Counted from the stretch's first letter, positions 1 to 64,000 are shown. The stretch is DNA of 64,000 bases from Alphaproteobacteria bacterium (GCA_963667785.2 CAXXMU010000005.1:352001-416000), one strand, 5' to 3'. Translations and numbers: made by a program. Notes: generated from the sequence alone by a model not told the origin.

Positions 1-1044
1 CAGTCCAGAGGGCCGGCAGGCCTGAAGCGGATGACGCTCGGGCGGGTCGGCACCGGGACCATCGAGGACCGCCGGCGCGAGGCATCCGTCGTCATCGACC
101 GCATTAAGCGGGGCGAGGACCCCAAGCCGTCGAAGCCGCCGCCACCGCCCACGGTCGCCGACCTGTCCGAACTCGTACTCAAGAACTACGTCGAGACGCG
201 CTGCAAGCCGAGCACGGCCAAAAACTACCGAGTGTCGATCCGGAACCACATCTTGCCCGCCCTGGAGACGAAGGCGCTCGAGGATGTCGGGTCCGAGGAC
301 CTCACGGCGCTCCACCACAAGCTGCGGGCGACACCGGCGGCGGCCAACCAGGCCATGTGAGTGCTGTCGAAGATGTTGTCGTTGGGCGAGAGCTGGGGGA
401 TGGTGCCGCCCGGCCGCAAACCGGGCCGGCATGTCCGCCATTACCGCGGGAAGCCCCGCGAGCGCTTCCTGACCCCGGAGGAGTTCCGGCGGCTGGGGAC
501 GGCGCTGAAGATGTTCGAAGCCAAGGGCTCGATGGTGCCCTCGGCGATCGCCGCGATCCGCCTGCTGATGCTCACCGGCTGCCGAACGGACGAGACCCTC
601 ACCCTGAAATGGGATGACGTCGACCGCACGGCGCGGGTCTAGCGCTTGCGCGATTCGAAGACCGGACCGCGCATGGTGCCGCTGACCGGGCCGGTGCTCA
701 AAGTGCTGGACGGCATCGAGCGGGCCAAAGGGGTTCCCTGGGTACTCCGGGGCACGAAGCCCGAGTCCCGGCTGGCCTGTCTTTCCTCGTATTGGCAGAG
801 GATCAGGAGAGAGACTGGCCTCCACGATGTGCGCGTCCACGACCTGCGACACTCGTTCGGCAGCCACGCAGTGCTACAAGGCGTCCCGCTACCGATTATC
901 TCCCGCCCGCTCGACCACAAGCGGTCGAGCATGACGCTGCGCTATGCCTATGTCGGCGACCGGGAGATCGAGGCAGCGGCGGAACGCATCGGAGCGGCTA
1001 TCGCGCGAGCATTGAATGGTAGCGCGACCAAATGCAATGCATAG
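1..1044 (+). pseudogene. Tyrosine recombinase/phage integrase, 5'-truncated by window edge, two in-frame stops
   Basis: ORFs 31-360, 361-642 and 646-1044 share one frame, separated by TGA (358-360) and TAG (640-642). Motifs LTGCRTDE, DSKTG, HDLRHS and TLRYA are present; the usual LGH box reads LDH. Confidence 0.9.
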
Positions 1045-1324
1045 TGCGCACCATCAATCGGCGGTTCTATCGTCAAGACCTCGCTTAGTAGGGCGGATTT
1101 AGTTGATCGATATTCTAGACAAGGAACTACTTCTAAGGCTATGGAAGATTGTTGATCAACCGTCGCATTTCTTGCAGGTCTCTCAGGAATTAGAGGTACC
1201 GTCTTTCATTTCCGTGGAACCCACACGAGTTCGTAGTCTTTTGTAACTATTTGGACTTGATCCCAAAAGCGCGATAGTACTACAAAGGGACTATATTTCT
1301 AACAGTCGAACCGGAGAAGGATCG

Positions 1325-1981
1325 ATGCTGTCGATCGCGGAGGAAATTGTACTCCTGGCACTGGACGATGAGACCGGCAAGCTGAACACGCGGCTGCCGG
1401 TTCACTCTCTGCGCAACGCGGTCAGCGGCGCCCTGCTAATGGACCTCGCCTTCGAGAACCGCATCGACACCGACCTGCACCGCCTCATCGTCATCGACGC
1501 GGCGCCGCTTGGCGCGCCGGTCCTGGATGACGTTCTCGCGCAGATCGCCAGCGACGAGGAGGAGCGGGAGACAGGCCATTGGGTTCACCTGATCGCCGGC
1601 GAGTACGAGACGCTGCAGCCGCAATTGCTGGGTCGTCTGGTTGCACGTGGAATCCTGTCCCAGCAAGAGGGCAGGCTGTCCTGGCTTATTGGCGTCCGTC
1701 GCTATCCGACCGTCGACGATCGTCCCCAGCGCGATGTGAAGCAGCGGATCATGGACACACTGCTGAGCGACGTGATCCCCGACCCACGCGACATCGCCAT
1801 CATCTGCCTGGCCGACGCCTGTGCCCTGTGGCGCGGCGTGATCGACGAGCGCGAGCTGGCCGATGCCAAGCCCAGAATCGAGCAGATCGTCAAGATGGAC
1901 CTGATTGGCCAGTCGGTCACCCGCACGATTCGCGAACTGCAGGACGCCACGCGCGGTGAAGAGGCCAAGTGGTTTCGCTGA
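1325..1981 (+). CDS. GPP34/GOLPH3-Vps74 family protein
   Basis: N-terminal LSIAEEIVLLALDDETG, GALLMDLAFENRI and L..RGIL...RRYP pattern; RBS-like GGAGAAGG upstream. Confidence 0.85.
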   Translation: MLSIAEEIVLLALDDETGKLNTRLPVHSLRNAVSGALLMDLAFENRIDTDLHRLIVIDAAPLGAPVLDDVLAQIASDEEERETGHWVHLIAGEYETLQPQLLGRLVARGILSQQEGRLSWLIGVRRYPTVDDRPQRDVKQRIMDTLLSDVIPDPRDIAIICLADACALWRGVIDERELADAKPRIEQIVKMDLIGQSVTRTIRELQDATRGEEAKWFR

Positions 1982-1993
1982 CCCACGTTCCGT

Positions 1994-2938
1994 TCAGACC
2001 ACCCATTGCAAGAGGAAGGCCACGGCGACGCTGACGGCGAGGCCGATGAAGCCCTTGAAGGCGTCCTTGACGACGATCATCGTGGTCTCGCGGTTCGACC
2101 GCAGGTGCGTGTCCAGCGCCACGGCGAACTCGCGGCCGGCCAGCAGGCCGAGGAACACCCAGGTGGTGCTCATGGGCACATTGCTCAGCTCCTTGAAGAA
2201 GAACAGGATGAGCCCGTAGATCAAGTCGATTATCGTCGCCGAGCGGATGTCCTGGGTGTTGATCTTGGTGGTGACGATGCGCTGGATCTCTCCGCCGCGC
2301 CGGTAGAAAATCCAGGCGTGCAGCACCACCATCACACCGATGACCATGATCAGCATTTCGGGCCCCAGCGAGCGGGGCAGATAGACCACGATATTGGCGA
2401 GGTCCTGGACCAGCCACTGGCTCCACAGGAACGCGGTGGAAAGCCATTGCAGCACCACCCAGTATGGTGCCGGTGGGCGGCTTGATGTCTCGATAAACCG
2501 GCGCTCGACGACGCGGGTTACGAACTTGTACACCAAGTAACCGACGACCGCGGCCACCGCATAGCCCAGGAGGGACTTGGTGAGCATGCTGGTCAGCCCG
2601 CGCGGGTTGAAGGCGGTCAGGACCAGAAACGTCGTGCTGACGGGGATACCGAGGCGCGTGAGACCGAGGATCACCAATGGCGGAATTATCATCCACCAGG
2701 CGTGGGTCTCGATCTCGGGGATTTTCGACAGCCGGCCGTAGGCCACATCGCCGTCATTCATGAAATAGCCGTATAGAAACACGGCAACGAGGATGCTGCT
2801 TGCGTATAGCCACAGAATCCACCAGGGCCGACGGGCGTTCGAGGCGAGAAACGTGCCCAGGGTTTGAATCGCGTCGTTGGCGACCACTGCATATGCCGCT
2901 AGCAAGAAGCCGACGTACATGTAGATTTCAGTGGTCAT
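1994..2938 (-). CDS. Multi-pass membrane protein, putative inorganic-ion permease (PiT-like repeated motifs)
   Basis: Hydrophobic 314 aa with ANDAIQTLGTF, PVSTTF, DLANI and PMSTTWVF motifs; start 23 bp after the znuB stop. Confidence 0.65.
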   Translation of the reverse strand: MTTEIYMYVGFLLAAYAVVANDAIQTLGTFLASNARRPWWILWLYASSILVAVFLYGYFMNDGDVAYGRLSKIPEIETHAWWMIIPPLVILGLTRLGIPVSTTFLVLTAFNPRGLTSMLTKSLLGYAVAAVVGYLVYKFVTRVVERRFIETSSRPPAPYWVVLQWLSTAFLWSQWLVQDLANIVVYLPRSLGPEMLIMVIGVMVVLHAWIFYRRGGEIQRIVTTKINTQDIRSATIIDLIYGLILFFFKELSNVPMSTTWVFLGLLAGREFAVALDTHLRSNRETTMIVVKDAFKGFIGLAVSVAVAFLLQWVV

Positions 2939-2961
2939 GGCAGGTTTGGCCGCGAACGCGG

Positions 2962-3801
2962 TTAACTGGCGGCTCTTCCCAGGAGTCGTCGCAAGGCGCG
3001 CCGGGAGTGGGCAGAGAACAGGGCGGCGCTGCCGAGGACGAGCGCGAAGAGAACCAGCGCCGCCACCACGATCGAGGGACCTGAGGGCGTGTCCCAAACG
3101 AGGGAGCCGTGAAGCCCGCCTGCCACCGACACTGCCCCGATCACGCTCGCAAACAACGCCATCTGCTCGGGCGTACGCGCCAGCCGTCGCGCCGTCGCCG
3201 CCGGAATGATCAGGAGCGACACGATAAGGAGCAGACCGATGATCTTCATGGCGATCGCCACGGCGAGCGCGATCAGTAGCGTGAAGGCGATGCGGACGAG
3301 GCCGACCCGCACGCCCTCGGCCCGCGCGAGTTCTTCATGGACGGTGATGGCCAGCAGAGGCCGCCAGATCAGCGCTGTCGCGATGAGGACGGCTCCGCCG
3401 CCGCCGTAGATCCAGATCAGATCGCGGCCGCTGACCGCCAGGATGTCGCCGAACAGGTAGCTCATCAGGTCCACCCGCACGCTCTCGAAGAAGCTGATCC
3501 CGACGAGGCCGACGGCGAGCGCGCCGTGCGCGAGGATGCCGAGCAGCGTATCCGTGGCCAGTCGCCGCTGCCGCTCCAACAGCAGAAACAGCAGGGCGAG
3601 CGCGACACAGGTGAGGATGATGCCAACATTGATGTCGATGCTCAGCGCAATACCGAGGACGACGCCGAGCAGCGCGCTGTGGGCGATCGAAGCTCCGAAG
3701 TAGGACATACGCCGCCACACGATGAAGCAGCCGAGCGGCCCGGTGGCGAGCGCTACGCCGATGCCGCCGGCAAGCGCGCGCGCGAAGAAGTCGTCGAACA
3801 C
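2962..3801 (-). CDS. znuB: Zn ABC transporter permease
   Basis: GCFIVWRRMSYFG, AHSALLG, DLMSYLFGDILA, LLIIPAATAR and DTPSGPSIV motifs. Confidence 0.9.
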   Translation of the reverse strand: MFDDFFARALAGGIGVALATGPLGCFIVWRRMSYFGASIAHSALLGVVLGIALSIDINVGIILTCVALALLFLLLERQRRLATDTLLGILAHGALAVGLVGISFFESVRVDLMSYLFGDILAVSGRDLIWIYGGGGAVLIATALIWRPLLAITVHEELARAEGVRVGLVRIAFTLLIALAVAIAMKIIGLLLIVSLLIIPAATARRLARTPEQMALFASVIGAVSVAGGLHGSLVWDTPSGPSIVVAALVLFALVLGSAALFSAHSRRALRRLLGRAAS

Positions 3802-3810
3802 CGCGTGTCC

Positions 3811-4620
3811 TTAGCCGGCCTCGCCTGACGGCGAACCGGTGCTGGAATGGCCACGGTCGGCCGGAACCACCGAAACGGGGAGGCCGTGAGTATGGTCGTG
3901 CTCGTGGGTGTAGACAGCGACCGCGGCAGCGGCATGGGGACCGAACAGAGAAATGTATTCGGGATGCCGGCTCACCGCCTCTGGCTCGCCGGCGCAGCAG
4001 ACATGCCCGTTGATGCAGACCACCCGGTCGGTCGCGCCCAGCACCAGGTGAAGGTCGTGGGAAATGATCAACACGCCGCATCCGCGGCGGTCGCGCAGCC
4101 GGGCGATCAATTGATGCATCGCCAGTTGACCCGCGAAATCCACCTGCTGGACCGGTTCGTCCAACACCAGCAGGTCGGAATTGCGCAGCAGGGCGCGGGC
4201 TAGCAGGACACGCCTGTATTCGCCGCCGGAGAGGCTGCTGAGCTGGCGCTCCATCACCTCCGCCACTCCTACCTCGTCGAGAGTCGCTTCGGCCTCGGCG
4301 CGGCCGCCGCGCCCCGCCATCGCGAGGAAACGCCGGACGGTGAGCGGCAGCAGTTCCTCCGGCGCGATGCGTTGGGGGACGTACCCCACGATCAAGCCGG
4401 GCGCGTGGCGGACAGACCCCGAGTCCGGCTTGATAAGTCCGAGCAAGGCGCGCACAGCGGTGGTCTTGCCTGCGCCGTTCGGGCCGATCAGGCTCAGCAC
4501 CTCCCGCCGGCGAACCTCGATCGAGACCCGGTCCAGCACCGTGCGATCCCCGTAATGCACGATGAGGTCCTGGCCTGAGGCGAGCAGCGGCTCGGAGGCA
4601 GGGTCAGGCCCCTGGTTCAT
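3811..4620 (-). CDS. znuC: Zn ABC transporter ATP-binding protein
   Basis: Walker A GPNGAGKT, LSGGE, LVLDEP, and ZnuC C-terminus CINGHVCCAGEP..HPEY..LFG..YTHEHDHTH. Confidence 0.9.
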   Translation of the reverse strand: MNQGPDPASEPLLASGQDLIVHYGDRTVLDRVSIEVRRREVLSLIGPNGAGKTTAVRALLGLIKPDSGSVRHAPGLIVGYVPQRIAPEELLPLTVRRFLAMAGRGGRAEAEATLDEVGVAEVMERQLSSLSGGEYRRVLLARALLRNSDLLVLDEPVQQVDFAGQLAMHQLIARLRDRRGCGVLIISHDLHLVLGATDRVVCINGHVCCAGEPEAVSRHPEYISLFGPHAAAAVAVYTHEHDHTHGLPVSVVPADRGHSSTGSPSGEAG

Positions 4621-4850
4621 GCGGTCGGCGGATGCATCGCGCCATGAGGGAAACTGCCTCACGGCCCGGTCATCGCCATGCGCGGTCGCCCTAGGGCCGG
4701 AACTCGATCCCCTTCGCCACATGCGCGGATGACGGGCGCGCCCTTGCGCGGCGTTGCTCCACATGCAATCGCCGACCTCCGCTCGAAGTGGCTTTCATCG
4801 CCGGTGCTTGCCATGTCGAGCGCTTCCCCCTCGCGACCGCCTGGATTCGA

Positions 4851-5339
4851 TCAGAAGAATACCATCAGCAGCATGATCCCGGCCGCTCCCCCCACGATGA
4901 AGGCGACGGTGCTGATAATGCCGGTTAGCGTTGCCCAGTCGGCCATCTGCCACGTTCGGGCTTCCACGTTGAACATGACGTCGGAGCGATCGCTGTCGCC
5001 GTCGACGAAGCGCTTCAGCGCGGATTCGGCGCCGTGGGCTTCCTTGATGGAGACGATGGTGACCAGGAACATGGTTAGCGCCGCCGTCAACGTGCCGATA
5101 CCGAACACCAGTATGGTCAACACTGCGAGCCAATGGAAAATGCCTTCAGTGTCGGTGCCCGTCGTGCTCATGAAGCCGATGATGAGGGCGGTGGCGCCGG
5201 CATTGCCGAACAGCAGGAAGCGCGTCGACTCGAGGATCATCCGGAACATGATGTTCCGGCGCATCGAGACGACCTTGTACCCTTCGCGGAGCCACTCCTC
5301 GCCGGTCTCCTCTAACGTGAAGTCTTCGAGTTTCTTCAC
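4851..5339 (-). CDS. Small membrane protein (about 3 TM), unknown function
   Basis: Hydrophobic segments; GTGA start/stop overlap with the upstream binding-protein gene. Confidence 0.7.
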   Translation of the reverse strand: MKKLEDFTLEETGEEWLREGYKVVSMRRNIMFRMILESTRFLLFGNAGATALIIGFMSTTGTDTEGIFHWLAVLTILVFGIGTLTAALTMFLVTIVSIKEAHGAESALKRFVDGDSDRSDVMFNVEARTWQMADWATLTGIISTVAFIVGGAAGIMLLMVFF

Positions 5340-6568
5340 TCGCCGGTCTCCCTCGTGCGCACGGAACCGACAATATGCTCTAACCGAACGTAGTCTGACC
5401 CGACGTTCGCGCCTTCATGGAAGACGATCACCCAGTCGTCGATGTGGACGGGGGTCGGCGCCAGCGCCGCTTCCAGGAATGCTTCCCGAGTGAGCTCCTC
5501 TGGCATTCGCTCCAACACGTCGATGAGGAAGCGACCCAGGATGTAGCCTCTGAGCGACAGCGAATCCGCCTCGCGCTCTCTGGCCGCCGGTTCGGCCTCC
5601 CTGTAGGCGTCGAGGGTTGCGCGGAAACGCTTCAGCAGCGCGACGTTGTTATCTCCGAGGTCCGGCGTAACTCTTGTCGCTAGCACCAGCGCATCCTGGT
5701 CATTTACCAACTCCCTCAAACGCTCCATGCTTATGAAGGACAGAGTCGCCATGACGTAGCCATGGCCGAGAGTCGTTGCCGTATTGATCAATTCGGCTAC
5801 TACCCCAGAAGTCGCTGCGAACATCACCACGTCCAAGTCGGCCTTGGCCATGACAAACGCGGCCCCATGAACGGCATGGGTATTCCGCGAATAGGAAGAC
5901 TTGGCGAGGATGGGCAGGTCGAGGGCGGTCAGTGCGTCATGGAAGTGCTTCAGAATCGAGCGGCCGAACGCGTCGTCCTGATAAATGATGCCAAACCGGC
6001 GAGCTCGCTCATGGTCGTACAAGTGGTTGACCAACAATTGTACTTCCTCTCGGTAGCCGGCGTGAAGATTGACCACGTTCGGGTTTCGCTCGGCGTCCCT
6101 CAGGAATTCCGCTCCGCTGAAAGGACCGACGAAGGGCATCATCGCCGAACGGAAAATGGGCAGCATGCGTTTGGCAGTCGGCGTTCCGACGCTGCCTATA
6201 ACCGCGAAAACCTCGTTTTCGACGACGAACTGTCTCGCGTTGGCTACAGCGGGATTCGGTTCGTAGCCGTCATCTCGCGTTACGAGCTTCAACTGTCTGC
6301 CGTGTACACCTCCTTCGGCGTTTCTTTCGTGAAAGGCGGCGAGTAGGCCGGCGCGATACTGACGGCCGCCGTGCTCGCCGGGACCCGAGAGGGGGGCGCT
6401 CTGACCGAAAGTGATGGCGTCTTCGGTCACTCCCGGCGCAGCTGCGGCAGGTGCGGCGCACCATGCTGCGCCGACGACGAGCGCGACGGCGAGCGCCGCG
6501 AGACACTTGCCCATCGGTGGCACCGTCCTCCCTGCCTTCATCCTCTCCTGCCGCCGAGTGCGATTCAC
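5336..6568 (-). CDS. Periplasmic ligand-binding protein, class I (LivJ/branched-chain amino acid-like fold)
   Basis: Signal peptide, FGQSAPLSGP, GGVHGRQLKLVTRDDGYEP, GSVGTPT and YQDDAFG; GTGA overlap with the hflK-like gene. Confidence 0.85.
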   Translation of the reverse strand: MNRTRRQERMKAGRTVPPMGKCLAALAVALVVGAAWCAAPAAAAPGVTEDAITFGQSAPLSGPGEHGGRQYRAGLLAAFHERNAEGGVHGRQLKLVTRDDGYEPNPAVANARQFVVENEVFAVIGSVGTPTAKRMLPIFRSAMMPFVGPFSGAEFLRDAERNPNVVNLHAGYREEVQLLVNHLYDHERARRFGIIYQDDAFGRSILKHFHDALTALDLPILAKSSYSRNTHAVHGAAFVMAKADLDVVMFAATSGVVAELINTATTLGHGYVMATLSFISMERLRELVNDQDALVLATRVTPDLGDNNVALLKRFRATLDAYREAEPAAREREADSLSLRGYILGRFLIDVLERMPEELTREAFLEAALAPTPVHIDDWVIVFHEGANVGSDYVRLEHIVGSVRTRETGE

Positions 6569-7956
6569 TGCGCGGCCTCCACGCCCGTCTCCGCCGGTGC
6601 CTCAGCGTCAGCCTTCTTTTTCTTCTCTTCCGTTCCGGTCTTCGACACGTCCTGAGCGCTTCCGCTCTCGGCCCCTTCGTCGACGACGGTCCGGTCCACC
6701 ATGGGAGGCTCGTTCGCTTCCGCCGCCGCGGCGACGCTCGTCAGGGGAGCATGGCGATGGTCGAAGATCGAAAGATCATCGAAGATCAACGAACGCGGAT
6801 TGGCGATCGTCATGTGGTCGCGTTCGCTCAGGCGAGTGTGAAGCCGTCCGTCGAGGAGGAAACGATCCGCTTCAACAGCTTCCAGACCGTGCGCGCCCGA
6901 CTCGCTCGCAGTCGTGATCGACGTCCGCGCGCCGGCCAGATTCTCCGTAGGAACGGAGGCCGTCGTCGTCGGCGCCGGCCCGCGCCCGATGCCGGGATGT
7001 ATCCCTTCGATCATGTTGACGTCGATCACCGACGTGTCGCCGGGGTTCACGGCCGAGAGTGTGGCATCGCGGAAGATGCTACGCATGCGCTGCCAGTATC
7101 GCGTGATTGTCACGGAGGCCGGCTCGCTTCGATAGGCCGCCAGCAGATCCAGGAATGCCCCCGCGCTGCTCTCTGCTTGAATCCGCCGTTCCCTTGCCCT
7201 GGCCGTCGCATCCATCAATACCGCCTCGGCTTGGCCCCGGCTTCGGGCCAGGAGTCTCTCCCTCTCGCGATTGGCGTGGCTGACGGCCTGAACGCTCTCG
7301 GCGATGGCGTCGCTCACATCGCGGAAGGCGGCAACGGTCTCGTCGATGGGGCGAAGATCGACGATGTTGAGCGCCAGCAGCTCGATGCCGATGTCGTTGG
7401 CATCGAGGTAGTCCAGGGTGTCCGTGTGCAGCTCGGCCTGAATCGCGTCACGATTGTTGGTGAAGATGAGATCGATGAAGTGCCGGCCCATGATCTCGAT
7501 CAGGCGCTCTCGCACGATGACCCGCAACACCGTTTCGGGATCGGTGGTCGCGTACAGGTAGTTCCTCAGATGGCCGATCCTGTATTGCAGGGCCACGTTC
7601 ACTTCGAACAGGTTCGTGTCTCCCGAGAGGATGGAGAAGCTGACGCTGCCGTCGCCGCCCTGCGAGGCCACGTTGTCACGCGTGATGCGCTTGACCTTGC
7701 GCACGTAAGCCCTTTCGACGACTGGAACCGCATAATGAATTCCGGGTGGGATCTCCTCGTCCACCACCTTGCCGAAGCGTGTCAGGACCCCCTGTTCCTC
7801 CTTCTTCACGACATAGATGCCGGTCGCCAGGACCGCGATGATCGTGATGGCGGCCAGCGCCACCAGGATCAGCACCCTGTGATCCCGCACGTAGTCGAAG
7901 GTCGCGTAGATGACGCGCGTGCTCGGTGGGAGACTCTCGGTGGTGGGTTCCGACAT
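6565..7956 (-). CDS. HflK-like SPFH/Band 7 protein with ~150 aa C-terminal extension
   Basis: N-terminal TM, EQGVLTRFGK..PGIHYAVP, GDTNL..V..ALQYRI, AFRDV..A, ARGQAE and TRYWQRM. Confidence 0.85.
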   Translation of the reverse strand: MSEPTTESLPPSTRVIYATFDYVRDHRVLILVALAAITIIAVLATGIYVVKKEEQGVLTRFGKVVDEEIPPGIHYAVPVVERAYVRKVKRITRDNVASQGGDGSVSFSILSGDTNLFEVNVALQYRIGHLRNYLYATTDPETVLRVIVRERLIEIMGRHFIDLIFTNNRDAIQAELHTDTLDYLDANDIGIELLALNIVDLRPIDETVAAFRDVSDAIAESVQAVSHANRERERLLARSRGQAEAVLMDATARARERRIQAESSAGAFLDLLAAYRSEPASVTITRYWQRMRSIFRDATLSAVNPGDTSVIDVNMIEGIHPGIGRGPAPTTTASVPTENLAGARTSITTASESGAHGLEAVEADRFLLDGRLHTRLSERDHMTIANPRSLIFDDLSIFDHRHAPLTSVAAAAEANEPPMVDRTVVDEGAESGSAQDVSKTGTEEKKKKADAEAPAETGVEAAQ

Positions 7957-7968
7957 GATCCCGTCTCG

Positions 7969-8871
7969 CTACTGCGATTCCGGCGCCGGTATTTCGTTGC
8001 TGTCGAGATACTTGAAGAGTTCGTTGTCGGCCGGCAGCATCAGCGTGGTGTTCTGGTCGATGATCGAATCGTAGCTGTCGAGCGCGCGGATGAACTTGTA
8101 GAAGTCCGGGTCCTCGCGATACGCGGTGGCGAGAGTCGCCATGGCGTCGGCTTCGGCCCGGCCGAGGATGGTGGTCGCCTCGGCGTGGGCGTGCGCCATG
8201 ATTTTCTCGTGCTCGTTGATGGCGTGCGCCTCGATCCGCATGGCCTGCTCTTCGCCTTCGCTGCGATAGCGGGCGGCGATGCGGGCACGCTCGGAGATCA
8301 TCCGCTGGATGATGCTGGGCCGGTTTGCCGCCGGCAGCGTGTACTCGACGAGGCCCGCGCGGATGACGTCGATACCATAGTCCGCGGCGGCAATGGGCTT
8401 GACCTGGTCGAGTATCTCCCGGGACGCGATGGTGAGGTCTTCGTTCGCCAGTCCGAGGCTCACGAAGGCGTCGCGGGACTTGTTGCTCACCACGATGCCG
8501 ACACTCGCCCGATACAGATCGCCCAGCCGCTCGATAGCCCTGGCCTCGGTTCGGACGGATTCCACGTAGCGAATGGGGTCGGTAATGCGCCACAGCAGGT
8601 AGCCGTCCACCAGAACGTTCTTCTGGTCCTCGGTTATGAACTCCTGCGTGAGGCCGGTCAGCGGGCGCACGCGCCTGTCCACCTTGTACACCCGTGAGAT
8701 GGGCCACGGGTACTTGGCGTGCAGGCCGGGCTCCTTCGGCGGCTCAGTAATCTTGCCGAAGTGGGTGAGAACGCCCTGTTCCGATTCGTCGATGACGTAG
8801 AGACAGTCGTAGACGACGATGGCCACGAACAGGATTGCGATGGCTGCCGCTACTCGCTTCTTCGTTATCAT
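7969..8871 (-). CDS. HflC-like SPFH protein
   Basis: N-terminal TM, QGVLTHFGK..PGLHAKYP, TEDQKNVLVD..WRITDP, RMISER..A..YRSEG and DPDFYKFIRALDSY (HflC signature). Confidence 0.9.
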   Translation of the reverse strand: MITKKRVAAAIAILFVAIVVYDCLYVIDESEQGVLTHFGKITEPPKEPGLHAKYPWPISRVYKVDRRVRPLTGLTQEFITEDQKNVLVDGYLLWRITDPIRYVESVRTEARAIERLGDLYRASVGIVVSNKSRDAFVSLGLANEDLTIASREILDQVKPIAAADYGIDVIRAGLVEYTLPAANRPSIIQRMISERARIAARYRSEGEEQAMRIEAHAINEHEKIMAHAHAEATTILGRAEADAMATLATAYREDPDFYKFIRALDSYDSIIDQNTTLMLPADNELFKYLDSNEIPAPESQ

Positions 8872-8929
8872 GGCTGGCTTCCCATCGTTCCGTTCGCGGA
8901 GGCGCTCCGACGCGTGATCGGCGTCCGTC

Positions 8930-11209
8930 TCAGTGATGAGGGGGCTCGGGGGCGCCGTTCCACGATTTCCACAGCGCAACCCGGTTCAGCGTGTCGTCGC
9001 TCGGGACAATGATCTTGCTCTTGTTAGCGAGGGAGGATTCCAGCTTCTCGCGCCACAGCATGGTCTCGAGCACCTCGGGCGCGGTCCCGACGGCTTCGGC
9101 GATCACGCGGATAGCGTCGCTCTCCGCCGCCGAGATGACCGTTCTGCGGGTGGCGTCGCCCTTGGCCTGTTCGAGCTCGTACGCCGCGTTGCCGTGCGCC
9201 CTGGGTATCAGCGAAACCAGGAACCGCTGCGCGTTGACGATGATGCGCTCCCTGTCCTCCTGCGAGCTCGATACCTCGCGGAAGGCGTTCATGGCGGCAT
9301 CGATCGGTGCAACCGAGAGCAGGCTAACTTTGACGATGTCGACGGCGTCGAGCACCTCGCTGTCGCCCTCGGGGATGCGGCCCCGGAATACGTCCTCGAT
9401 GCGATCCTGCAGCGCCACGCGCTCCACGTTGAGCAGGTCGTCCAAGGTCCGAGCGGAGACGAATTTGCGCAGCTCGCGGCGTATGTTGTCGCCGATCGCC
9501 TGCTGCGGGCTGTCGACGCGATAGTGATAGGTGTAGGGGTCGCTGACGCGGTACTGCATGCTCACCGAGAGCGACATCAGGTTGAGATCGCCGGTGAGGT
9601 ACTCCTGCGTCTCACCGCTGGCGATGGACTTGACCTCGCGCACGGGCCACTTGTCGGCCCTGGCAAACGGTGCGGGCGGCAGATAGTGCAGACCGGGTTG
9701 CAGATCCTTCCACACCACCGCGCCGAACAGGCGTCCGTAGCCGACCTCGCCGGGGCGAACGACGGTCAGGCCGCTCAGCACGAATACGGCGATGGCGATC
9801 AGCCAGACGCCGATTCCGGCAGACCGGCGCGGGTCGATGGCGCCGATGAGTGGCGCATCACCCGTCATCCGGAGCCACCACCGCTTGGCGGGGGCGAACC
9901 AGGGGCCGACGTTGGAGACCAGGTCCTGGTATCCGCTCTTCAGCGCGCCCGCGCGGAAGCGCCAGACGATGAGCGCGGCAAGCCCCAGCGCAGATGCCCA
10001 CTGCACCACCATTATTGCCGGGGAGTCGGACGCATCCAGGTTCACGGCGAGGGACACCCCGAGGGAGAGCAGGGCCAGATCGATGATGATGCCCAGCACC
10101 ACCGTCACCGCGACCACCGAGCCCACGTAGATCGACGCGAAGCGCAGGCCGAATTGGCTGATGATGATCGCGATCGTGCCGGTGTTAGTGGCCGGGCCGG
10201 TCATCAGGAAGATGGCCGCCGCGCCCGGGCTGAACCCCTTGGCGATCAGGGCTGCGGCGATGGGCGTGCTGGCCGAGGCGCAGATGTAGAGCGGCACGCC
10301 GACCAAGACCATGATGGGATAGGAGATCCAACGGGCGTGCTCGTACTGCATCAGGTCGCTCGGGATGACCATGAAGAGCACACCGCCAAGCGCAAGGCCC
10401 ACCAGCAGGGCGAAGAGAATGTCGTCGGCGACCTCGACGAAGCCGTAGCGAAGGATGTGTTTGCAGACGGTGGTGAACGTGAGGTCACTCTGCTCTTGAT
10501 CCGCTTTTTCTTCTTCTTGGGGGGAGGGTGCGTCCCGAGACGGCGAGAGTATCTCGCGGTAGAACTCCGGCTTGATCCAGGTCATGGACCGGACGCGCCC
10601 GATACGTTCGACCGCACGGCGCAGCCAGGCGTCGAAGAACGCCCTGAATTCTCTCGGGCGGACGTAGCAGTCGTCCTCTCCCCAGCGGAGAGGCTTGTGA
10701 CCGTGGTCGTGATCGTGACCATGGGCGCAGCTGTCGTCGTGCTCGTGCTCGTGGTCGTGATCGGCAGCGGAGGGGGCCGTCCGGGCCTCGTCACGGCCGC
10801 GGATCAACCCGATGCAGAAGATGCCGGCGACAACGCCCGTAATGAAGCTCATGACCGGCCGCACGAGGGCCGGAATCGGGCCGAAGAACGCGTTGGTGAC
10901 GAGAATCGAGTCCGCGCCCGTCTCCGGCGCAGTAATCAGGAACGACATGCACGACGACCGCGAGGCTCCCTTGCGCCGCATCTCCGCCACGACCGGCACC
11001 ACGGAACAGCTGCAAAGCGGCATCGGCACGCCGATGGCAGCACTGGTACTGACGGATTTCAGGCTGTCGTGACGCAGCCACCTTTGGGTGGCCTGTCTTG
11101 AGATGAACACGTGGATCAGCCCGGCCAGGAACAGGCCGAGCAGGAGCATCGGCGACAGCAGCAGGAAGGACGACCAGAAGAAGTCCAGGAATCCGACGAT
11201 CTGTGTCAC
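8930..11209 (-). CDS. ArsP_1/SO_0444-type metal permease with His-rich loop, fused to C-terminal HflK-like SPFH domain
   Basis: GVPMPLCSCSVVP, FLITAPETGADS, PLYICASASTP and GPATN motifs; DHDHEHEHDDSCAHGHDHDHGH loop; C-terminal PGLHY..P, YLTGDLNL..QYRVSDP, AFREVSSSQED and PRAHG. Confidence 0.85.
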   Translation of the reverse strand: MTQIVGFLDFFWSSFLLLSPMLLLGLFLAGLIHVFISRQATQRWLRHDSLKSVSTSAAIGVPMPLCSCSVVPVVAEMRRKGASRSSCMSFLITAPETGADSILVTNAFFGPIPALVRPVMSFITGVVAGIFCIGLIRGRDEARTAPSAADHDHEHEHDDSCAHGHDHDHGHKPLRWGEDDCYVRPREFRAFFDAWLRRAVERIGRVRSMTWIKPEFYREILSPSRDAPSPQEEEKADQEQSDLTFTTVCKHILRYGFVEVADDILFALLVGLALGGVLFMVIPSDLMQYEHARWISYPIMVLVGVPLYICASASTPIAAALIAKGFSPGAAAIFLMTGPATNTGTIAIIISQFGLRFASIYVGSVVAVTVVLGIIIDLALLSLGVSLAVNLDASDSPAIMVVQWASALGLAALIVWRFRAGALKSGYQDLVSNVGPWFAPAKRWWLRMTGDAPLIGAIDPRRSAGIGVWLIAIAVFVLSGLTVVRPGEVGYGRLFGAVVWKDLQPGLHYLPPAPFARADKWPVREVKSIASGETQEYLTGDLNLMSLSVSMQYRVSDPYTYHYRVDSPQQAIGDNIRRELRKFVSARTLDDLLNVERVALQDRIEDVFRGRIPEGDSEVLDAVDIVKVSLLSVAPIDAAMNAFREVSSSQEDRERIIVNAQRFLVSLIPRAHGNAAYELEQAKGDATRRTVISAAESDAIRVIAEAVGTAPEVLETMLWREKLESSLANKSKIIVPSDDTLNRVALWKSWNGAPEPPHH

Positions 11210-11607
11210 GGCACTGGCTTGCTTGGCAGTGGAATGACGAGCCTGAATCGCGACGGGTTTGCGAACCGCGCCACGATCCTGCCTCGGCGGGCCGGGCCAT
11301 ACCGGGGGATGCGGGGCGATCTCGGCATGGTCATGGCGGTCCGGCCGCTCGCATGCCGGTCAGCACGCGGCCCCGTCTTCGGCCAAATCGGCGTCGCCGG
11401 GAACGTCTCGAAGTGGGTGCGTGGCAGGTCTTCATCGCCCATCCCGCACACTGTCTGGGAGCACCTTCGCCGTCGGGCAAAGGAACGTTCGCCTTGAACG
11501 ACAGTATCAAGCGCGAGAGAGTCTGCCCAAATTCTTTTCTTTGACACGATCCAACAAAAACTTATTCGCGACGGGGGTTGCCCACTGCTGAAATCTTCAA
11601 TCGAATA

Positions 11608-11631
11608 CTTGTTATCTTATATCGTTACATG
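11608..11631 (-). promoter_or_regulatory. Candidate Zur (Fur-family) box upstream of the permease-SPFH operon
   Basis: TGTTATCTTATATCG (11610-11624) resembles the Zur core TGTTATAnTATAACA; AT-rich island in GC-rich DNA ~400 bp upstream of the start. Confidence 0.5.
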
Positions 11632-11649
11632 TGCGCGCGACGACGCGAT

Positions 11650-12143
11650 CCGGGAGATTCTCGAGACGGTGCGGGCGACGGCGGCGCGCATAAACGCGCT
11701 CCAGGAGGCGTCAGGCCCAGAACACGAGATGGCAGAAGCGCTGGCTCGCGAGACGGCGGCGATGACGTAGGCCGCCGAGGATGTGCGCGGTGCGCTCGCC
11801 AAGGCGGCAGAGCTCGCCGGTAAGCAGGACGGACAGGCGACTGCCGGAGCACAGGCGCTGGCCAAGAGCGTCGCCGCGCTGAAGGCCCAGGGCGAGGCGC
11901 TCGACAAGCGCATCCGCGCGACGGGCACGCAGGCGCAGGCGAACGCCGGGCAGGCGGAGGCCGCCGCCTAGGGCATTGCCGAGATGAAGGAGGCAGCGGT
12001 GGCGCCCATGTCTGACAGATCTGGCCATAGGGTCTGCGTCGTTCGTTTTCTTCGTGCTGGGCGCCGTGCTGCAGCGGGAGACCGACGTCGTTTCCTTCGG
12101 CGACCCCCGCCACGAGTGGAGCGAGTATGTCGAGGAGCACTAC
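11650..12143 (+). pseudogene. Degraded coiled-coil/membrane-anchored protein relic, possibly plasmid- or mobile-element-derived
   Basis: Ala-rich helical frame REILETVRAT...AMT*AAEDVRG...EAAA*GIAEMK with TAG at 11768 and 11969, then a hydrophobic FVFFVLGAVLQRE fragment. Confidence 0.4.
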
Positions 12144-12878
12144 TGTTAGTCGATCAGCTTCGCTTTGAGAAAGGCAGCCACAAGATTGCGACGCTCACCA
12201 ACAATGGAGGTGGTCGCATTCGACTTGAGGCGGATCCGGAGGGCGCGCTCGCCCAACTGGACGGGCTAGGTGCGGGGGATTGGGAAGTCGCGACGCGGCT
12301 CGTGTTCAACAGTTGGCTCTCTTCTGCCGGTCCCGACGCGAGCATTTGAAGCTGGTAGCCGTGCGCCGCTAGCCAGCGTCAGAGCGGCCATGCGCATAGT
12401 CCAGAAGTCGTCGTCACGCGCAGTTCAATTTCGACCTGGAACTTCATCCCAATTTGGTTAGTTTCTCGAATCCAGCTTGAGCCCCCAATGGTTCGCGGAG
12501 TCGCTCTCGGTGAATCCGGTCCAGGACCGGCACCTTCTCGAGTGACGGAGCTGATGCTCTCAACACCAAGTGCTCAGGATGGTGCCTCTTGGCTCGCCAC
12601 CCACCGCCGAACTCCCATCCCCAAGCCGCGAGGCCTCCAGCCGCCCCGGGGGCTGGTCAGCAACGCGTATCGTGTCCAACAGTTGGATTGAGCGTTACGC
12701 TCATCTCGATCTTTCACGAACGCTTTCCGATTCAGACCGATAGCCGTGCGGCGAAGCCTTGAGCAGCTCGAACAGAAGGGTGGGCTCGAGATGGGAGCGA
12801 TCAACTGATCACACCTCGCCGCGCGGCAAAGGGCGCTTGAGAACGCCGATCTGGGGTAACAGTACGAAGAGCGAGACA

Positions 12879-13227
12879 ATGCCAAGACCACCGGAGGGGA
12901 TGTTGCCGACGAGCAGTAGTCCGTGGACGACGATGGCGGAGAAGCAGTGGAGACAGACGCGGCCGATCATGGTGAAGCGCTTGGAGGAGGTCGGACAACT
13001 GAGCCGGGCGCTGAGGATGGCGGTGGACGCGACATCGGAGCAGATGTTCGAGGTGACGGCGAGGGGCGTGGAGCCGACAGCGGCGAGGTAGGCCGCGATG
13101 AGCGAGAACCTTCTGCTCCCGGACGAGAGGGAGGTTCCGGATCTGCCGGCGGATCTCGTTCCCCTCGCGTACCAAGAAACAACTATTCCGTCGGTGAAGC
13201 AAACGATTTTGGAAGAGATCACTTGAC
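12879..13227 (+). pseudogene. Small mobile-element protein relic (TnpV-like/phage-like) with internal TAG
   Basis: MPRPPEG..AEKQWRQTRPIMVKRLEEVGQL..TAAR*AAMSENLLLPDE..; the frame continues past TAG 13089-13091. Confidence 0.35.
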
Positions 13228-13928
13228 CTAAAGAGGTGCAAAACGGAGACGAAGATTTTACCAACGATGTGTTGGCAGAATAATCCATCGATAGGTGAAG
13301 CCTATGAGCTCGCTGGCCGAGCTAACAGACGCGGCGTAGGAGATTAGGGGGTTTTCAGCGGATGGCACAAAAGACTTGGCTCTGACTGCTCCGCCCGAAC
13401 CCCCTACGCATGAGACCGGTGAAGGAACGCCCTTTGCCAATGGCCATCTCTCCCCGCCGATCAGGCTCCGACGGGGAGGTCAATCAATCCCTGCATGCGT
13501 TCACGAGGCGGAGGGTTAGAGATTTTCCTCACCACTCGCAGGACACCACACCACGCGCCCACGGCCTGATCGGCCAGCCCTTTTTGGACCCAATCCGTAC
13601 CGGATGCACAGAGGACTCCTAGAGGTCGGAGGACCCGTCGGATGGGACCCGTAGGCCCCCCTACCCCAGCGATTTCCTGTCTGCAGGGGCAGAGTGGTTT
13701 CTTCGATCCCATGTGTGTGCTTCAAGCAGCCCGAACGCACAGCCTTGGTGCCCACCACCCCACCATGCGCACGGTTGAGTGCGCACCCCAAGACTCGGAA
13801 ACTCGTTGCGGTAGGAGGTGCAGCGCTGGCCATTGAGCTCCGGCGTTGCCGGCGAACCACCCCCTGCCAGCCCCTATGCTAAGACGATCAGCGCTTGGCG
13901 GGATGGATGACGGGGAGGGAAAGATGTC

Positions 13929-14258
13929 ATGCGGCCGACGTCACGCGACGAGGCGGATTTCGACTGCGATGGCGCGGTACTGATGAAGAACGTTGTGCCG
14001 GCCAGATGGCTACGCGTGCTGGAGCAGGCGACCGAACGCGACATCGCGGAGTTGGGCGACGTGCTCGCTTTCCACGCGATGACCGTTCGCAGCGCCGGCG
14101 GCAACCTCACGACGGATGTGTGCAGGCACGGCTATGCGGTGCGCTGTTGCGGCGAGAGATGCACCGTCTTTGCCGGCCTTGGTCCGAACCGTGACCTGCG
14201 CAACCCGGCTCTCACCGACGGCGACACGCTCGATAGCGCGCAATACCCTGTTGTCTGA
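13929..14258 (+). pseudogene. Phytanoyl-CoA dioxygenase (PhyH) family relic with internal deletion
   Basis: N-terminal F..DGAVLMKNVV..W joins directly to C-terminal GDVLAFHAMTV..AGGN..R.GYAVR..G; the central HxD region is absent. Confidence 0.6.
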
Positions 14259-14677
14259 CCCTGACGCTGGCAGCGCGATCAGCGACTGTCGGCTGTGGAG
14301 AGAAAGCCCATGATCCAAAGGCTATCTCGTCTCCAGCTTGTTCATCCGGTTCGACGTCGAGGAGGTCATCCGGTTGGAGACGGACTTCGGAATCGCGGTG
14401 TTCGCGATCATCCTCTCGGTGGGCGTCGCCGACGCCATCCTACATCGACTCGACACAGGCTCGGGCTGGACTTCGTTCGACGCCGACGACAATGGGCGTT
14501 CAGGTAGCCTCGGTCGTGCTGGAGGTGGTGAAACCGAGAAGGGTTCCTTCTCGTTGGTTCGCAATCTGAGATGGACGGGATTGTCCCGAGCAGTTCCGGG
14601 GCGTATCGCGGAATCGCGTTGCGAATAGGGTTGTAAATAGGGAGCGTGGGGCGTCGTGGTCAGAAAATAACACTCTG

Positions 14678-14690
14678 AAACAATAACTTA
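14678..14690 (+). promoter_or_regulatory. Candidate IHF site next to the tRNA att junction
   Basis: AAACAATAACTTA vs consensus WATCAANNNNTTR (one mismatch), 11 bp from the tRNA 3' end. Confidence 0.35.
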
Positions 14691-14701
14691 TCTAATAAGT
14701 G

Positions 14702-14791
14702 TGGCGGAGGGGGTGGGATTCGAACCCACGGTACGCTCGCGCGTACAACGGTTTTCGAGACCGCCCCGTTCGACCACTCCGGCACCCCTCC
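14702..14791 (-). tRNA. tRNA-Ser(CGA)
   Basis: GGAGGGGTG...GCGGTCT-CGA-AAACCGT, long variable arm, GTTCGAATCC and 3' GCCA; 90 nt. Confidence 0.97.
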
Positions 14792-14821
14792 GCGGCCTGG
14801 CGCGCGTCGCGCGGCCCCTAT

Positions 14822-15694
14822 CTACGCCTGCGCGCCGCCCTCGGCAACCGCGGCTGCCGCGACGCTGCGCTCGTAGCCGGCGAAATCCTCTGTGCCGAGC
14901 ACGTGGCGTTCCATCCAGGCGGTGAACGCCTCGCGCGATCGCGCGATCGCGTCCCACGCCTCGTAGAACGTGTTGTCGCGGCGGTAGTAGCCGAGCGCAT
15001 AGGAGGGCCGGGCGCCGCCGGGCTCCTCGCAGACCGCGCTCACCACCCAATGCGGCAGGATGACGGCATTCGCCGGCGGCGCGAACTCGTCCACGATCTC
15101 CTCCACCGTGACGATCACCCGCCTGGACGCAAGCGCCACCTCCTTCTGCACGCCGGAGATGCCCCACAGCATCACGTTGCCCCTGGCATCCGCCTGCTGG
15201 GCGTGGAGCACCGCGACGTCGGGGCGGACGGCGGGCGAGGCCGCGAGTCGCTCGCCGGTGAAGGGGCATTCGATGAACTTGATGAGCGGGTTGTGCGCCG
15301 GCAGGTCGGAGCCGGCATAGCCCCGGATCACGCCGAAGGGGAGCCCGCTCGCGCCCGCGACATAGGCGTTGGCGAGGTCGGCATGGCTGCGCTCCTCGAT
15401 CTCCATGGGCCTGGGCCAGCCGTTCTCCACCGCGTCGCGGAAGCGGTGCAGCGAGCCCACCCCCGGATTGCCGCCCCAGGAGAAGACCAGGCGCCCGACG
15501 CAGCCCATGCCGATGAGCTGGTCGTAGATGAGGTCCGGCGTCATGCGCACCGCGGTGAGGTTGCGAAAGCCCGCGCGAATCACCGCGTGGCCCGCGGCAT
15601 GGGGGATCAGGTGGGTGAACCCCTCCATGGCGACGGTATCTCCCTCCTCGATGAGCGAGGACACCGCGTCGGCGAGCGGGACGATCTCGGCCAT
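14822..15694 (-). CDS. CoA-transferase subunit A (CatI/GctA type, 3-oxoadipate CoA-transferase-like)
   Basis: EGFTHLIPHAAGH, RMTPDLIYDQLIG, GNPGVGSLHR and HAQQAD..GN motifs. Confidence 0.85.
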   Translation of the reverse strand: MAEIVPLADAVSSLIEEGDTVAMEGFTHLIPHAAGHAVIRAGFRNLTAVRMTPDLIYDQLIGMGCVGRLVFSWGGNPGVGSLHRFRDAVENGWPRPMEIEERSHADLANAYVAGASGLPFGVIRGYAGSDLPAHNPLIKFIECPFTGERLAASPAVRPDVAVLHAQQADARGNVMLWGISGVQKEVALASRRVIVTVEEIVDEFAPPANAVILPHWVVSAVCEEPGGARPSYALGYYRRDNTFYEAWDAIARSREAFTAWMERHVLGTEDFAGYERSVAAAAVAEGGAQA

Positions 15695-15754
15695 GCGCCG
15701 GGCGCGCGGTGACGCGGGCGTTGCGCTGCGGGGGAGGAAGCGGGCGCCTGGCGG

Positions 15755-16747
15755 CTAGAAGCGCACCGGGACGACCGGCGCCTCGCCCTTGGCGATCATC
15801 TCCGGGATCGCCGGCGAGGCGTTCTCCCACACCAGCAGCATCGAGCGCTTGGGCGAGAAGCCCTGGTGGCGGATGTCAGCCGGCATGCAGGCGACATCGC
15901 CGGCGCGCATGGTCACCACCGCGCGCGGGTCGCCCGATTCCTTGTCCTTGACGTTCCAGACGATCTCGTCCGAGAGCTGGATGAACCACTCGACGCGGTC
16001 GTTGCCGTGCTCCACCGGCAGGATGAACTCCTCGGAGGTGGGGCAGAAGAGGCTGTCCTTGAGCACGGAGCAGACGGACGGGTTCCAGGTCACGTCCGAG
16101 CGCGAGAGGTAGGCGAAGAGGTTGAAGGACTGCACCTCGTCCTCGAAGCCGGGCTCGATCTCGACCTCCGGCTCGTCCTGGTCGACGTCGGCGAACATGC
16201 GGTTGACCGGGTAGCCGCTTTCGTCGGTGCGGAGCGGGGCGTCGCCCGGCAGGCCCACCATGCGCTTCGCCGTCACCCGCACGCGGCCGAGGGCCTCGGG
16301 ATTGCGGCCGCTCTTGCGACCGAAAGGCTGCGCCGTCTCCTGCGGCGCCGTGAACGGGTCGTAACCGGTGTTGGTCCAGTCGTCGAGCATCGCCTGGAAG
16401 GTCGCCCTCAGGTCGTCGGAATCGATCGTCTCCCGATAGTCGCGGCCGTTGTCGCGGTAGGCGTCGTTGTAGCGCCCGATATAGAGCTCGACCCGGCCGT
16501 AGAGGTTGGTGGTGCCGAACACGTCGTCGAAGTTCAGCGTGCCGTAGAAGAAGTTCCACGCCACCTCGCGCACCAGCGCCCGCAGAAAGGCGTCCACCGG
16601 CATGAGATGCGAGCCTTCGGGCCAGGTGACGTAGGCGAAATACTCGTCGCGGCGGAAGCCGAAACCGCCGATCTGGAAACTGCGGTAGCCCGTGTAGTTG
16701 TCGGGATCGGAGGCCGCGTAGGCTGCCTGTGCGGTCTGTGCGGACAT
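15755..16747 (-). CDS. Hydroquinone 1,2-dioxygenase large subunit (HapD/HqdB type)
   Basis: RRDEYF, AWNFFYG, LSRSDVTWNPSV, EEFILPVEHGNDRVEWF and PADIRHQG.S.KRSMLLVWEN. Confidence 0.85.
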   Translation of the reverse strand: MSAQTAQAAYAASDPDNYTGYRSFQIGGFGFRRDEYFAYVTWPEGSHLMPVDAFLRALVREVAWNFFYGTLNFDDVFGTTNLYGRVELYIGRYNDAYRDNGRDYRETIDSDDLRATFQAMLDDWTNTGYDPFTAPQETAQPFGRKSGRNPEALGRVRVTAKRMVGLPGDAPLRTDESGYPVNRMFADVDQDEPEVEIEPGFEDEVQSFNLFAYLSRSDVTWNPSVCSVLKDSLFCPTSEEFILPVEHGNDRVEWFIQLSDEIVWNVKDKESGDPRAVVTMRAGDVACMPADIRHQGFSPKRSMLLVWENASPAIPEMIAKGEAPVVPVRF

Positions 16748-16752
16748 CGCTC

Positions 16753-17250
16753 TCACTCCTCGCCGGTCTGGCAGATTTCGGCCCAGCGCTCCACGGTGAG
16801 CGGGCCGTTCATCGTCTGGAAGAGGACAACGCTCGGCGCCTCGGCCGAGATGCGATAGGCGGCGTTGGCCGGCAGCAGGGTGAGGTGCCCGCGCCCGGCA
16901 TGCACGCGTCCCATGCGCGGGCCGTCGGGGTCTCCCTCCAGCGCATGCGCGCCATCGCCCTCGGGCGCGTCGGCTGCGTGCTTCATCAGCTCGACCTCGA
17001 TCCGGCCATCGAGGCAGAGCGCGAACTCGTCGTGGGCCGCCATGAACCAGGGCGAGGCACCTTCCACGCGCATGATCTCGATCGCGTACTCCAGGTTCTT
17101 GGCCACGCAGACGCGCTCGAACGGCGCCGACGTGCCGGCGACCTCGAACACGTTGGAGAAGACATAGTTGCGCGGATCGTCGTTGATGATGTGCACGCCG
17201 CCCTTGCGGAAATCGCCGAGCGATCCGAGCTCCGTCGTGTAGTCGGCCAT
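16753..17250 (-). CDS. Hydroquinone 1,2-dioxygenase small subunit (HapC/HqdA type)
   Basis: KGGVHIINDDPRNYVFSNVFEVA, KNLEYAIE, HDEF and ERWAEIC; adjacent to the large subunit. Confidence 0.85.
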   Translation of the reverse strand: MADYTTELGSLGDFRKGGVHIINDDPRNYVFSNVFEVAGTSAPFERVCVAKNLEYAIEIMRVEGASPWFMAAHDEFALCLDGRIEVELMKHAADAPEGDGAHALEGDPDGPRMGRVHAGRGHLTLLPANAAYRISAEAPSVVLFQTMNGPLTVERWAEICQTGEE

Positions 17251-17399
17251 GGGCCCCGCCCCCTGCCGGTCGTTCGCGCTGCGGCGGCCACTCTACCCGA
17301 AACGCGCGCGTGGGCGGAGCCGTTTTCAGCATCGCCCGCTGCCCTCCGCTCCACCCCGGAGGGATAGGAAAAACCGCCTGGGCGGCGCATAATGCCGCC

Positions 17400-17609
17400 A
17401 TGTCATCGGCACGGGCGATCGAGCGGCGCATGGCGCGGGGCGGTCTACGACGCAGGCTCCTGATCGGGGCGGCGGCGCTCGGCACGGGCCTCATCGCCTG
17501 GCACGGGGATACCTGCTACGCGCTGGCGGCCGAGGCCTACCGGAGCCTCACCGACGCCTATCTCGTCATGTGGATCGAGCGCGCGGGCGGCGCGCTGGGC
17601 TGCTTCTAG
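17400..17609 (+). CDS. Small hypothetical single-TM protein
   Basis: Basic N-terminus plus hydrophobic stretch; fills the gap before hyi. Confidence 0.35.
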   Translation: MSSARAIERRMARGGLRRRLLIGAAALGTGLIAWHGDTCYALAAEAYRSLTDAYLVMWIERAGGALGCF

Positions 17610-17659
17610 CGCGTCCCGGCGGCGGGACGGGGAGCGGGCCGGCAGGGCGCCGGGGAACC

Positions 17660-18457
17660 ATGCCGAAATTCGCCGCCAATCTCAGCTTCCTGTTCCAGGA
17701 GCTGGAATTCCTCGACCGCTTCGAGGCGGCGCGGCGTGCGGGCTTCCAGGCGGTCGAGTATCTCTTCCCCTACGACCATCCACCGGCGGAGATCGCGGCC
17801 CGGCTGGACGACAACGGGCTGAGCCAGGCGCTCTTCAACCTGTCGCCGGGGGACTGGGACGCCGGCGAGCGCGGCCTGACGGCGCTGCCGGGGAGGGAGG
17901 ACGACTTCCACCGCTCGGTCGACACCGCGCTCCGCTACGCCGATGCGCTCGGCTGCCGCCGGCTCCACGTGCTGGCGGCCGTCGTGCCGGACGGCGCCGA
18001 CGCGCGCGCCTGCGAGGACGCCTACGTGGCGAACCTCTCCCACGCGGCCGATGCCTTCGGGCGCGAGGGCATCCGCGCCCTCATCGAGCCGCTCAACACG
18101 ATCGACAATCCGGGCTATCTGCTGTCCACCGCCGGCCATGCACAGCGCGTGATCGAGACCGTCGGCAGCCCCAATCTCTTCCTCCAGTACGACCTCTATC
18201 ACCGCCAGATCATGGAGGGCAGCCTGGCCGCGGGCTTCGCGCAGCACCGCGAGATCATCGCCCATATCCAGATCGCCGGCGTCCCCGGCCGCCACGAGCC
18301 CGACGTGGGCGAGATCAACTACCCCTATCTCTTCGACATGCTCGACGCCGCGGGCTATGACGGCTGGGTCGGCTGCGAATACCGGCCCAGGGGCGGCACC
18401 CTCGATGGGCTGGGCTGGCTGGCTCCCTACGGCATCGGCACCGGGCTGATCGCCTGA
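17660..18457 (+). CDS. Hydroxypyruvate isomerase family (Hyi/OtnI)
   Basis: MPKFAANLSFLF, GFQAVEYLFP, IEPLN, DLYHRQ, HIQIAGVPGRHEP and GCEYRP. Confidence 0.9.
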   Translation: MPKFAANLSFLFQELEFLDRFEAARRAGFQAVEYLFPYDHPPAEIAARLDDNGLSQALFNLSPGDWDAGERGLTALPGREDDFHRSVDTALRYADALGCRRLHVLAAVVPDGADARACEDAYVANLSHAADAFGREGIRALIEPLNTIDNPGYLLSTAGHAQRVIETVGSPNLFLQYDLYHRQIMEGSLAAGFAQHREIIAHIQIAGVPGRHEPDVGEINYPYLFDMLDAAGYDGWVGCEYRPRGGTLDGLGWLAPYGIGTGLIA

Positions 18458-18494
18458 GCGGGCACGCAGGCGCGGAACGGCGGAGGAGGACGCG

Positions 18495-19130
18495 ATGACC
18501 GACGACACCTACCGGGACATCGGCTACGGCGCGATGGAGATCGGCTTCGGCGAGCGGCCGGGCATCCTGGTGGTCGATCTGCAGACCGGCTTCACCCAGC
18601 CGCGCTTTCCCCTCGGCGGCTGCGAGCTGGTGCATCGCGCGGTGGACAACAGCGCCCGGGTGCTGGCCGCCGCCCGCGCCGCAGGGGTGCCGGTCGCCAA
18701 CTGCTACACCGCCTATCACTCGAAGGGCGACATGCTGCACTGGAAGATCGGACCGGTGCGCGACGAGTTCTTCGAGGGCGAGCCCTGCACCGAGATGGAG
18801 CCCCGCACCTCCGATGCCGACTACGACTACATCCTGCGCAAGTCGGCGCCCTCGATCTTCTTCCAGACTCCGGTCGCCGCCTTCCTCACCAAGCACCGGG
18901 TGGACACGACCATCGTCATGGGCTGCATGACCAGCGGCTGCATCCGCGCGTCGGTGATCGATTCCTTCTCCAACGGCTACCGCACCATGGTGCCGGAGGA
19001 CTGCGTCGGCGACGCGGGCGAGGGGCCGCACCGGGATAACCTGCGCGATGTCGGCCGCCGCTACGCCGACATCGTCTCGTCCGGGCAGGTGCTCGACTAT
19101 CTCGACGAGATCAGGAAGCGCAATTCCTGA
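18495..19130 (+). CDS. Isochorismatase/cysteine hydrolase (N-carbamoylsarcosine/maleamate amidase-like)
   Basis: LVVDLQ, K..PSIFF and GCMTSGCIRASVID motifs; RBS GGAGGAGG. Confidence 0.85.
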   Translation: MTDDTYRDIGYGAMEIGFGERPGILVVDLQTGFTQPRFPLGGCELVHRAVDNSARVLAAARAAGVPVANCYTAYHSKGDMLHWKIGPVRDEFFEGEPCTEMEPRTSDADYDYILRKSAPSIFFQTPVAAFLTKHRVDTTIVMGCMTSGCIRASVIDSFSNGYRTMVPEDCVGDAGEGPHRDNLRDVGRRYADIVSSGQVLDYLDEIRKRNS

Positions 19131-19139
19131 AGGGTGCCC

Positions 19140-19433
19140 CTAGCAGGACGGCCGGAGCCGGTAGGGATCGGGCGCGGGCTGGATGTCGGCGCGGCCGGGG
19201 GGCAGGGCCTCCCCTTTCAGCACTGCTGCGCGGAGCGTCGCCTCGTCGACGGCGCGCTTCTCGTTGAGGGCGCGCGCGAGCGAGAGCGCCGCACGGCGCG
19301 TCTGGCAGGTGCCCACGAAGGCATAGAGCCGGCGGCCCTTCGCGTGCCGCTCGGCCCGGACGACGCGCCAGGTGGAGTCCTCGCCGGCCAGTCCCTCGAC
19401 GACCACGTAGTGGGTGGGCGCCCCGTCATCCAT
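19140..19433 (-). CDS. Hypothetical protein
   Basis: 97 aa ORF fitting between convergent genes, downstream of the dehydrogenase. Confidence 0.4.
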   Translation of the reverse strand: MDDGAPTHYVVVEGLAGEDSTWRVVRAERHAKGRRLYAFVGTCQTRRAALSLARALNEKRAVDEATLRAAVLKGEALPPGRADIQPAPDPYRLRPSC

Positions 19434-19485
19434 GGACCCGAGGCTAACCCGGATTCCCCGCCGGGGCCATGCTCCGCGCGGCGGG

Positions 19486-20346
19486 CTAACCGCGGTCGCG
19501 CACGTGTTCGTAGATCTCGGTGAAGTCCGAATCGGGACGCGCGGCCTCCATCCCGTCCCAGATGGTCCGCAGCATGCCGGCGAGGGTGCCGGGCGCGCCC
19601 GCGCCGGCCACGCTCGCCTGGTAGAGGCGGATGTCCTTGGCCATGAGCCTGGTGGCGAAGCCGGAATCGAAGCTGCCGGTGGCGATGCGGTTGGGGAACT
19701 TGTCCTCGGTCGCGGTGTTGCGGCCGGTGGACAGATTGACCGTCTCCAGGATCGTCGCCATGTCGAGGCCCTGCGAGACGCCGAAGGCCACCGCCTCGCT
19801 GGTCGCCGCCATCGCCGTGGCGGAGAGGAAGTTGTTCAGGAGCTTCATCGCCATGCCGTGGCCGGGCTCGGTGCCCACATGGCGGGCGTTCGCCGCCATC
19901 GGGCGCACGAAGGGCTCGACCTCGGCGAAGAGATCGTCGGGTGCGGCCACCATCATGGCGAGCGTGCCGGCCTGCGCGCCCTTCGTGCCGCCGCTCACCG
20001 GCGCATCGGCGTAGCGGATGCCGGCGCCGGCCAGCAGGTCGTGGGCCGCGCGCGCATCGGCGATGCCGGCCGTGGTGCTGTCCACCACGATCTCGACGGC
20101 CCTCTCCGAGCACGCCGCCAGCTCGCGCGCCACCTGCAGCACGACCGGCCCGTCGGGGAGGCAGAGGAAGACGATGCGGGCCCGCGCAGCGACCTCCCGC
20201 GCGGACCCGGCGCAGGGCGCCCCGGGCGGGGCCAGCGCCGCCGTGCCGGCGGCATCGAAGCACACCACCTCGTGGCCGGCGGCGGCCAGGTTGTGCACCA
20301 TGGGGCCGCCCATGTTGCCGAGGCCGATGAAGCCGAGGGCGGGCAT
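19486..20346 (-). CDS. 3-hydroxyisobutyrate dehydrogenase family NAD(P)-dependent oxidoreductase
   Basis: GFIGLGNMGGPM, DAPVSGG and KLLNN motifs. Confidence 0.9.
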   Translation of the reverse strand: MPALGFIGLGNMGGPMVHNLAAAGHEVVCFDAAGTAALAPPGAPCAGSAREVAARARIVFLCLPDGPVVLQVARELAACSERAVEIVVDSTTAGIADARAAHDLLAGAGIRYADAPVSGGTKGAQAGTLAMMVAAPDDLFAEVEPFVRPMAANARHVGTEPGHGMAMKLLNNFLSATAMAATSEAVAFGVSQGLDMATILETVNLSTGRNTATEDKFPNRIATGSFDSGFATRLMAKDIRLYQASVAGAGAPGTLAGMLRTIWDGMEAARPDSDFTEIYEHVRDRG

Positions 20347-20735
20347 CAGCCGGCCTTCGCTTCGCGGTGCTCGTCGACGACGCGGCGGGCGATGCGGAAC
20401 CCTTCGACCGCCGCCGGCGCGCCGCAATAGACGGCGACCTGGATCAGCGTCTCCTTGATCTCGTCCACGGTCACGCCGTTGGTGAGCGCGCCCTTGAGAT
20501 GCAGCTCCAGCTCGTGGTTGCGGCCCAGCGCCGACAGCATGCAGATGTTGTTGAGGCTGCGCTGCTTGCGGCTCAGCCCCGGCCGGCCCCATACCGCGCC
20601 CCAGCAGTATTCGGTGAGGATCTCCTGGAACTCCTGGTTGAAGTCGTCGGCGCTGCCGATGGCGCGGTCGACGTACTCGGAACCGAGCACCTCGCGCCGG
20701 ATCTGGAGGCCCTTCTCGTACATCTCGTTGGGCAT
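20346..20735 (-). CDS. Carboxymuconolactone decarboxylase family protein
   Basis: YEKGLQIRREVLG, EYCWGAVWGRPGL, HLKGALTNG and YCGAPA. Confidence 0.9.
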   Translation of the reverse strand: MPNEMYEKGLQIRREVLGSEYVDRAIGSADDFNQEFQEILTEYCWGAVWGRPGLSRKQRSLNNICMLSALGRNHELELHLKGALTNGVTVDEIKETLIQVAVYCGAPAAVEGFRIARRVVDEHREAKAG

Positions 20736-20846
20736 GGCGGCTACTCTCCTGGCTGACGGTGGGGGCCGCGCCCGGCGCGGCCGGCCGCGCATCATAGCGG
20801 CCCGGCCGGCAAATCCCAGGATAGCGGCAGAGTGTAGGCGGCCAGA

Positions 20847-21022
20847 TAGAGCGCATCCGTCTTTGACGGATGAGCGATAGGCCGCGACCGCGGCCCGCCG
20901 CTTATGCGGCGCCCTCGCATCGTGCGCTCCGCGCGCGTGGACGCGCGACGGCGTCGGCTGCAAGCCGACTGCCGTGAGCGACAAAAGGCTTGAGCGTTTC
21001 CGTGCGAAACGGAAACGCCCTA
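20847..21022 (+). repeat. Structured intergenic repeat/MITE-like element, copy 1
   Basis: TAGAGCG...CGCCCTA termini, GCCGC-TTAT-GCGGC hairpin and CTGCCGTGAGCGA core; the terminal CTA is the enolase stop. Confidence 0.85.
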
Positions 21023-22186
21023 TTCCGCCGTGTGCGCCTCGAGAAACGCCTCGTCGATGGTGACGCCGAGGCCGGGGCGGTCGGGAATGGCGATCATGCC
21101 GTCCTTCACCTCGAAGGACTCCTCGACGAGATCGTGCAGCAGCGGGTTGGCGCCGAGGGAGTACTCGGCGATCACCGCCGCCGGCGAGACGGCCATGACC
21201 TGGAGCCCGGCCGCGAAATTGAGCGCGCCGCCCCAGAGGTGGGGCGCGAGGAAGACCCCGTGGCACTCGGCCAGCGCCGCGATCCGCATGGCCTCGGTGA
21301 TGCCGCCGGCGATGGCGAGATCGGGCTGGAAGTAGTCCACCGCCTGGTGGGCCAGCAGGTCGCGGAAGTCGAAGCGGGTGAACTCGCTCTCGCCTGCGGC
21401 GACGGGGATGTCGCACGCCGCCCGGACCGTGCCCATGCCGGCCTTGTCGTCGGCGTTCACCGGCTCCTCGAACCAGGCGAGGCCGCATTCCTCCACCAGC
21501 CGCACGAAGCGGAGCGCCTCCTTCACCGAATAGGTGCCGTGGGCATCGACCATGATGGCGGTGTCGCAGCCGAGATGGGCGCGGGCCGCCCGCACCCGGC
21601 GCACCGAGGTGAGCAGGTCGCCGTCGCCGGCACCGACGCGCATCTTCACGGCGCGAAAGCCGCCGCGCGCGACATAGCCTTCGAGCTCCACGCCGATGGC
21701 CTCGGCCGGCGCCCAGCCGCCGGAGGCGTAGGCCGGCATGGCGTCCCGGCACTTGCCGCCCAGCAGCCGCCACACCGGGACGTCGAGCGAGCGCCCCAGG
21801 ATGTCCCAGCAGGCCATGTCGATAGCGCCGATGGCGCTGATCCTGATGCCACGACGGTCCAGCACCGGAAAGCCGCGGCCGCGCTCGAGCGCGAAGTGGG
21901 CGCGGCCGCCGCTGTAGCCGATCTCCCACAGCCGGCGAGGGTCGCGCGGGTCCTCGCCGATCAGCGCCGGGCCGAGATCGCGGTTGATGAGGGCCGTCAG
22001 CGCGGCATTGTTGCCCATGCTGCCGACCGAGGCCTTGGCCTCTCCCCAGCCCACCAGCCCGCATTCGGTCTCCACCCGAACGATGGTGGCGTCGAAGTAG
22101 TTGGCGACGCCGAGATCGCTCCGGTGCTGCTGCGCCGCGGGGATCGGCACGTGCGCCCAGCGCGCGGTGACGCTCCTGATCTTCAT
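21020..22186 (-). CDS. Mandelate racemase/muconate lactonizing enzyme family (enolase superfamily)
   Basis: GWGE, AIDMACWDILG, KMRVG, MVDAHG, WFEEP, AAGESE and QPD motifs. Confidence 0.9.
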   Translation of the reverse strand: MKIRSVTARWAHVPIPAAQQHRSDLGVANYFDATIVRVETECGLVGWGEAKASVGSMGNNAALTALINRDLGPALIGEDPRDPRRLWEIGYSGGRAHFALERGRGFPVLDRRGIRISAIGAIDMACWDILGRSLDVPVWRLLGGKCRDAMPAYASGGWAPAEAIGVELEGYVARGGFRAVKMRVGAGDGDLLTSVRRVRAARAHLGCDTAIMVDAHGTYSVKEALRFVRLVEECGLAWFEEPVNADDKAGMGTVRAACDIPVAAGESEFTRFDFRDLLAHQAVDYFQPDLAIAGGITEAMRIAALAECHGVFLAPHLWGGALNFAAGLQVMAVSPAAVIAEYSLGANPLLHDLVEESFEVKDGMIAIPDRPGLGVTIDEAFLEAHTAE

Positions 22187-22638
22187 CGTCCTGCCATCCC
22201 TCGGTGAGCGGTCGCGCAGTCCCGCCGAGCACGGCGGCGCTGCCTGCGCGCCGAAAGCAGCCGTTCGATGCGCGCGCGCAGCGCCTCGTCGTCGCGCGCG
22301 GCCCTGAAGATCTCGTAGTATTCGTCCTCGCCGATCCCTGCCGCCTCCTCGATGGCGCGGCCGATATCGGCGTCGGCCGCCTCGACGAGAGCCTCGCGCC
22401 TGTCCTCGTCGGCCTCGCCTTCGATGCGCGGACGCCACGCCTCGATCCGCCGGCTCACCTCGATCGTGACGGTCACGAACGCCTCGAGCGTGGCCTCGTC
22501 GTAGTCGTCGGCCGCCGCGCGCTGGCCCGGCCCGAGCACGGCACCTGCCAGGGCGATGGCCAGCAGCAGGACGGTGAGCCGCGGCAGGAGGCCGCTCACG
22601 GCGCCCCCTCGGCCGCGGCGGGTGTCGGGGGTCGCCAT
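22183..22638 (-). CDS. DUF4168-like exported protein (start may be GTG 22599)
   Basis: Signal peptide then DEATLEAFV...GI..DEY.EI..AAR.D..LR.RI. Confidence 0.65.
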   Translation of the reverse strand: MATPDTRRGRGGAVSGLLPRLTVLLLAIALAGAVLGPGQRAAADDYDEATLEAFVTVTIEVSRRIEAWRPRIEGEADEDRREALVEAADADIGRAIEEAAGIGEDEYYEIFRAARDDEALRARIERLLSARRQRRRARRDCATAHRGMAGR

Positions 22639-22663
22639 CGCGGTGCCTTCGGCGCGGGCGCCG

Positions 22664-23464
22664 CTAGCCGCCGGACCCGGCCGACCGGGTGAAGGTCAGC
22701 GTCGCAATGGGCGCATCCGAGAACGGGGCCACGCCGCGCAGGCTCGTGATGGTGCCTTGCGGCAAGGTGGCGGCGTTGTCGAACGAGAGCTCGTCTCCCT
22801 CCTCGGTGCCGGCGTCCCAGGGAAAAAGCTCCAGCGTGAGCGTCTCCACCCACGCGCCTGACGCATCGAGGAGCGAGAGACCGGAGACGCCCACGAACCA
22901 GTCGGGGCTGGGCGCGATCATCGAGAGCAGGGTGATGCGCGGATGGTCGGCGGTGACGGTGACGGCATCGAACGTCGACGAGTCCGTCGCGCCGCTGCCG
23001 TCCTCCTTGCGCAGCACGCCGAGCGTGTTCGCCCCGGCCGCCTCGATTTCCTTCGTCAGGGTGGCCGTGCGCCCGCGCTCCGCCATGGATTCGACGCCCG
23101 GCGTGGCCATGCCGCCGGCCTCGAGGAAGGTGACGGCAGCGTTGTGGACGCCGCCGATCAGCGGCGAGAAGTGCGCGCCGTCGGGCATGCCTGCCGGGGT
23201 GACGTCGGTGGTCCAGGTGCCGGTGAAGGTCACGCCATAGGTCACGGAATCGTGAGCGGACGTGAGAGCCGGGTCGTCGGCCTGCGGGCTGAGCGACATG
23301 TCGGGCGCCGTCTCGGCATGGGCGCTCCCGAGGACGAACGTGGCGGCGATGAGGGCGGCACAGGCCGAGGCGGCGATACGCCCGGTCCACCCGATGCCGG
23401 AGCTGAAGGGCGGCACTGCCTCGGCGGCGGTGCCGCCACGAGCCGGCATGGCGGACCTCCTCAT
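22664..23464 (-). CDS. Secreted Spondin_N domain protein (start uncertain)
   Basis: Y.VTFTGTW, HFSPLIGGVH, ATPGVESMAERG, SMIAPSPDWFVG and WDAGTE motifs; signal-like N-terminus. Confidence 0.85.
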   Translation of the reverse strand: MRRSAMPARGGTAAEAVPPFSSGIGWTGRIAASACAALIAATFVLGSAHAETAPDMSLSPQADDPALTSAHDSVTYGVTFTGTWTTDVTPAGMPDGAHFSPLIGGVHNAAVTFLEAGGMATPGVESMAERGRTATLTKEIEAAGANTLGVLRKEDGSGATDSSTFDAVTVTADHPRITLLSMIAPSPDWFVGVSGLSLLDASGAWVETLTLELFPWDAGTEEGDELSFDNAATLPQGTITSLRGVAPFSDAPIATLTFTRSAGSGG

Positions 23465-23607
23465 TGCTCCTCACCTCCCCCAACGCGCGCGTTCCGGCGG
23501 AACCGCTCATCGACGTTGAAGCGATTACGATAGCAGGATGGCCCGACCTGCGTAATCACGAAAAGGTGAGTGACGACAGCCGGTTCGGGTCGGGAACCGC
23601 GGCTCCG

Positions 23608-24612
23608 TCAGGTGACCTGGAAGCCGTGGGCGAAGGGGTCCTCGGCATCGACGAAGATGGTGTTGAGCCCGGTGATCCGCGCCCAGCCCTCGATGCTCGG
23701 CACGATGGCGTCGTGGTTGCCCACACGGGCGGCGCTCTCGACGCGGCAGCGGAACAGGCTGCCGATGATGCTCTCGTGCACGAACTCGTCGCCGGCAGCC
23801 AGCCTGCCCTTGGCCGCCCACTGCGCCATGCGCGCCGAGCTGCCGGTGCCGCAGGGGGACCGGTCGAGCGCGCCGGAGCCGTAGAAGACGGCGTTCCGCC
23901 CGTGGGCGCTCGCGTCCCGCGGCGCGCCGGTCCACATCACGTGGCTGACGCCGGCGATCGAGGGGTCGTCCGGGTGAACGCAGTCCACCACCCGGTTGCA
24001 GGCCTCGCGCAGGCCGGGGCTCATGGCCAGCAGCTCGGCCGCCGAGAACGCCTCCATCCCCGCGTAGCCCGGCTGCGGATCGACAATGGCGTAGAAGTTG
24101 CCGCCATAGGCGATGTCCACCGTGAGCGGGCCGAGGACCGGGCACTCGACCGTGACGCCGGTCTCGGCCAGGAAGCTCGGCACGTTGGTGATGCGCACGG
24201 CGTCCACGCGTGCGCCATCCTGCCGGTAGCGCGCGTCGACGCGGCCCGCCGGCGTGTCGAGGACCACGATGCCCTCGCTCCGCGGGGAGACGAGGCCGTG
24301 CTCGAGCGCGATGGTCACGGTACCGATGGTGCCGTGGCCGCACATCGGCAGGCACCCCGTGGTCTCGATGAAGAGGAGCGCGAGATCGGCGTCCCCCGAG
24401 ATGGGCGGATAGAGCACCGTGCCCGACATCAGATCGTGGCCGCGCGGCTCGAACATGAGCGCCTGCCTGATCCAGTCGTAGTCGCGGAGGAAGTGCTGGC
24501 GCCGCTCGCTCATGCTGGCGCCGGCGAGCGCAGGCCCGCCGCCCGCCACCACCCGCACCGGATTGCCGCAGGTGTGGCCGTCGATGCAGAAGAAGCTGTG
24601 GCGTGCGCTCAT
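23608..24612 (-). CDS. 4-hydroxyproline epimerase (proline racemase family)
   Basis: DGHTCGNPVR, EPRGHDLMSG, PMCGHG and DRSPCGTG (both catalytic Cys). Confidence 0.9.
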   Translation of the reverse strand: MSARHSFFCIDGHTCGNPVRVVAGGGPALAGASMSERRQHFLRDYDWIRQALMFEPRGHDLMSGTVLYPPISGDADLALLFIETTGCLPMCGHGTIGTVTIALEHGLVSPRSEGIVVLDTPAGRVDARYRQDGARVDAVRITNVPSFLAETGVTVECPVLGPLTVDIAYGGNFYAIVDPQPGYAGMEAFSAAELLAMSPGLREACNRVVDCVHPDDPSIAGVSHVMWTGAPRDASAHGRNAVFYGSGALDRSPCGTGSSARMAQWAAKGRLAAGDEFVHESIIGSLFRCRVESAARVGNHDAIVPSIEGWARITGLNTIFVDAEDPFAHGFQVT

Positions 24613-25601
24613 GGCTCGCCCTCGCCGGCGACCGCCACCCACCGGCCGGTTGCCGCGGCCGCGACCAGCGCCTCCATCACGGCGATACCGTGCACGGCTT
24701 CGGCGGTCGTCACCGTGTACGCCGCCTCGCCGGCGCAGGCGGCGGCGAACTCGTCGAGCTCCAGCCTGAGTGTGTCCAGCGCCTCGATCGGCTCGTCGCG
24801 CGCGGGCCCGTCCGCCGGGTGGACGGTGAGCCGGCTGTTGTCGATCTGGGCGTGTGCATTGCCGCCGGTACCGTAGACGTTGATGTAGGACGTGTGCGGG
24901 CACGCGAACATGGTGCCGAGATAGCCGGAGACGCCTGATTCGAAGGTGAACAGCACCGATGTCGTGTCGTCGATATCGACCGGGACCGCGCGCCGGTAGG
25001 CCTGCGCCGCGACCCGCGCGATGGGCCCGAGCAGATAGACGAGGGCGTCGATCATGTGGATGCCGAGCCCGGTGACCGAGCCGGCCGGGCTCTCGACACG
25101 GTTGGAGCGCCAGAGATCGGGCGGGTAGCCGAGCGCGCTCGGGACCGAGAAGTTCGCCTCGGCGTGGAGGACCGTGCCGAAGTCGCCCGCTTCGAGCATC
25201 GCCTTGAGAGCGCGGGTGGCGCTATGCCAGCGCCGGTTTTGCCCGATTGCGAGCACCACGCCGGCCGCCGCGCACGCATCCGCCGCGGCCTGCGCGCTCG
25301 CACGGGTGAGCGTGAAGGGCTTCTCGCAGAAGACGTGCTTGCCGGCCGCAGCCGCCGCGATCACCTGCTCGGCATGGGTCGAGTGCGGCGTGGTGAGGAT
25401 GACCGCGTCGATCGTCTCGTCGGCGAGCACCGCCTCGTAGGACTCGTGCTGGGCCGTGCCGTACTTCTCGGCAAAGGCCGCGCGCTTCGCCGCCGAGCGG
25501 GTGAAGCAGGTCACGATGCGGATCGCGTCCGACTTGCCCTGTGCGGCGTCCGCGAGCTCGTCGGACCACCAGCCCATTCCGATTGAGGCGGCGCGCAGCA
25601 T
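24609..25601 (-). CDS. Gfo/Idh/MocA family oxidoreductase
   Basis: IGMGWW, TTPHSTH, GKHVFCEKP and GIHMID. Confidence 0.9.
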   Translation of the reverse strand: MLRAASIGMGWWSDELADAAQGKSDAIRIVTCFTRSAAKRAAFAEKYGTAQHESYEAVLADETIDAVILTTPHSTHAEQVIAAAAAGKHVFCEKPFTLTRASAQAAADACAAAGVVLAIGQNRRWHSATRALKAMLEAGDFGTVLHAEANFSVPSALGYPPDLWRSNRVESPAGSVTGLGIHMIDALVYLLGPIARVAAQAYRRAVPVDIDDTTSVLFTFESGVSGYLGTMFACPHTSYINVYGTGGNAHAQIDNSRLTVHPADGPARDEPIEALDTLRLELDEFAAACAGEAAYTVTTAEAVHGIAVMEALVAAAATGRWVAVAGEGEP

Positions 25602-25683
25602 GGCTTACACCCGCTTCCATGACCCTTGCACCGACACTAGCATTCCGCCTGCCGCCGGCGAACCCGATTCCCGGCGGAGGCCC

Positions 25684-26850
25684 GTGAGGCCCCCTGTGGA
25701 GGCCCTGACCGGCGCCCGGCTGCACGGGCCCGACGGGTTTCTCACGGGCCGCGCCCTGCTGCTGGAGGGCGGCACCGTCGGCGACATCGTGGCCGACGAC
25801 GCGATCCCGCCTGCCGCCCGCATCACCCGGCTCGCGGGCGGCACGCTCGCCGCCGGCTTCATCGACCTTCAGGTCAACGGCGGCGGCGGCGTGATGTTCA
25901 ACGACGCACCGAGCGCCGACACGATCGCCGCGATCGGCGCCGCCCACAGGGCGCGGGGCACCACGTCGTTCCTGCCGACCTTCATCTCCGGCGGGCGCGC
26001 CGAGATGGCGCAGGCGGTGGCGGCGGTGCGCGCGGCGATGGAGCGGGCGCTGCCGGGGGTGCTCGGCATCCACTTCGAGGGGCCCCACCTCAACCCGGCC
26101 AGGCGCGGCGCCCACGATGCGGCGGCGCTGCGGCCGCCCGCCGAGGGCGACATCGACCTGCTCGCCTCGCTCGGCACGGGCCGCACCCTGGTGACGCTCG
26201 CGCCGGAGTGCGTCGCGCCGGCGGATATTGCGGCGCTTGCCGGGCGCGGCGTCGTCGTCGTCGCCGGCCACAGCGAGGCAGACGCAGAGACCATGGGCAG
26301 GGCGGTTGCGCAGGGGCTCGGCGGCGTCACCCACCTCTTCAACGCCATGGGCCCGCTCGGCCATCGCGAGCCGGGCACGGCAGGCGCGGCGCTCAGCGAG
26401 GATTCGCTTGCCTGCGGCATCATCGCCGACGGCGTCCACGTGCACTGGGACATGCTGCGCCTCGCCTGGCGCGCGAAGCCCAGGGGCAGGCTCTTCCTGG
26501 TGAGCGACAGCATGGCTCCCGTCGGCACGCCCGAGATGGAGACATTCCGCCTCGGCGGTGCGCCGGTGCGCCTCGTGGACGGCTGCCTGCGCACGGCGGA
26601 TGGCCGGCTCGCCGGCTCCCTGCTCGATCTGGGGTTGGCGGTGCGGAACTGCGTCGTCCACGCCGGCATCCCGCTGGAGGACGCGCTCTCCATGGCCGCC
26701 GCGTGGCCGGCGGATTTCCTCGGCGTCGGCGCGGACCGCGGACGCCTCGCGCCGGGGCTCCGGGCCGATCTCGTCTGGCTCGACGACGACCTGCGCGTGC
26801 GGACCGTCTGGACCGCCGGCGTGCCCGCCGACGCGCCGGCGGACACCTAG
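25684..26850 (+). CDS. nagA: N-acetylglucosamine-6-phosphate deacetylase
   Basis: GFIDLQVNGGGG, HFEGP, TLAPE, THLFNAM, DGVHV and LAGS. Confidence 0.9.
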   Translation: MRPPVEALTGARLHGPDGFLTGRALLLEGGTVGDIVADDAIPPAARITRLAGGTLAAGFIDLQVNGGGGVMFNDAPSADTIAAIGAAHRARGTTSFLPTFISGGRAEMAQAVAAVRAAMERALPGVLGIHFEGPHLNPARRGAHDAAALRPPAEGDIDLLASLGTGRTLVTLAPECVAPADIAALAGRGVVVVAGHSEADAETMGRAVAQGLGGVTHLFNAMGPLGHREPGTAGAALSEDSLACGIIADGVHVHWDMLRLAWRAKPRGRLFLVSDSMAPVGTPEMETFRLGGAPVRLVDGCLRTADGRLAGSLLDLGLAVRNCVVHAGIPLEDALSMAAAWPADFLGVGADRGRLAPGLRADLVWLDDDLRVRTVWTAGVPADAPADT

Positions 26851-26876
26851 CCCCTGGCCCGGTGGCAGGAGGAACG

Positions 26877-27779
26877 ATGCGCATCGGTATCGACATCGGC
26901 GGCACCAAGCTCGCCGCGATCGGTCTCGACGATGACGGCGCCGAGCTGGCGCGCTTCCGCCAGCCGGTCCCGACGGGCTTCGACGACCTGATCGACGCCG
27001 TCGCCGGCATGGTCGAGCGGCTGACGGCGGCCGGCGTGCGCGCGCCCGCGATCGGCGTCAGCATCCCCGGCGTCATCACGCGCGACGGCGGGATCGACAT
27101 GATCGTGAACCTGCCCTGGCTCGCTGGCCGGCCGCTGCGCGCGGCCCTGGAGGCGCGGCTCGGCTGCCCGGTCGCGCTCGCGAACGATGCCAACTGCTTC
27201 ACCCTCTCCGAGGCGAGCGACGGCGCTGCCGCCGGTGCCGAGGTGGTGTTCGGCGTCATCCTCGGCACCGGCGTCGGCGGCGGGCTCGTGGTAGGCGGCA
27301 GGGTCCTGGTGGGCGCCAACGCCAGCGCCGGCGAGTGGGGCCACAATCCCTGGCCCACGCCCGGCGCGGGCGGCGTGCCGTGTGCCTGCGGGCGCTTCGC
27401 CCAGGGCTGCGTCGAGACTTGGCTCAACGGGCAGGCGCTCGCGCGCGACTATGCGGCGATCGGCGCAGGCGAAGCGACGGCCGAGGCGATCGGCGCGCGG
27501 GCCGAGGCCGGCGAGGCGGCCGCCACCGAGGCGGTGGCCCGCTACGCCGGGCGTCTGGCCCAGGCGCTCGCCGGCGTCATCAACGTGGTCGACCCGGACG
27601 CGATCGTGCTCGGCGGCGGGCTTTCGGAGATCGCCGCGCTCTATCGGCTCGTGCCTGCCGCCTGGGGTCGGCACGCGAGCGTCGACCGGCCGGCCACGAA
27701 GCTCGTCCGCGCGCGCTTCGGCCCGGACAGCGGCCTGCGCGGCGCGGCGTGGCTCGGGGTGGGCGCGTTTCCGTCTTAG
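26877..27779 (+). CDS. ROK family sugar kinase (GlcNAc kinase/Mak-like)
   Basis: IGIDIGGTK, NDANCF, LGTGVGGG and GEWGH..C.CG...C.E. Confidence 0.9.
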   Translation: MRIGIDIGGTKLAAIGLDDDGAELARFRQPVPTGFDDLIDAVAGMVERLTAAGVRAPAIGVSIPGVITRDGGIDMIVNLPWLAGRPLRAALEARLGCPVALANDANCFTLSEASDGAAAGAEVVFGVILGTGVGGGLVVGGRVLVGANASAGEWGHNPWPTPGAGGVPCACGRFAQGCVETWLNGQALARDYAAIGAGEATAEAIGARAEAGEAAATEAVARYAGRLAQALAGVINVVDPDAIVLGGGLSEIAALYRLVPAAWGRHASVDRPATKLVRARFGPDSGLRGAAWLGVGAFPS

Positions 27780-27936
27780 ACAAAAACGCTCCGGCCTTTT
27801 ATCGCTCACGGCAGCCGGCTTGCAGCCGGCGCCGTCGCGCGGGACGCGCGCGGAGCGCACGATGCGGGCGCGCCGCATAAGCGGCGGGCCGCGGTCGCGG
27901 CCTGTCGCGCATCCGTCAAAGACGGACGCGCTGCTA
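27760..27936 (-). repeat. Structured intergenic repeat, copy 2 (inverted)
   Basis: Reverse complement closely matches copy 1; overlaps the ROK 3' end and the protease-like gene stop. Confidence 0.85.
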
Positions 27937-28914
27937 GTGAAGCTGGGGGGTCTTGAGGTACTCGTCGCGGGTGGCGGTGAGCACCCGCACCTCGTGGGGC
28001 TCGCCGTTGCGCATGACGGTGAGCGGCACGGCAACGCCGGCCTCGCCGACCGCCCAGACGCTGCGGAAGAGCTCGACCAGGCTGCCCACGGGCTGCCGGT
28101 TAACCGCCAGCACCTGGTCGCCGACCTGGAGCTCCGCCTGCTCGGCGGGACCCTCCGGCGCCAGGCCCGCGACGACGAGCGCATCATCTACCTCGGTGAC
28201 GTAGGCGCCGAGCCAGGGCCTGGGCGGGCGCTGGGTGCGGCCGAGCGTCTGCATGTCGTCCACGATCGGCTTCAGCAGGTCGATCGGCACGATCATGTTG
28301 CCGTCGAGCGTGTCCTCGCCGCCGGCGCCGGCCTGGCGCACCAGCAGCGAGCCGATGCCGACGAGGCAGCCGTGCCGGTCGATCAGCGCGCTGCCGCCCC
28401 AGTTGGGATGCGGCGGGGCGGTGAACAGCGCCTCGTCGAGCACGTATTCCCAATAGCCGGCGAACTCGCGCTTGGCGGTGACGCGGGCGTTGAGCGAGCG
28501 CCGCCGGCCGCCTTCGCCGGCCACGATCACGTAGTCGCCGACCTCGAGCGCGGCCGAGCTGCCGATCTCCAGCGGGGGCACGCCGAAGCGGCCGAGCGCC
28601 TGCACCAGGCCGAAGCCGGATTCGAAGTCGTAGCCCAGCGCGTGGCCCTCGAGCACGCTGCCGTCGCTCGCCGTCAGCCACACGGAGTCCGCCTCGGCGA
28701 TCAGGTAGCCGATGGTCAGCACTAGGCCGCTCGCCCCGATCAGCACCCCGTTGCCGGTCCTCTCCGTGCCCAGAATGCCGGCGGTGAACGCATCCTCCGC
28801 GATGGTCGCGCGCAGGCTCACCATCGCGCCCAGCGCGCGATCGAGATCGAACGACACCTGCTCCTGCTTCGGCTGGGCCGAGTGCGGGATCTCCCAGTCG
28901 AACTCCTCGCTCAT
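27934..28914 (-). CDS. S1C/DegP-like trypsin-fold plus PDZ protein lacking the canonical catalytic motifs
   Basis: RTGNGVLI, LTIGYLI, YDFESGFGLV and PNWGGSAL; C-terminal PDZ (GPAEQA.L..GD). Confidence 0.8.
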   Translation of the reverse strand: MSEEFDWEIPHSAQPKQEQVSFDLDRALGAMVSLRATIAEDAFTAGILGTERTGNGVLIGASGLVLTIGYLIAEADSVWLTASDGSVLEGHALGYDFESGFGLVQALGRFGVPPLEIGSSAALEVGDYVIVAGEGGRRRSLNARVTAKREFAGYWEYVLDEALFTAPPHPNWGGSALIDRHGCLVGIGSLLVRQAGAGGEDTLDGNMIVPIDLLKPIVDDMQTLGRTQRPPRPWLGAYVTEVDDALVVAGLAPEGPAEQAELQVGDQVLAVNRQPVGSLVELFRSVWAVGEAGVAVPLTVMRNGEPHEVRVLTATRDEYLKTPQLH

Positions 28915-29023
28915 GCCCCCTGTCCTGACTGTTTTCCCTGGGCCACGCCCCGAAACTATCCCGTCCCCGCCGCACCCTGGCAAGGGGCGTGGCGGGTTGG
29001 AAAGCGGGCCGGGCGGGACCGCC

Positions 29024-30575
29024 TCAGGGCGAGAGATCGCCCCGGAACAGCACGTCGAAGGGGATGCCGTTGACGGTGACGGCGCCGTCGCGGCGGAGGT
29101 CGAACTCGTAGGCATGGACGGCCGCGCCGGTCCCTTCGTCGAGGACCGGCCGGCCGAGCCCCTGGAGCACGACCAGGAACGCCACCGCCGCCTCGTCTCC
29201 CTCCCTCACGGCCAGGGCCAGGAGCTCGCTCAGCCCGGCGATGCGCGCGTTCACGCGGCCGACGAGGCCGAAGAGGCTCGCGGGCTCGATCCGGAGGCTG
29301 CCGTCGGCCCAGAACTCGTATGACGGCGCGCGCGCGTGGATCTCCCGCAGGTCGAGCGCCGTATCGGCCGCATCGAGGTGCGCGAGAACATCGTCCGGCA
29401 GCGAATAGCGCCGGCTCTCGGGCGCTTCGCCCCGCTCCTCGAGGGCGGCAAACGTCTCGGCGAGCCGCCGCAGCGGCAGCCTCTCCAGCGCCAGGTCGAC
29501 GGTGGCCCCCTGGGGCATGAACGCGGACGGCAGGCCGGCAACCCCCTCCCAGTCGAGCAGCAGATCGGAGACCGTGATCCGCGTGGCAAGCTCGGCGTGC
29601 GCCGCGCGGTCGTCGAGTTCCACCTGCCAGACGAGCTCGCCGAGCGCGACACTGTCACCGCCGCCCGGCTCCTCGCGGGAGATCGTCATCGCCAGGTCGC
29701 GGATCGTGACGGTCGAGTCCGATCGCCCCCAGCGGCCCTCGAAGAGGGGCGCAAACGCGAAGTCGAGCGCATCCGGCGCGAGCTCGACCTCGCCGAGCAT
29801 GCCGATGCCGAAGTCGCGGCGCATCTGCAGCACCGCCTCCCGGTCGAGACCCTCGAAACTGCCGGTGACCTCGACCGCCCCGAGCGAGAGGTCCTCGGAC
29901 TCGAGGCCGGAGAGAGACAGCGAGTAGCGGCCGTCCCAGAGCCCGTCGGCGCGCTCGACCAGCTCGTCGGCAAGGACGACCGCCGCGAGCGAGGCGATCG
30001 CCGCGCCGCCCGCGCTCGTGCGCTCGAAGGCCCGCAGCCGCGCGGCGGACACGTCCAGCCGGGTCGCGATCTCCAGGTCCGAGCGCCAGGTGCCGGAAAT
30101 CGCGCTCTCGCCGACGGTGAAGCGCTCCGCCCGCCTGTCGGTCGCCGGCGGCAGGGCCGACTCGAAGTCGTACGCGGCCCCGCCCCGGGGCGTGACCGCG
30201 ATCGCGAGATCGCCCAGATCCAGGAAGTCGCTGCCGCTGGAGGGCTCCGCCAGCCGCGCGCCGGGGAGGTGGACGGTGACGGTGCCGTCCCTCTCCTCGG
30301 CCCACATCGGCTCGGAGAGCGAGAGCCGGAGGCCGTCGGAGCCGGCGCCGAGCCGCTGCTCCAGCCAGTCGGCGATGGGGAGCATGACCCGGCCTTCCCT
30401 GCTGTCGGGATCGACCGGCGCCACGGGAATGATCCGCCCGCCGGGCGCGCCCCTTCGCCCCCTCGGCATGCGCCATCCCCGCCGGGAGCAGCGCGAGGCC
30501 GAGGACGAGCGCGGCGGCGAGTGCGACGAGAGCCGCGCCTGCCCGCCGTCGCAGCCGCAATCCCATTCGTCCCAT
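29024..30575 (-). pseudogene. Exported protein (DUF2125/DUF945-like C-terminus), frameshifted near 30450-30460 (or sequencing error)
   Basis: Signal peptide MGLRLRRR...AHAEG lies in one frame and the body ending YEFDLRRDGAVTVNGIPF in another; removing one G from a G-run joins them. Confidence 0.55.
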
Positions 30576-30582
30576 CTCCCGC

Positions 30583-31413
30583 TCAGTCGACGCGCGGGAT
30601 GTCCTCCGTCGGTGTCGTGATCGCGGTGTAGAGATCGGGACGGCGGTCCCTGAACATGGGCCAGGCGCGCCGCGCGGCGAACACCTGCGTTCTCTCCAGC
30701 GTCGCCGTGATCGTCTCGTCGCCGGCGTCGCCGGCCTCGGCGAGCACCTGCGAATCCGGCGCGACGATCATGCTGCGCCCGCCGAAGGTCCACTCCCCCT
30801 CCAGCCCCACCTTGTTGCAGGGCGCGAAGTAGACGCCGTTCTCGAAGGCGCGGGTCTGCATCGTCTCGCGCCAGCAGGCGAAGGGCGGGCAGGCGAAGGG
30901 CACCACGATCAGCTCCGCCCCGTTGACCGCGGCGCAGCGCGCCGATTCCGGGAAGAACGTGTCGTAGCAGATGTTGATTCCGACCCGCCATTCGCCGATG
31001 CGGAACACGGGAAAGTGCGAGCCGTAGCGGAAGTAGATCTTCTCCAGGCTGCGCACCGCCGCCGGGTGCGCCTTGCGGTAGCGGCCGAGGATGGCACCCG
31101 CCGGGTCGATGACGATGGCGCTGTCGTAGCAGAGCCCCGCCGAATCCGCCTCGAAGATGGTGGCGACGATGTGAATGCCGTGCTCGCGCGCCTTCTCGCG
31201 CATGGTCGAGATGGCGATGCCGTCCTCGCCCTCGGCCTCGTCGATATGCGCGTAGTCGCGATACTGGAAGACGTAGGGGTGGTTGAAGAACTCCGGCACG
31301 ACCACGAGATCGGGTTTTTGGGCCGCCACCGCCCGGTCGATGTAGCCTGCCGCGCGGGCCACGTTCTCCGCATGATCGGGCGTGCTGTTCATCTGGATCA
31401 GGCAGAGTTTCAT
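30583..31413 (-). CDS. Carbon-nitrogen hydrolase (nitrilase superfamily)
   Basis: VVPEFF, YRKAH and ICYDTFFPE (E-K-C triad). Confidence 0.9.
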   Translation of the reverse strand: MKLCLIQMNSTPDHAENVARAAGYIDRAVAAQKPDLVVVPEFFNHPYVFQYRDYAHIDEAEGEDGIAISTMREKAREHGIHIVATIFEADSAGLCYDSAIVIDPAGAILGRYRKAHPAAVRSLEKIYFRYGSHFPVFRIGEWRVGINICYDTFFPESARCAAVNGAELIVVPFACPPFACWRETMQTRAFENGVYFAPCNKVGLEGEWTFGGRSMIVAPDSQVLAEAGDAGDETITATLERTQVFAARRAWPMFRDRRPDLYTAITTPTEDIPRVD

Positions 31414-31520
31414 CGCACTTCCCCCCGTGCTATCCCGCGCCCGTTGCGCGGCCTCAGCGTAGCGGCAATCGCCGGCGCCGGCCACGGCGGCGCCCTGGGC
31501 AACGAAGGGGGACGGAGCGC

Positions 31521-32555
31521 ATGAGCGAGCACGTGCTCACCACCGCCGTCGTCGGCAGCTATCCGCAGCCGGACTGGCTCGTCGACAGGGACAACCTGGT
31601 GAACAGGCTGCCGCCCAGGGTGCGGGCGCAGGAGATCTGGCGCATCCCGCACGAGCATCTGGAAGAGGCGCAGGAGGCGGCGACTCTGGCCGCGATCAGG
31701 GATCAGGAGCGCGCCGGACTCGACGTCGTCAGCGACGGCGAGATCAGGCGCGAGAGCTATTCCAACCGGCTCGCCACCGCGCTCGGCGGCATCGACAGGG
31801 AGCGGAGCGGCACCGCGATGGACCGAACCGGGAAGCCCGCCGCCGTCCCCCTCGTCTCAGGGCCGATCCGGCGCGAGCGCCCCATCGAGGTGGACGACGT
31901 GCGCTTTCTGCGCGCCAATACCGAGCGCACGATCAAAATCACCCTGCCCGGCCCCTTCACCATGACCCAGCAGGCCGAGAACGCCCATTACCCGGACGAC
32001 GAGAGCCTCGCCATGGCCTACGCCGCGGCCGTGAACGAGGAGGTCAGGGACCTCTTCGCCGCCGGCGCCGACATCGTGCAGCTCGACGAGCCCTACGTGC
32101 AGGCCCGGCCGGAGGCCGCGCGCGCCTATGCGGTGAAGGCGATCAACCGGGCTCTCGACGGCGTGGACGGCAAGACCGCGCTGCACCTCTGCTTCGGTTA
32201 CGCGGCCGTGGTTCACGACAAGCCGTCGGGTTACTCCTTCCTGCCGGAGCTGGAGGCCGCAAGGGTCGATCAGATCTCCATCGAGGCGGCGCAGCCGGGC
32301 CTCGACCCGGCGATCCTCGCCAACCTGCCGTCGAAGGAGATCCTCTACGGCGTGATCGACATGAGCGATCCCGCCGTCGAGCGGCCGGAGACGGTGGCGG
32401 CCAGGCTGCGCCAGGCGCTCGGCGTCGTGCCGGCGGAGCGCCTCGTCGCCGCGCCGGACTGCGGCATGAAGTACCTCACGCGCGCCACCGCGTTCGGCAA
32501 GCTCCGGGCGATGGTCGAGGGCGCCGCCATCGTCCGCCGCGAAGTCACGGGGTAA
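31521..32555 (+). CDS. Cobalamin-independent methionine synthase II family (single-barrel MetE-like)
   Basis: VGSYPQP, DGEIRRE, PGPFT, QLDEP, HLCFG and PDCG. Confidence 0.9.
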   Translation: MSEHVLTTAVVGSYPQPDWLVDRDNLVNRLPPRVRAQEIWRIPHEHLEEAQEAATLAAIRDQERAGLDVVSDGEIRRESYSNRLATALGGIDRERSGTAMDRTGKPAAVPLVSGPIRRERPIEVDDVRFLRANTERTIKITLPGPFTMTQQAENAHYPDDESLAMAYAAAVNEEVRDLFAAGADIVQLDEPYVQARPEAARAYAVKAINRALDGVDGKTALHLCFGYAAVVHDKPSGYSFLPELEAARVDQISIEAAQPGLDPAILANLPSKEILYGVIDMSDPAVERPETVAARLRQALGVVPAERLVAAPDCGMKYLTRATAFGKLRAMVEGAAIVRREVTG

Positions 32556-32699
32556 GCGAGCCAGTCTTTGACGGGCTCGCGACAGGCCGCGACTGCGGCT
32601 CGCCGCTTATGCGGCGCCCTCGCGGAGGCGCCGGCCGGAGGCCGGCTGCCGTGAGCGACAAAGAGCCGGGGCATTTCCGTGCATTAAGAAGACGCTTGA
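32553..32699 (+). repeat. Structured intergenic repeat, copy 3
   Basis: Starts at the TAA stop; GCGAGCC..GGCTCGC, GCCGCTTATGCGGC and CTGCCGTGAGCGACAAA. Confidence 0.8.
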
Positions 32700-32709
32700 G
32701 CAATCGCGC

Positions 32710-33969
32710 TCAGGCGCCCTCTTGCGCGGCGTCCTCGTCGCGGGTGGCGAGCTCCACCATGGCGTTGAGCAGCACGTCGCAACCGGCGGCGATGTCCGCC
32801 TGGGTGGCGGATTCGATCTCGTTGTGGCTGATCCCGTCCTCGCAGGGAATGAAGATCATGCCGGTCGGCGCCACGCGGGAGACGTAGACCGCGTCGTGGC
32901 CCGCGCCGGAGGTGATCGGCCGGCTCGCGTAGCCGAGGGATTCCGCCGCGTTCTGCACGGCGCCCACGCAATCGGCGGCGAACTTCACCGGCGGCGAGTG
33001 CCAGATCTCCTCGAGGGTGATCTCCAGCCCGCGCGCGGCGGCGAGCGCATCGGCCCGGCGATTGGCCTCTGCGGTCATCGCCTTGAGCGTGTCTGCATCC
33101 GGGTGGCGCAGGTCGACCGAGAAGTAGACCGAGCCGGGGATGACGTTCCGCGAGTTGGGGCTCACCCGCATGACGCCCACGGTGGAGCGGGCGTCGGGGG
33201 CGTTCTCCAGGGCGAGGCCGTCGATCTCAGCGACCAGAAGCGCGGCACCCACCAGCGCGTCGCGGCGGCGCTCCATGGGCGTGGTGCCGGCGTGGGACTC
33301 CATGCCGGTGACGGTCGCGTCGAACCAGCTGATGCCCTGGACCCCCTGCACGATGCCGATGGTCTTCTCCTCGGCCTCGAGGATCGGCCCCTGCTCGATA
33401 TGGGCTTCGAAGAAGGCGCCGACCTCGCGCCCGCCGCACTCCATCTCGCCGGCATAGCCGATGCGCTCCAGCTCCTCGCCGATGGTCTTGCCGTCGACGT
33501 CGGCGCACGCCAGCCCCTCTTCCAGGGTGAAGACGCCGCCGAAGACGCCCGAGGCCACCATGGCCGGCGCGAAGCGCGAGCCCTCCTCGTTGGTCCAGGC
33601 CGAGACCTCGATGGGCGCGTCGGTCTCGTAGCCGAGGTCGTTGAGGGTGCGGATCACCTCGAGGCCGGCGAGCACGCCGTAGATGCCGTCGAATTTGCCG
33701 CCCGTCGGCTGGCTGTCGATGTGGCTGCCGGTCATCACCGGCGGCAGCGTGTCGTCCCGGCCGGCGCGGCGGGCAAAGATGTTGCCCATCCTGTCGACGC
33801 TGACGGTGCAGCCCGCCTCCTCGCACCAGCGAACGAAGAGGTCGCGGGCCGCCTTGTCCACGTCGGTGAGCGCGAGGCGGCAGACGCCGCCCTTCTCCGT
33901 CGCACCGATCTTCGCCATCTCCATCAGGCTCGCCCACAGGCGATCGCCATCCACCTTGAAGTTCCGCAC
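32710..33969 (-). CDS. Zn-dependent N-carbamoyl-amino acid amidohydrolase (M20, HyuC/PydC-like)
   Basis: GSHIDSQPTGGKFDG, NEEGSRF, EAHIEQGP, HAGT and SGAGHDA. Confidence 0.92.
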   Translation of the reverse strand: MRNFKVDGDRLWASLMEMAKIGATEKGGVCRLALTDVDKAARDLFVRWCEEAGCTVSVDRMGNIFARRAGRDDTLPPVMTGSHIDSQPTGGKFDGIYGVLAGLEVIRTLNDLGYETDAPIEVSAWTNEEGSRFAPAMVASGVFGGVFTLEEGLACADVDGKTIGEELERIGYAGEMECGGREVGAFFEAHIEQGPILEAEEKTIGIVQGVQGISWFDATVTGMESHAGTTPMERRRDALVGAALLVAEIDGLALENAPDARSTVGVMRVSPNSRNVIPGSVYFSVDLRHPDADTLKAMTAEANRRADALAAARGLEITLEEIWHSPPVKFAADCVGAVQNAAESLGYASRPITSGAGHDAVYVSRVAPTGMIFIPCEDGISHNEIESATQADIAAGCDVLLNAMVELATRDEDAAQEGA

Positions 33970-34052
33970 CGTCCCGCTCCATCGCTGTCATCGACCCGCA
34001 AAGCGCGCATTATAGAGTGCCGCAACGATCGCGGGAGACGCCAACAGTGCCG

Positions 34053-34567
34053 ATGGCCGCGGCGAGGGCCGCCCCGATCCTGCCCGACGTGCTGGGCCCC
34101 GGCCTGCGCGTCGTCTTCTGCGGCTCGGCGGCAGGCGCGGCATCGGCGCGGGCCGGCGCCTACTACGCCGGGCCCGGCAACCGCTTCTGGCCGACGCTCC
34201 ACCGCGTCGGCCTCACGCCCCGCCTGCTCGCGCCCGCCGAATTCCGCTCGGTGCTGGACTATCGCCTCGGGCTGACCGACCTTTGCAAGACGGAATCCGG
34301 GGCGGATTCCGCTCTCTCGGGGCAGGGCCGACGATGCCGCCGCGCTCGCCGAGAAGATCGCCCGCCACGAGCCCGCCATCCTCGCCTTCAACGGCAAGCG
34401 CGCGGCACGCGCCTTTCTGGATGCCGGGACACTGGACTACGGTGCGCGGCGCGAGCGCATCGGCGGGACCGCAATCCACGTGCTGCCCTCCACCTCGGGC
34501 GCGGCGCGGCGCCTGGTGGGACGAGACCTTCTGGCGCAGAGTGGCGCAAGCCGCGCATCGGGCCTGA
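34053..34567 (+). pseudogene. mug: Mismatch-specific uracil/thymine DNA glycosylase with two frameshifts (or sequencing errors)
   Basis: PDVLGPGLRVVFCG and YYAGPGNRFW in one frame; AFNGKRA..LPSTSGAA in the next; WWDETFW in the third. Confidence 0.75.
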
Positions 34568-34578
34568 GGGAGAGAGCC

Positions 34579-36261
34579 ATGGCGATCAGCAGCGAGACCA
34601 TCAGGCGGCTGAACGAGGAGTGCCAGCGCATTCCGCTGCCAGACGAGCGACTGGCCGAGCTGCCGGTCGAGCTCGGCCAGCTCCACGCAGCGGTGGAAGC
34701 CGCGCGCCCCGCTCACGACTTCGATCGCGAGCCGTCCGCCTTCGAGCAACGACTGCACGCGCTCGCCGCCGGCGGCGACGACGGGGCCACGGCAGCGGAC
34801 GGCGCGGGCGCGGGCGGACGCACCGGCGCGGGCGGAAGCGCCGACGAGATCGCGGCGCTCAGCCTCTGCGAGGCGGCAGATGCGGTGGCGGCGGGCGCGC
34901 TCAGCGCCACCGCACTGGTGGAGGCGGCGCTCGACCGCATCGACCGGCTGGACGCAGAGCTCCACGCCTTCATCCGCCTCGACCGCGAGGATGCCCTCGC
35001 CCGCGCCGGCGAGATCGACCGCGCGCGCGGCCGGGGCGCGGCGGCAGGCCCGCTCGCCGGCGTGCCGATGGCCCACAAGGACATGTACTACCGGGCCGGC
35101 GCCGTCTCCACCTGCGGCGCCCGGATCCGCCGGGAATTCCGCCCGGCCGCGACGGCGACCGCACTTGCGCGCCTCGATGCGGCCGGCGCCATCGACCTCG
35201 GCGGGCTCGCCATGGTCGAGTTCGCCATGGGCCCCCACGGCTTCAACGCCCACCTGCCGCGCTGCCGCAACGTCTGGGACTTCGAGCGCATCCCCTGCGG
35301 CTCCTCGTCGGGCTCCGGCACGGCGGTCGCGGGCCGCCTCGTCCATGCCGCGCTCGGCTCCGACACCGGCGGCTCGATTCGCTGCCCGGCGGCCGCCAAC
35401 GGCGTGGTCGGCATCAACGCGACGCGGGGGCGCGTGAGCCGCTACGGCGCCATGCCGATGTCGTGGTCGCTCGACGTGGTGGGCCCGCTGGCGCGGACGG
35501 TGCAGGACTGCGCCCGCGTGCTCGGCGTCATCGCAGGCCTGGACGAGAACGACGCGACCACCAGCGCCGAGCCCGTGCCCGACTACGAGGCGACGCTGGA
35601 GCGGAGCGTGAAGGGCGTGCGCATCGGCATCCCTCGCGGCTACTTCGACGAGGACCTCGACGCGGGCGTGGCCGCCGCCATCGAGGCGAGCCATGCGGTC
35701 TTCGCCGGCCTCGGCGCGACGCTGGTGCCGGTCGCCATGCCGGCCCTGCTGGAGACGGTCTCCGCGATCCACCCGCTGGTGATGAAGGCCGAGGGCGCGG
35801 CCAACCACCTGCCCTGGAAGCGCGCGCGCGACGAGGACTATTCCGACGAGGTGGGCAAGCGCCTGCAGGCGGGCTTCTCCATCCCTGCGACCGACTACAT
35901 CAACGCCCTGCAGTACCGCGCGCATGCGCTCCGGGTCTTTGCCGATGCGGTGTTCCCGCACTGCGACGCGCTGCTGACGCCGGTGCTGCCGATGCCGACG
36001 CCGACGCTGGCGGACACCGCCTATCGCGACGGGCCCGCCTACCTGAAGATGGTCGTGGCGCTCACGCGCAACACCCGTGTGGTGAATTATCTTGGCCTGC
36101 CGGCGTTGAGCGTGACCTGCGGCTTCACGGCCTGTGGCATGCCGACCTCCTTCCAGCTCATCGGCCGGCCCTTCGCCGAAGCGCTGCTCTTCCGCCTCGG
36201 CCACCAGTACCAGCGCGAGACCGACTGGCACCGGCGTGTGCCTGCGGCGCTGCCCGGCTGA
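34579..36261 (+). CDS. Amidase-signature enzyme with fused N-terminal GatC/AtzG-like helical domain
   Basis: AHKD, GSSSGS and GSDTGGSIR triad; ~60 aa N-terminal domain ending DFDREPSAF, then a Gly/Ala linker. Confidence 0.85.
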   Translation: MAISSETIRRLNEECQRIPLPDERLAELPVELGQLHAAVEAARPAHDFDREPSAFEQRLHALAAGGDDGATAADGAGAGGRTGAGGSADEIAALSLCEAADAVAAGALSATALVEAALDRIDRLDAELHAFIRLDREDALARAGEIDRARGRGAAAGPLAGVPMAHKDMYYRAGAVSTCGARIRREFRPAATATALARLDAAGAIDLGGLAMVEFAMGPHGFNAHLPRCRNVWDFERIPCGSSSGSGTAVAGRLVHAALGSDTGGSIRCPAAANGVVGINATRGRVSRYGAMPMSWSLDVVGPLARTVQDCARVLGVIAGLDENDATTSAEPVPDYEATLERSVKGVRIGIPRGYFDEDLDAGVAAAIEASHAVFAGLGATLVPVAMPALLETVSAIHPLVMKAEGAANHLPWKRARDEDYSDEVGKRLQAGFSIPATDYINALQYRAHALRVFADAVFPHCDALLTPVLPMPTPTLADTAYRDGPAYLKMVVALTRNTRVVNYLGLPALSVTCGFTACGMPTSFQLIGRPFAEALLFRLGHQYQRETDWHRRVPAALPG

Positions 36262-36292
36262 GGGTCGGGCGCCCGGGCGCGGCCGAGGTCGG

Positions 36293-37165
36293 ATGCGACG
36301 GCGCGCGATCGACCGGGCCGGATGGGGGCGCACGGCGCTCTGCGCCGTCGTCGGCTTCGTCTACTTCCTGCCGGTGCTCTGGATCGTGCTCACCGCGTTC
36401 AAGAGCCCGCGCGACATCCTCACCTCGACGCTCGTCTTCACGCCGACCCTCGACAACTTCGCCAACATCTTCACGCGCGTGCACTACGAGGGCGCGGACG
36501 CGATCGACACCGGCTTCGACCTCTACTTCGTCAACAGCATCGTGATCTCGGGCGCGAGCGTGGGGCTCGCGCTGATCCTCGGCACGGCGGCGGCCTACGG
36601 CTTCTCGCGCTGGCCGCTCAGGGGCAACGACAGCTACCTGCTCGCCGTTCTCACCGCGCGGATGCTGCCGCCCATCGTCCTCATCATCCCGCTCTTCGTG
36701 ATCTTCCGCATGACCGGGCTCTCCGGCAGCTATCTCGGCATCATCCTGCTCTACACCGCGTTCAATCTGCCGTTCGCCATCTGGATGATGAAGAGCTTCT
36801 TCGACGACCTGCCGCGCGAGGCGGAGGATGCCGCACGGACCGAGGGCAGCTCCGAATGGCGGGTCTTCTTCCGCATCTGCCTGCCTCAGGTGAAGGCGGG
36901 GTTGGCTGCCACCGCGACGCTCGGCCTCATCCTCACCTGGAACGAGTTCCTGATGGCGCTGCTGCTCACGGGGCCCGAAACGCGGACCGTGCCGGTCGGC
37001 ATGGGCGGCAGCCTCGGCAGCGGCATCGGCGTGGACTGGGGCCGGCTGGCGGCGATCGAGACGCTCTTCCTGATCCCGGTGGTGGTGGTGACCTTCGTGC
37101 TCCAGAACCAGCTCCTGCGGGGGGTGACCTTCGGCACCATCACCCGCGGCCGCGTGCGGCGATAG
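36293..37165 (+). CDS. Carbohydrate ABC transporter permease (MalG-like), no partners nearby
   Basis: RMLPP, NLPFAIWMMKSFFD.LP..EDAA..EG (EAA loop) and WNEF. Confidence 0.9.
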   Translation: MRRRAIDRAGWGRTALCAVVGFVYFLPVLWIVLTAFKSPRDILTSTLVFTPTLDNFANIFTRVHYEGADAIDTGFDLYFVNSIVISGASVGLALILGTAAAYGFSRWPLRGNDSYLLAVLTARMLPPIVLIIPLFVIFRMTGLSGSYLGIILLYTAFNLPFAIWMMKSFFDDLPREAEDAARTEGSSEWRVFFRICLPQVKAGLAATATLGLILTWNEFLMALLLTGPETRTVPVGMGGSLGSGIGVDWGRLAAIETLFLIPVVVVTFVLQNQLLRGVTFGTITRGRVRR

Positions 37166-37206
37166 GGCGCAGCCCGGCGTACCCGTCTACGCCATGCGCC
37201 GAAGCC

Positions 37207-38076
37207 TCAGGGCTGCCGGGCGCAGTGCTGGTAGGTCTCGGGCCGGCGGTCGCGGAAGAACTGCCACGTGTCGCGGACCTCGCGGATCTGGTCGAGGTCG
37301 AGCGTGGCGACCACCAGCTCGTCGTCCTCGTCGCCGCCCTGCGCCAGGATCTCGCCGCGCGGGTTGCAGAAGTAGCTGGAGCCGTAGAACACGTGGTTGC
37401 CGAGGCTGGGCTCGGTGCCGACCCGGTTGTTGGTGCCGATGAAGATGCCGTTGGCGATGGCCGCGCCCACCTGCTCGAGGTTCCAGATGTGGTCGCTGAC
37501 GCCACGGAAGGTCGCCGACGGGTTGAACACCAGCTCCGCGCCCGCGAGCGCGAGCGCGCGCCAGCCCTCGGGGAAGTGCCGGTCGTAGCAGATGTAGACG
37601 CCCACCTTGCCGACCGCGGTGTCGAACACCGGGTAGCCGAGATCGCCGTCGGCGAAGTAGTGCTTCTCGTCGAAGCCGTCGATCTTGGGGATGTGGATCT
37701 TGCGGAACTTGCCGAGATAACTGCCGTCCGCGTCGATCACGGCGGCGGTGTTGTAGAGCGTGCCGCTGCGGTCGCGCTCGTAGACCGGCGAGACGATAAC
37801 CATGCCGTGTTTGGCCGCCGCCTCGCACATCGCCCGGGTGGTAGGCCCGTCCGGCACCGCTTCCGCCGCCTCGAACCACCTGTCGTCGATGGTGGCGGGG
37901 AAGTAGGGCGCGCTGAAGACCTCCTGCAGGCCGAGCACCTGCACGCCCTGCCGCGCCGCGTCCTCGATCAGCGGCATGTGGGCGGCGATCATGCTGTCCC
38001 GGATCGCCTCGATGGAGTCCGTGGCGGGGTCGCCCTTCAGGTTCATCTGAATGAGCGCCGCCTTCACGTTGCGCAT
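37207..38076 (-). CDS. Nitrilase-related C-N hydrolase (beta-ureidopropionase-like), paralog 2
   Basis: LQEVF, KFRKIHIP and YICYDRHFPEGWR. Confidence 0.9.
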   Translation of the reverse strand: MRNVKAALIQMNLKGDPATDSIEAIRDSMIAAHMPLIEDAARQGVQVLGLQEVFSAPYFPATIDDRWFEAAEAVPDGPTTRAMCEAAAKHGMVIVSPVYERDRSGTLYNTAAVIDADGSYLGKFRKIHIPKIDGFDEKHYFADGDLGYPVFDTAVGKVGVYICYDRHFPEGWRALALAGAELVFNPSATFRGVSDHIWNLEQVGAAIANGIFIGTNNRVGTEPSLGNHVFYGSSYFCNPRGEILAQGGDEDDELVVATLDLDQIREVRDTWQFFRDRRPETYQHCARQP

Positions 38077-38102
38077 GTCGGGGCCTCCTCTCCGCCGCCC
38101 GC

Positions 38103-38975
38103 TCAGACCTGCCAGGACGCGACGGCGCCGTAGGTGTCGGGCCGGCGGTCGCGATAGAAGTTCCACGCGTCCCGCACCTCGCCGATCATGGCGATGTCGA
38201 GCTCGGCGGTGACCAGCTCGTCCTCCCGATCGCCGCCCTGCGCCAGGATCTCGCCGCGCGGATTGACGAAGTAGCTGGAGCCGTAGAAGTGGCCGTTGTT
38301 CCACGGCGGCTCCATGCCGACGCGGTTGTTGGCGCCGATATAGACGATGTTCGCGACCGCGGCAGCCGGCTGCTCCAGGGTCCAGAGATGGTCGCTCAAG
38401 CCCCGCACGGTCGCCGACGGGTTGAAGATCACCTCCGCGCCGTTCATGGCGAGCTCGCGCCAGCCTTCCGGGAAGTGCCGGTCGTAGCAGATGTAGACGC
38501 CGACCTTGCAGAAGGCCGTCTCGAAGACCGGATAGCCGATGTCGCCGGGCTTGAAGTAGTACTTCTCGCAGAAGCCCACCACGTGGGGGATGTGGACCTT
38601 GCGGAACTTGCCGAGATAGCGCCCGTCCGCGTCGATCACGGCAGCCGTGTTGTAGTAGACGCCGGCCTGCGCCTCCTCGTAGACCGGCACCACCAGCGCC
38701 ATGCCGAGGCGCGCGGCCTCGGCCCGCATCCGCTGCACCGTCGGCCCGTCGGGCACCCGCTCGGCGGCGCGGTACCACTTGTTGTCCTGCTCGGCGCCGA
38801 TATAGGGCAGGTTGAAGAGCTCCTGCAGGCCGAGCACCTGCACGCCCGACTGCGCCGCCTGCTCGATGAGGGGCAGGTGGGCCGCGACCATCTTCTCGCC
38901 GATCTGCTCGGGCGTGTCGCGCTCCACGTCGCCCTTGAGGCTCATCTGGATGAGCCCGGCCTTCACCACCGCCAT
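38103..38975 (-). CDS. Nitrilase-related C-N hydrolase (beta-ureidopropionase-like), paralog 1
   Basis: LQELF, KFRKVHIP and YICYDRHFPEGWR. Confidence 0.9.
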   Translation of the reverse strand: MAVVKAGLIQMSLKGDVERDTPEQIGEKMVAAHLPLIEQAAQSGVQVLGLQELFNLPYIGAEQDNKWYRAAERVPDGPTVQRMRAEAARLGMALVVPVYEEAQAGVYYNTAAVIDADGRYLGKFRKVHIPHVVGFCEKYYFKPGDIGYPVFETAFCKVGVYICYDRHFPEGWRELAMNGAEVIFNPSATVRGLSDHLWTLEQPAAAVANIVYIGANNRVGMEPPWNNGHFYGSSYFVNPRGEILAQGGDREDELVTAELDIAMIGEVRDAWNFYRDRRPDTYGAVASWQV

Positions 38976-39101
38976 CGCCGCCCCTCCCGTGGCTGCCAAG
39001 GCCGGCAGCCTAGCCCGGAATTCTCACCAAAGTCATGGCCCGCGCGCCCCTGGCGCGACGTCCGCCATTCCGAAACTCCCTGCGTCTCGCTCACGACCGT
39101 C

Positions 39102-39130
39102 TTGAAATGTTCCCCGTTTGTGACACATTA
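39102..39130 (+). promoter_or_regulatory. Candidate TA promoter with imperfect palindromic operator
   Basis: TTGAAA -35-like hexamer overlapping ATGTTCCCCGTTTGTGACACAT. Confidence 0.4.
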
Positions 39131-39151
39131 GAGCGAGAGAGGAGAGAACCC

Positions 39152-39409
39152 ATGGCCAAGACCGAAATGATCCGTGCCCGCGTCGAACCCGCCCTCAAGC
39201 ACGAGGCCGAAGCGGTGTTCTCCCAGCTCGGGCTGTCGACGACCGAGGCGATCACGTTGTTCTACAGGCAGGTGACGCTGCATCGCGGCCTGCCCTTCGC
39301 GGTGAGGCTTCCCAACGCCGAGACGCGCGACGCGCTGAGGCAGGCTCACGAGAACGAGAACCTCACCGAGTACGACGGTGTGGAGGACCTGAAGGCCGCG
39401 CACAGTTGA
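39152..39409 (+). CDS. dinJ: Type II antitoxin, RelB/DinJ family
   Basis: IRARVEP.LK.EAE.VF..LGL...EAI.LF.RQV....GLPF...PN.ET; RBS GAGGAG. Confidence 0.88.
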   Translation: MAKTEMIRARVEPALKHEAEAVFSQLGLSTTEAITLFYRQVTLHRGLPFAVRLPNAETRDALRQAHENENLTEYDGVEDLKAAHS

Positions 39410-39412
39410 TCC

Positions 39413-39679
39413 ATGCGGCTGCTCACGACGCGACGTTTTGAACGAGACCTAAGGCGATCGAAAAGGCGGGGCAAGAACCTCGACAGGCTGTGGACCGTCG
39501 TCGAGCGGCTGCTGCAGGATCAGCCGCTCGATCCTCGTCACAGAGTCCATCGCTTGTCAGGCGATCGGTCCGGCTCCTGGGAGTGCCACATCGAAGCTGA
39601 CTGGCTCCTGATCTGGCACCGCCGCGACGACGCCCTGGTGCTCGTGAGAACCGGCACTCATTCCGACCTGTTCGGCTGA
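39413..39679 (+). CDS. yafQ: Type II toxin, YafQ family mRNA interferase
   Basis: F.RDL, H.LSG, ECHIEADWLLI and RTGTHSDLF. Confidence 0.92.
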   Translation: MRLLTTRRFERDLRRSKRRGKNLDRLWTVVERLLQDQPLDPRHRVHRLSGDRSGSWECHIEADWLLIWHRRDDALVLVRTGTHSDLFG

Positions 39680-39700
39680 TCGGCCACAGTCGCCGGCGCG

Positions 39701-41200
39701 CTACGACATCATCGGGAATGAGAGGTCCACGCCCGCGCGGATCCCGGTGGGCCAGCGCGAGGTCACGGTCTTGAGCTTGGTGTAGAAGCGCACCCCCTCC
39801 ATGCCGTGCATGGCGTGGTCGCCGAAGAGCGAGCGCTTCCAGCCGCCGAAGCTGTGATAGGCGACCGGCACCGGGATCGGCACGTTGACGCCCACCATGC
39901 CGATCTCGACCTGGTTGGCGAACTCGCGGGCGGCATCGCCGTCGCGGGTGAAGATCGCCACCCCGTTGCCGAACTCGTGCTCGTTGACCATGCGGACGGC
40001 GGCCTCGTAGTCGGGCGCGCGCACCACGGAGAGCACCGGCCCGAAGATCTCCTCCTGGTAGATGCGCATATCGGGCGTGACCCGGTCGAACAGACAGGGG
40101 CCGATGAAATAGCCGTTCTCGTAGCCCTGCAGCGCGGGGTCGCGCCCGTCGATGACGAGCTCCGCCCCTTCCTCGACGCCGAGGTCGACATAGCCCCGCA
40201 CCTTGTCGAAGTGCGCCTTCGTCACCAGCGGCCCCATGTCGGCGTCCGCATCGGTGCCGGGCCCCACCTTGATGCTCTCGATCTTGGGCTTGAGGTCCTC
40301 GATCAGCGCATCGCCTACCTTGTCGCCGATGGCGACCGCGACCGAGACGGCCATGCAGCGCTCGCCGGCGGAGCCATAGGCCGCGCCGATGAGCGCATCG
40401 CCCGCCATCGCGAGGTCGGCATCGGGCATGACGACCGCGTGGTTCTTGGCCCCGCCCAGCGCCTGCACCCGCTTACCGTGGGCGCAGCCGGTCTGGTAGA
40501 CGTATTCGGCGATGGGCGTCGAGCCGACGAAGCTCACCGCGGCGATGTCCGGGTGCGCGAGGATCGCGTCCACCGCCTCCTTGTCGCCGTGGACGACGTT
40601 GAATACGCCGTCGGGGCAGCCGGCTTCCTTCAGCCATTCGGCCATCATCATCGCGGCAGACGGGTCCTTCTCCGAGGGCTTGAGGATGAACGCGTTGCCG
40701 CAGGCAATGGCCACCGGGAACATCCACATCGGCACCATGGCCGGGAAGTTGAAAGGGGTGATGCCGGCGACCACGCCGAGCGGCTGGCGGCTGGAGAAGC
40801 TGTCCACGCCGGTGCCGACGGCCTCGGTGAAGTCGCCCCGCAGCAGGTGCGGGATGCCGCAGGCGAACTCCAGCACCTCGATGCCGCGGGTCACCGAGCC
40901 GATCGCGTCGGACAGCACCTTGCCGTGCTCCCGCGTGATGACCCGGGCGAGCTCCTCCTTGCGGCTCTCCACCAGCTCCTTGAAGGCGAAGATCACCCGC
41001 GCCCTGCGGAGCGGCGGGGTGGCCGCCCAGGCAGGCGCGGCCTCGGCCGCGGCGCGCACGGCGTCGTCGACCTCGGCGACGCTGGCAAACGGCACGCGCG
41101 CGACCACCTCGCCGGCGGACGGGTCGTAGACATCGCCGAAACGCGACGACGCGCCGGGCCGGGCAGCGCCGTTGATCCAGTGGCTGAGGGTGTCGGTCAT
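39701..41200 (-). CDS. mmsA: CoA-acylating (methyl)malonate-semialdehyde dehydrogenase
   Basis: ITPFNFPAMVPMW, KPSEKDP, GGAKNH, AGERCMA and EEIFGP. Confidence 0.95.
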   Translation of the reverse strand: MTDTLSHWINGAARPGASSRFGDVYDPSAGEVVARVPFASVAEVDDAVRAAAEAAPAWAATPPLRRARVIFAFKELVESRKEELARVITREHGKVLSDAIGSVTRGIEVLEFACGIPHLLRGDFTEAVGTGVDSFSSRQPLGVVAGITPFNFPAMVPMWMFPVAIACGNAFILKPSEKDPSAAMMMAEWLKEAGCPDGVFNVVHGDKEAVDAILAHPDIAAVSFVGSTPIAEYVYQTGCAHGKRVQALGGAKNHAVVMPDADLAMAGDALIGAAYGSAGERCMAVSVAVAIGDKVGDALIEDLKPKIESIKVGPGTDADADMGPLVTKAHFDKVRGYVDLGVEEGAELVIDGRDPALQGYENGYFIGPCLFDRVTPDMRIYQEEIFGPVLSVVRAPDYEAAVRMVNEHEFGNGVAIFTRDGDAAREFANQVEIGMVGVNVPIPVPVAYHSFGGWKRSLFGDHAMHGMEGVRFYTKLKTVTSRWPTGIRAGVDLSFPMMS

Positions 41201-41236
41201 AGCGGTCCCCCGTTCTTCGTCGGTTCGTGGAGCCGG

Positions 41237-42355
41237 TCAGGCGGCCAGCGCCCGCTCCGGCGCGAGATAGTCGTGGCCGAGGTCCAGCGCCACGGCCTCG
41301 TGGGTCACGCGGCCGCGGCAGACGTTGAGGCCCTGCATGAGGTGGGGATCGTCGCGCAGGGCCTGCTGCCAGCCGCGCCCCGCCAGCGCGAGCACGAAGG
41401 GCAGCGTCGCGTTGCTCAGCGCGAAGGTCGAGGTGCGGGCCACGGCCCCCGGCATGTTAGTGACGCAGTAGTGCAGGACGTTGTCCACCTTGTAGGTGGG
41501 GTCCGCATGGGTGGTCGGCCGGCTGGTCTCGAAGCAGCCCCCCTGGTCGATCGCAACGTCCACCACCACGGCGTTGCGGCGCATGCCCTCCAGCATGTCG
41601 CGGCGCACCAGCTTGGGCGCGGCGGCGCCGGCGACGAGCACGGCGCCGATCACCAGATCGGCCTCCGACACCGCCTCCTCGATGCCGTGGACGGTCGAGA
41701 AGAGGGTCGTCGCGCTGGCGCCGAAGATCTCGTCGAGCTGGCGCAGCCGCGGCAGCGAGCGATCGATGATCGTGACCTGCGCCCCCATGCCGACGGCCAT
41801 GCGCGCCGCATGGGTGCCCACCACGCCGCCACCGAGGATCACCACGTCCGCCGGCGGCACCCCGGGGACACCGCCGAGCAGGACGCCGCGGCCGCCCTGC
41901 TCCTTCTCCAGGCAATGGGCGCCGGCCTGGATCGACATGCGGCCCGCGACCTCGCTCATCGGCGCGAGCAGCGGCAGCCCGCCGCGCGCATCGGTCACGG
42001 TCTCGTAGGCGATGGCGATGCAGCCGGACTCGATCAGCTCGTTGGTCTGGGCGGCGTCGGCGGCGAGGTGGAGATAGGTGAACAGCACCTGGTCCGCCCG
42101 CAGCATGGCGCGCTCCGGCGCGAGCGGCTCCTTCACCTTCACGATCATCTCGGCGCTGCCGAAGATCTCCGCCGCATCGTCCGCCAGCACGGCGCCGGCC
42201 CGCTCGTAGTGCTCGTCGAGGAGCCCGATCTCGGTGCCCGCGTCCCTCTCGACCATGACCCGGTGGCCGTTCTGCACCAGCTCGCGCACCCCGCCGGGCG
42301 GAATGCCGACGCGGTACTCGTGGACCTTGGTCTCCTTGGGAACGCCGATGAGCAT
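41237..42355 (-). CDS. ald: Alanine dehydrogenase
   Basis: [33 protein letters not shown] and NMPGAV. Confidence 0.95.
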
Positions 42356-42446
42356 GGCCGTTCTTTCCCTGATGATGGTGCTGCCGGCCGCTGCCAGCGA
42401 CTGGATCGAGGCCGGGGCCGGCCGCCGCGCCTGCCGCGGGCGGCGG

Positions 42447-43190
42447 TCAGTCGGCCGCGTCCGGCTGCAGGAGGTCCGCAGGCTCGCCCTCCCCCAGCCG
42501 GCCGGGCTCCGACGGGCCGGGATCGGCCGCAGCCGCCGTTGGATCTTCCGCGACCTCGGGCGGATCGTCCGCCGTCGCAGGCGGATCTACCGCCGGCGGC
42601 GAGGGCTCGGCCTCCGCGGCCGCGGCGGACGCCGCTCTCGCGGCCCGCTCGCTGCGCGCCGCCGCACGCTCGGCCCGCGCTCGCGCCTTGCGCACCGCAT
42701 CGAGGAGCTCCGCCTCGGTGCAGATGCCGAGCAGGATCGGGTCGTGCGGCGTGATGTTCGCCCTGTTCCAGTGGCTCCCGTCGCGCACCGCGTTGATGGT
42801 CGACTTGGTCGTGCCCAGCAGCTTGCCGATCTGCGCGTCGCTCAGCTCGTCATAGTTCTTGAGCAGCCAGGCGATGGCGTTGGGCCGGTCCTGGCGCTTG
42901 CTGACCGGCGTGTAGCGGGCGCGGCGGGTGCGCTGGGGGAGCTCTTCGGCCGGACCGGTGGCCTCGAGGCGCAGCGAGGTATCCTGCTCGCAGCGCGCGA
43001 CCTCCTCGCGGCTCAGCTGTCCGTTGGCGATCGGATCGAGGCCGCGGATGCCGACCGCGACCTCGCCGTCGGCGATGCCCTGCACCTCCAGCGGATGAAG
43101 GCCGCAAAACGCCGCGATCTGATCGAAGGTGAGCGTCGTGTTGTCGATCAGCCATACAGCCGTGGCCTTGGGCATCAGCAAGTCGGCCAT
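42447..43190 (-). CDS. trcR: Cell-cycle transcriptional regulator TrcR (DUF1013)
   Basis: LMPKATAVWLIDNT.LTFDQIA.FC, RYTPVSKRQDRP and HWN. Confidence 0.9.
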   Translation of the reverse strand: MADLLMPKATAVWLIDNTTLTFDQIAAFCGLHPLEVQGIADGEVAVGIRGLDPIANGQLSREEVARCEQDTSLRLEATGPAEELPQRTRRARYTPVSKRQDRPNAIAWLLKNYDELSDAQIGKLLGTTKSTINAVRDGSHWNRANITPHDPILLGICTEAELLDAVRKARARAERAAARSERAARAASAAAAEAEPSPPAVDPPATADDPPEVAEDPTAAAADPGPSEPGRLGEGEPADLLQPDAAD

Positions 43191-43334
43191 CTTATGCGTT
43201 CCTTCTTCCGCTGCCCGCGGTCGTTCCCGCCGCGGGCGGCAGCAGCGCATGCCAGTGCGATTGAACCGGCCGGTATATCGCTTTGACGGGGGGAGCGCAA
43301 AGCCGGAAACGACGGAGACCGGCCGCCGCCGGTG

Positions 43335-44342
43335 CTAGCGGGGGCTGCGTTCCAGCAGGATCTTGCCGATGTGCGCGCCGTTCTCCATGCGCGCGTGCGC
43401 CGCCGCCGCCTGCTCGAGCGGGAGCCGGCAGTCGATGACGGGGCGGACCAGCCCCTGCCCCACCAGCGGCCAGACCGTTTCCTCCAGCGCCGCCCCGATG
43501 CGGGCCTTGCTGTCGATGCTCTGGGGCCTGAGCGTGGAGCCCACGATGGTCAGCCGCTTGCGCATGAGCGCGAAAACGTCGATCTGGGATTTCGACGCCT
43601 CCTGCACGGCGATCTGCGCCAGCCGCCCTTCCGGCCGCAGCGCCGCGATGTTGCGCTGCAGGTAGCTGCCGCCGACCATGTCGAGCACCACGTCGACGCC
43701 CTCTCCGCCCGTGAGCGCCTTCACCGCGGCGACGAAGTCCTCGCTCCGGTAGTCGATCGCCTTCTCCGCGCCGAGCCCCTCGCAGGCGGCGCACTTCTCG
43801 GCCGAGCCGGCGGTCGCGAAGACGCGGACGCCCAGAGCAGACGCGATCTGGATCGCGGTCGTGCCGATGCCGCTGCTGCCGCCATGGACGAGCAGCCGCT
43901 CGCCGGCGCGCAGCCGGGCGCGCTCGAAGAGATTGGTCCACACCGTGAAGCAGGTCTCGGGAAGGCCGGCCGCGTCCACCAGCGAGAGCGGCGCCGGCAC
44001 GGGCAGCGTCTGGCCTTCCGGGGCGACGCAGTATTCGGCGTAGCCGCCGCCGTGGGTGAGCGCGCAGACGGCGTCGCCCGCTTCGTAGCGGTGCGCGCCG
44101 GACCCGCTCGCCACCACGGTCCCCGAGACCTCGAGCCCCGGAATGTCGGAGGCGCCGGGCGGCGGCGGATAGAGGCCTTCGCGCTGCATCGTGTCCGGCC
44201 GGTTGACGCCGGACGCGGCGACCTCGATCAGCACCTCGCCGAGCCCCGGTGCGCACACCGGGCGACGGGCCGGGCGCAGGACCTCGGGCCCGCCGGGCTC
44301 CGCGATCTCGATGACGGTCATGTCTGCCGGCAGCGTCGTCAT
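43335..44342 (-). CDS. NAD(P)H:quinone oxidoreductase (zeta-crystallin/PIG3 family)
   Basis: GVNRPD..QREG.YPPP, HGGSSGIG, GSTLRP and HIGKI. Confidence 0.92.
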   Translation of the reverse strand: MTTLPADMTVIEIAEPGGPEVLRPARRPVCAPGLGEVLIEVAASGVNRPDTMQREGLYPPPPGASDIPGLEVSGTVVASGSGAHRYEAGDAVCALTHGGGYAEYCVAPEGQTLPVPAPLSLVDAAGLPETCFTVWTNLFERARLRAGERLLVHGGSSGIGTTAIQIASALGVRVFATAGSAEKCAACEGLGAEKAIDYRSEDFVAAVKALTGGEGVDVVLDMVGGSYLQRNIAALRPEGRLAQIAVQEASKSQIDVFALMRKRLTIVGSTLRPQSIDSKARIGAALEETVWPLVGQGLVRPVIDCRLPLEQAAAAHARMENGAHIGKILLERSPR

Positions 44343-44409
44343 GATGCCTCCAATCGATTTGCGCCCGCGACTATACTCAAGCCGGCCCGGCCGGCGCAGG
44401 AGAAACGGG

Positions 44410-44595
44410 ATGGACGAGGACGAGGTTCGCATCCCGCGAGAGCGGGAGTGGTCTCCGCGGGTGCTCGACGACATGTCAGTCGAGGCGCTGCACGCCTATG
44501 CCGGCCAGCTCGAGGGGGAGCTCGCGCGGGTGAAGGGCGCGCTCGCGGCGAAGACGGACTACCTGAGCAAGGCGGATTCGCTCTTCAAGAGCTAG
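44410..44595 (+). CDS. DUF1192 family small protein
   Basis: L..MSVE.L......LEGE..R...AL..K......ADSLFK. Confidence 0.8.
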   Translation: MDEDEVRIPREREWSPRVLDDMSVEALHAYAGQLEGELARVKGALAAKTDYLSKADSLFKS

Positions 44596-44769
44596 AGCGC
44601 GTCCGACTTTAGCGGACGCGCGCAGGCCGCGGCTGCGGCCCGCCGCTTATGCGGCGCACCCGCGCAGGCGCCGGCCGTCGCGCCGATAGGCGCGCGGAAT
44701 CGCTCGACGGCCGGCTGCCGTGAGCGACAAAGTGCTAGAGCGTTTCCGTGTAAGACGGAAATGCTCTAG
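44592..44769 (+). repeat. Structured intergenic repeat, copy 4 (most complete)
   Basis: CTAGAGC...GCTCTAG inverted termini; each terminal TAG is the stop of one of the two convergent genes. Confidence 0.9.
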
Positions 44770-45473
44770 TCCCGCTCCAGCAGGGCGCCGATGGCGGCAA
44801 GCCCGATGGGCGCGCCGTCATGCTCGGCCATCGCGTCGAGCAGCGCACCCCAGAGATAGACCGCCGACGCGCTGTCGGCGAGCAGGTCGAAGGCCGGCAC
44901 CGCGCCGATATCGCCCCGGATCACGATGGCGTTGAGGCGGGCGACGTTGGTCTGGGCGATGGCGTCCGCCGCGAAGGAGCCGGGCCTGAGGTCCACGGCG
45001 CAGACCTTGGCGAGCATCCCGACCGCGTGCGCGCCGGTGAGCAGCAGCCAGCAGCTCGTCTCCTGCCTGGCGACGTGGAAGCAGCCGTCCGCCTCCGCCA
45101 TGCTCCAGGCTTGGCGCAGGCTCTCGATCAGCGGTCCGCGACCGGTGCGGTCGGCGAGCACGAGCGCCTCGCCCGGCGCGAGCCTGGCGATGCGGGTGCC
45201 GTCGGCCTGGGGGTAGGCCCGGTTGCTCGCCTCGCCCATCTCGGCACCCGCCTGCGCAAGCCAGGGGCCGGCATTCCAGCCCTTGAAGCCGACCCTGGGC
45301 AGCGGCGTGAGGTCGGCGAGGCCGAGCGCCTCCGCCCGGGCCGCCTCGTCGGCCGCATCGCCCCCGAAGTCGCGCGCCACGGCGTAGTCGCCCAGCGCAT
45401 CGAAGCGCGCGCCGTCTTCCGCGAGCTCGCGGTAGAGGGGCGAGCGGCGGGTCTGCTCCGCGGGCGCCGTCAC
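44766..45473 (-). CDS. Sarcosine oxidase gamma-like subunit (MgdD-like)
   Basis: RRSPLY, LADLT.LPR.GFKG and KVCAVDLR..F....AQT; last gene of the tetramer operon. Confidence 0.8.
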   Translation of the reverse strand: MTAPAEQTRRSPLYRELAEDGARFDALGDYAVARDFGGDAADEAARAEALGLADLTPLPRVGFKGWNAGPWLAQAGAEMGEASNRAYPQADGTRIARLAPGEALVLADRTGRGPLIESLRQAWSMAEADGCFHVARQETSCWLLLTGAHAVGMLAKVCAVDLRPGSFAADAIAQTNVARLNAIVIRGDIGAVPAFDLLADSASAVYLWGALLDAMAEHDGAPIGLAAIGALLERD

Positions 45474-45475
45474 GC

Positions 45476-48388
45476 TCAGAGCTCCTGCCGCGCGCCGTCG
45501 GGGTCGAAGAAGGGCAGCTTCGCCACCGTGGCACTCACCATGCGCCCGCCGTCCACCCTGATCTCGATCCGGGCGCCGGGCTCACCCTGGTCCGGCGCGA
45601 CGTAGGCGAGGCCGATGATCCTGTCGAGGTTGGGCGAATAGGCGACCGAGGTGACCCGCCCGGTGATCTCGCCCTCGCGGATCACGAGGTGGCACTCCTT
45701 CGGCTGCTCGACGCCGACGCCCGGCATCTCGAACCCCACCAGCTTGCGGGTGAGTCCCTTCTCCGCCTGCATCCGCACCGAGCGGATGCCGACGTGGAAC
45801 GGCTTCTTCTTGGCGAGCGCCCAGGCCATGTCGGCCTCGTGCGGGGTGGTGAGGCCGTCGGTGTCCTGGCCGATGATGATGTGGCCCTTCTCGAGCCGGA
45901 GCAGGCGCTGCGCCTCGACGCCGAAGGGCCGGATGCCGTGCGCCCTGCCGGCGTCCAGCAGCGCGTCCCACAGCGCCTCGCCCTGGCTCGCCGGCACGTG
46001 CAGCTCGTAGCCGAGCTCGCCGACGAAGCCGACACGGAGGAAGAGCGCCGGGATGCCGGCGACATGGCCCTCGCGCACGCCCATGTAGGGGAAGCCCCCG
46101 GGCGAGATGTCCACGTCGTCGCAGAGGGTCTCCAGCACCGCGCGGCAGTTGGGGCCGGCGATGTTGACGCCGGCGAGCGCGGCGGTGACGTTGCTCACGT
46201 CCACCTTCAGCCGCCACTGGGCGTTGTACCAGAGCATCTCGCGGTAGACGTTGTCGACGCCGGAGGTCGTCGCCGTGACGTAGAAGTGGTCCTCGTGCAT
46301 CCGGCAGGCGACGCCGTCGTCCACTACGACGCCGCCGAGGTCGGTCATCAGCACGTAGCGCGAGCGGCCCACCGGCTGCTTCAGATAGGCGAAGGTGTAC
46401 ATGCGGTTCATGAACTCGGCCGCATCGGGCCCGCGCACGTCGAGCCCGCCGAGGGTGGAGACGTCGATGATGCCCACGTTGTCGCGGACGTTCTTCGCCT
46501 CCTCGCGGATCAGCGCCTGCCGCCGCGCGGGCTCGCCGTAGTACTCCGGCCGGAGCCAGAGGCCCGCCGGCATCATGGTGGCGCCGGCCTCGAGATGGCG
46601 GAAGTGCATCGCCGTGTAGCGCACCGGCTCGAAGCTGCGGCCGGCGAGGTGGCCCATGGTGACCGGCACGATGGGCTGGCGCACCGTGGTGGCGCCGGTC
46701 TCGTCGACGCTCCGCGCCGTCGCCCGCGCCAGCACGCGCACCGCGTTGAGCGACGAGTGCCGGCCCTGAGAGGGCCCCATGCCGTTGGTGGTGAAGCGCT
46801 TGAGCAGCTCGACGTGGTCGTAGCCTTCGGCGATCGCGTCCTCGAGGTCGTGCACCTGCACGTCCTCGTCGAAGTCGACGAAGGCCTTGTGGTCGGGATG
46901 CGGGAAGATCGGCCATACGCCCTTGGCAGTCGCCGGCGCATCGCCATCGGGGGCGGCGGCGGGCTCGGGCCCGGCGTCGAGGCCGGCATGAGCCGCCGCC
47001 TGCCAGCCGGCGCGGCGCCCGTCGGCGATCACCCCGTCGAGGCCAGCCGCGCCCGCCACCCCGCCAGCGGCGAAGACACCGGCGGGCAGCGCGTCGATCC
47101 GCGTCGTCTGGCGCCGGCTGTCGTAGGCGATGGCGGCGCCCGCCTGGCGCAGCAGCGCGGCCGCCGGCGCCTGGCCGCCGGAGACGACGAGGAGATCGCA
47201 GGTGAAGCTGTCGACGGTAGGGGCACAGACGCCGTCCTCCACGATCTTGGCCACCCGCACGCGGGCGATGCCGGGGCCCTTGCGCTGGGGCACGGCCTCC
47301 CAGGGTGCTGCGCCCGCGTGGACCGGCACCCGGCGGGCGGCGAGCGCGTCGCCGACGCCGCTGCGGGGCGCGTCCGTGCGCAGGTCCACCACCGCCGCCA
47401 CCTCGACGCCGGCGTCCAGCAGGTCCAGCGCGGCGCCATAGCCGTCGTCGCTCGCCGTCGCCACCACCGCGCGGCGCCCGGGCCTGACGCCGTAGAGCTT
47501 GATGAGGCGCTGGGCGGCCGAGGCCAGCATGACGCCGGGCAGGTCGTTGTTGCGAAAGACCAGCGGCTGCTCGAGGCAGCCGGTCGCGACCACCAGCGCC
47601 TTGGCCCTGAGCTTGTAGAGCCGGTTGCCGCGCACGAGCGGCAGCCAGTTGTCGGCGTACCAGCCGAGGCAGGCGGTCTCGGTCATCACCGAGATGCGAT
47701 CGTCCGCCTCGACCTCGCCCGCCAGCGCGGTGCGCGCGTCCGCCGTGCGGACCCCGCCCGCGTCGAAACGGCCGTGGAGAAGGGCGCCGCCGAGGGCCGC
47801 GTTCTCGTCCGCGAGCACGACCTCTGCACCGGCGGCAGCCGCCTGCGATGCCGCCGCGAGCCCTGCCGCGCCGCCGCCAACCACCAGCACGTCGCAGAAG
47901 AGATACTGCTTGTCGAAATAGCCGTGCGGCGCGGCCGTATCGACGCTGCCGAGCCCGGCGATGCGGCGGATCATCCGGGCCCAGAGCGGCCAGGTCCAGC
48001 GCGGCTTGTAGAACGCCTTGTAGTAGAAGCCCGCCGGGAAGAAGCGGTGCAGCAGGCCGAACACCGCCATCCGGTCGTGCCTGAGCGTCCCCCAGTAGTT
48101 CTGGCCCGTGACCTCGAGACCGGCGGCGAGCGGCTCGCGATCGGCGAGGCGGTTGGGCGCCGGGCCCACCTGGACCAGGGTGTTCGCATCGAGGCCCGAG
48201 AGCGAATGGATGCCGCGCGCACGGTGATACTTGAAGGAGCGCGAGAGCACCGTCACGTCGTTCGCGGCCAGCGCGCTCGCCACCGTGTCGCCGCGAAAGC
48301 CCTGGTAGCGCCTGCCCTCGAAGCTGAAGGCGACGGTCTCGGAACGGTCGAGGAGGAGGCCGGCGGGCTCCGGCAGGCGCTCCATCAT
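45476..48388 (-). CDS. Sarcosine oxidase alpha-like subunit (MgdC-like)
   Basis: GDTVASALAAN, RSFKYHR, GGGAAG, KRFTT.GMGPSQG, DVSTLG, GELGYE and LRLEKG. Confidence 0.9.
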   Translation of the reverse strand: MMERLPEPAGLLLDRSETVAFSFEGRRYQGFRGDTVASALAANDVTVLSRSFKYHRARGIHSLSGLDANTLVQVGPAPNRLADREPLAAGLEVTGQNYWGTLRHDRMAVFGLLHRFFPAGFYYKAFYKPRWTWPLWARMIRRIAGLGSVDTAAPHGYFDKQYLFCDVLVVGGGAAGLAAASQAAAAGAEVVLADENAALGGALLHGRFDAGGVRTADARTALAGEVEADDRISVMTETACLGWYADNWLPLVRGNRLYKLRAKALVVATGCLEQPLVFRNNDLPGVMLASAAQRLIKLYGVRPGRRAVVATASDDGYGAALDLLDAGVEVAAVVDLRTDAPRSGVGDALAARRVPVHAGAAPWEAVPQRKGPGIARVRVAKIVEDGVCAPTVDSFTCDLLVVSGGQAPAAALLRQAGAAIAYDSRRQTTRIDALPAGVFAAGGVAGAAGLDGVIADGRRAGWQAAAHAGLDAGPEPAAAPDGDAPATAKGVWPIFPHPDHKAFVDFDEDVQVHDLEDAIAEGYDHVELLKRFTTNGMGPSQGRHSSLNAVRVLARATARSVDETGATTVRQPIVPVTMGHLAGRSFEPVRYTAMHFRHLEAGATMMPAGLWLRPEYYGEPARRQALIREEAKNVRDNVGIIDVSTLGGLDVRGPDAAEFMNRMYTFAYLKQPVGRSRYVLMTDLGGVVVDDGVACRMHEDHFYVTATTSGVDNVYREMLWYNAQWRLKVDVSNVTAALAGVNIAGPNCRAVLETLCDDVDISPGGFPYMGVREGHVAGIPALFLRVGFVGELGYELHVPASQGEALWDALLDAGRAHGIRPFGVEAQRLLRLEKGHIIIGQDTDGLTTPHEADMAWALAKKKPFHVGIRSVRMQAEKGLTRKLVGFEMPGVGVEQPKECHLVIREGEITGRVTSVAYSPNLDRIIGLAYVAPDQGEPGARIEIRVDGGRMVSATVAKLPFFDPDGARQEL

Positions 48389-48858
48389 CCGCCCGTCTCC
48401 TTCGGCGCGGGCGGCGGCGTGTCGTCGGCAGGCGCATCCGCTGCGGCCTCGGCCGGGGCAGGATCGGCGGGCGCGGAAGCCTCGGCCGCTGCGCCTGCGG
48501 CGTTCTCCGCCGGCGTCTCCTGGGGCGTCTCGGCGGGAGCGGGCGGCGCGGGCGCCTGTGGCGGCGGGGACGGCTCAAGCGGGGCGAAGTCGACACGCTC
48601 GGAAAAGACCCTGTCGGCCGGGTATGTTGCGAGGATCTCGTCGGTCACCGTGTTGCGCTCGGCGATGAACCAGTAGGAGGTGGCGGCGTGGCACCACCAT
48701 TCGCGGACGACGCCCGCCAGGTTCTCCTCCAGCCAGACGAACTCGGCCCACTCCTCGTTCGAGCAGCGGTTGGGGTCCGGGTGCGGCTCCACCGGGCCGG
48801 CGCAGATGAACTCCTGGATGTTGCGCGGCCCGTTGAGCGGGCAGGGCATGATCTTCAT
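48385..48858 (-). CDS. Sarcosine oxidase delta-like subunit (MgdB-like) with Pro/Ala-rich tail
   Basis: CPLNGPRN..EF, EWWCH and WFIAERNTVTDEI. Confidence 0.85.
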   Translation of the reverse strand: MKIMPCPLNGPRNIQEFICAGPVEPHPDPNRCSNEEWAEFVWLEENLAGVVREWWCHAATSYWFIAERNTVTDEILATYPADRVFSERVDFAPLEPSPPPQAPAPPAPAETPQETPAENAAGAAAEASAPADPAPAEAAADAPADDTPPPAPKETGG

Positions 48859-48877
48859 CGCCGCGCGCCCCCTCGCC

Positions 48878-50119
48878 CTAGTGCCCGACCGAGGCCGCGC
48901 CCTTCTCGCCCATCAGCGAGAAGTCGCGGAAGCGGTCGAGGTGGAAGGACTGGATCAGCGTGGGCACGCGCCCGGTGGCGATCAGCTCGGCCATGCGATT
49001 GCCGCAGACCGGCGTGGCCTTGAAGCCCCAGGTGCCCCAGCCGGAATCGATGTAGTAGTTCTCCACCGGGGTCAGCCCCATGACCGGCGCGAAGTCGGGC
49101 GTCATGTCGGTCATGCCGGCCCACTGCCTGAGCACCGGGACGTCGGACATGAAGGGGAAGAGCTCCAGGATGTGCGCCATCAGACCCTCCATGAAGTCGA
49201 GGGTCGACGAGGTCTGGTAGCGCGGGTAGGGGTCGGTCGCGCCCCCCATCACGAGCTCGCCCCGGTCGGACTGCGAGATGTACACGTGCAGGCTGCCCGA
49301 GACGATGATCGGGTCGAGGAAGGGCTTGAGCGGCAGCGAGACGCAGGCCTGCAGCGGCACGGTGCGGATCGGCAGCGTGAAGCCCGCGAGGCGGGCGACC
49401 TGGCCGCTGAGACCCGCCACCGCCTGCATCGCCTTGCCGCAGGCGACCGGCCCCCGCGTGGTCTCGAGGCCGGTGACGCGCCCGTTCTCCACGGCGATGC
49501 CCGTCACCTCGGTTTCGGTGTGGATCTCGACGCCGAGCTCCTGGGCGCGGCCGGCGTAGGCCCAGGCGACCGCATCGTGGCGGGCGAGCGCGCCGGGCGG
49601 ATGATAGAGCGCGCCGAGGACCGGGTGGCGGACCTCGTCCGACATGTTCAGCAGCGGCACCAGGCGGGCAAGCTCCTCGCGCCCCACCACCTCGGAATCG
49701 ACGCCGAGATGCTTGTTGACCTCGGCCCGCCAGCGCGAGGTGCGCATGGCCGCGTCGGAATGCGCGAGGGTGAAGTGCCCGCGTTCCGAATAGAGGATGT
49801 TGAAGTCGAGCTCCTCGCTGAGGCCGCGGTAGAGCCGCATCGACTCCTCGTAGAAGGCGACCCCTTCCGGCGTCAGGTAGTTGGAGCGGATGATGGCCGT
49901 GTTGCGGCCGGTGTTGCCACCGCCGAGCCAGCCCTTGTCGAACACGGCGACGTTGCGCACGCCGTGCTTCGCGGCGAGGTAGTAGGCGGTGGCGAGCCCG
50001 TGGCCGCCGCCGCCGATGATCGCCACGTCGTAGCTCGGCCGGAGCTCCGGCCGGGCGCTGAGGAAACGCTTCACCGGCCGGCGCCGGGAGAGGCCGTACT
50101 TCAGGAGGCCGAACGCCAT
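48878..50119 (-). CDS. Sarcosine oxidase beta-like subunit (MgdA-like)
   Basis: IIGGGGHGLATAYYLA, GNTGRNT.IIRSNY, ARHDAVAW and GWGTWGFKATP. Confidence 0.9.
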   Translation of the reverse strand: MAFGLLKYGLSRRRPVKRFLSARPELRPSYDVAIIGGGGHGLATAYYLAAKHGVRNVAVFDKGWLGGGNTGRNTAIIRSNYLTPEGVAFYEESMRLYRGLSEELDFNILYSERGHFTLAHSDAAMRTSRWRAEVNKHLGVDSEVVGREELARLVPLLNMSDEVRHPVLGALYHPPGALARHDAVAWAYAGRAQELGVEIHTETEVTGIAVENGRVTGLETTRGPVACGKAMQAVAGLSGQVARLAGFTLPIRTVPLQACVSLPLKPFLDPIIVSGSLHVYISQSDRGELVMGGATDPYPRYQTSSTLDFMEGLMAHILELFPFMSDVPVLRQWAGMTDMTPDFAPVMGLTPVENYYIDSGWGTWGFKATPVCGNRMAELIATGRVPTLIQSFHLDRFRDFSLMGEKGAASVGH

Positions 50120-50211
50120 CGTTCGTCGTCGTCGCTCAGATGCTGGCGGTTGATAGGCTCTTATGCGTGGCGCGGCAAGGCGTTGTCGATGACTTTATTG
50201 GCCCGACCGCT

Positions 50212-51171
50212 TCATTGGCCCGACCGCTCCGCCTCGTAGCGGGCGGCCTGCTCGCGCAGCCCCCGTGCGGTGCCGGCGTTGATCAGCACGAGGCTCACCA
50301 CCAGCACCGCGACCGCGGCCCAGACCCAGTGGCTGAGCGCGGCACCGAAGAAGATGCTCGCCCAGAAGATGCCGGCGGCGACCACCACGTAGTTGAGCTG
50401 GGCGAAGAAGAGGGCGCCGGCGCGGCGCACGATCTCGAAGAAGCAGCTATAGGTGATGGCCTGCCCGGCGGTGGCCCAGAGCAGGCCCCAGAGGCCGGAG
50501 GACGCGGCGTCGGTCGGCAGGAAGAAGTCGCCCTGGGCCAGCATCACGATGAGCAGCAGGAGTGCTGCCGTGATCATCATGCCGCCGCAGAGCGCGAACG
50601 CGCTCACCCCCACGGGCGAGAAGCGCGCGCCGGCGACGTTGTTGACCGCGGCCGAGAGCGGCATCAGCAGCGAGAACAGCACCCACACCCAGGCGCCGGA
50701 TTCCGGCAGGCTGCCGGTGGGCACGACGATGAGCAGGATGCCGCCGAAACCGAGCAGCACCCCGGCGACGCTCAGCCAGCGGAAGCGGTCGAACCGGAGC
50801 ACGAGCGTGAGCGAATAGGTGGTCGCCGGGATCAGCGCGGCGCAGAGCGTGAGCACGGCGGGCGGCAGCCGGTCGGCGACGTAGGTCACCACCAGCAGCG
50901 GGCCGAGGAAGCCGAAGACCGCGACCAGCCCGAAGACCCGCAAGTTCTCGCGCCGGAGCGACGGCGGCTTGGAGAAGATCGTGGCGAGCGCCAGCGTCAC
51001 CACGCCGGCGAAGAGCGCCTGCCAGAAGGAATAGGCGATGAAGGGAAAGCCCGCGTCGATCGCGATCTTGTTGGCGGTGAAGAGGCTGCCGTAGGAGATG
51101 CCGCCGAGCAACAGCAGCACGGTCGGCAGCAGGAGCTTGTTCTCGCGCAGGCGACTGAGGGCCGGGATCAT
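50212..51171 (-). CDS. DMT/EamA family transporter
   Basis: About 10 TM segments with a duplicated EamA pattern; FFEIVRRAGA.F..Q..Y. Confidence 0.85.
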   Translation of the reverse strand: MIPALSRLRENKLLLPTVLLLLGGISYGSLFTANKIAIDAGFPFIAYSFWQALFAGVVTLALATIFSKPPSLRRENLRVFGLVAVFGFLGPLLVVTYVADRLPPAVLTLCAALIPATTYSLTLVLRFDRFRWLSVAGVLLGFGGILLIVVPTGSLPESGAWVWVLFSLLMPLSAAVNNVAGARFSPVGVSAFALCGGMMITAALLLLIVMLAQGDFFLPTDAASSGLWGLLWATAGQAITYSCFFEIVRRAGALFFAQLNYVVVAAGIFWASIFFGAALSHWVWAAVAVLVVSLVLINAGTARGLREQAARYEAERSGQ

Positions 51172-51275
51172 GGCCAGCCGCTCCGGCGCACGGCCCGGAT
51201 GGCAGTGCGGAGCCCTGCGGTGAGCGCTGGCGCGTGCCGGGGGTCAGGCAAGAGGCGTGGCCGGGCGTTGCGGCC

Positions 51276-51350
51276 TGGTGGGCGCTCCTGGGATCGAACC
51301 AGGGACCTCTTGCATGTCAAGCAAGCGCTCTCCCCCTGAGCTAAGCGCCC
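51276..51350 (-). tRNA. tRNA-Val(GAC)
   Basis: GGGCGCTTAGCTCAG...CTTGCTT-GAC-ATGCAAG...GGTTCGATCC...ACCA; 75 nt. Confidence 0.97.
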
Positions 51351-51457
51351 GTGCTGCCGTCCGGCTCGCTTACCACCGCCCGCGCGGCATTGGCAAGGGC
51401 GGGGGTGCGGCGGCGGTGCGGATGACAAGGCGCGGCTTTTGCTCTAAACGGCGAGGG

Positions 51458-52375
51458 ATGAGCGGACGACGACAAGCCGCCCGACGCAGCCCCGCGACGG
51501 CCCCGGCGGCGGCGGTCAACGGGGTCATCGACCTCCGCCTGCCGTCGTGCCAGAGCGCGCCGCTCATCTTCGCCTCCCCCCACAGCGGCACGCGGTACGA
51601 CCCGGCGTTCATCGCGAGCTCCCGGCTCGACGAGAAAAACCTCAGGCGCTCGGAGGACAGCTTCGTCGACGAGATCTTCGCCGCCGCGCCGAAGAGCGGG
51701 GCGCCGCTCCTCTGCGCGCTCTATCCGAGGGCCTATCTCGATCCCAACCGCGAGCCCTACGAGCTCGACCCGGAGATGTTCACCGAGCCGCTGCCGAGCC
51801 ACGTGAAGAGCCGCTCCGACCGGGTGCGCGCGGGCTTCGGCACTATCGCCCGCCTCGTCGCCTCGGGCGCCGAGATCTACGCGGCGAAGATGTCCTACGC
51901 CGAGGCCGAGCGCCGCATCGACGAGCTCTACCGGCCCTACCACCGGGCGCTCGAGGGCCTGATCGAGACGACGCTGCGCGACTTCGGCGCGGCGTTCCTG
52001 TTCGACTGCCACTCGATGCCCTCGGTCGGCGGGCCGACCGACCGCGACCGCGGCACGCCGCGCCCCGACATCGTGCTGGGCGACCGCTTCGGCGCCTCCT
52101 GCGAGCCCCGAGTGATCGAGACGGCGGAGCGCATCCTCCGCGATCTCGACTTCTCGGTCAGGCGCAACGAGCCCTATGCCGGCGCCTTCACCACCGCCCA
52201 TTACGGGCGGCCCGGCCAGCGCGTCCACGCGATCCAGATCGAGGTGAACCGCCGCCTCTACATGAACGAGGCCACCGTCGCCCGCTCCCGCGACCTGCCC
52301 CGGCTCAAGCGGAAGATGAACCGCTTCATCGCCGCGATGGCGGAGGAGAGCCTGGCTCTCGTGGAGACTCTCTGA
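51458..52375 (+). CDS. N-formylglutamate amidohydrolase family
   Basis: SPHSG, EDSFVD, RAYLDPNRE, DCHSMPS, LGDRFG and QIEVNR. Confidence 0.9.
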   Translation: MSGRRQAARRSPATAPAAAVNGVIDLRLPSCQSAPLIFASPHSGTRYDPAFIASSRLDEKNLRRSEDSFVDEIFAAAPKSGAPLLCALYPRAYLDPNREPYELDPEMFTEPLPSHVKSRSDRVRAGFGTIARLVASGAEIYAAKMSYAEAERRIDELYRPYHRALEGLIETTLRDFGAAFLFDCHSMPSVGGPTDRDRGTPRPDIVLGDRFGASCEPRVIETAERILRDLDFSVRRNEPYAGAFTTAHYGRPGQRVHAIQIEVNRRLYMNEATVARSRDLPRLKRKMNRFIAAMAEESLALVETL

Positions 52376-52470
52376 GCGCGTCCGCATCTGTTGTACGGGC
52401 GCCGTCCCTGGAATTATGATGAGCCGACGGCGGCGCAAGGCCGCCCGGACATTTCGCACGGGAGCAGACC

Positions 52471-53718
52471 ATGAGACTGAGCCGCAGACAGTTCTTCCAG
52501 GCCTCATCCGGCGCACTGGCCTTCGCCAGCCTGCCACACGTGCTGCGGCGCGCCGGCATCGCCGCCGAGGACCCGATCAAGGTCGGCAACATCCTCGACC
52601 GCACCGGGATCCTCAACATCTACAGCCTGAAGCAGATCCAGGCGACGGCGATGGCGGTGGACGAGATCAACGCCGCCGGCGGCTTGCTCGGCCGGCCGCT
52701 GGAGCTGGTGTTCTACGATTCCCAGTCCGACGGCCAGTACAACTCCCAGTACGTCACCGAGGCGCTGGTCAAGGACAAGTGCGTGGTGGTGCACGGCGGC
52801 ATCACCAGCTCCTCGCGCGAGGTGATGCGCCCCATCGTCAACCGCTTCAAGGGCCTGCTCTTCTACAACTCGCTCTACGAGGGCGGCGTCTGCGACCGGC
52901 GCCACGTCTCGACCGGGATGGTGCCGGCGCAGCAGCTCGAGCCGCTCTTCGACTACGTGGTGAACGAGCTCGGCGGCAAGCGCACCTACATCCTCGCCGC
53001 CGACTACAACTACGGCCACATCACGTCCAAGTGGATGCAGAAGTTCACCCGCGACAACGGCGGCGAGGACTTGGCGGTCGAGTTCTTCCCGCTCGACGTC
53101 ACCAACTTCCAGCCGGCGATCTCGCGCATCCAGGCGGCCAAGCCCGACGTGGTCATGTCCGCGCTGGTGGGCGGCGCGCACATCGCCTTCTACCGCCAGT
53201 TCGAGGCCTCCATCGGCAAGGACAACATGATGCTGGCGTCGGGCTCCTACGGCGTCGGCCTCGAGCACACCCAGCTCAGCCCCGAGGAGGGCAACGGCAT
53301 CATCCTCGCCACCTCCTTCGTGGACGATCTCGACACGGCCGAGGCCAAGGACTTCGTGAGCCGCTTCCACGCCTATACCGGCGATACCGGCTATGTCGGC
53401 GAGTACGGCGAATACGGCGAGCGCGGGGTCAAGGTCTGGGCCGAGGCGGTGCGCCAGGCGGGCGACGCCAGCTCGGACGCCGTGATCGAGGCGCTGGCGT
53501 CGGGCAACGTCAGCGTCGTCGGCGCAGGCGGGCAGTACACCGTGGACGGGCAGACCAACCACACGACCATGGACATTCACATCGTCCGCGGCAACATGTC
53601 CCAGACCTTCGACGTGATCCGCTCGTTCTCGCAGCGCCCGCCGCTGGACACGCAGCAGGTCTGCGATCTCCACGCCAACCCGGACGACAAGACCCAGTAC
53701 GAGGTCGAGGTCGAGTAG
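52471..53718 (+). CDS. Amide/urea ABC transporter substrate-binding protein (AmiC/UrtA/FmdD family), Tat signal
   Basis: SRRQF twin-Arg motif, GGITSSSRE, LYEGG and DYNYG. Confidence 0.9.
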   Translation: MRLSRRQFFQASSGALAFASLPHVLRRAGIAAEDPIKVGNILDRTGILNIYSLKQIQATAMAVDEINAAGGLLGRPLELVFYDSQSDGQYNSQYVTEALVKDKCVVVHGGITSSSREVMRPIVNRFKGLLFYNSLYEGGVCDRRHVSTGMVPAQQLEPLFDYVVNELGGKRTYILAADYNYGHITSKWMQKFTRDNGGEDLAVEFFPLDVTNFQPAISRIQAAKPDVVMSALVGGAHIAFYRQFEASIGKDNMMLASGSYGVGLEHTQLSPEEGNGIILATSFVDDLDTAEAKDFVSRFHAYTGDTGYVGEYGEYGERGVKVWAEAVRQAGDASSDAVIEALASGNVSVVGAGGQYTVDGQTNHTTMDIHIVRGNMSQTFDVIRSFSQRPPLDTQQVCDLHANPDDKTQYEVEVE

Positions 53719-53932
53719 GAGGCGGGGAGTCGGGACATCGCCGTCGCCGCTGCGTCCCGCCGCGTCGGGCCGCAGCATGACGGCGGCATGACGACGACGT
53801 GACGGCAGCGGCGGTGCCCGGAGGCTAGAGAAGGCGAACGCCGGCGGCGCACCGTGCCGCCGGCGGCCCGCCCGGCGTTCGGATGCGTGCGTTCCGCCAC
53901 GGCTCGGCCGGCCGGGGCGGCGGGGGTGACGA

Positions 53933-54793
53933 GTGGATCAGGTCGCGAACTATCTCTTCCAGATCGGCTTTTCCTTCTCGATCTTCATCCTGATCAGCCT
54001 CGGGCTCGCGGTCATCTTCGGCATGATGCGGGTCATCAACCTGGCGCAGGGCGAGTTCCTCATGCTCGGCGCCTACTTCTGCACGCTCTGCAACCACTTC
54101 GGCATCAACCTCTGGCTCTCGTTCATCCTGTCGGCGCTGGCCGTCGGCGTCTTCGGCATCATCGTCGAGCGCCTGGTCATCCAGTGGCTCTACGGCCGCA
54201 TCATCGACACGCTGCTGGCCACTTGGGGGCTGAGCCTGCTGCTCGTCGGCGGCGTCACCACGATCTTCGGCCCCCAGACCGAGAGCGTCGCCGCGCCGCT
54301 CGGCAACGTCCAGGTGGGCGCCTTCGGCTTCCCCATCTACGGCCTCGTGATGATGGCGATCGCCGTGGCGGCGCTGGCTGCGGTCTATGCCTTCTGGCGC
54401 TTCACCCGCTACGGGCTGATCGTGCGCGGCACCATGCAGAACCCGACGATCTCCGCCGCGCTGGGGGTAAACCGCAGCCTCGTCTACATGCTCACCTTCG
54501 CCTTCGGCTCGGCGCTCACGGGCCTCGCCGGCGCGGTTCTGGCGCCCATCGTCGGCGCCTATCCCACGCTCGGCATCGTCTACATCGCCAAGGCCTTCAT
54601 CACGGTCATCAGCGGCGGCCACCTGCCGCTGGTCGGCACGGTGAGCGCGTCCGGCCTCTTCAGCACCATCGACGGCATCGTCGCCACCGTCTCCAGCTCG
54701 GTGATCGGCGAGATGACGGTGCTCTTCGTCGCCATCATCCTGCTGAGGCTGCTGCCGCTCGGCATCACCGGGCGCATGACGAGGGGCGTCTGA
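53933..54793 (+). CDS. Amide/urea ABC permease (UrtB/LivH-like)
   Basis: GLAVIFGMMRVINLAQGEF and LLATWG. Confidence 0.9.
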   Translation: MDQVANYLFQIGFSFSIFILISLGLAVIFGMMRVINLAQGEFLMLGAYFCTLCNHFGINLWLSFILSALAVGVFGIIVERLVIQWLYGRIIDTLLATWGLSLLLVGGVTTIFGPQTESVAAPLGNVQVGAFGFPIYGLVMMAIAVAALAAVYAFWRFTRYGLIVRGTMQNPTISAALGVNRSLVYMLTFAFGSALTGLAGAVLAPIVGAYPTLGIVYIAKAFITVISGGHLPLVGTVSASGLFSTIDGIVATVSSSVIGEMTVLFVAIILLRLLPLGITGRMTRGV

Positions 54794-54796
54794 GCG

Positions 54797-55894
54797 ATGA
54801 TCCACGGCATCGCGCTCATGCAGCACCCGAGCAAGCGGCCCAGATGGTGGTGGTGGGTCTTCATCGCGGGCCTCGCCGCCTTCTTCATCACCATGCCCTT
54901 CCACCTGGAAATCTTCGTCATCCTGGAGATGTCGCGCTTCTTCGGCATGGCGATGCTCGCGCTCAGCATGGGCTTCCTCTGGGGCTTCAGCGGCATCCTG
55001 AGCTTCGGGCAGACGGCGTTCTTCGGGCTCGGCGGCTACGGCTTCACCGTGCTCGCGCTGAATACGGGCGAGACCACGGGCTCGGTCTTCTTCGCCGTCG
55101 CCATCGCCGCCGCCGGCGCCGGCATCCTCGGCTACTTCATGATCTACGGCCGCATCAGCGAGATCTATCTGAGCGTCATCACCCTGGTCTTCACCCTGAT
55201 CCTGGAGAAGGGCATCCGCGCCACCTCGGGCGACCAGTACGTCATCGGCAAGGTGCGGCTGAACGGGCAGAACGGGATCCCCACGGTGCCGCAGCTCGAC
55301 GTGCCGTGGAACCCGTCGGTCCAGCTCGACATCAACTGGTTCTTCTGGACCGGCGCCGTGCTCATGATCCTGGTCTATGTCGGGCTCCGGCTCGTCCTCA
55401 CCACGCCCTTCGGCCGGGTGCTGGTGGGGATCCGCGAGAACGAACGCAGGACCGAGCTGCTGGGCTACGACACGCGGCGCTACAAGCTCGCGGCCTTCAT
55501 GCTGGCGGGCGGGGTGGCGGGCTTGGGCGGCGCCTTCTACGCGATCTCGATTCCGCTGGCGCACCCGGAGATGTTCAGCCTGGGCCGCGCCGCCGACGTC
55601 ATCATGTGGGTGCTGGTGGGCGGCAGGGGGACGCTCATCGGGCCGATCGCCGGGGTTTTCGCCATCGAGCACTTCAAGGGCTGGCTCGGCACCCAGGGGG
55701 TGGGCCAGGTGACGCTGGTGCTGGGCACGGTGCTGATCCTCTTCGTCCTGGTCTTCCACAAGGGCCTGCTGCCGAGCGTCGGCTCGCTGCCGGGCCTCTG
55801 GGTGGATCGCGCGACAATCCGGCGCAGGCTGGGCGAGGCGATGGGCGGGCTGGTCCCGCGCGGCCGCCCGCCGGGCACGGGAGGTCGCCCGTGA
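54797..55894 (+). CDS. Amide/urea ABC permease (UrtC/LivM-like)
   Basis: WGFSGILSFGQ, GIRENE and GGRGTLIGP. Confidence 0.9.
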   Translation: MIHGIALMQHPSKRPRWWWWVFIAGLAAFFITMPFHLEIFVILEMSRFFGMAMLALSMGFLWGFSGILSFGQTAFFGLGGYGFTVLALNTGETTGSVFFAVAIAAAGAGILGYFMIYGRISEIYLSVITLVFTLILEKGIRATSGDQYVIGKVRLNGQNGIPTVPQLDVPWNPSVQLDINWFFWTGAVLMILVYVGLRLVLTTPFGRVLVGIRENERRTELLGYDTRRYKLAAFMLAGGVAGLGGAFYAISIPLAHPEMFSLGRAADVIMWVLVGGRGTLIGPIAGVFAIEHFKGWLGTQGVGQVTLVLGTVLILFVLVFHKGLLPSVGSLPGLWVDRATIRRRLGEAMGGLVPRGRPPGTGGRP

Positions 55895-56631
55895 GCGAGG
55901 CAGTGCGCCAGGACGAGGTGATCCTCGAGACGAAGGCGCTCGAAAAACGCTTCGGCGGGGTGAGCGCCATCGCCGGCGTGGACTTCTCGCTCCGGCGGGG
56001 CGAGCTGCGCTGCCTGATCGGCCCCAACGGCGCCGGCAAGAGCACCTTCTTCAAGATGCTCACCGCCCAGCTCAGGCCGTCGGCCGGGCAAATCCTCTTC
56101 GACGGCCGCGACATCAGCCGCGCGCACCCGCACGAGATCTCGCGGCTCGGCATCGGCATCAAGAACCAGGTGCCGGACGTCTACGACGGCATCACCGTGG
56201 ACGAGAACCTGTGGCTGGCCGCGCGCTTCCGCCACGGCACGAAGGCCGCGCGCGCCAAGGTGGACGAAACGCTCGACCGGCTCGAGCTCGGCGACATCCG
56301 CTGGCAGATGCTGGGCGCGCTCGCCCACGGCCAGCGCCAGTGGGTCGAGTTCGGCATGCTCATGGCGCTGGAGCCCAGCGTGATCCTGCTCGACGAGCCG
56401 ACCGCCGGCATGAGCATCGAGGAGACCAACCGCACGGCGGCGCTGATCCGCGAGGTGAACCGGACCACGACCATCGTCGTGGTCGAGCACGACATGCAGT
56501 TCATCCGCCAGATCGCCGACATCGTCACCGTGTTCCACCAGGGCCGCATCCTGGCCGAGGACAGCATGGCGCGCATTCAGGCCGACCAGGCGGTGCGCGA
56601 GGTCTATCTGGGAGCGTCGGGTCTTGCTTGA
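55891..56631 (+). CDS. ABC ATP-binding protein (UrtD/LivG-like)
   Basis: GPNGAGKST, LAHGQRQWVE, LDEPTAG and VEHDM. Confidence 0.9.
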   Translation: MSEAVRQDEVILETKALEKRFGGVSAIAGVDFSLRRGELRCLIGPNGAGKSTFFKMLTAQLRPSAGQILFDGRDISRAHPHEISRLGIGIKNQVPDVYDGITVDENLWLAARFRHGTKAARAKVDETLDRLELGDIRWQMLGALAHGQRQWVEFGMLMALEPSVILLDEPTAGMSIEETNRTAALIREVNRTTTIVVVEHDMQFIRQIADIVTVFHQGRILAEDSMARIQADQAVREVYLGASGLA

Positions 56632-57316
56632 GGTGGAGGGCCTCGCCGCCGGCTACGGCCGCATCCCGATCCTGAACGGCATCGACTTCGAGATCGGGCG
56701 GGGCGAGATCGTGGGCGTGCTCGGCCACAACGGCATGGGCAAGACGACGCTGCTCCGCACGCTGACGGGCGAGATCAGGGCCACCGGCGGCGCCATCCGC
56801 TTCGAGGGCGCCGACATCACCCGGCTCGCCATGCACCGCCGCGCCCGGCTCGGCATCGGCTACGTGCCGCAGGGCCGCGACATCTACCCGCAGCTCAGCG
56901 TCATGGACAACCTGCGCATGGGGGAGATCGTCAGGCGCGGCCAGAGCGCGGTGCCGGAGCTGCTGGACTACTTCCCGGTGCTGCAGGCGCTCACGGAGCG
57001 GCCGGGCCGCGCGCTCTCCGGCGGCGAGCAGCAGATCCTGGCGCTCGCCCGCTGCCTCGCCGGCCGGCCGCGGCTGCTGCTGCTCGACGAGCCCACCGAG
57101 GGTATCCAGCCCTCCATCGTCGACCAGATCCAGGCCAAGCTCGCCGAGCTCGCCAAGGCGCTGGACCTCACCGTCCTGCTGGTGGAGCAGAACCTGCGCT
57201 TCATCGCCGCGCTCGCGGAGCGCGTGCTCATCATGCAGAAGGGCACCATCGTCGCCACCATCACGCCGGAGCAGCTCTCCGACCAGGCGATCGTGGACGA
57301 GTATCTGGGCATCTGA
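56624..57316 (+). CDS. ABC ATP-binding protein (UrtE/LivF-like)
   Basis: GHNGMGKTT, YVPQGR, LSGGEQQ and LDEPTEGIQPS. Confidence 0.9.
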   Translation: MLEVEGLAAGYGRIPILNGIDFEIGRGEIVGVLGHNGMGKTTLLRTLTGEIRATGGAIRFEGADITRLAMHRRARLGIGYVPQGRDIYPQLSVMDNLRMGEIVRRGQSAVPELLDYFPVLQALTERPGRALSGGEQQILALARCLAGRPRLLLLDEPTEGIQPSIVDQIQAKLAELAKALDLTVLLVEQNLRFIAALAERVLIMQKGTIVATITPEQLSDQAIVDEYLGI

Positions 57317-57624
57317 CGGCCGGGCGTCTTTCACCCCGGACCATGGTGCGGTGCAGGGCGCGCAGCGGGCGTGCGACGATCGCGCCATGCAGTGCGTGAG
57401 AGAACGGGGCGGGGCAGACGGGGCGACGGGGGGAGCCGCCCGGCGCCACCCCGCGGTCGTGGGATTCATCCCGGAAACCCGCTCGGATATCCCAGCGGAA
57501 TCCCACCTTCTTCGGAAAATGTCCCGCGCGGAATCCCTTGCTATCCCGGCGAATCCCGTCAGGGAGGGGGCACTGCCGAATCCCACTTTCGCGCCGCGCT
57601 CCTGCCTGCCCCGCGCGAGACGCT

Positions 57625-57672
57625 GTGCCGCATAAAGTGCCGCGTTGTGCCGGATTGTGCCGGATTGTGCCG
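57625..57672. repeat. Phased short direct repeats (GTGCCG x5, 10-12 bp period)
   Basis: GTGCCG at 57625, 57637, 57647, 57657 and 57667, followed by AT-rich TAAAAAATTAATTTA. Confidence 0.7.
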
Positions 57673-57763
57673 CCTAAAAAATTAATTTACCGGCTGTGCC
57701 ACTTTGCGCCCCCGTCGCCCGGCCGCGGGTCGCGCCGGCCATGACCCCGGCGAGAAACGCGGG

Positions 57764-59074
57764 CTAGAGGATGAACCTGCTGAGGTCCGCGTCCTTGGCA
57801 AGGTCGCCCACATGGGCCTCGACGTAGGCCGCATCGATGGTGATGGTCTCGCCGGAGCGGTCGGCGGCCTCGAAGCTGATCTCCTCCAGCAGCTTCTCCA
57901 TCACCGTGTGCAGCCGGCGCGCGCCGATGTTCTCGACCGAGCGGTTGACCTCGGCGGCGAGGTCGGAGACCGCGTCGATGGCGCAGTCGCTGAAGTCCAG
58001 CGTCACGCTCTCGGTCTGCATCAGCGCCCGGTACTGGCGGATCAGGCTGTTCTCGGGCTCGGTCAGGATCTTCTTCAGGTCGTCGCGGGCGAGCGCCCTG
58101 AGCTCGACCCGGATCGGCAGCCGCCCCTGGAGCTCGGGCAGCAGGTCGGCCGGCTTCGCCAGGTGGAAGGCGCCAGACGCGATGAAGAGGATGTGGTCGG
58201 TGGTGATCGCGCCGTGCTTGGTGGAGACGGTGGTGCCCTCGATCAGCGGCAGCAGGTCGCGCTGCACGCCCTCGCGGCTCACGTCGGCGCCGAGCCGGTC
58301 GGAGCGGGCGCAGATCTTGTCGATCTCGTCGATGAAGACGATGCCGTCGTTCCCGGCGCTCTCCAGCGCGCTGCGCACGACCTCGTCCTGATCGAGCAGG
58401 CTGTCGCTCTCCTCGGCCATCAGCGCGTCATAGGAGTCCTCGACCGACATGCGCTTGATCTTCTTCTGCTCGCCGAAGGCCTTGCCGAACATCTCGCCGA
58501 GATTGACCATGCCCATCTGGGCGCCCGGCATGCCGGGGATCTCGAAGGTCGGCAGCGACGAGGCCGCGGATTCGCTCACCTCGATGTCCACCTCCTTCTC
58601 GGCGAGCGTGCCTTCGCGCAGCATCTTGCGGAACTTGGTGCGGGTCTCCTTGCTCGCGTTCTTGCCCACCAGCGCATCGAGCACGCGCTCCTCGGCGTTG
58701 AGCTCGGCCCGGGCGGCCACCTCCTTGCGCATGCGCTCGCGGGTCATGTGGATCGAGATCTCCACCAGGTCGCGCACGATCTGCTCGACGTCGCGGCCGA
58801 CGTAGCCGACCTCGGTGAACTTGGTCGCCTCGACCTTGAGGAAGGGCGCCTGGGCGAGGCGCGCGAGCCGGCGCGCGATCTCGGTCTTGCCGACGCCCGT
58901 GGGGCCGATCATCAGGATGTTCTTGGGCAGCACCTCCTCGCGCAGGTCGCCGGTGAGCTGCTGGCGCCGCCAACGGTTGCGCAGCGCGATCGCCACCGAG
59001 CGCTTGGCCTCGTCCTGGCCGATGATGAAGCGGTCCAGCTCGGAGACGATCTCGCGCGGGCTGAATCCACTCAT
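57764..59074 (-). CDS. hslU: ATP-dependent protease ATPase subunit HslU
   Basis: [35 protein letters not shown] and FIDEIDK. Confidence 0.98.
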
Positions 59075-59634
59075 GGGCCGATCTTCTCGAGCACCAGCTC
59101 GGTGTTGGTGTAGATGCAGATGTCGGCGGCGATCGCCATCGCGCGGCGCGCCACCGCCTCGGCATCGAGGCCGTCGACGTCCACCAGCGCGCGGGCTGCG
59201 GCCAGCGCGAAGGGGCCGCCGGAGCCGATGCCGATCAGCCCGTCCGCCGGCTCAAGCACGTCGCCGGTGCCGGTGAGCACCAGCGAGACCTCGGAATCGG
59301 CGACCGCCATCATCGCCTCCAGCCGGCGCAGGTAGCGATCGGTGCGCCAGTCCTTCGCGAGCTCGACACAGGCACGGGTGAGCTGGCCCGGATGCTGCTC
59401 CAGCTTGCCTTCCAGCCGCTCGAAGAGGGTGAACGCATCGGCCGTGGCGCCGGCGAAGCCCGCGACGATGTTCCCCTCGCCGAGGCGCCGGACCTTGCGG
59501 GCGTTCGCCTTGATGACCGTCTGCCCGAGCGTGACCTGGCCGTCGCCCGCGACGACGACCTCGTCGCCCTTGCGGACCGACAGCACCGTCGTCCCGTGCC
59601 ACACCGGCCCGCGCTCCCGTTCCGTCTCGGTCAT
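59071..59634 (-). CDS. hslV: ATP-dependent protease peptidase subunit HslV
   Basis: [18 protein letters not shown] and [14 protein letters not shown]. Confidence 0.97.
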
Positions 59635-59816
59635 CCGCTCCTGCCGCGCCCGCGCGCGGCGCCCGATTGCACGCCGCCTGCCGCGCCGCACCATGTGGGT
59701 ATTCCTGGCGCCCGGTCAAGGGCAGGACAGGAAAGGTCACGCGCTCATGCGCGCGCTTGACCGGGACGCGCGTTGCCTTTACATAGCCCGCTCTCCCATC
59801 CACGGAGCGCGAGGCC

Positions 59817-60113
59817 ATGGCACGGCGCTGCGAGCTGACCGGCAAGGGCGTGCTGACCGGCAACAACGTAAGCCACGCCCACAACAAGACCCGGCGGCGG
59901 TTTCTGCCCAATCTCCACGACAAGGCGCTGCACAGCGAGGCGCTGGGGCGCATGGTGCGGCTCCGCGTCTCTGCGAACGCCATCCGCACGGTGGAGCGCC
60001 ACGGCGGCCTCGACGCCTACCTGCTGAAGACGTCGGACGACCGGCTCTCCCAGGGAGCGCGCCGCATCAAGCGCCAGGTGAGGACCATCCTCGCGGCCAA
60101 CGCCGCCGACTGA
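59817..60113 (+). CDS. rpmB: 50S ribosomal protein L28
   Basis: [31 protein letters not shown]. Confidence 0.97.
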
Positions 60114-60176
60114 TCCATCCTGTCGCAGACCCCGGCGCGTTGGCCCTGCGGGACCCGCGCCTTATAGTCCGCGGCC

Positions 60177-60770
60177 ATGAAGGCGCCCTTCCCGCTGTCG
60201 CTGCTGCTCCCCATCGCCGCGATGATGGCGGTGATCGGCGTCTCCAACGTCGCCGTCCAGCACGCGATCAACGATTGGCTGACCTGGGGCGCCTTCACCT
60301 ATCCGCTCGCCTTCCTGGTGACCGACCTCACCAACCGGGCGTGGGGGCCGGGGCGGGCGCGCACGGTGGCCTATGTGGGCTTCCCCTTCGGAATCGGGCT
60401 TTCCATCCTGCTCGCGGTGGCGGCGGACATTCCGCTTTGGGACGGCGTGCGCGTGGCGCTGGCGTCCGGCTTCGCTTTCATCTGCGCGCAGCTCTTCGAC
60501 ATCGCGCTGTTCCACCGGCTGAGGCGCGGGCTCTGGTGGCGGGCGCCTCTGGTCTCGTCGCTCTCGGCATCGGCGCTGGATACCGCGATCTTCTTCAGCG
60601 CGGCCTTCGCGCTGACCGGCCTGCCGTGGGTGACGTGGGCGCTCGGCGATTTCGCGATCAAGGTGGGCATGGCGGCCTTCCTGCTGATCCCCTTCAGGCT
60701 GCTGATGCCCTGGATCGTGCCTTCCCTCTACGGCGACGCGCGGGCGGGCGCGCGCCATGCAGACCTCTGA
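60177..60770 (+). CDS. Queuosine precursor transporter (VUT/YhhQ family)
   Basis: SNVAVQ, TWGAFTYP.AFLVTDL, AQLFD and DTAIFFS. Confidence 0.88.
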   Translation: MKAPFPLSLLLPIAAMMAVIGVSNVAVQHAINDWLTWGAFTYPLAFLVTDLTNRAWGPGRARTVAYVGFPFGIGLSILLAVAADIPLWDGVRVALASGFAFICAQLFDIALFHRLRRGLWWRAPLVSSLSASALDTAIFFSAAFALTGLPWVTWALGDFAIKVGMAAFLLIPFRLLMPWIVPSLYGDARAGARHADL

Positions 60771-60792
60771 CGCTAAGTGAGACGATAAACCC

Positions 60793-61440
60793 ATGAGCGA
60801 GAACCCCTTTCCCAACCTCCACCTGGTCGACCATCCGCTGGTCCAGCACAAGCTGAGCCACCTGCGCGACAAGACGACGTGGACCCCGCTCTTTCGCGCG
60901 CTCCTGCGCGAGATCGCGCTGCTCATCGGCTACGAGATCACGCGCGGCCTGCCGATGGATTCGCGGACCATCGAGACGCCGCTCACGGCGATGGAAGCGC
61001 CCTTCCTGCGCGGCCGGAAGCCCGCGATCGTGCCCATCCTGCGGGCCGGCCTCGGCATGGCGGAGGGGCTGGCCGAGCTCCTGCCGACCGCGCCGCTCGG
61101 CCATATCGGGCTCTACCGCGACCCCGAGACCCATCGCCCGGTCGAGTACTACGTGCGGCTGCCGGCGGATACCGACCGCCTCTTCATCCTGGTGGACCCG
61201 ATGCTCGCCACCGGCTACTCCGCGTCCTACGCGGTCGATCTGCTCAACCGGAACGGCATCGACGACAGGAACGTGCGCTTCATGGCCATGGTGGCGTCGC
61301 CCGAGGGCATGCGCGCCTTCAACGAGAAGCACGCGCGCGTCGAGGTGTGGGCGGCCTCCCTCGACGAGTGCCTGAACGAGAAGGCCTACATCGTGCCGGG
61401 GCTGGGCGACGCCGGCGACCGGCTCTTCGGCACGGATTAG
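60793..61440 (+). CDS. upp: Uracil phosphoribosyltransferase
   Basis: [21 protein letters not shown] and [13 protein letters not shown]. Confidence 0.97.
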
Positions 61441-61570
61441 AGTCTTTTTCGCTCACGGCAGCCGGCCGTCCCGCGATTCCGCGTGCCTGCCGGCGCCTGC
61501 ACGGGCGCGCCGCATAAGCGGCGGGCCGCGGTCGCGGCCTGTCGCGAGCCCGTCAATGACGGCCTCGCTC
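61438..61570 (-). repeat. Structured intergenic repeat, copy 5 (inverted, lacks terminal hairpin module)
   Basis: GCCGCATAAGCGGC and TCGCTCACGGCAG cores; begins at the upp TAG stop. Confidence 0.85.
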
Positions 61571-61579
61571 CCGCGTCAG

Positions 61580-62494
61580 TCAGTTTGCCGCCGTGCGCTT
61601 CTCCCGCGAGTCCAGGTAGGGCGTGATCCGGCCGCCGAGGGTCTGGCCGGTTAGCTCCTCGGCGATGGTCACGGCCTTGCGCAGGCCGGCCACGTCGATG
61701 CCGGTCTCGAAGCCGGCCCCGTTCGCCATGAACACGAGGTCTTCGGTAGCGAGGTTGCCGGTGGCGCCGGGCGCGAAGGGGCAGCCGCCGAGGCCGCCGA
61801 TGGAGCTGTCGAACTTGCGGATCCCGCACTCGATGGCGACCCAGGTGAGCGTGAGCCCCATCGCGCGCGTGTCGTGGAAGTGGCCGGCGAGCCGCTCCGG
61901 CCCGTAGCGCCGGGCGAGCGTCTCGAAGAGGTGGACCATCTGCGGCGGGGTGCCGGCGCCGGTCGAATCGCCCAGCGCGAGCTCGTCGGCGCCCGCGTCG
62001 AACATGCGCGCGGCCAGATCGAACACCGTCTCGGGCGGAACCACGCCCTCGTAGGGGCAGGCGGCGACCACCGAGAGGTAGGAGCGAGCGCGGATGCCGT
62101 CCGCCTTGGCCCGCGCGATCACCGCCTGGTTGACCCTGATCGCCTCTTCCAGCGTCATGTTGATGTTGCGCCGGTTGAAGGCGTCGGTGGCGGCGAGCAC
62201 CAGGGCCACCGTGGTGGCGCCGGCCTCCACCGCGCGCTCGTAGCCCTTCTCGTTGGGCACCAGCGCCTCGTAGCCCACGCCGCGATCCTGCGGCAGACGG
62301 GCATAGACCTCGGCCGCGTCCGCCATCTGCGGCACCGCCTTCGGCGAGACGAAGCTCGCCGCCTCGACGGAGCGCAGGCCCGCATCCAGCAGCGCGTCCA
62401 GGAGGCGCAGCTTGCCCTCGGTGGGTACGACGCGCGGCTGGTTCTGGAGCCCGTCGCGGAGCCCCACCTCGTGCACGGTGATGGCGTCACTCAT
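61580..62494 (-). CDS. hmgL: Hydroxymethylglutaryl-CoA lyase
   Basis: EVGLRDGLQN, SFVSPKAVPQMAD, HFHDTR and GLGGCPFAPGATGN. Confidence 0.92.
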   Translation of the reverse strand: MSDAITVHEVGLRDGLQNQPRVVPTEGKLRLLDALLDAGLRSVEAASFVSPKAVPQMADAAEVYARLPQDRGVGYEALVPNEKGYERAVEAGATTVALVLAATDAFNRRNINMTLEEAIRVNQAVIARAKADGIRARSYLSVVAACPYEGVVPPETVFDLAARMFDAGADELALGDSTGAGTPPQMVHLFETLARRYGPERLAGHFHDTRAMGLTLTWVAIECGIRKFDSSIGGLGGCPFAPGATGNLATEDLVFMANGAGFETGIDVAGLRKAVTIAEELTGQTLGGRITPYLDSREKRTAAN

Positions 62495-62524
62495 CGCTCG
62501 TTTCCCTGCGCTTGCGGAGCGGGA

Positions 62525-63724
62525 TCAGGCTATCACGCCGGCCGTGCGAAGACCCGCGAGCTGGTTCGCGTCCTTGCCGCAGAGGCGGGCCAGCACCTCG
62601 TCCGTATGCTGGCCGAGGAGCGGCGGCGGCTCGTAGCTCTCGCCCGGGGTCGCGCTCAGCTTGATCGGGTTGCCGGTGGTGCGGAAGGAGCCGCCCTCGG
62701 GATGCGCGATGTCGACCACCATGTCGCGCGCCTGCACCTGCACGTCGGCGAGCGCACGAGCCACGTCGTTGACCGGCCCGCAGGGGACGCGGGCGGCGCG
62801 CAGCCGCTCGAGCCATTCGTCGCAGCCGTGCGCCCCGAGCGCTTCCGTGATCGCGCCGTCCACCGCCTCGCGGTGCTCGCACCGGCCCTCGTAGCCGTCG
62901 AAGCGCGCATCCTGGAGCGCAGGCGAGGCCAGCACCTCCCTGAGCCGCGCCCACTGGTCGTCCTTCACCACCGCGATGATCAGCCACCTGTCCCTGGTCG
63001 GGAACGCATTGTAGGGGACATAGATCGGATGCGCGTTGCCGAACTGGCGCGGTACCTCGCCGGAGAGGAGCTGCATCGCGGCGATGTAGCTCAAGAGCGA
63101 GACCTGGCAGTCCTGCATGGAGAGGTCGATGTGCTGGCCCTGGCCGGTCACCTCGCGCGCGTGCAGCGCCGCCAGCATGGCGACGGCGCCGAAGAGCCCG
63201 CTGGAGAGATCGCCCATGGGCACGCCGGCGCGGATCGGCGGGCCGCCCGCCTCGCCGGTGATCGACATGCCGCCGCCGTAGCCCTGGGACACCACGTCGA
63301 AGGCGGTGCGGTCGCAGTCGGGGCCGGCCTCGCCGAAGCCGGTGATGCTGCAGGTGACGATGCGCGGGTTGATGGCGGCGAGCGTCGCGTGGTCGACCTC
63401 CAGCCGCTCGGGCACGCCGGGGCGGAAATTGTTGACGACGATATCCGCCGCCGCCGCGAGCTCGTGGAAAAGAGCGCGGCCCTCCGCCTGCTTGAGGTCG
63501 ATGCAGACGCTCTTCTTGTTGCGGTTGAGTGTGCGGAAGTAGGGCCCCATGCCCTTGTAGGCGTAGCGGGGGTCGTCGGCGAGCAGGCCGCGGGTCATCT
63601 CGCCGCCGTCGGGCGGCTCCACCTTGATCGTCTGGGCGCCGAGGTCGGCCAGCAGCATGGTGGCGAAGGGACCCGACAGCATGTGCGTCAGGTCGAGCAT
63701 CACGATGTCCGAGAGGGCCTTCAT
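62525..63724 (-). CDS. Class III CoA-transferase (CaiB/BaiF family)
   Basis: LSGPFATMLLADLGA, NRNKKS, NFRPG, SITGFG and PLLGQHT. Confidence 0.93.
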   Translation of the reverse strand: MKALSDIVMLDLTHMLSGPFATMLLADLGAQTIKVEPPDGGEMTRGLLADDPRYAYKGMGPYFRTLNRNKKSVCIDLKQAEGRALFHELAAAADIVVNNFRPGVPERLEVDHATLAAINPRIVTCSITGFGEAGPDCDRTAFDVVSQGYGGGMSITGEAGGPPIRAGVPMGDLSSGLFGAVAMLAALHAREVTGQGQHIDLSMQDCQVSLLSYIAAMQLLSGEVPRQFGNAHPIYVPYNAFPTRDRWLIIAVVKDDQWARLREVLASPALQDARFDGYEGRCEHREAVDGAITEALGAHGCDEWLERLRAARVPCGPVNDVARALADVQVQARDMVVDIAHPEGGSFRTTGNPIKLSATPGESYEPPPLLGQHTDEVLARLCGKDANQLAGLRTAGVIA

Positions 63725-63822
63725 CGGGTCGGCAGGTGTCCGGCGGCGGGAGGGGGGCACACTCTATGGCCCGCGCCCGCGGCCGGTCAATGCGGCCGGA
63801 CCATTCATTTTCCTCAACGGCG

Positions 63823-63864
63823 GGCGCTCGCATCGCGCGCCCCTGCGCGCGTGGACGCGCGACG
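63823..63864 (+). repeat. Isolated central module of the structured repeat
   Basis: CTCGCATCGCGCGCCCCTGCGCGCGTGGACGCGCGACG closely matches 20915-20951 of copy 1. Confidence 0.55.
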
Positions 63865-63980
63865 CTCGCTTGCCTACGCGCTGACGCGCGCGGCGCAGTC
63901 GCGCCGTCCGGGCCTGCGGCCCGCCGGGCGCGGCCGCCTCGTGATACCATCGCCGCCCGGGCAAAGAGAGGGAGGCGAGC

Positions 63981-64000
63981 ATGGCGGCGAAGGCGGTCGG
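63981..64000 (+). CDS. Possible gene start, truncated by window edge
   Basis: GGAGG RBS followed by ATG (MAAKAV). Confidence 0.4.

Follow-up and report, generated by a model that had tools for sequence, protein, structure and literature searches.

A five-gene operon that may place a zinc-family metal permease within a dedicated SPFH assembly

Five genes on the minus strand of an alphaproteobacterial genome appear to encode one inner-membrane assembly, built of dedicated SPFH proteins around a metal permease of the zinc family, a reading that we hold at a probability of about 55%. The genes span positions 4851-11209 of the window, by which we mean the whole 64,000-nucleotide stretch that was analysed (GCA_963667785.2, CAXXMU010000005.1:352001-416000). 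The first of them joins the permease and an SPFH module in a single polypeptide; two further SPFH proteins, a binding-protein-fold protein and a small membrane protein follow, and the operon runs on into zinc-uptake genes.

Results

ORF calling places the fusion gene at 8930-11209 (minus strand, 759 aa). It is followed after a 58-nt gap (8872-8929) by an HflC-type SPFH gene with an ATG start at 7969-8871 (minus strand, 300 aa), whose longest ORF begins at a TTG, 8979, and, across a further gap of 12 nt (7957-7968), by a second HflK-type SPFH gene at 6565-7956 (minus strand, 463 aa). A Peripla_BP_6 gene (5336-6568, minus strand, 410 aa) and a small membrane-protein gene (4851-5339, minus strand, 162 aa) complete the block, each overlapping the gene before it by the four nucleotides GTGA. 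This layout agrees in every point with the preliminary description of the locus, which had listed five co-oriented genes with the same gaps and overlaps and had seen no ftsH, hflX or purA alongside; none of these three families matched among the window ORFs scanned. That description ended at 4851, and the operon continues beyond it into znuC and znuB. A ZnuC-like ABC ATPase gene (3811-4764, minus strand) lies 86 nt after the 162-aa gene, its true start being perhaps further downstream, and is followed by a gene for a ZnuB-like ABC-3 permease (2962-3801, minus strand; PF00950, 243.9 bits). Both proteins pass the Pfam criteria (ABC_tran and ABC-3, respectively) and score just under the NCBIfam equivalog cut-offs (276 bits against 306 for NF007090 ZnuC; 261.4 bits against 284 for NF007089).

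The fusion protein consists of a permease part (residues ~1-417), a basic linker (418-461), one transmembrane helix (~462-484) and a full-length HflK-type SPFH module (~485-759). A profile scan finds both ArsP_1 (5-377, 154.5 bits) and Band_7 (483-657, 53.5 bits) in this one protein, as expected from the earlier proposal of a C-terminal HflK-like SPFH domain fused to the permease. With NF033936, the model for the SO_0444 family Cu/Zn efflux transporter, the permease part reaches 325.6 bits (equivalog cut-off 300), and residues 11-415 align to model positions 1-348 of 351. An alignment of 117 fusion proteins shows no variation in the membrane motifs C66-S67-C68 and I309-C310-A311-S312, and a His/Asp/Glu-rich loop lies at about 146-172. 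Pfam, NCBIfam and the alignment thus concur on the ArsP_1/SO_0444-type permease that had been proposed from the CSC and ICAS motifs and this loop. CSC is the most conserved motif of the SO_0444 family according to the accessible portion of the Haft preprint. Towards the C terminus, residues 461-736 match the HflK structure 7vhp (HflK residues 73-344) by sequence search (E 1.1e-16), and Foldseek matches the fusion model to HflK/C structures (E 2e-12); the AlphaFold permease part is poor (pLDDT about 40-80).

The fusion is genuine and not an assembly artefact, the concern that the preliminary description had raised against its own reading. A search found 771 proteins at E<=0.001, and of the 120 best homologues at least 115 have PF01145 together with PF03773. 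A contig from an independent metagenome (run X5) covers window positions 9645-10210 ungapped, across the junction at 9742-9961.

All three SPFH modules pass Pfam Band_7 (PF01145; 53.5, 72.6 and 62.1 bits, cut-off 23.6), in line with the three modules counted earlier. The module within the fusion and the protein from the third gene are K-type, and the second protein is C-type. The HflC-type protein has an N-terminal transmembrane anchor, scores 169.9 bits with the hflC model TIGR01932 (cut-off 134.4) and 143.7 bits with the enterobacterial model NF008259 (cut-off 427), and shares 33% identity with the genome's canonical HflC. Both K-type modules miss the HflK cut-off of TIGR01933 (159.4 bits), the fused one scoring 123.2 bits over residues 501-740 and the second HflK-type protein 136.9 bits; the latter is 28-29% identical to canonical HflK. 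It also bears a conserved His-rich C-terminal extension (about 350-402), in which H356, D364, G370, H373, E378, R379, S389, L390, F392, D393, S396, F398 and H400 are invariant across 29 sequences; its AlphaFold model has a mean pLDDT of 49.

Five Band_7 genes occur in the genome, namely the cassette's three and a canonical hflK/hflC pair that is adjacent on contig C1 (260.5 and 223.6 bits, respectively). The sole full ftsH lies on contig C2. A search for canonical hflKC and ftsH elsewhere had been suggested at the outset, and with these genes found on other contigs the cassette is not the genome's only hflK/hflC. We considered and rejected the identification of the cassette as the housekeeping hflK-hflC because of the higher-scoring adjacent pair.

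The 410-aa protein scores 156.7 bits with Peripla_BP_6 (PF13458), above the gathering score, and has a signal-like N-terminal hydrophobic segment (15-45) followed by AAAAP. It is predicted to be secreted and to adopt a type-I periplasmic-binding-protein fold, and among solved structures 4kv7 is the closest (E 2.8e-38). All NCBIfam equivalog models stayed below their cut-offs, LivJ and UrtA by a wide margin. The 162-aa membrane protein gave no Pfam or NCBIfam match and only unnamed clusters in an Atlas search. A QmcA-YbbJ-type SPFH-NfeD pair was rejected, since neither Pfam nor NCBIfam returned an NfeD family match for this protein. It is conserved in 31 loci, including its charged N-terminal region, and its gene stays beside the permease in two decayed loci (L029 and L063).

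The five genes occur in the same order at 30 of 75 related genome loci, and the HflC-type gene lies directly 3′ of the fusion gene in 30 of the 75. A neighbourhood search, which the preliminary description had called for, therefore finds syntenic homologues across phyla, in metagenome-assembled genomes labelled Alphaproteobacteria, Gammaproteobacteria, Latescibacterota, Acidobacteriota and Spirochaetia; because all carriers are metagenome-assembled genomes, these labels may contain binning errors. Fused and unfused permeases interleave on the tree, where well-supported branches force at least five changes, and the decayed loci (L029, L063 and L070) indicate that the permease can survive without the SPFH block. 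Among the 150 best relatives of the fused SPFH module are 59 representatives of at least 508 aa, which carry ArsP_1 (37), Cation_efflux (CDF; 18) or P-type ATPase (3) domains, or Band_7 only (1). Two more SPFH genes follow tightly in all three CDF::SPFH metagenome loci examined, none of which has the binding-protein gene or the 162-aa gene. The three-subunit SPFH design recurs with three unrelated metal-pump families.

Zinc-uptake-type genes flank 29 of the 31 full cassettes (ZnuA/B/C at 16, ZIP at 11 and a TonB-dependent receptor at 2), with ZrgA also flanking two of the ZIP loci. A CusA/CzcA-type RND efflux pump flanks 10 of the 31, mostly directly upstream, as in the Latescibacterota loci, where it is on the same strand. 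These neighbours strongly back the link to metal made in the earlier proposal, and the ten loci with an efflux pump make the context one of general zinc homeostasis rather than of uptake alone. Six alphaproteobacterial loci have the cassette inside or directly after znuABC in the same orientation: four have the order znuA-cassette-znuC-znuB on one strand (L010, L012, L016 and L018) and two the order znuC-znuB-znuA-cassette (L024 and L062). In L024 the fusion gene and the znuA match are some 15 nt apart. The unfused sister permease has a ZIP gene directly 3′ in 31 of 40 loci.

Scored against TGTTATNNNATAACA, which we take to be the Zur consensus, a Zur-box-like site 5′ of the fusion gene (CGATATAAGATAACA, 11610-11624, minus strand) agrees at 10 of 12 specified bases. 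It lies about 400-415 nt before the fusion start codon, where the upstream region has its single AT-rich patch, and the 4.09-Mb genome contains just 5 sites, this one included, with two or fewer mismatches. Across the related loci, five Zur core sites fall in 4 of 32 upstream regions. Their density there is 0.227 per kb, compared with 0.0048 per kb for the remaining parts of the loci, and local shuffling yielded 0.56 sites on average and never more than 3. The four loci with upstream sites are alphaproteobacterial, the window included. The 10/12 agreement of the window site, its distance of about 400 nt and the occurrence of core sites at 4 of 32 loci set limits on the main reading.

Discussion

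Homology to HflK/HflC suggests that the three SPFH modules may form a hetero-oligomeric cage with the permease inside. As in HflK/HflC, the modules would face the periplasm, and the C-type subunit would alternate with either K-type subunit in a ring or dome. Every fused subunit would tie one permease to the patch of membrane so enclosed, and the number of permeases held would depend on the unfused K-type paralogue, serving as a spacer. The His-rich tail, the binding-protein-fold protein and the small membrane protein would serve as accessory parts on the periplasmic side. Judging from its context, the module would be co-expressed with zinc-uptake genes and is probably under Zur control, and for both reasons would be made at zinc scarcity. 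Transport outward, out of the cytoplasm and into the shelter of the dome on the periplasmic side, is the favoured direction at slightly under even odds, because exporters are what both the family name and the sister fusions (CDF, P-type ATPase) suggest; inward uptake seems rather unlikely.

A more speculative extension, which we regard as improbable, is that the SPFH trio is a sealed periplasmic "metalation chamber" that loads exported proteins with zinc. At zinc scarcity, zinc imported through ZnuABC or ZIP would be sent back out by the tethered exporter-type permease under the dome, a task that CDF or P-type pumps would perform in the sister systems. Within a space of a few thousand cubic nanometres, single ions would amount to a high local concentration, so that selected exported proteins could be loaded without loss to the open periplasm; the cargo might be the binding-protein-fold protein encoded alongside, or newly made zinc enzymes bound for secretion. 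If true, the chamber would be a bacterial counterpart of eukaryotic secretory-pathway zinc loading and of TerC-dependent exoenzyme metalation, and would show how Gram-negative cells allot scarce metal to the periplasm.

The permease might instead serve plain detoxification, exporting excess zinc or copper while its SPFH partners stabilise it or cluster it near CzcCBA-type pumps, with no link to zinc shortage. The score above the NF033936 cut-off, the CusA/CzcA-family RND pump at 10 of 31 full loci, the CDF and P-type pumps of the sister fusions and the naming of the family as efflux transporters in the accessible part of the Haft preprint all fit this idea. We nevertheless judge it unlikely, as uptake-type genes adjoin 29 of 31 loci, six alphaproteobacterial cassettes sit same-strand within or directly after znuABC, Zur-like sites lie upstream, and the published analogue with three SPFH genes is switched on when zinc is depleted, not when it is in excess.

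We place at the same low level the reading in which the permease imports zinc and the periplasmic SPFH dome, its His-rich tails and the binding-protein-fold protein gather scarce zinc to feed both the permease and the adjacent ZIP or ZnuBC transporters. ZnuABC, ZIP, ZrgA or TonB-dependent receptor neighbours speak for such an aid to uptake, as do the ZIP gene directly 3′ of the unfused sister permease in 31 of 40 loci, the conserved histidines of the HflK-like tail and the description of the analogue's HmtA as an importer. However, CDF transporters, the fusion partners in 18 of the 59 representatives, are exporters, as are those SO_0444 members with an assigned function, and a closed dome would impede the access of periplasmic zinc rather than aid it.

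Doubtful to a somewhat greater degree is an in-cis regulator without a closed cage, in which the SPFH module, in small oligomers and much as stomatin acts on channels, adjusts the lipid surroundings of the permease it is fused to, or the gating of that permease. The stomatin/aquaporin-1 complex 9zd2 is among the structural matches, and publications, in their accessible portions, report that stomatin modulates transport; the two further, always co-inherited K- and C-type paralogues are instead what a hetero-oligomeric HflK/C-like ring would need, and all three modules keep a C-terminal helical region that matches HflK/C nearly full-length. Recruitment of the single FtsH by the extra HflK/C set, with the tethered permease degraded or protected according to metal status, accords with HflK/C being known FtsH partners (PDB titles and the accessible parts of the literature) and with the HflC-like gene passing the hflC cut-off, but is quite improbable given ftsH on another contig, a canonical hflKC in the genome and two K-type modules below the hflK cut-off.

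Knock-outs of bacterial SPFH proteins mostly show faint phenotypes. With a dedicated SPFH assembly around a metal permease as the preferred reading, the fusion family offers a client that is covalently on its scaffold and that, as a transporter, has a measurable activity. The cassette is therefore a natural system in which to ask what SPFH scaffolds do to the transporters they hold.

In the literature searched we found no description of the permease::SPFH five-gene form. The cassette shares with E. coli HflK/HflC-FtsH (7vhp, 7vhq, 7wi3, 9cz2, 9paw) the K-type and C-type subunits with N-terminal transmembrane anchors. It differs in having three SPFH modules rather than two, one of them joined to a polytopic permease, in lying away from hfq-hflX and ftsH in a genome with its own canonical pair elsewhere, and in a presumed client that is a transporter rather than a protease. 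Compared with the SO_0444/ArsP family, the fusion adds about 340 C-terminal residues (linker, transmembrane helix and SPFH), and the window permease contains a long insertion rich in His and comes with obligatory partner genes. The family is presented as efflux transporters in the portion of the Haft preprint consulted, whereas the cassette's context suggests zinc uptake as much as efflux. The SPFH modules of CDF::SPFH and P-type ATPase::SPFH fusions rank with the closest relatives of the fused module in the window but are joined to other transporter families. Human stomatin, which holds aquaporin-1 and urea transporter-B (PDB 9zd2; accessible text of PMC12407830), likewise is an SPFH assembly with membrane transport proteins as clients, although it is a non-covalent homo-oligomer on the eukaryotic cytoplasmic face.

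The preliminary description knew of no characterised example of such an architecture, which holds only in part. In P. aeruginosa, PA2439-PA2438-PA2437 (PaFlo5-7) are three SPFH genes in one operon at the locus of hmtA, which encodes a metal P-type ATPase described as an importer; zinc depletion induces them 9-14 fold, and the PA2439 promoter is bound by Zur. This operon is published and Zur-regulated; what was characterised of it is its expression, and no strong phenotype was seen under the tested conditions. Like the cassette it is a three-SPFH operon next to a metal transporter, which in P. aeruginosa is a separate ATPase rather than a fused permease. A Pseudomonadales genome (G376) matches the PaFlo5-7 layout and stands in here for P. 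aeruginosa. Its first protein has a ~340-aa polytopic N-terminal domain, with no Pfam family, ahead of the SPFH module, and its HflC-like protein has a His-rich N-terminus. Since its trio is only 22-27% identical to that of the window, no closer than to canonical HflK/C, the Pseudomonadales-type trio is probably an analogue rather than an orthologue. For the zinc-starvation-induced SPFH operon of P. aeruginosa the cassette supplies a concrete hypothesis.

A permease–SPFH fusion in a five-gene cassette

The cassette consists of five co-oriented genes on the minus strand, which encode the permease–SPFH fusion (protein 1; 8930-11209, 759 aa), an HflC-like protein (protein 2; 7969-8871, 300 aa from its ATG, with a longer TTG-started ORF reaching 8979), an HflK-like protein (protein 3; 6565-7956, 463 aa), a protein with a binding-protein fold (protein 4; 5336-6568, 410 aa) and a membrane protein (protein 5; 4851-5339, 162 aa). 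These ORFs are separated by gaps of 58 and 12 nt and then joined by two 4-nt GTGA overlaps, exactly as the preliminary description had it, and translational coupling is present within the cassette. Pfam places ArsP_1 at residues 5-377 and Band_7 at residues 483-657 of protein 1, bearing out the claim that an ArsP_1/SO_0444 permease and an SPFH domain share one polypeptide. In NCBIfam the permease part scores 325.6 bits with the model 'SO_0444 family Cu/Zn efflux transporter', whose cut-off is 300, and the hflK model (cut-off 159.4) gives residues 501-740 a sub-threshold 123.2 bits. The CSC and ICAS motifs claimed for the permease (C66-S67-C68 and I309-C310-A311-S312) are both invariant across 117 aligned fusion proteins, and the His-rich loop likewise has several invariant histidines. 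For the permease part, a PDB sequence search gave no relative with a solved structure, and Kyte–Doolittle segmentation gave no definite number of helices. The AlphaFold2 model of the fusion (mean pLDDT 66) is usable in the SPFH part (pLDDT 80-90) and poor in the permease part, and we therefore draw no topology claim from it.

The possibility that the fusion is an assembly artefact can be set aside, since the homologues carry both domains and an independent contig bridges the junction. Of 771 homologues at E<=0.001, the best 120 were listed with their domains: 115 have both PF01145 and PF03773, and five have PF03773 only. A contig from run X5, gapless over 9645-10210, spans the permease/SPFH junction at 9742-9961. 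Contigs from four public runs of three studies, two of the runs labelled sponge metagenome, cover 30 of 30 bins of window 4700-11700 at >=90% likeness; because the best-covering run may be the window's own source, we place the weight mainly on the homologues. Where they bear a name, it is SO_0444 family at NCBI and 'YraQ ... / regulator of protease activity HflC' at JGI. The parts of the cassette belong to known families, and the fused architecture is already in databases under the permease's family name.

All three SPFH modules described for the operon are present, with Band_7 in each of proteins 1-3. In NCBIfam, protein 2 exceeds the hflC cut-off (169.9 against 134.4 bits) and protein 3 is HflK-like at 136.9 bits, under the hflK cut-off. 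By pairwise BLASTP, the fused module is nearest to canonical HflK (25% identity, 82-87 bits), followed by the third gene's product (24-27%), the second gene's product to canonical HflC (33% identity, 149 bits) and the third to canonical HflK (28-29% identity), so that two of the locus's modules are K-type and one is C-type. In sequence the fused module aligns with residues 73-344 of E. coli HflK, and its AlphaFold model matches HflK/C chains in Foldseek at E 2e-12. The genome has five Band_7 genes, three in the cassette and two side by side on contig C1, which score well over both cut-offs (hflK 260.5 bits, hflC 223.6 bits). The canonical hflK-hflC pair therefore lies elsewhere, and the sole full-length ftsH is on yet another contig, C2, in keeping with the reported lack of ftsH beside the cassette. 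Judged by sequence, the cassette's three SPFH genes are a second, specialised SPFH set of this genome.

The HflK-like protein has an extension of ~160 residues past its SPFH/coiled-coil region, parts of which are strongly conserved, with H356, H373 and H400 among the invariant residues. This extension could be a periplasmic metal site. The AlphaFold2 model of the protein has a mean pLDDT of 49 and leaves the tail without a model, and a complex prediction of the tail (320-420) with the binding-protein-fold protein (46-410), run without controls, scored 0.00 and weighs neither way. Protein 4 belongs to Peripla_BP_6 in Pfam, has a hydrophobic signal-like segment at its N-terminus and is nearest to uncharacterised structures of the Leu/Ile/Val type (4kv7). 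Protein 5 has no family in Pfam or NCBIfam, and an Atlas search returned unnamed clusters only; its charged N-terminal region is highly conserved, and H69, W70, E100, H102 and E105 are conserved.

Distribution and synteny

A locus scan with one genome per species yielded 75 loci, all from metagenome-assembled genomes, which were typed by tblastn with the window's proteins. The gene order is syntenic across genomes: the five genes occur together and identically ordered in 30 of the 75 loci. Another 40 have a close relative of the permease (55-68% identity) but lack the SPFH module, and five are truncated or cut by a contig or locus end (L027, L039, L055, L060, L070). By their record titles, the full cassettes belong to Alphaproteobacteria (Defluviicoccus, Rhodospirillales, Paracoccaceae), Gammaproteobacteria, Latescibacterota, Acidobacteriota (Bryobacterales, Terriglobia) and Spirochaetia. 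One locus counted as full, L071 (14747-18582), has its binding-protein gene split by an insertion of ~2.7 kb. Searching 401 Pseudomonadales genomes with the HflK-like protein revealed one further full cassette, in G306; the other matches were canonical-HflK-like at 26-32% identity.

A tree built on the permease domain intermingles fused with unfused forms, requiring a minimum of 10 changes, at least five of them forced by well-supported branches (L039, cut by a contig end, was scored as unfused there and is to be disregarded). Several loci are decayed: in L029 (10001-12093) the permease is followed by an HflK-like gene fragment and the 162-aa gene, in L063 (10001-11535) by part of the 162-aa gene, and in L070 (10001-11872) the SPFH module is truncated. 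Together, the interleaved tree and these loci make repeated loss of the SPFH block likely, and the permease is evidently able to work without it. Five Latescibacterota loci (L034, L038, L041, L042, L045) hold two unfused permease copies in opposite orientation, ~5 kb apart. The window's own genome has two more ArsP_1-family permease genes without SPFH domains (G000:C1:341567-342388 and G000:C6:550056-550925), very distant from the fused one and on long tree branches.

Zinc-homeostasis neighbourhoods

The operon was described as five genes ending at 4851. The five genes stand and the end does not, as a ZnuC-like ATPase (3811-4764) and a ZnuB-like ABC-3 permease (2962-3801) continue on the same strand, beginning 86 nt past 4851; both score just below their NCBIfam equivalog cut-offs. 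Only one ZnuA is encoded in the genome, on contig C6 and apart from both ABC-3 genes. Cassettes lie in zinc-homeostasis neighbourhoods, with an uptake-type gene in the flanks of 29 of 31 full-cassette loci. ZnuA/B/C genes occur in 16 of the 31, all in the alphaproteobacterial clade; four of these loci (L010, L012, L016, L018) read znuA-cassette-znuC-znuB on a single strand, and L024 and L062 have the order znuC-znuB-znuA-cassette, the znuA match in L024 lying ~15 nt from the fusion gene. A ZIP-family gene directly follows the 162-aa gene in 11 of 31, two with ZrgA as well, and immediately follows the unfused sister permease in 31 of 40 loci. TonB-dependent receptors (best match ZnuD, far under the cut-off) are found in two of the 31, and the flanks of L065 and L079 contain no ZnuA/B/C, ZIP or TonB-dependent receptor gene. 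A CusA/CzcA-family RND pump in 10 of the 31 loci counts against a reading as pure uptake; it exceeds the TIGR00914 cut-off in both loci tested, and in the Latescibacterota loci it is the co-oriented gene immediately upstream.

Near the window's cassette, at 1325-1981 on the plus strand, is a gene of the bacterial GPP34 (Golgi phosphoprotein 3) family, and genes of this family are found within 10 kb of the permease in L010, L012, L013, L016, L018, L019, L021, L022, L025 and L048, in the last directly after an unfused permease. Right after znuB is a membrane-protein ORF (1994-2960, minus strand) with an unusually low GC3 of 0.41 and a weak match to the phosphate transporter family PHO4 (E 3.9e-4); a full PHO4-family gene adjoins ZnuA in L021.

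Upstream of the fusion gene there is a single AT-rich patch, and within it, at 11610-11624, lies CGATATAAGATAACA, which matches the Zur core consensus TGTTATNNNATAACA at 10 of 12 positions. It is one of five sites with at most two mismatches to that core in the 4.09-Mb genome. Zur-like sites are found within 700 nt upstream of the fusion gene in 4 of 32 loci (5 sites, 0.227 per kb). Outside those upstream regions the loci have 0.0048 per kb, and in block shuffles that preserve composition the mean was 0.56 sites and the maximum 3, against the five observed. Near-perfect sites are found in L019 and L066, and other loci have different AT-rich palindromes upstream. Zur control of the alphaproteobacterial loci is plausible from these sites. 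An Rfam scan of window 1-16000 found no riboswitch upstream, returning one tRNA and sub-threshold chance matches, and predicted promoters were not above shuffles in a promoter and terminator scan. Two upstream ORFs (11206-11547 and 11625-12140) were rejected as genes, having no family and no conservation in related loci.

GC3 is 0.72-0.86 in the cassette genes and about 0.9 or more in most of the window's later genes, and window 1-14 kb has 58-68% G+C against 69.7% for the genome; this lower composition is compatible with acquisition by transfer. A tRNA gene (14705-14791, minus strand, 57.3 bits) borders the lower-G+C stretch (1-14000) that holds the cassette, and no integrase was seen. Further along are a gene for a Spondin_N-domain protein (22667-23464, minus strand, 138 bits), a domain better known from animal extracellular-matrix proteins, and a RelB-antitoxin-like gene (39035-39406, plus strand).

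SPFH fusions to other metal pumps

We searched the fused SPFH module alone against 1.84 billion cluster representatives, listed the best 150 matches and scanned with Pfam all 59 of at least 508 aa, leaving out the 91 shorter ones. Among those 59, ArsP_1 is present in 37, Cation_efflux (CDF) in 18 and P-type ATPase domains in three, with one match having Band_7 only; in every transporter fusion scanned, the SPFH module lies C-terminal to the transporter. The three CDF::SPFH metagenome loci opened (L128, L130, L135) all have two further Band_7 genes after the fusion gene, with overlapping or abutting ends, although L128 (3078-8575) and L130 (3954-9487) are close relatives. In both of the latter a gene for a ~660-aa PPIase (rotamase-domain, PpiD/SurA-like) directly precedes CDF::SPFH, which counts as one observation given their relatedness; a P-type ATPase gene lies downstream in L128 and a second SurA-like gene is present in L130. 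These PPIase genes hint at a link to exported-protein folding.

Proposed mechanism and relation to known systems

The permease and its SPFH module are covalently joined and are always accompanied by a C-type and a second K-type SPFH gene. The cassette would encode an SPFH assembly with a client. In E. coli, HflK and HflC alternate 12:12. By analogy, the cassette's modules may form a mixed ring in which the fused and unfused K-type paralogues would be in competition for the same places, and the latter could then set the number of permeases per ring. The modules would face the periplasm, as suggested by the orientation of HflK/C given in PMC2636767, a basic linker before the anchor helix (6 K+R in 44 residues) and the co-encoded secreted protein.

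Outward transport is favoured by the exporter-type relatives (the permease's family name, the CDF and P-type fusions), and the Znu, ZIP and Zur context points to a role under zinc shortage. Both would be accommodated if zinc leaves the cytoplasm for a sheltered space in the periplasm. A simple homeostasis island fits both sets of clues too. We tentatively favour outward transport, at about 45%; inward transport is less likely, and another answer slightly less likely again. The client is peptide-bonded to its scaffold and open to assay.

The P. aeruginosa operon PA2439-PA2437 also encodes three SPFH proteins. In published studies, PA2437 (HflC family), PA2438 (HflC) and PA2439 (HflK family) are up 9-14 fold in a znuA mutant (PMC4542158), are placed in the Zur regulon by another transcriptome (PMC9431628) and increase at the protein level under zinc depletion (PMC11761036). 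A 2026 study of the same proteins as PaFlo5-7, which describes a mutant without PA2437-PA2439, reports faint phenotypes only and a patchy, transfer-like distribution, with 'zinc' found once in its text (PMC13086221). The layout of the P. aeruginosa operon is matched in G376, a 6.0-Mb Pseudomonadales genome, at L125 (G376:C1:5938000-5954000; 2126-11343, minus strand). There, protein 1 (659 aa) has a polytopic membrane domain without a Pfam family over its first ~340 residues, then Band_7; protein 2 (329 aa) is HflC-like and starts with a His-rich stretch; protein 3 (344 aa) has Band_7; and a 628-aa P-type ATPase is encoded. With identities of only 22-27% to the window's trio, we treat the G376 trio as an analogue rather than an orthologue. 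Genes of the MbnB/TglH/ChrH family and DUF2063 follow the P-type ATPase gene, a pair that suggests a peptide-derived metal-binding product.

No published description of the permease–SPFH fusion, the five-gene cassette or the CDF and P-type counterparts was found in a literature search that covered few subscription journals. The earlier statement that no characterised example is known has to be qualified, as the P. aeruginosa trio has been studied at the level of expression. That trio, known by expression alone, is the closest studied system to the cassette.
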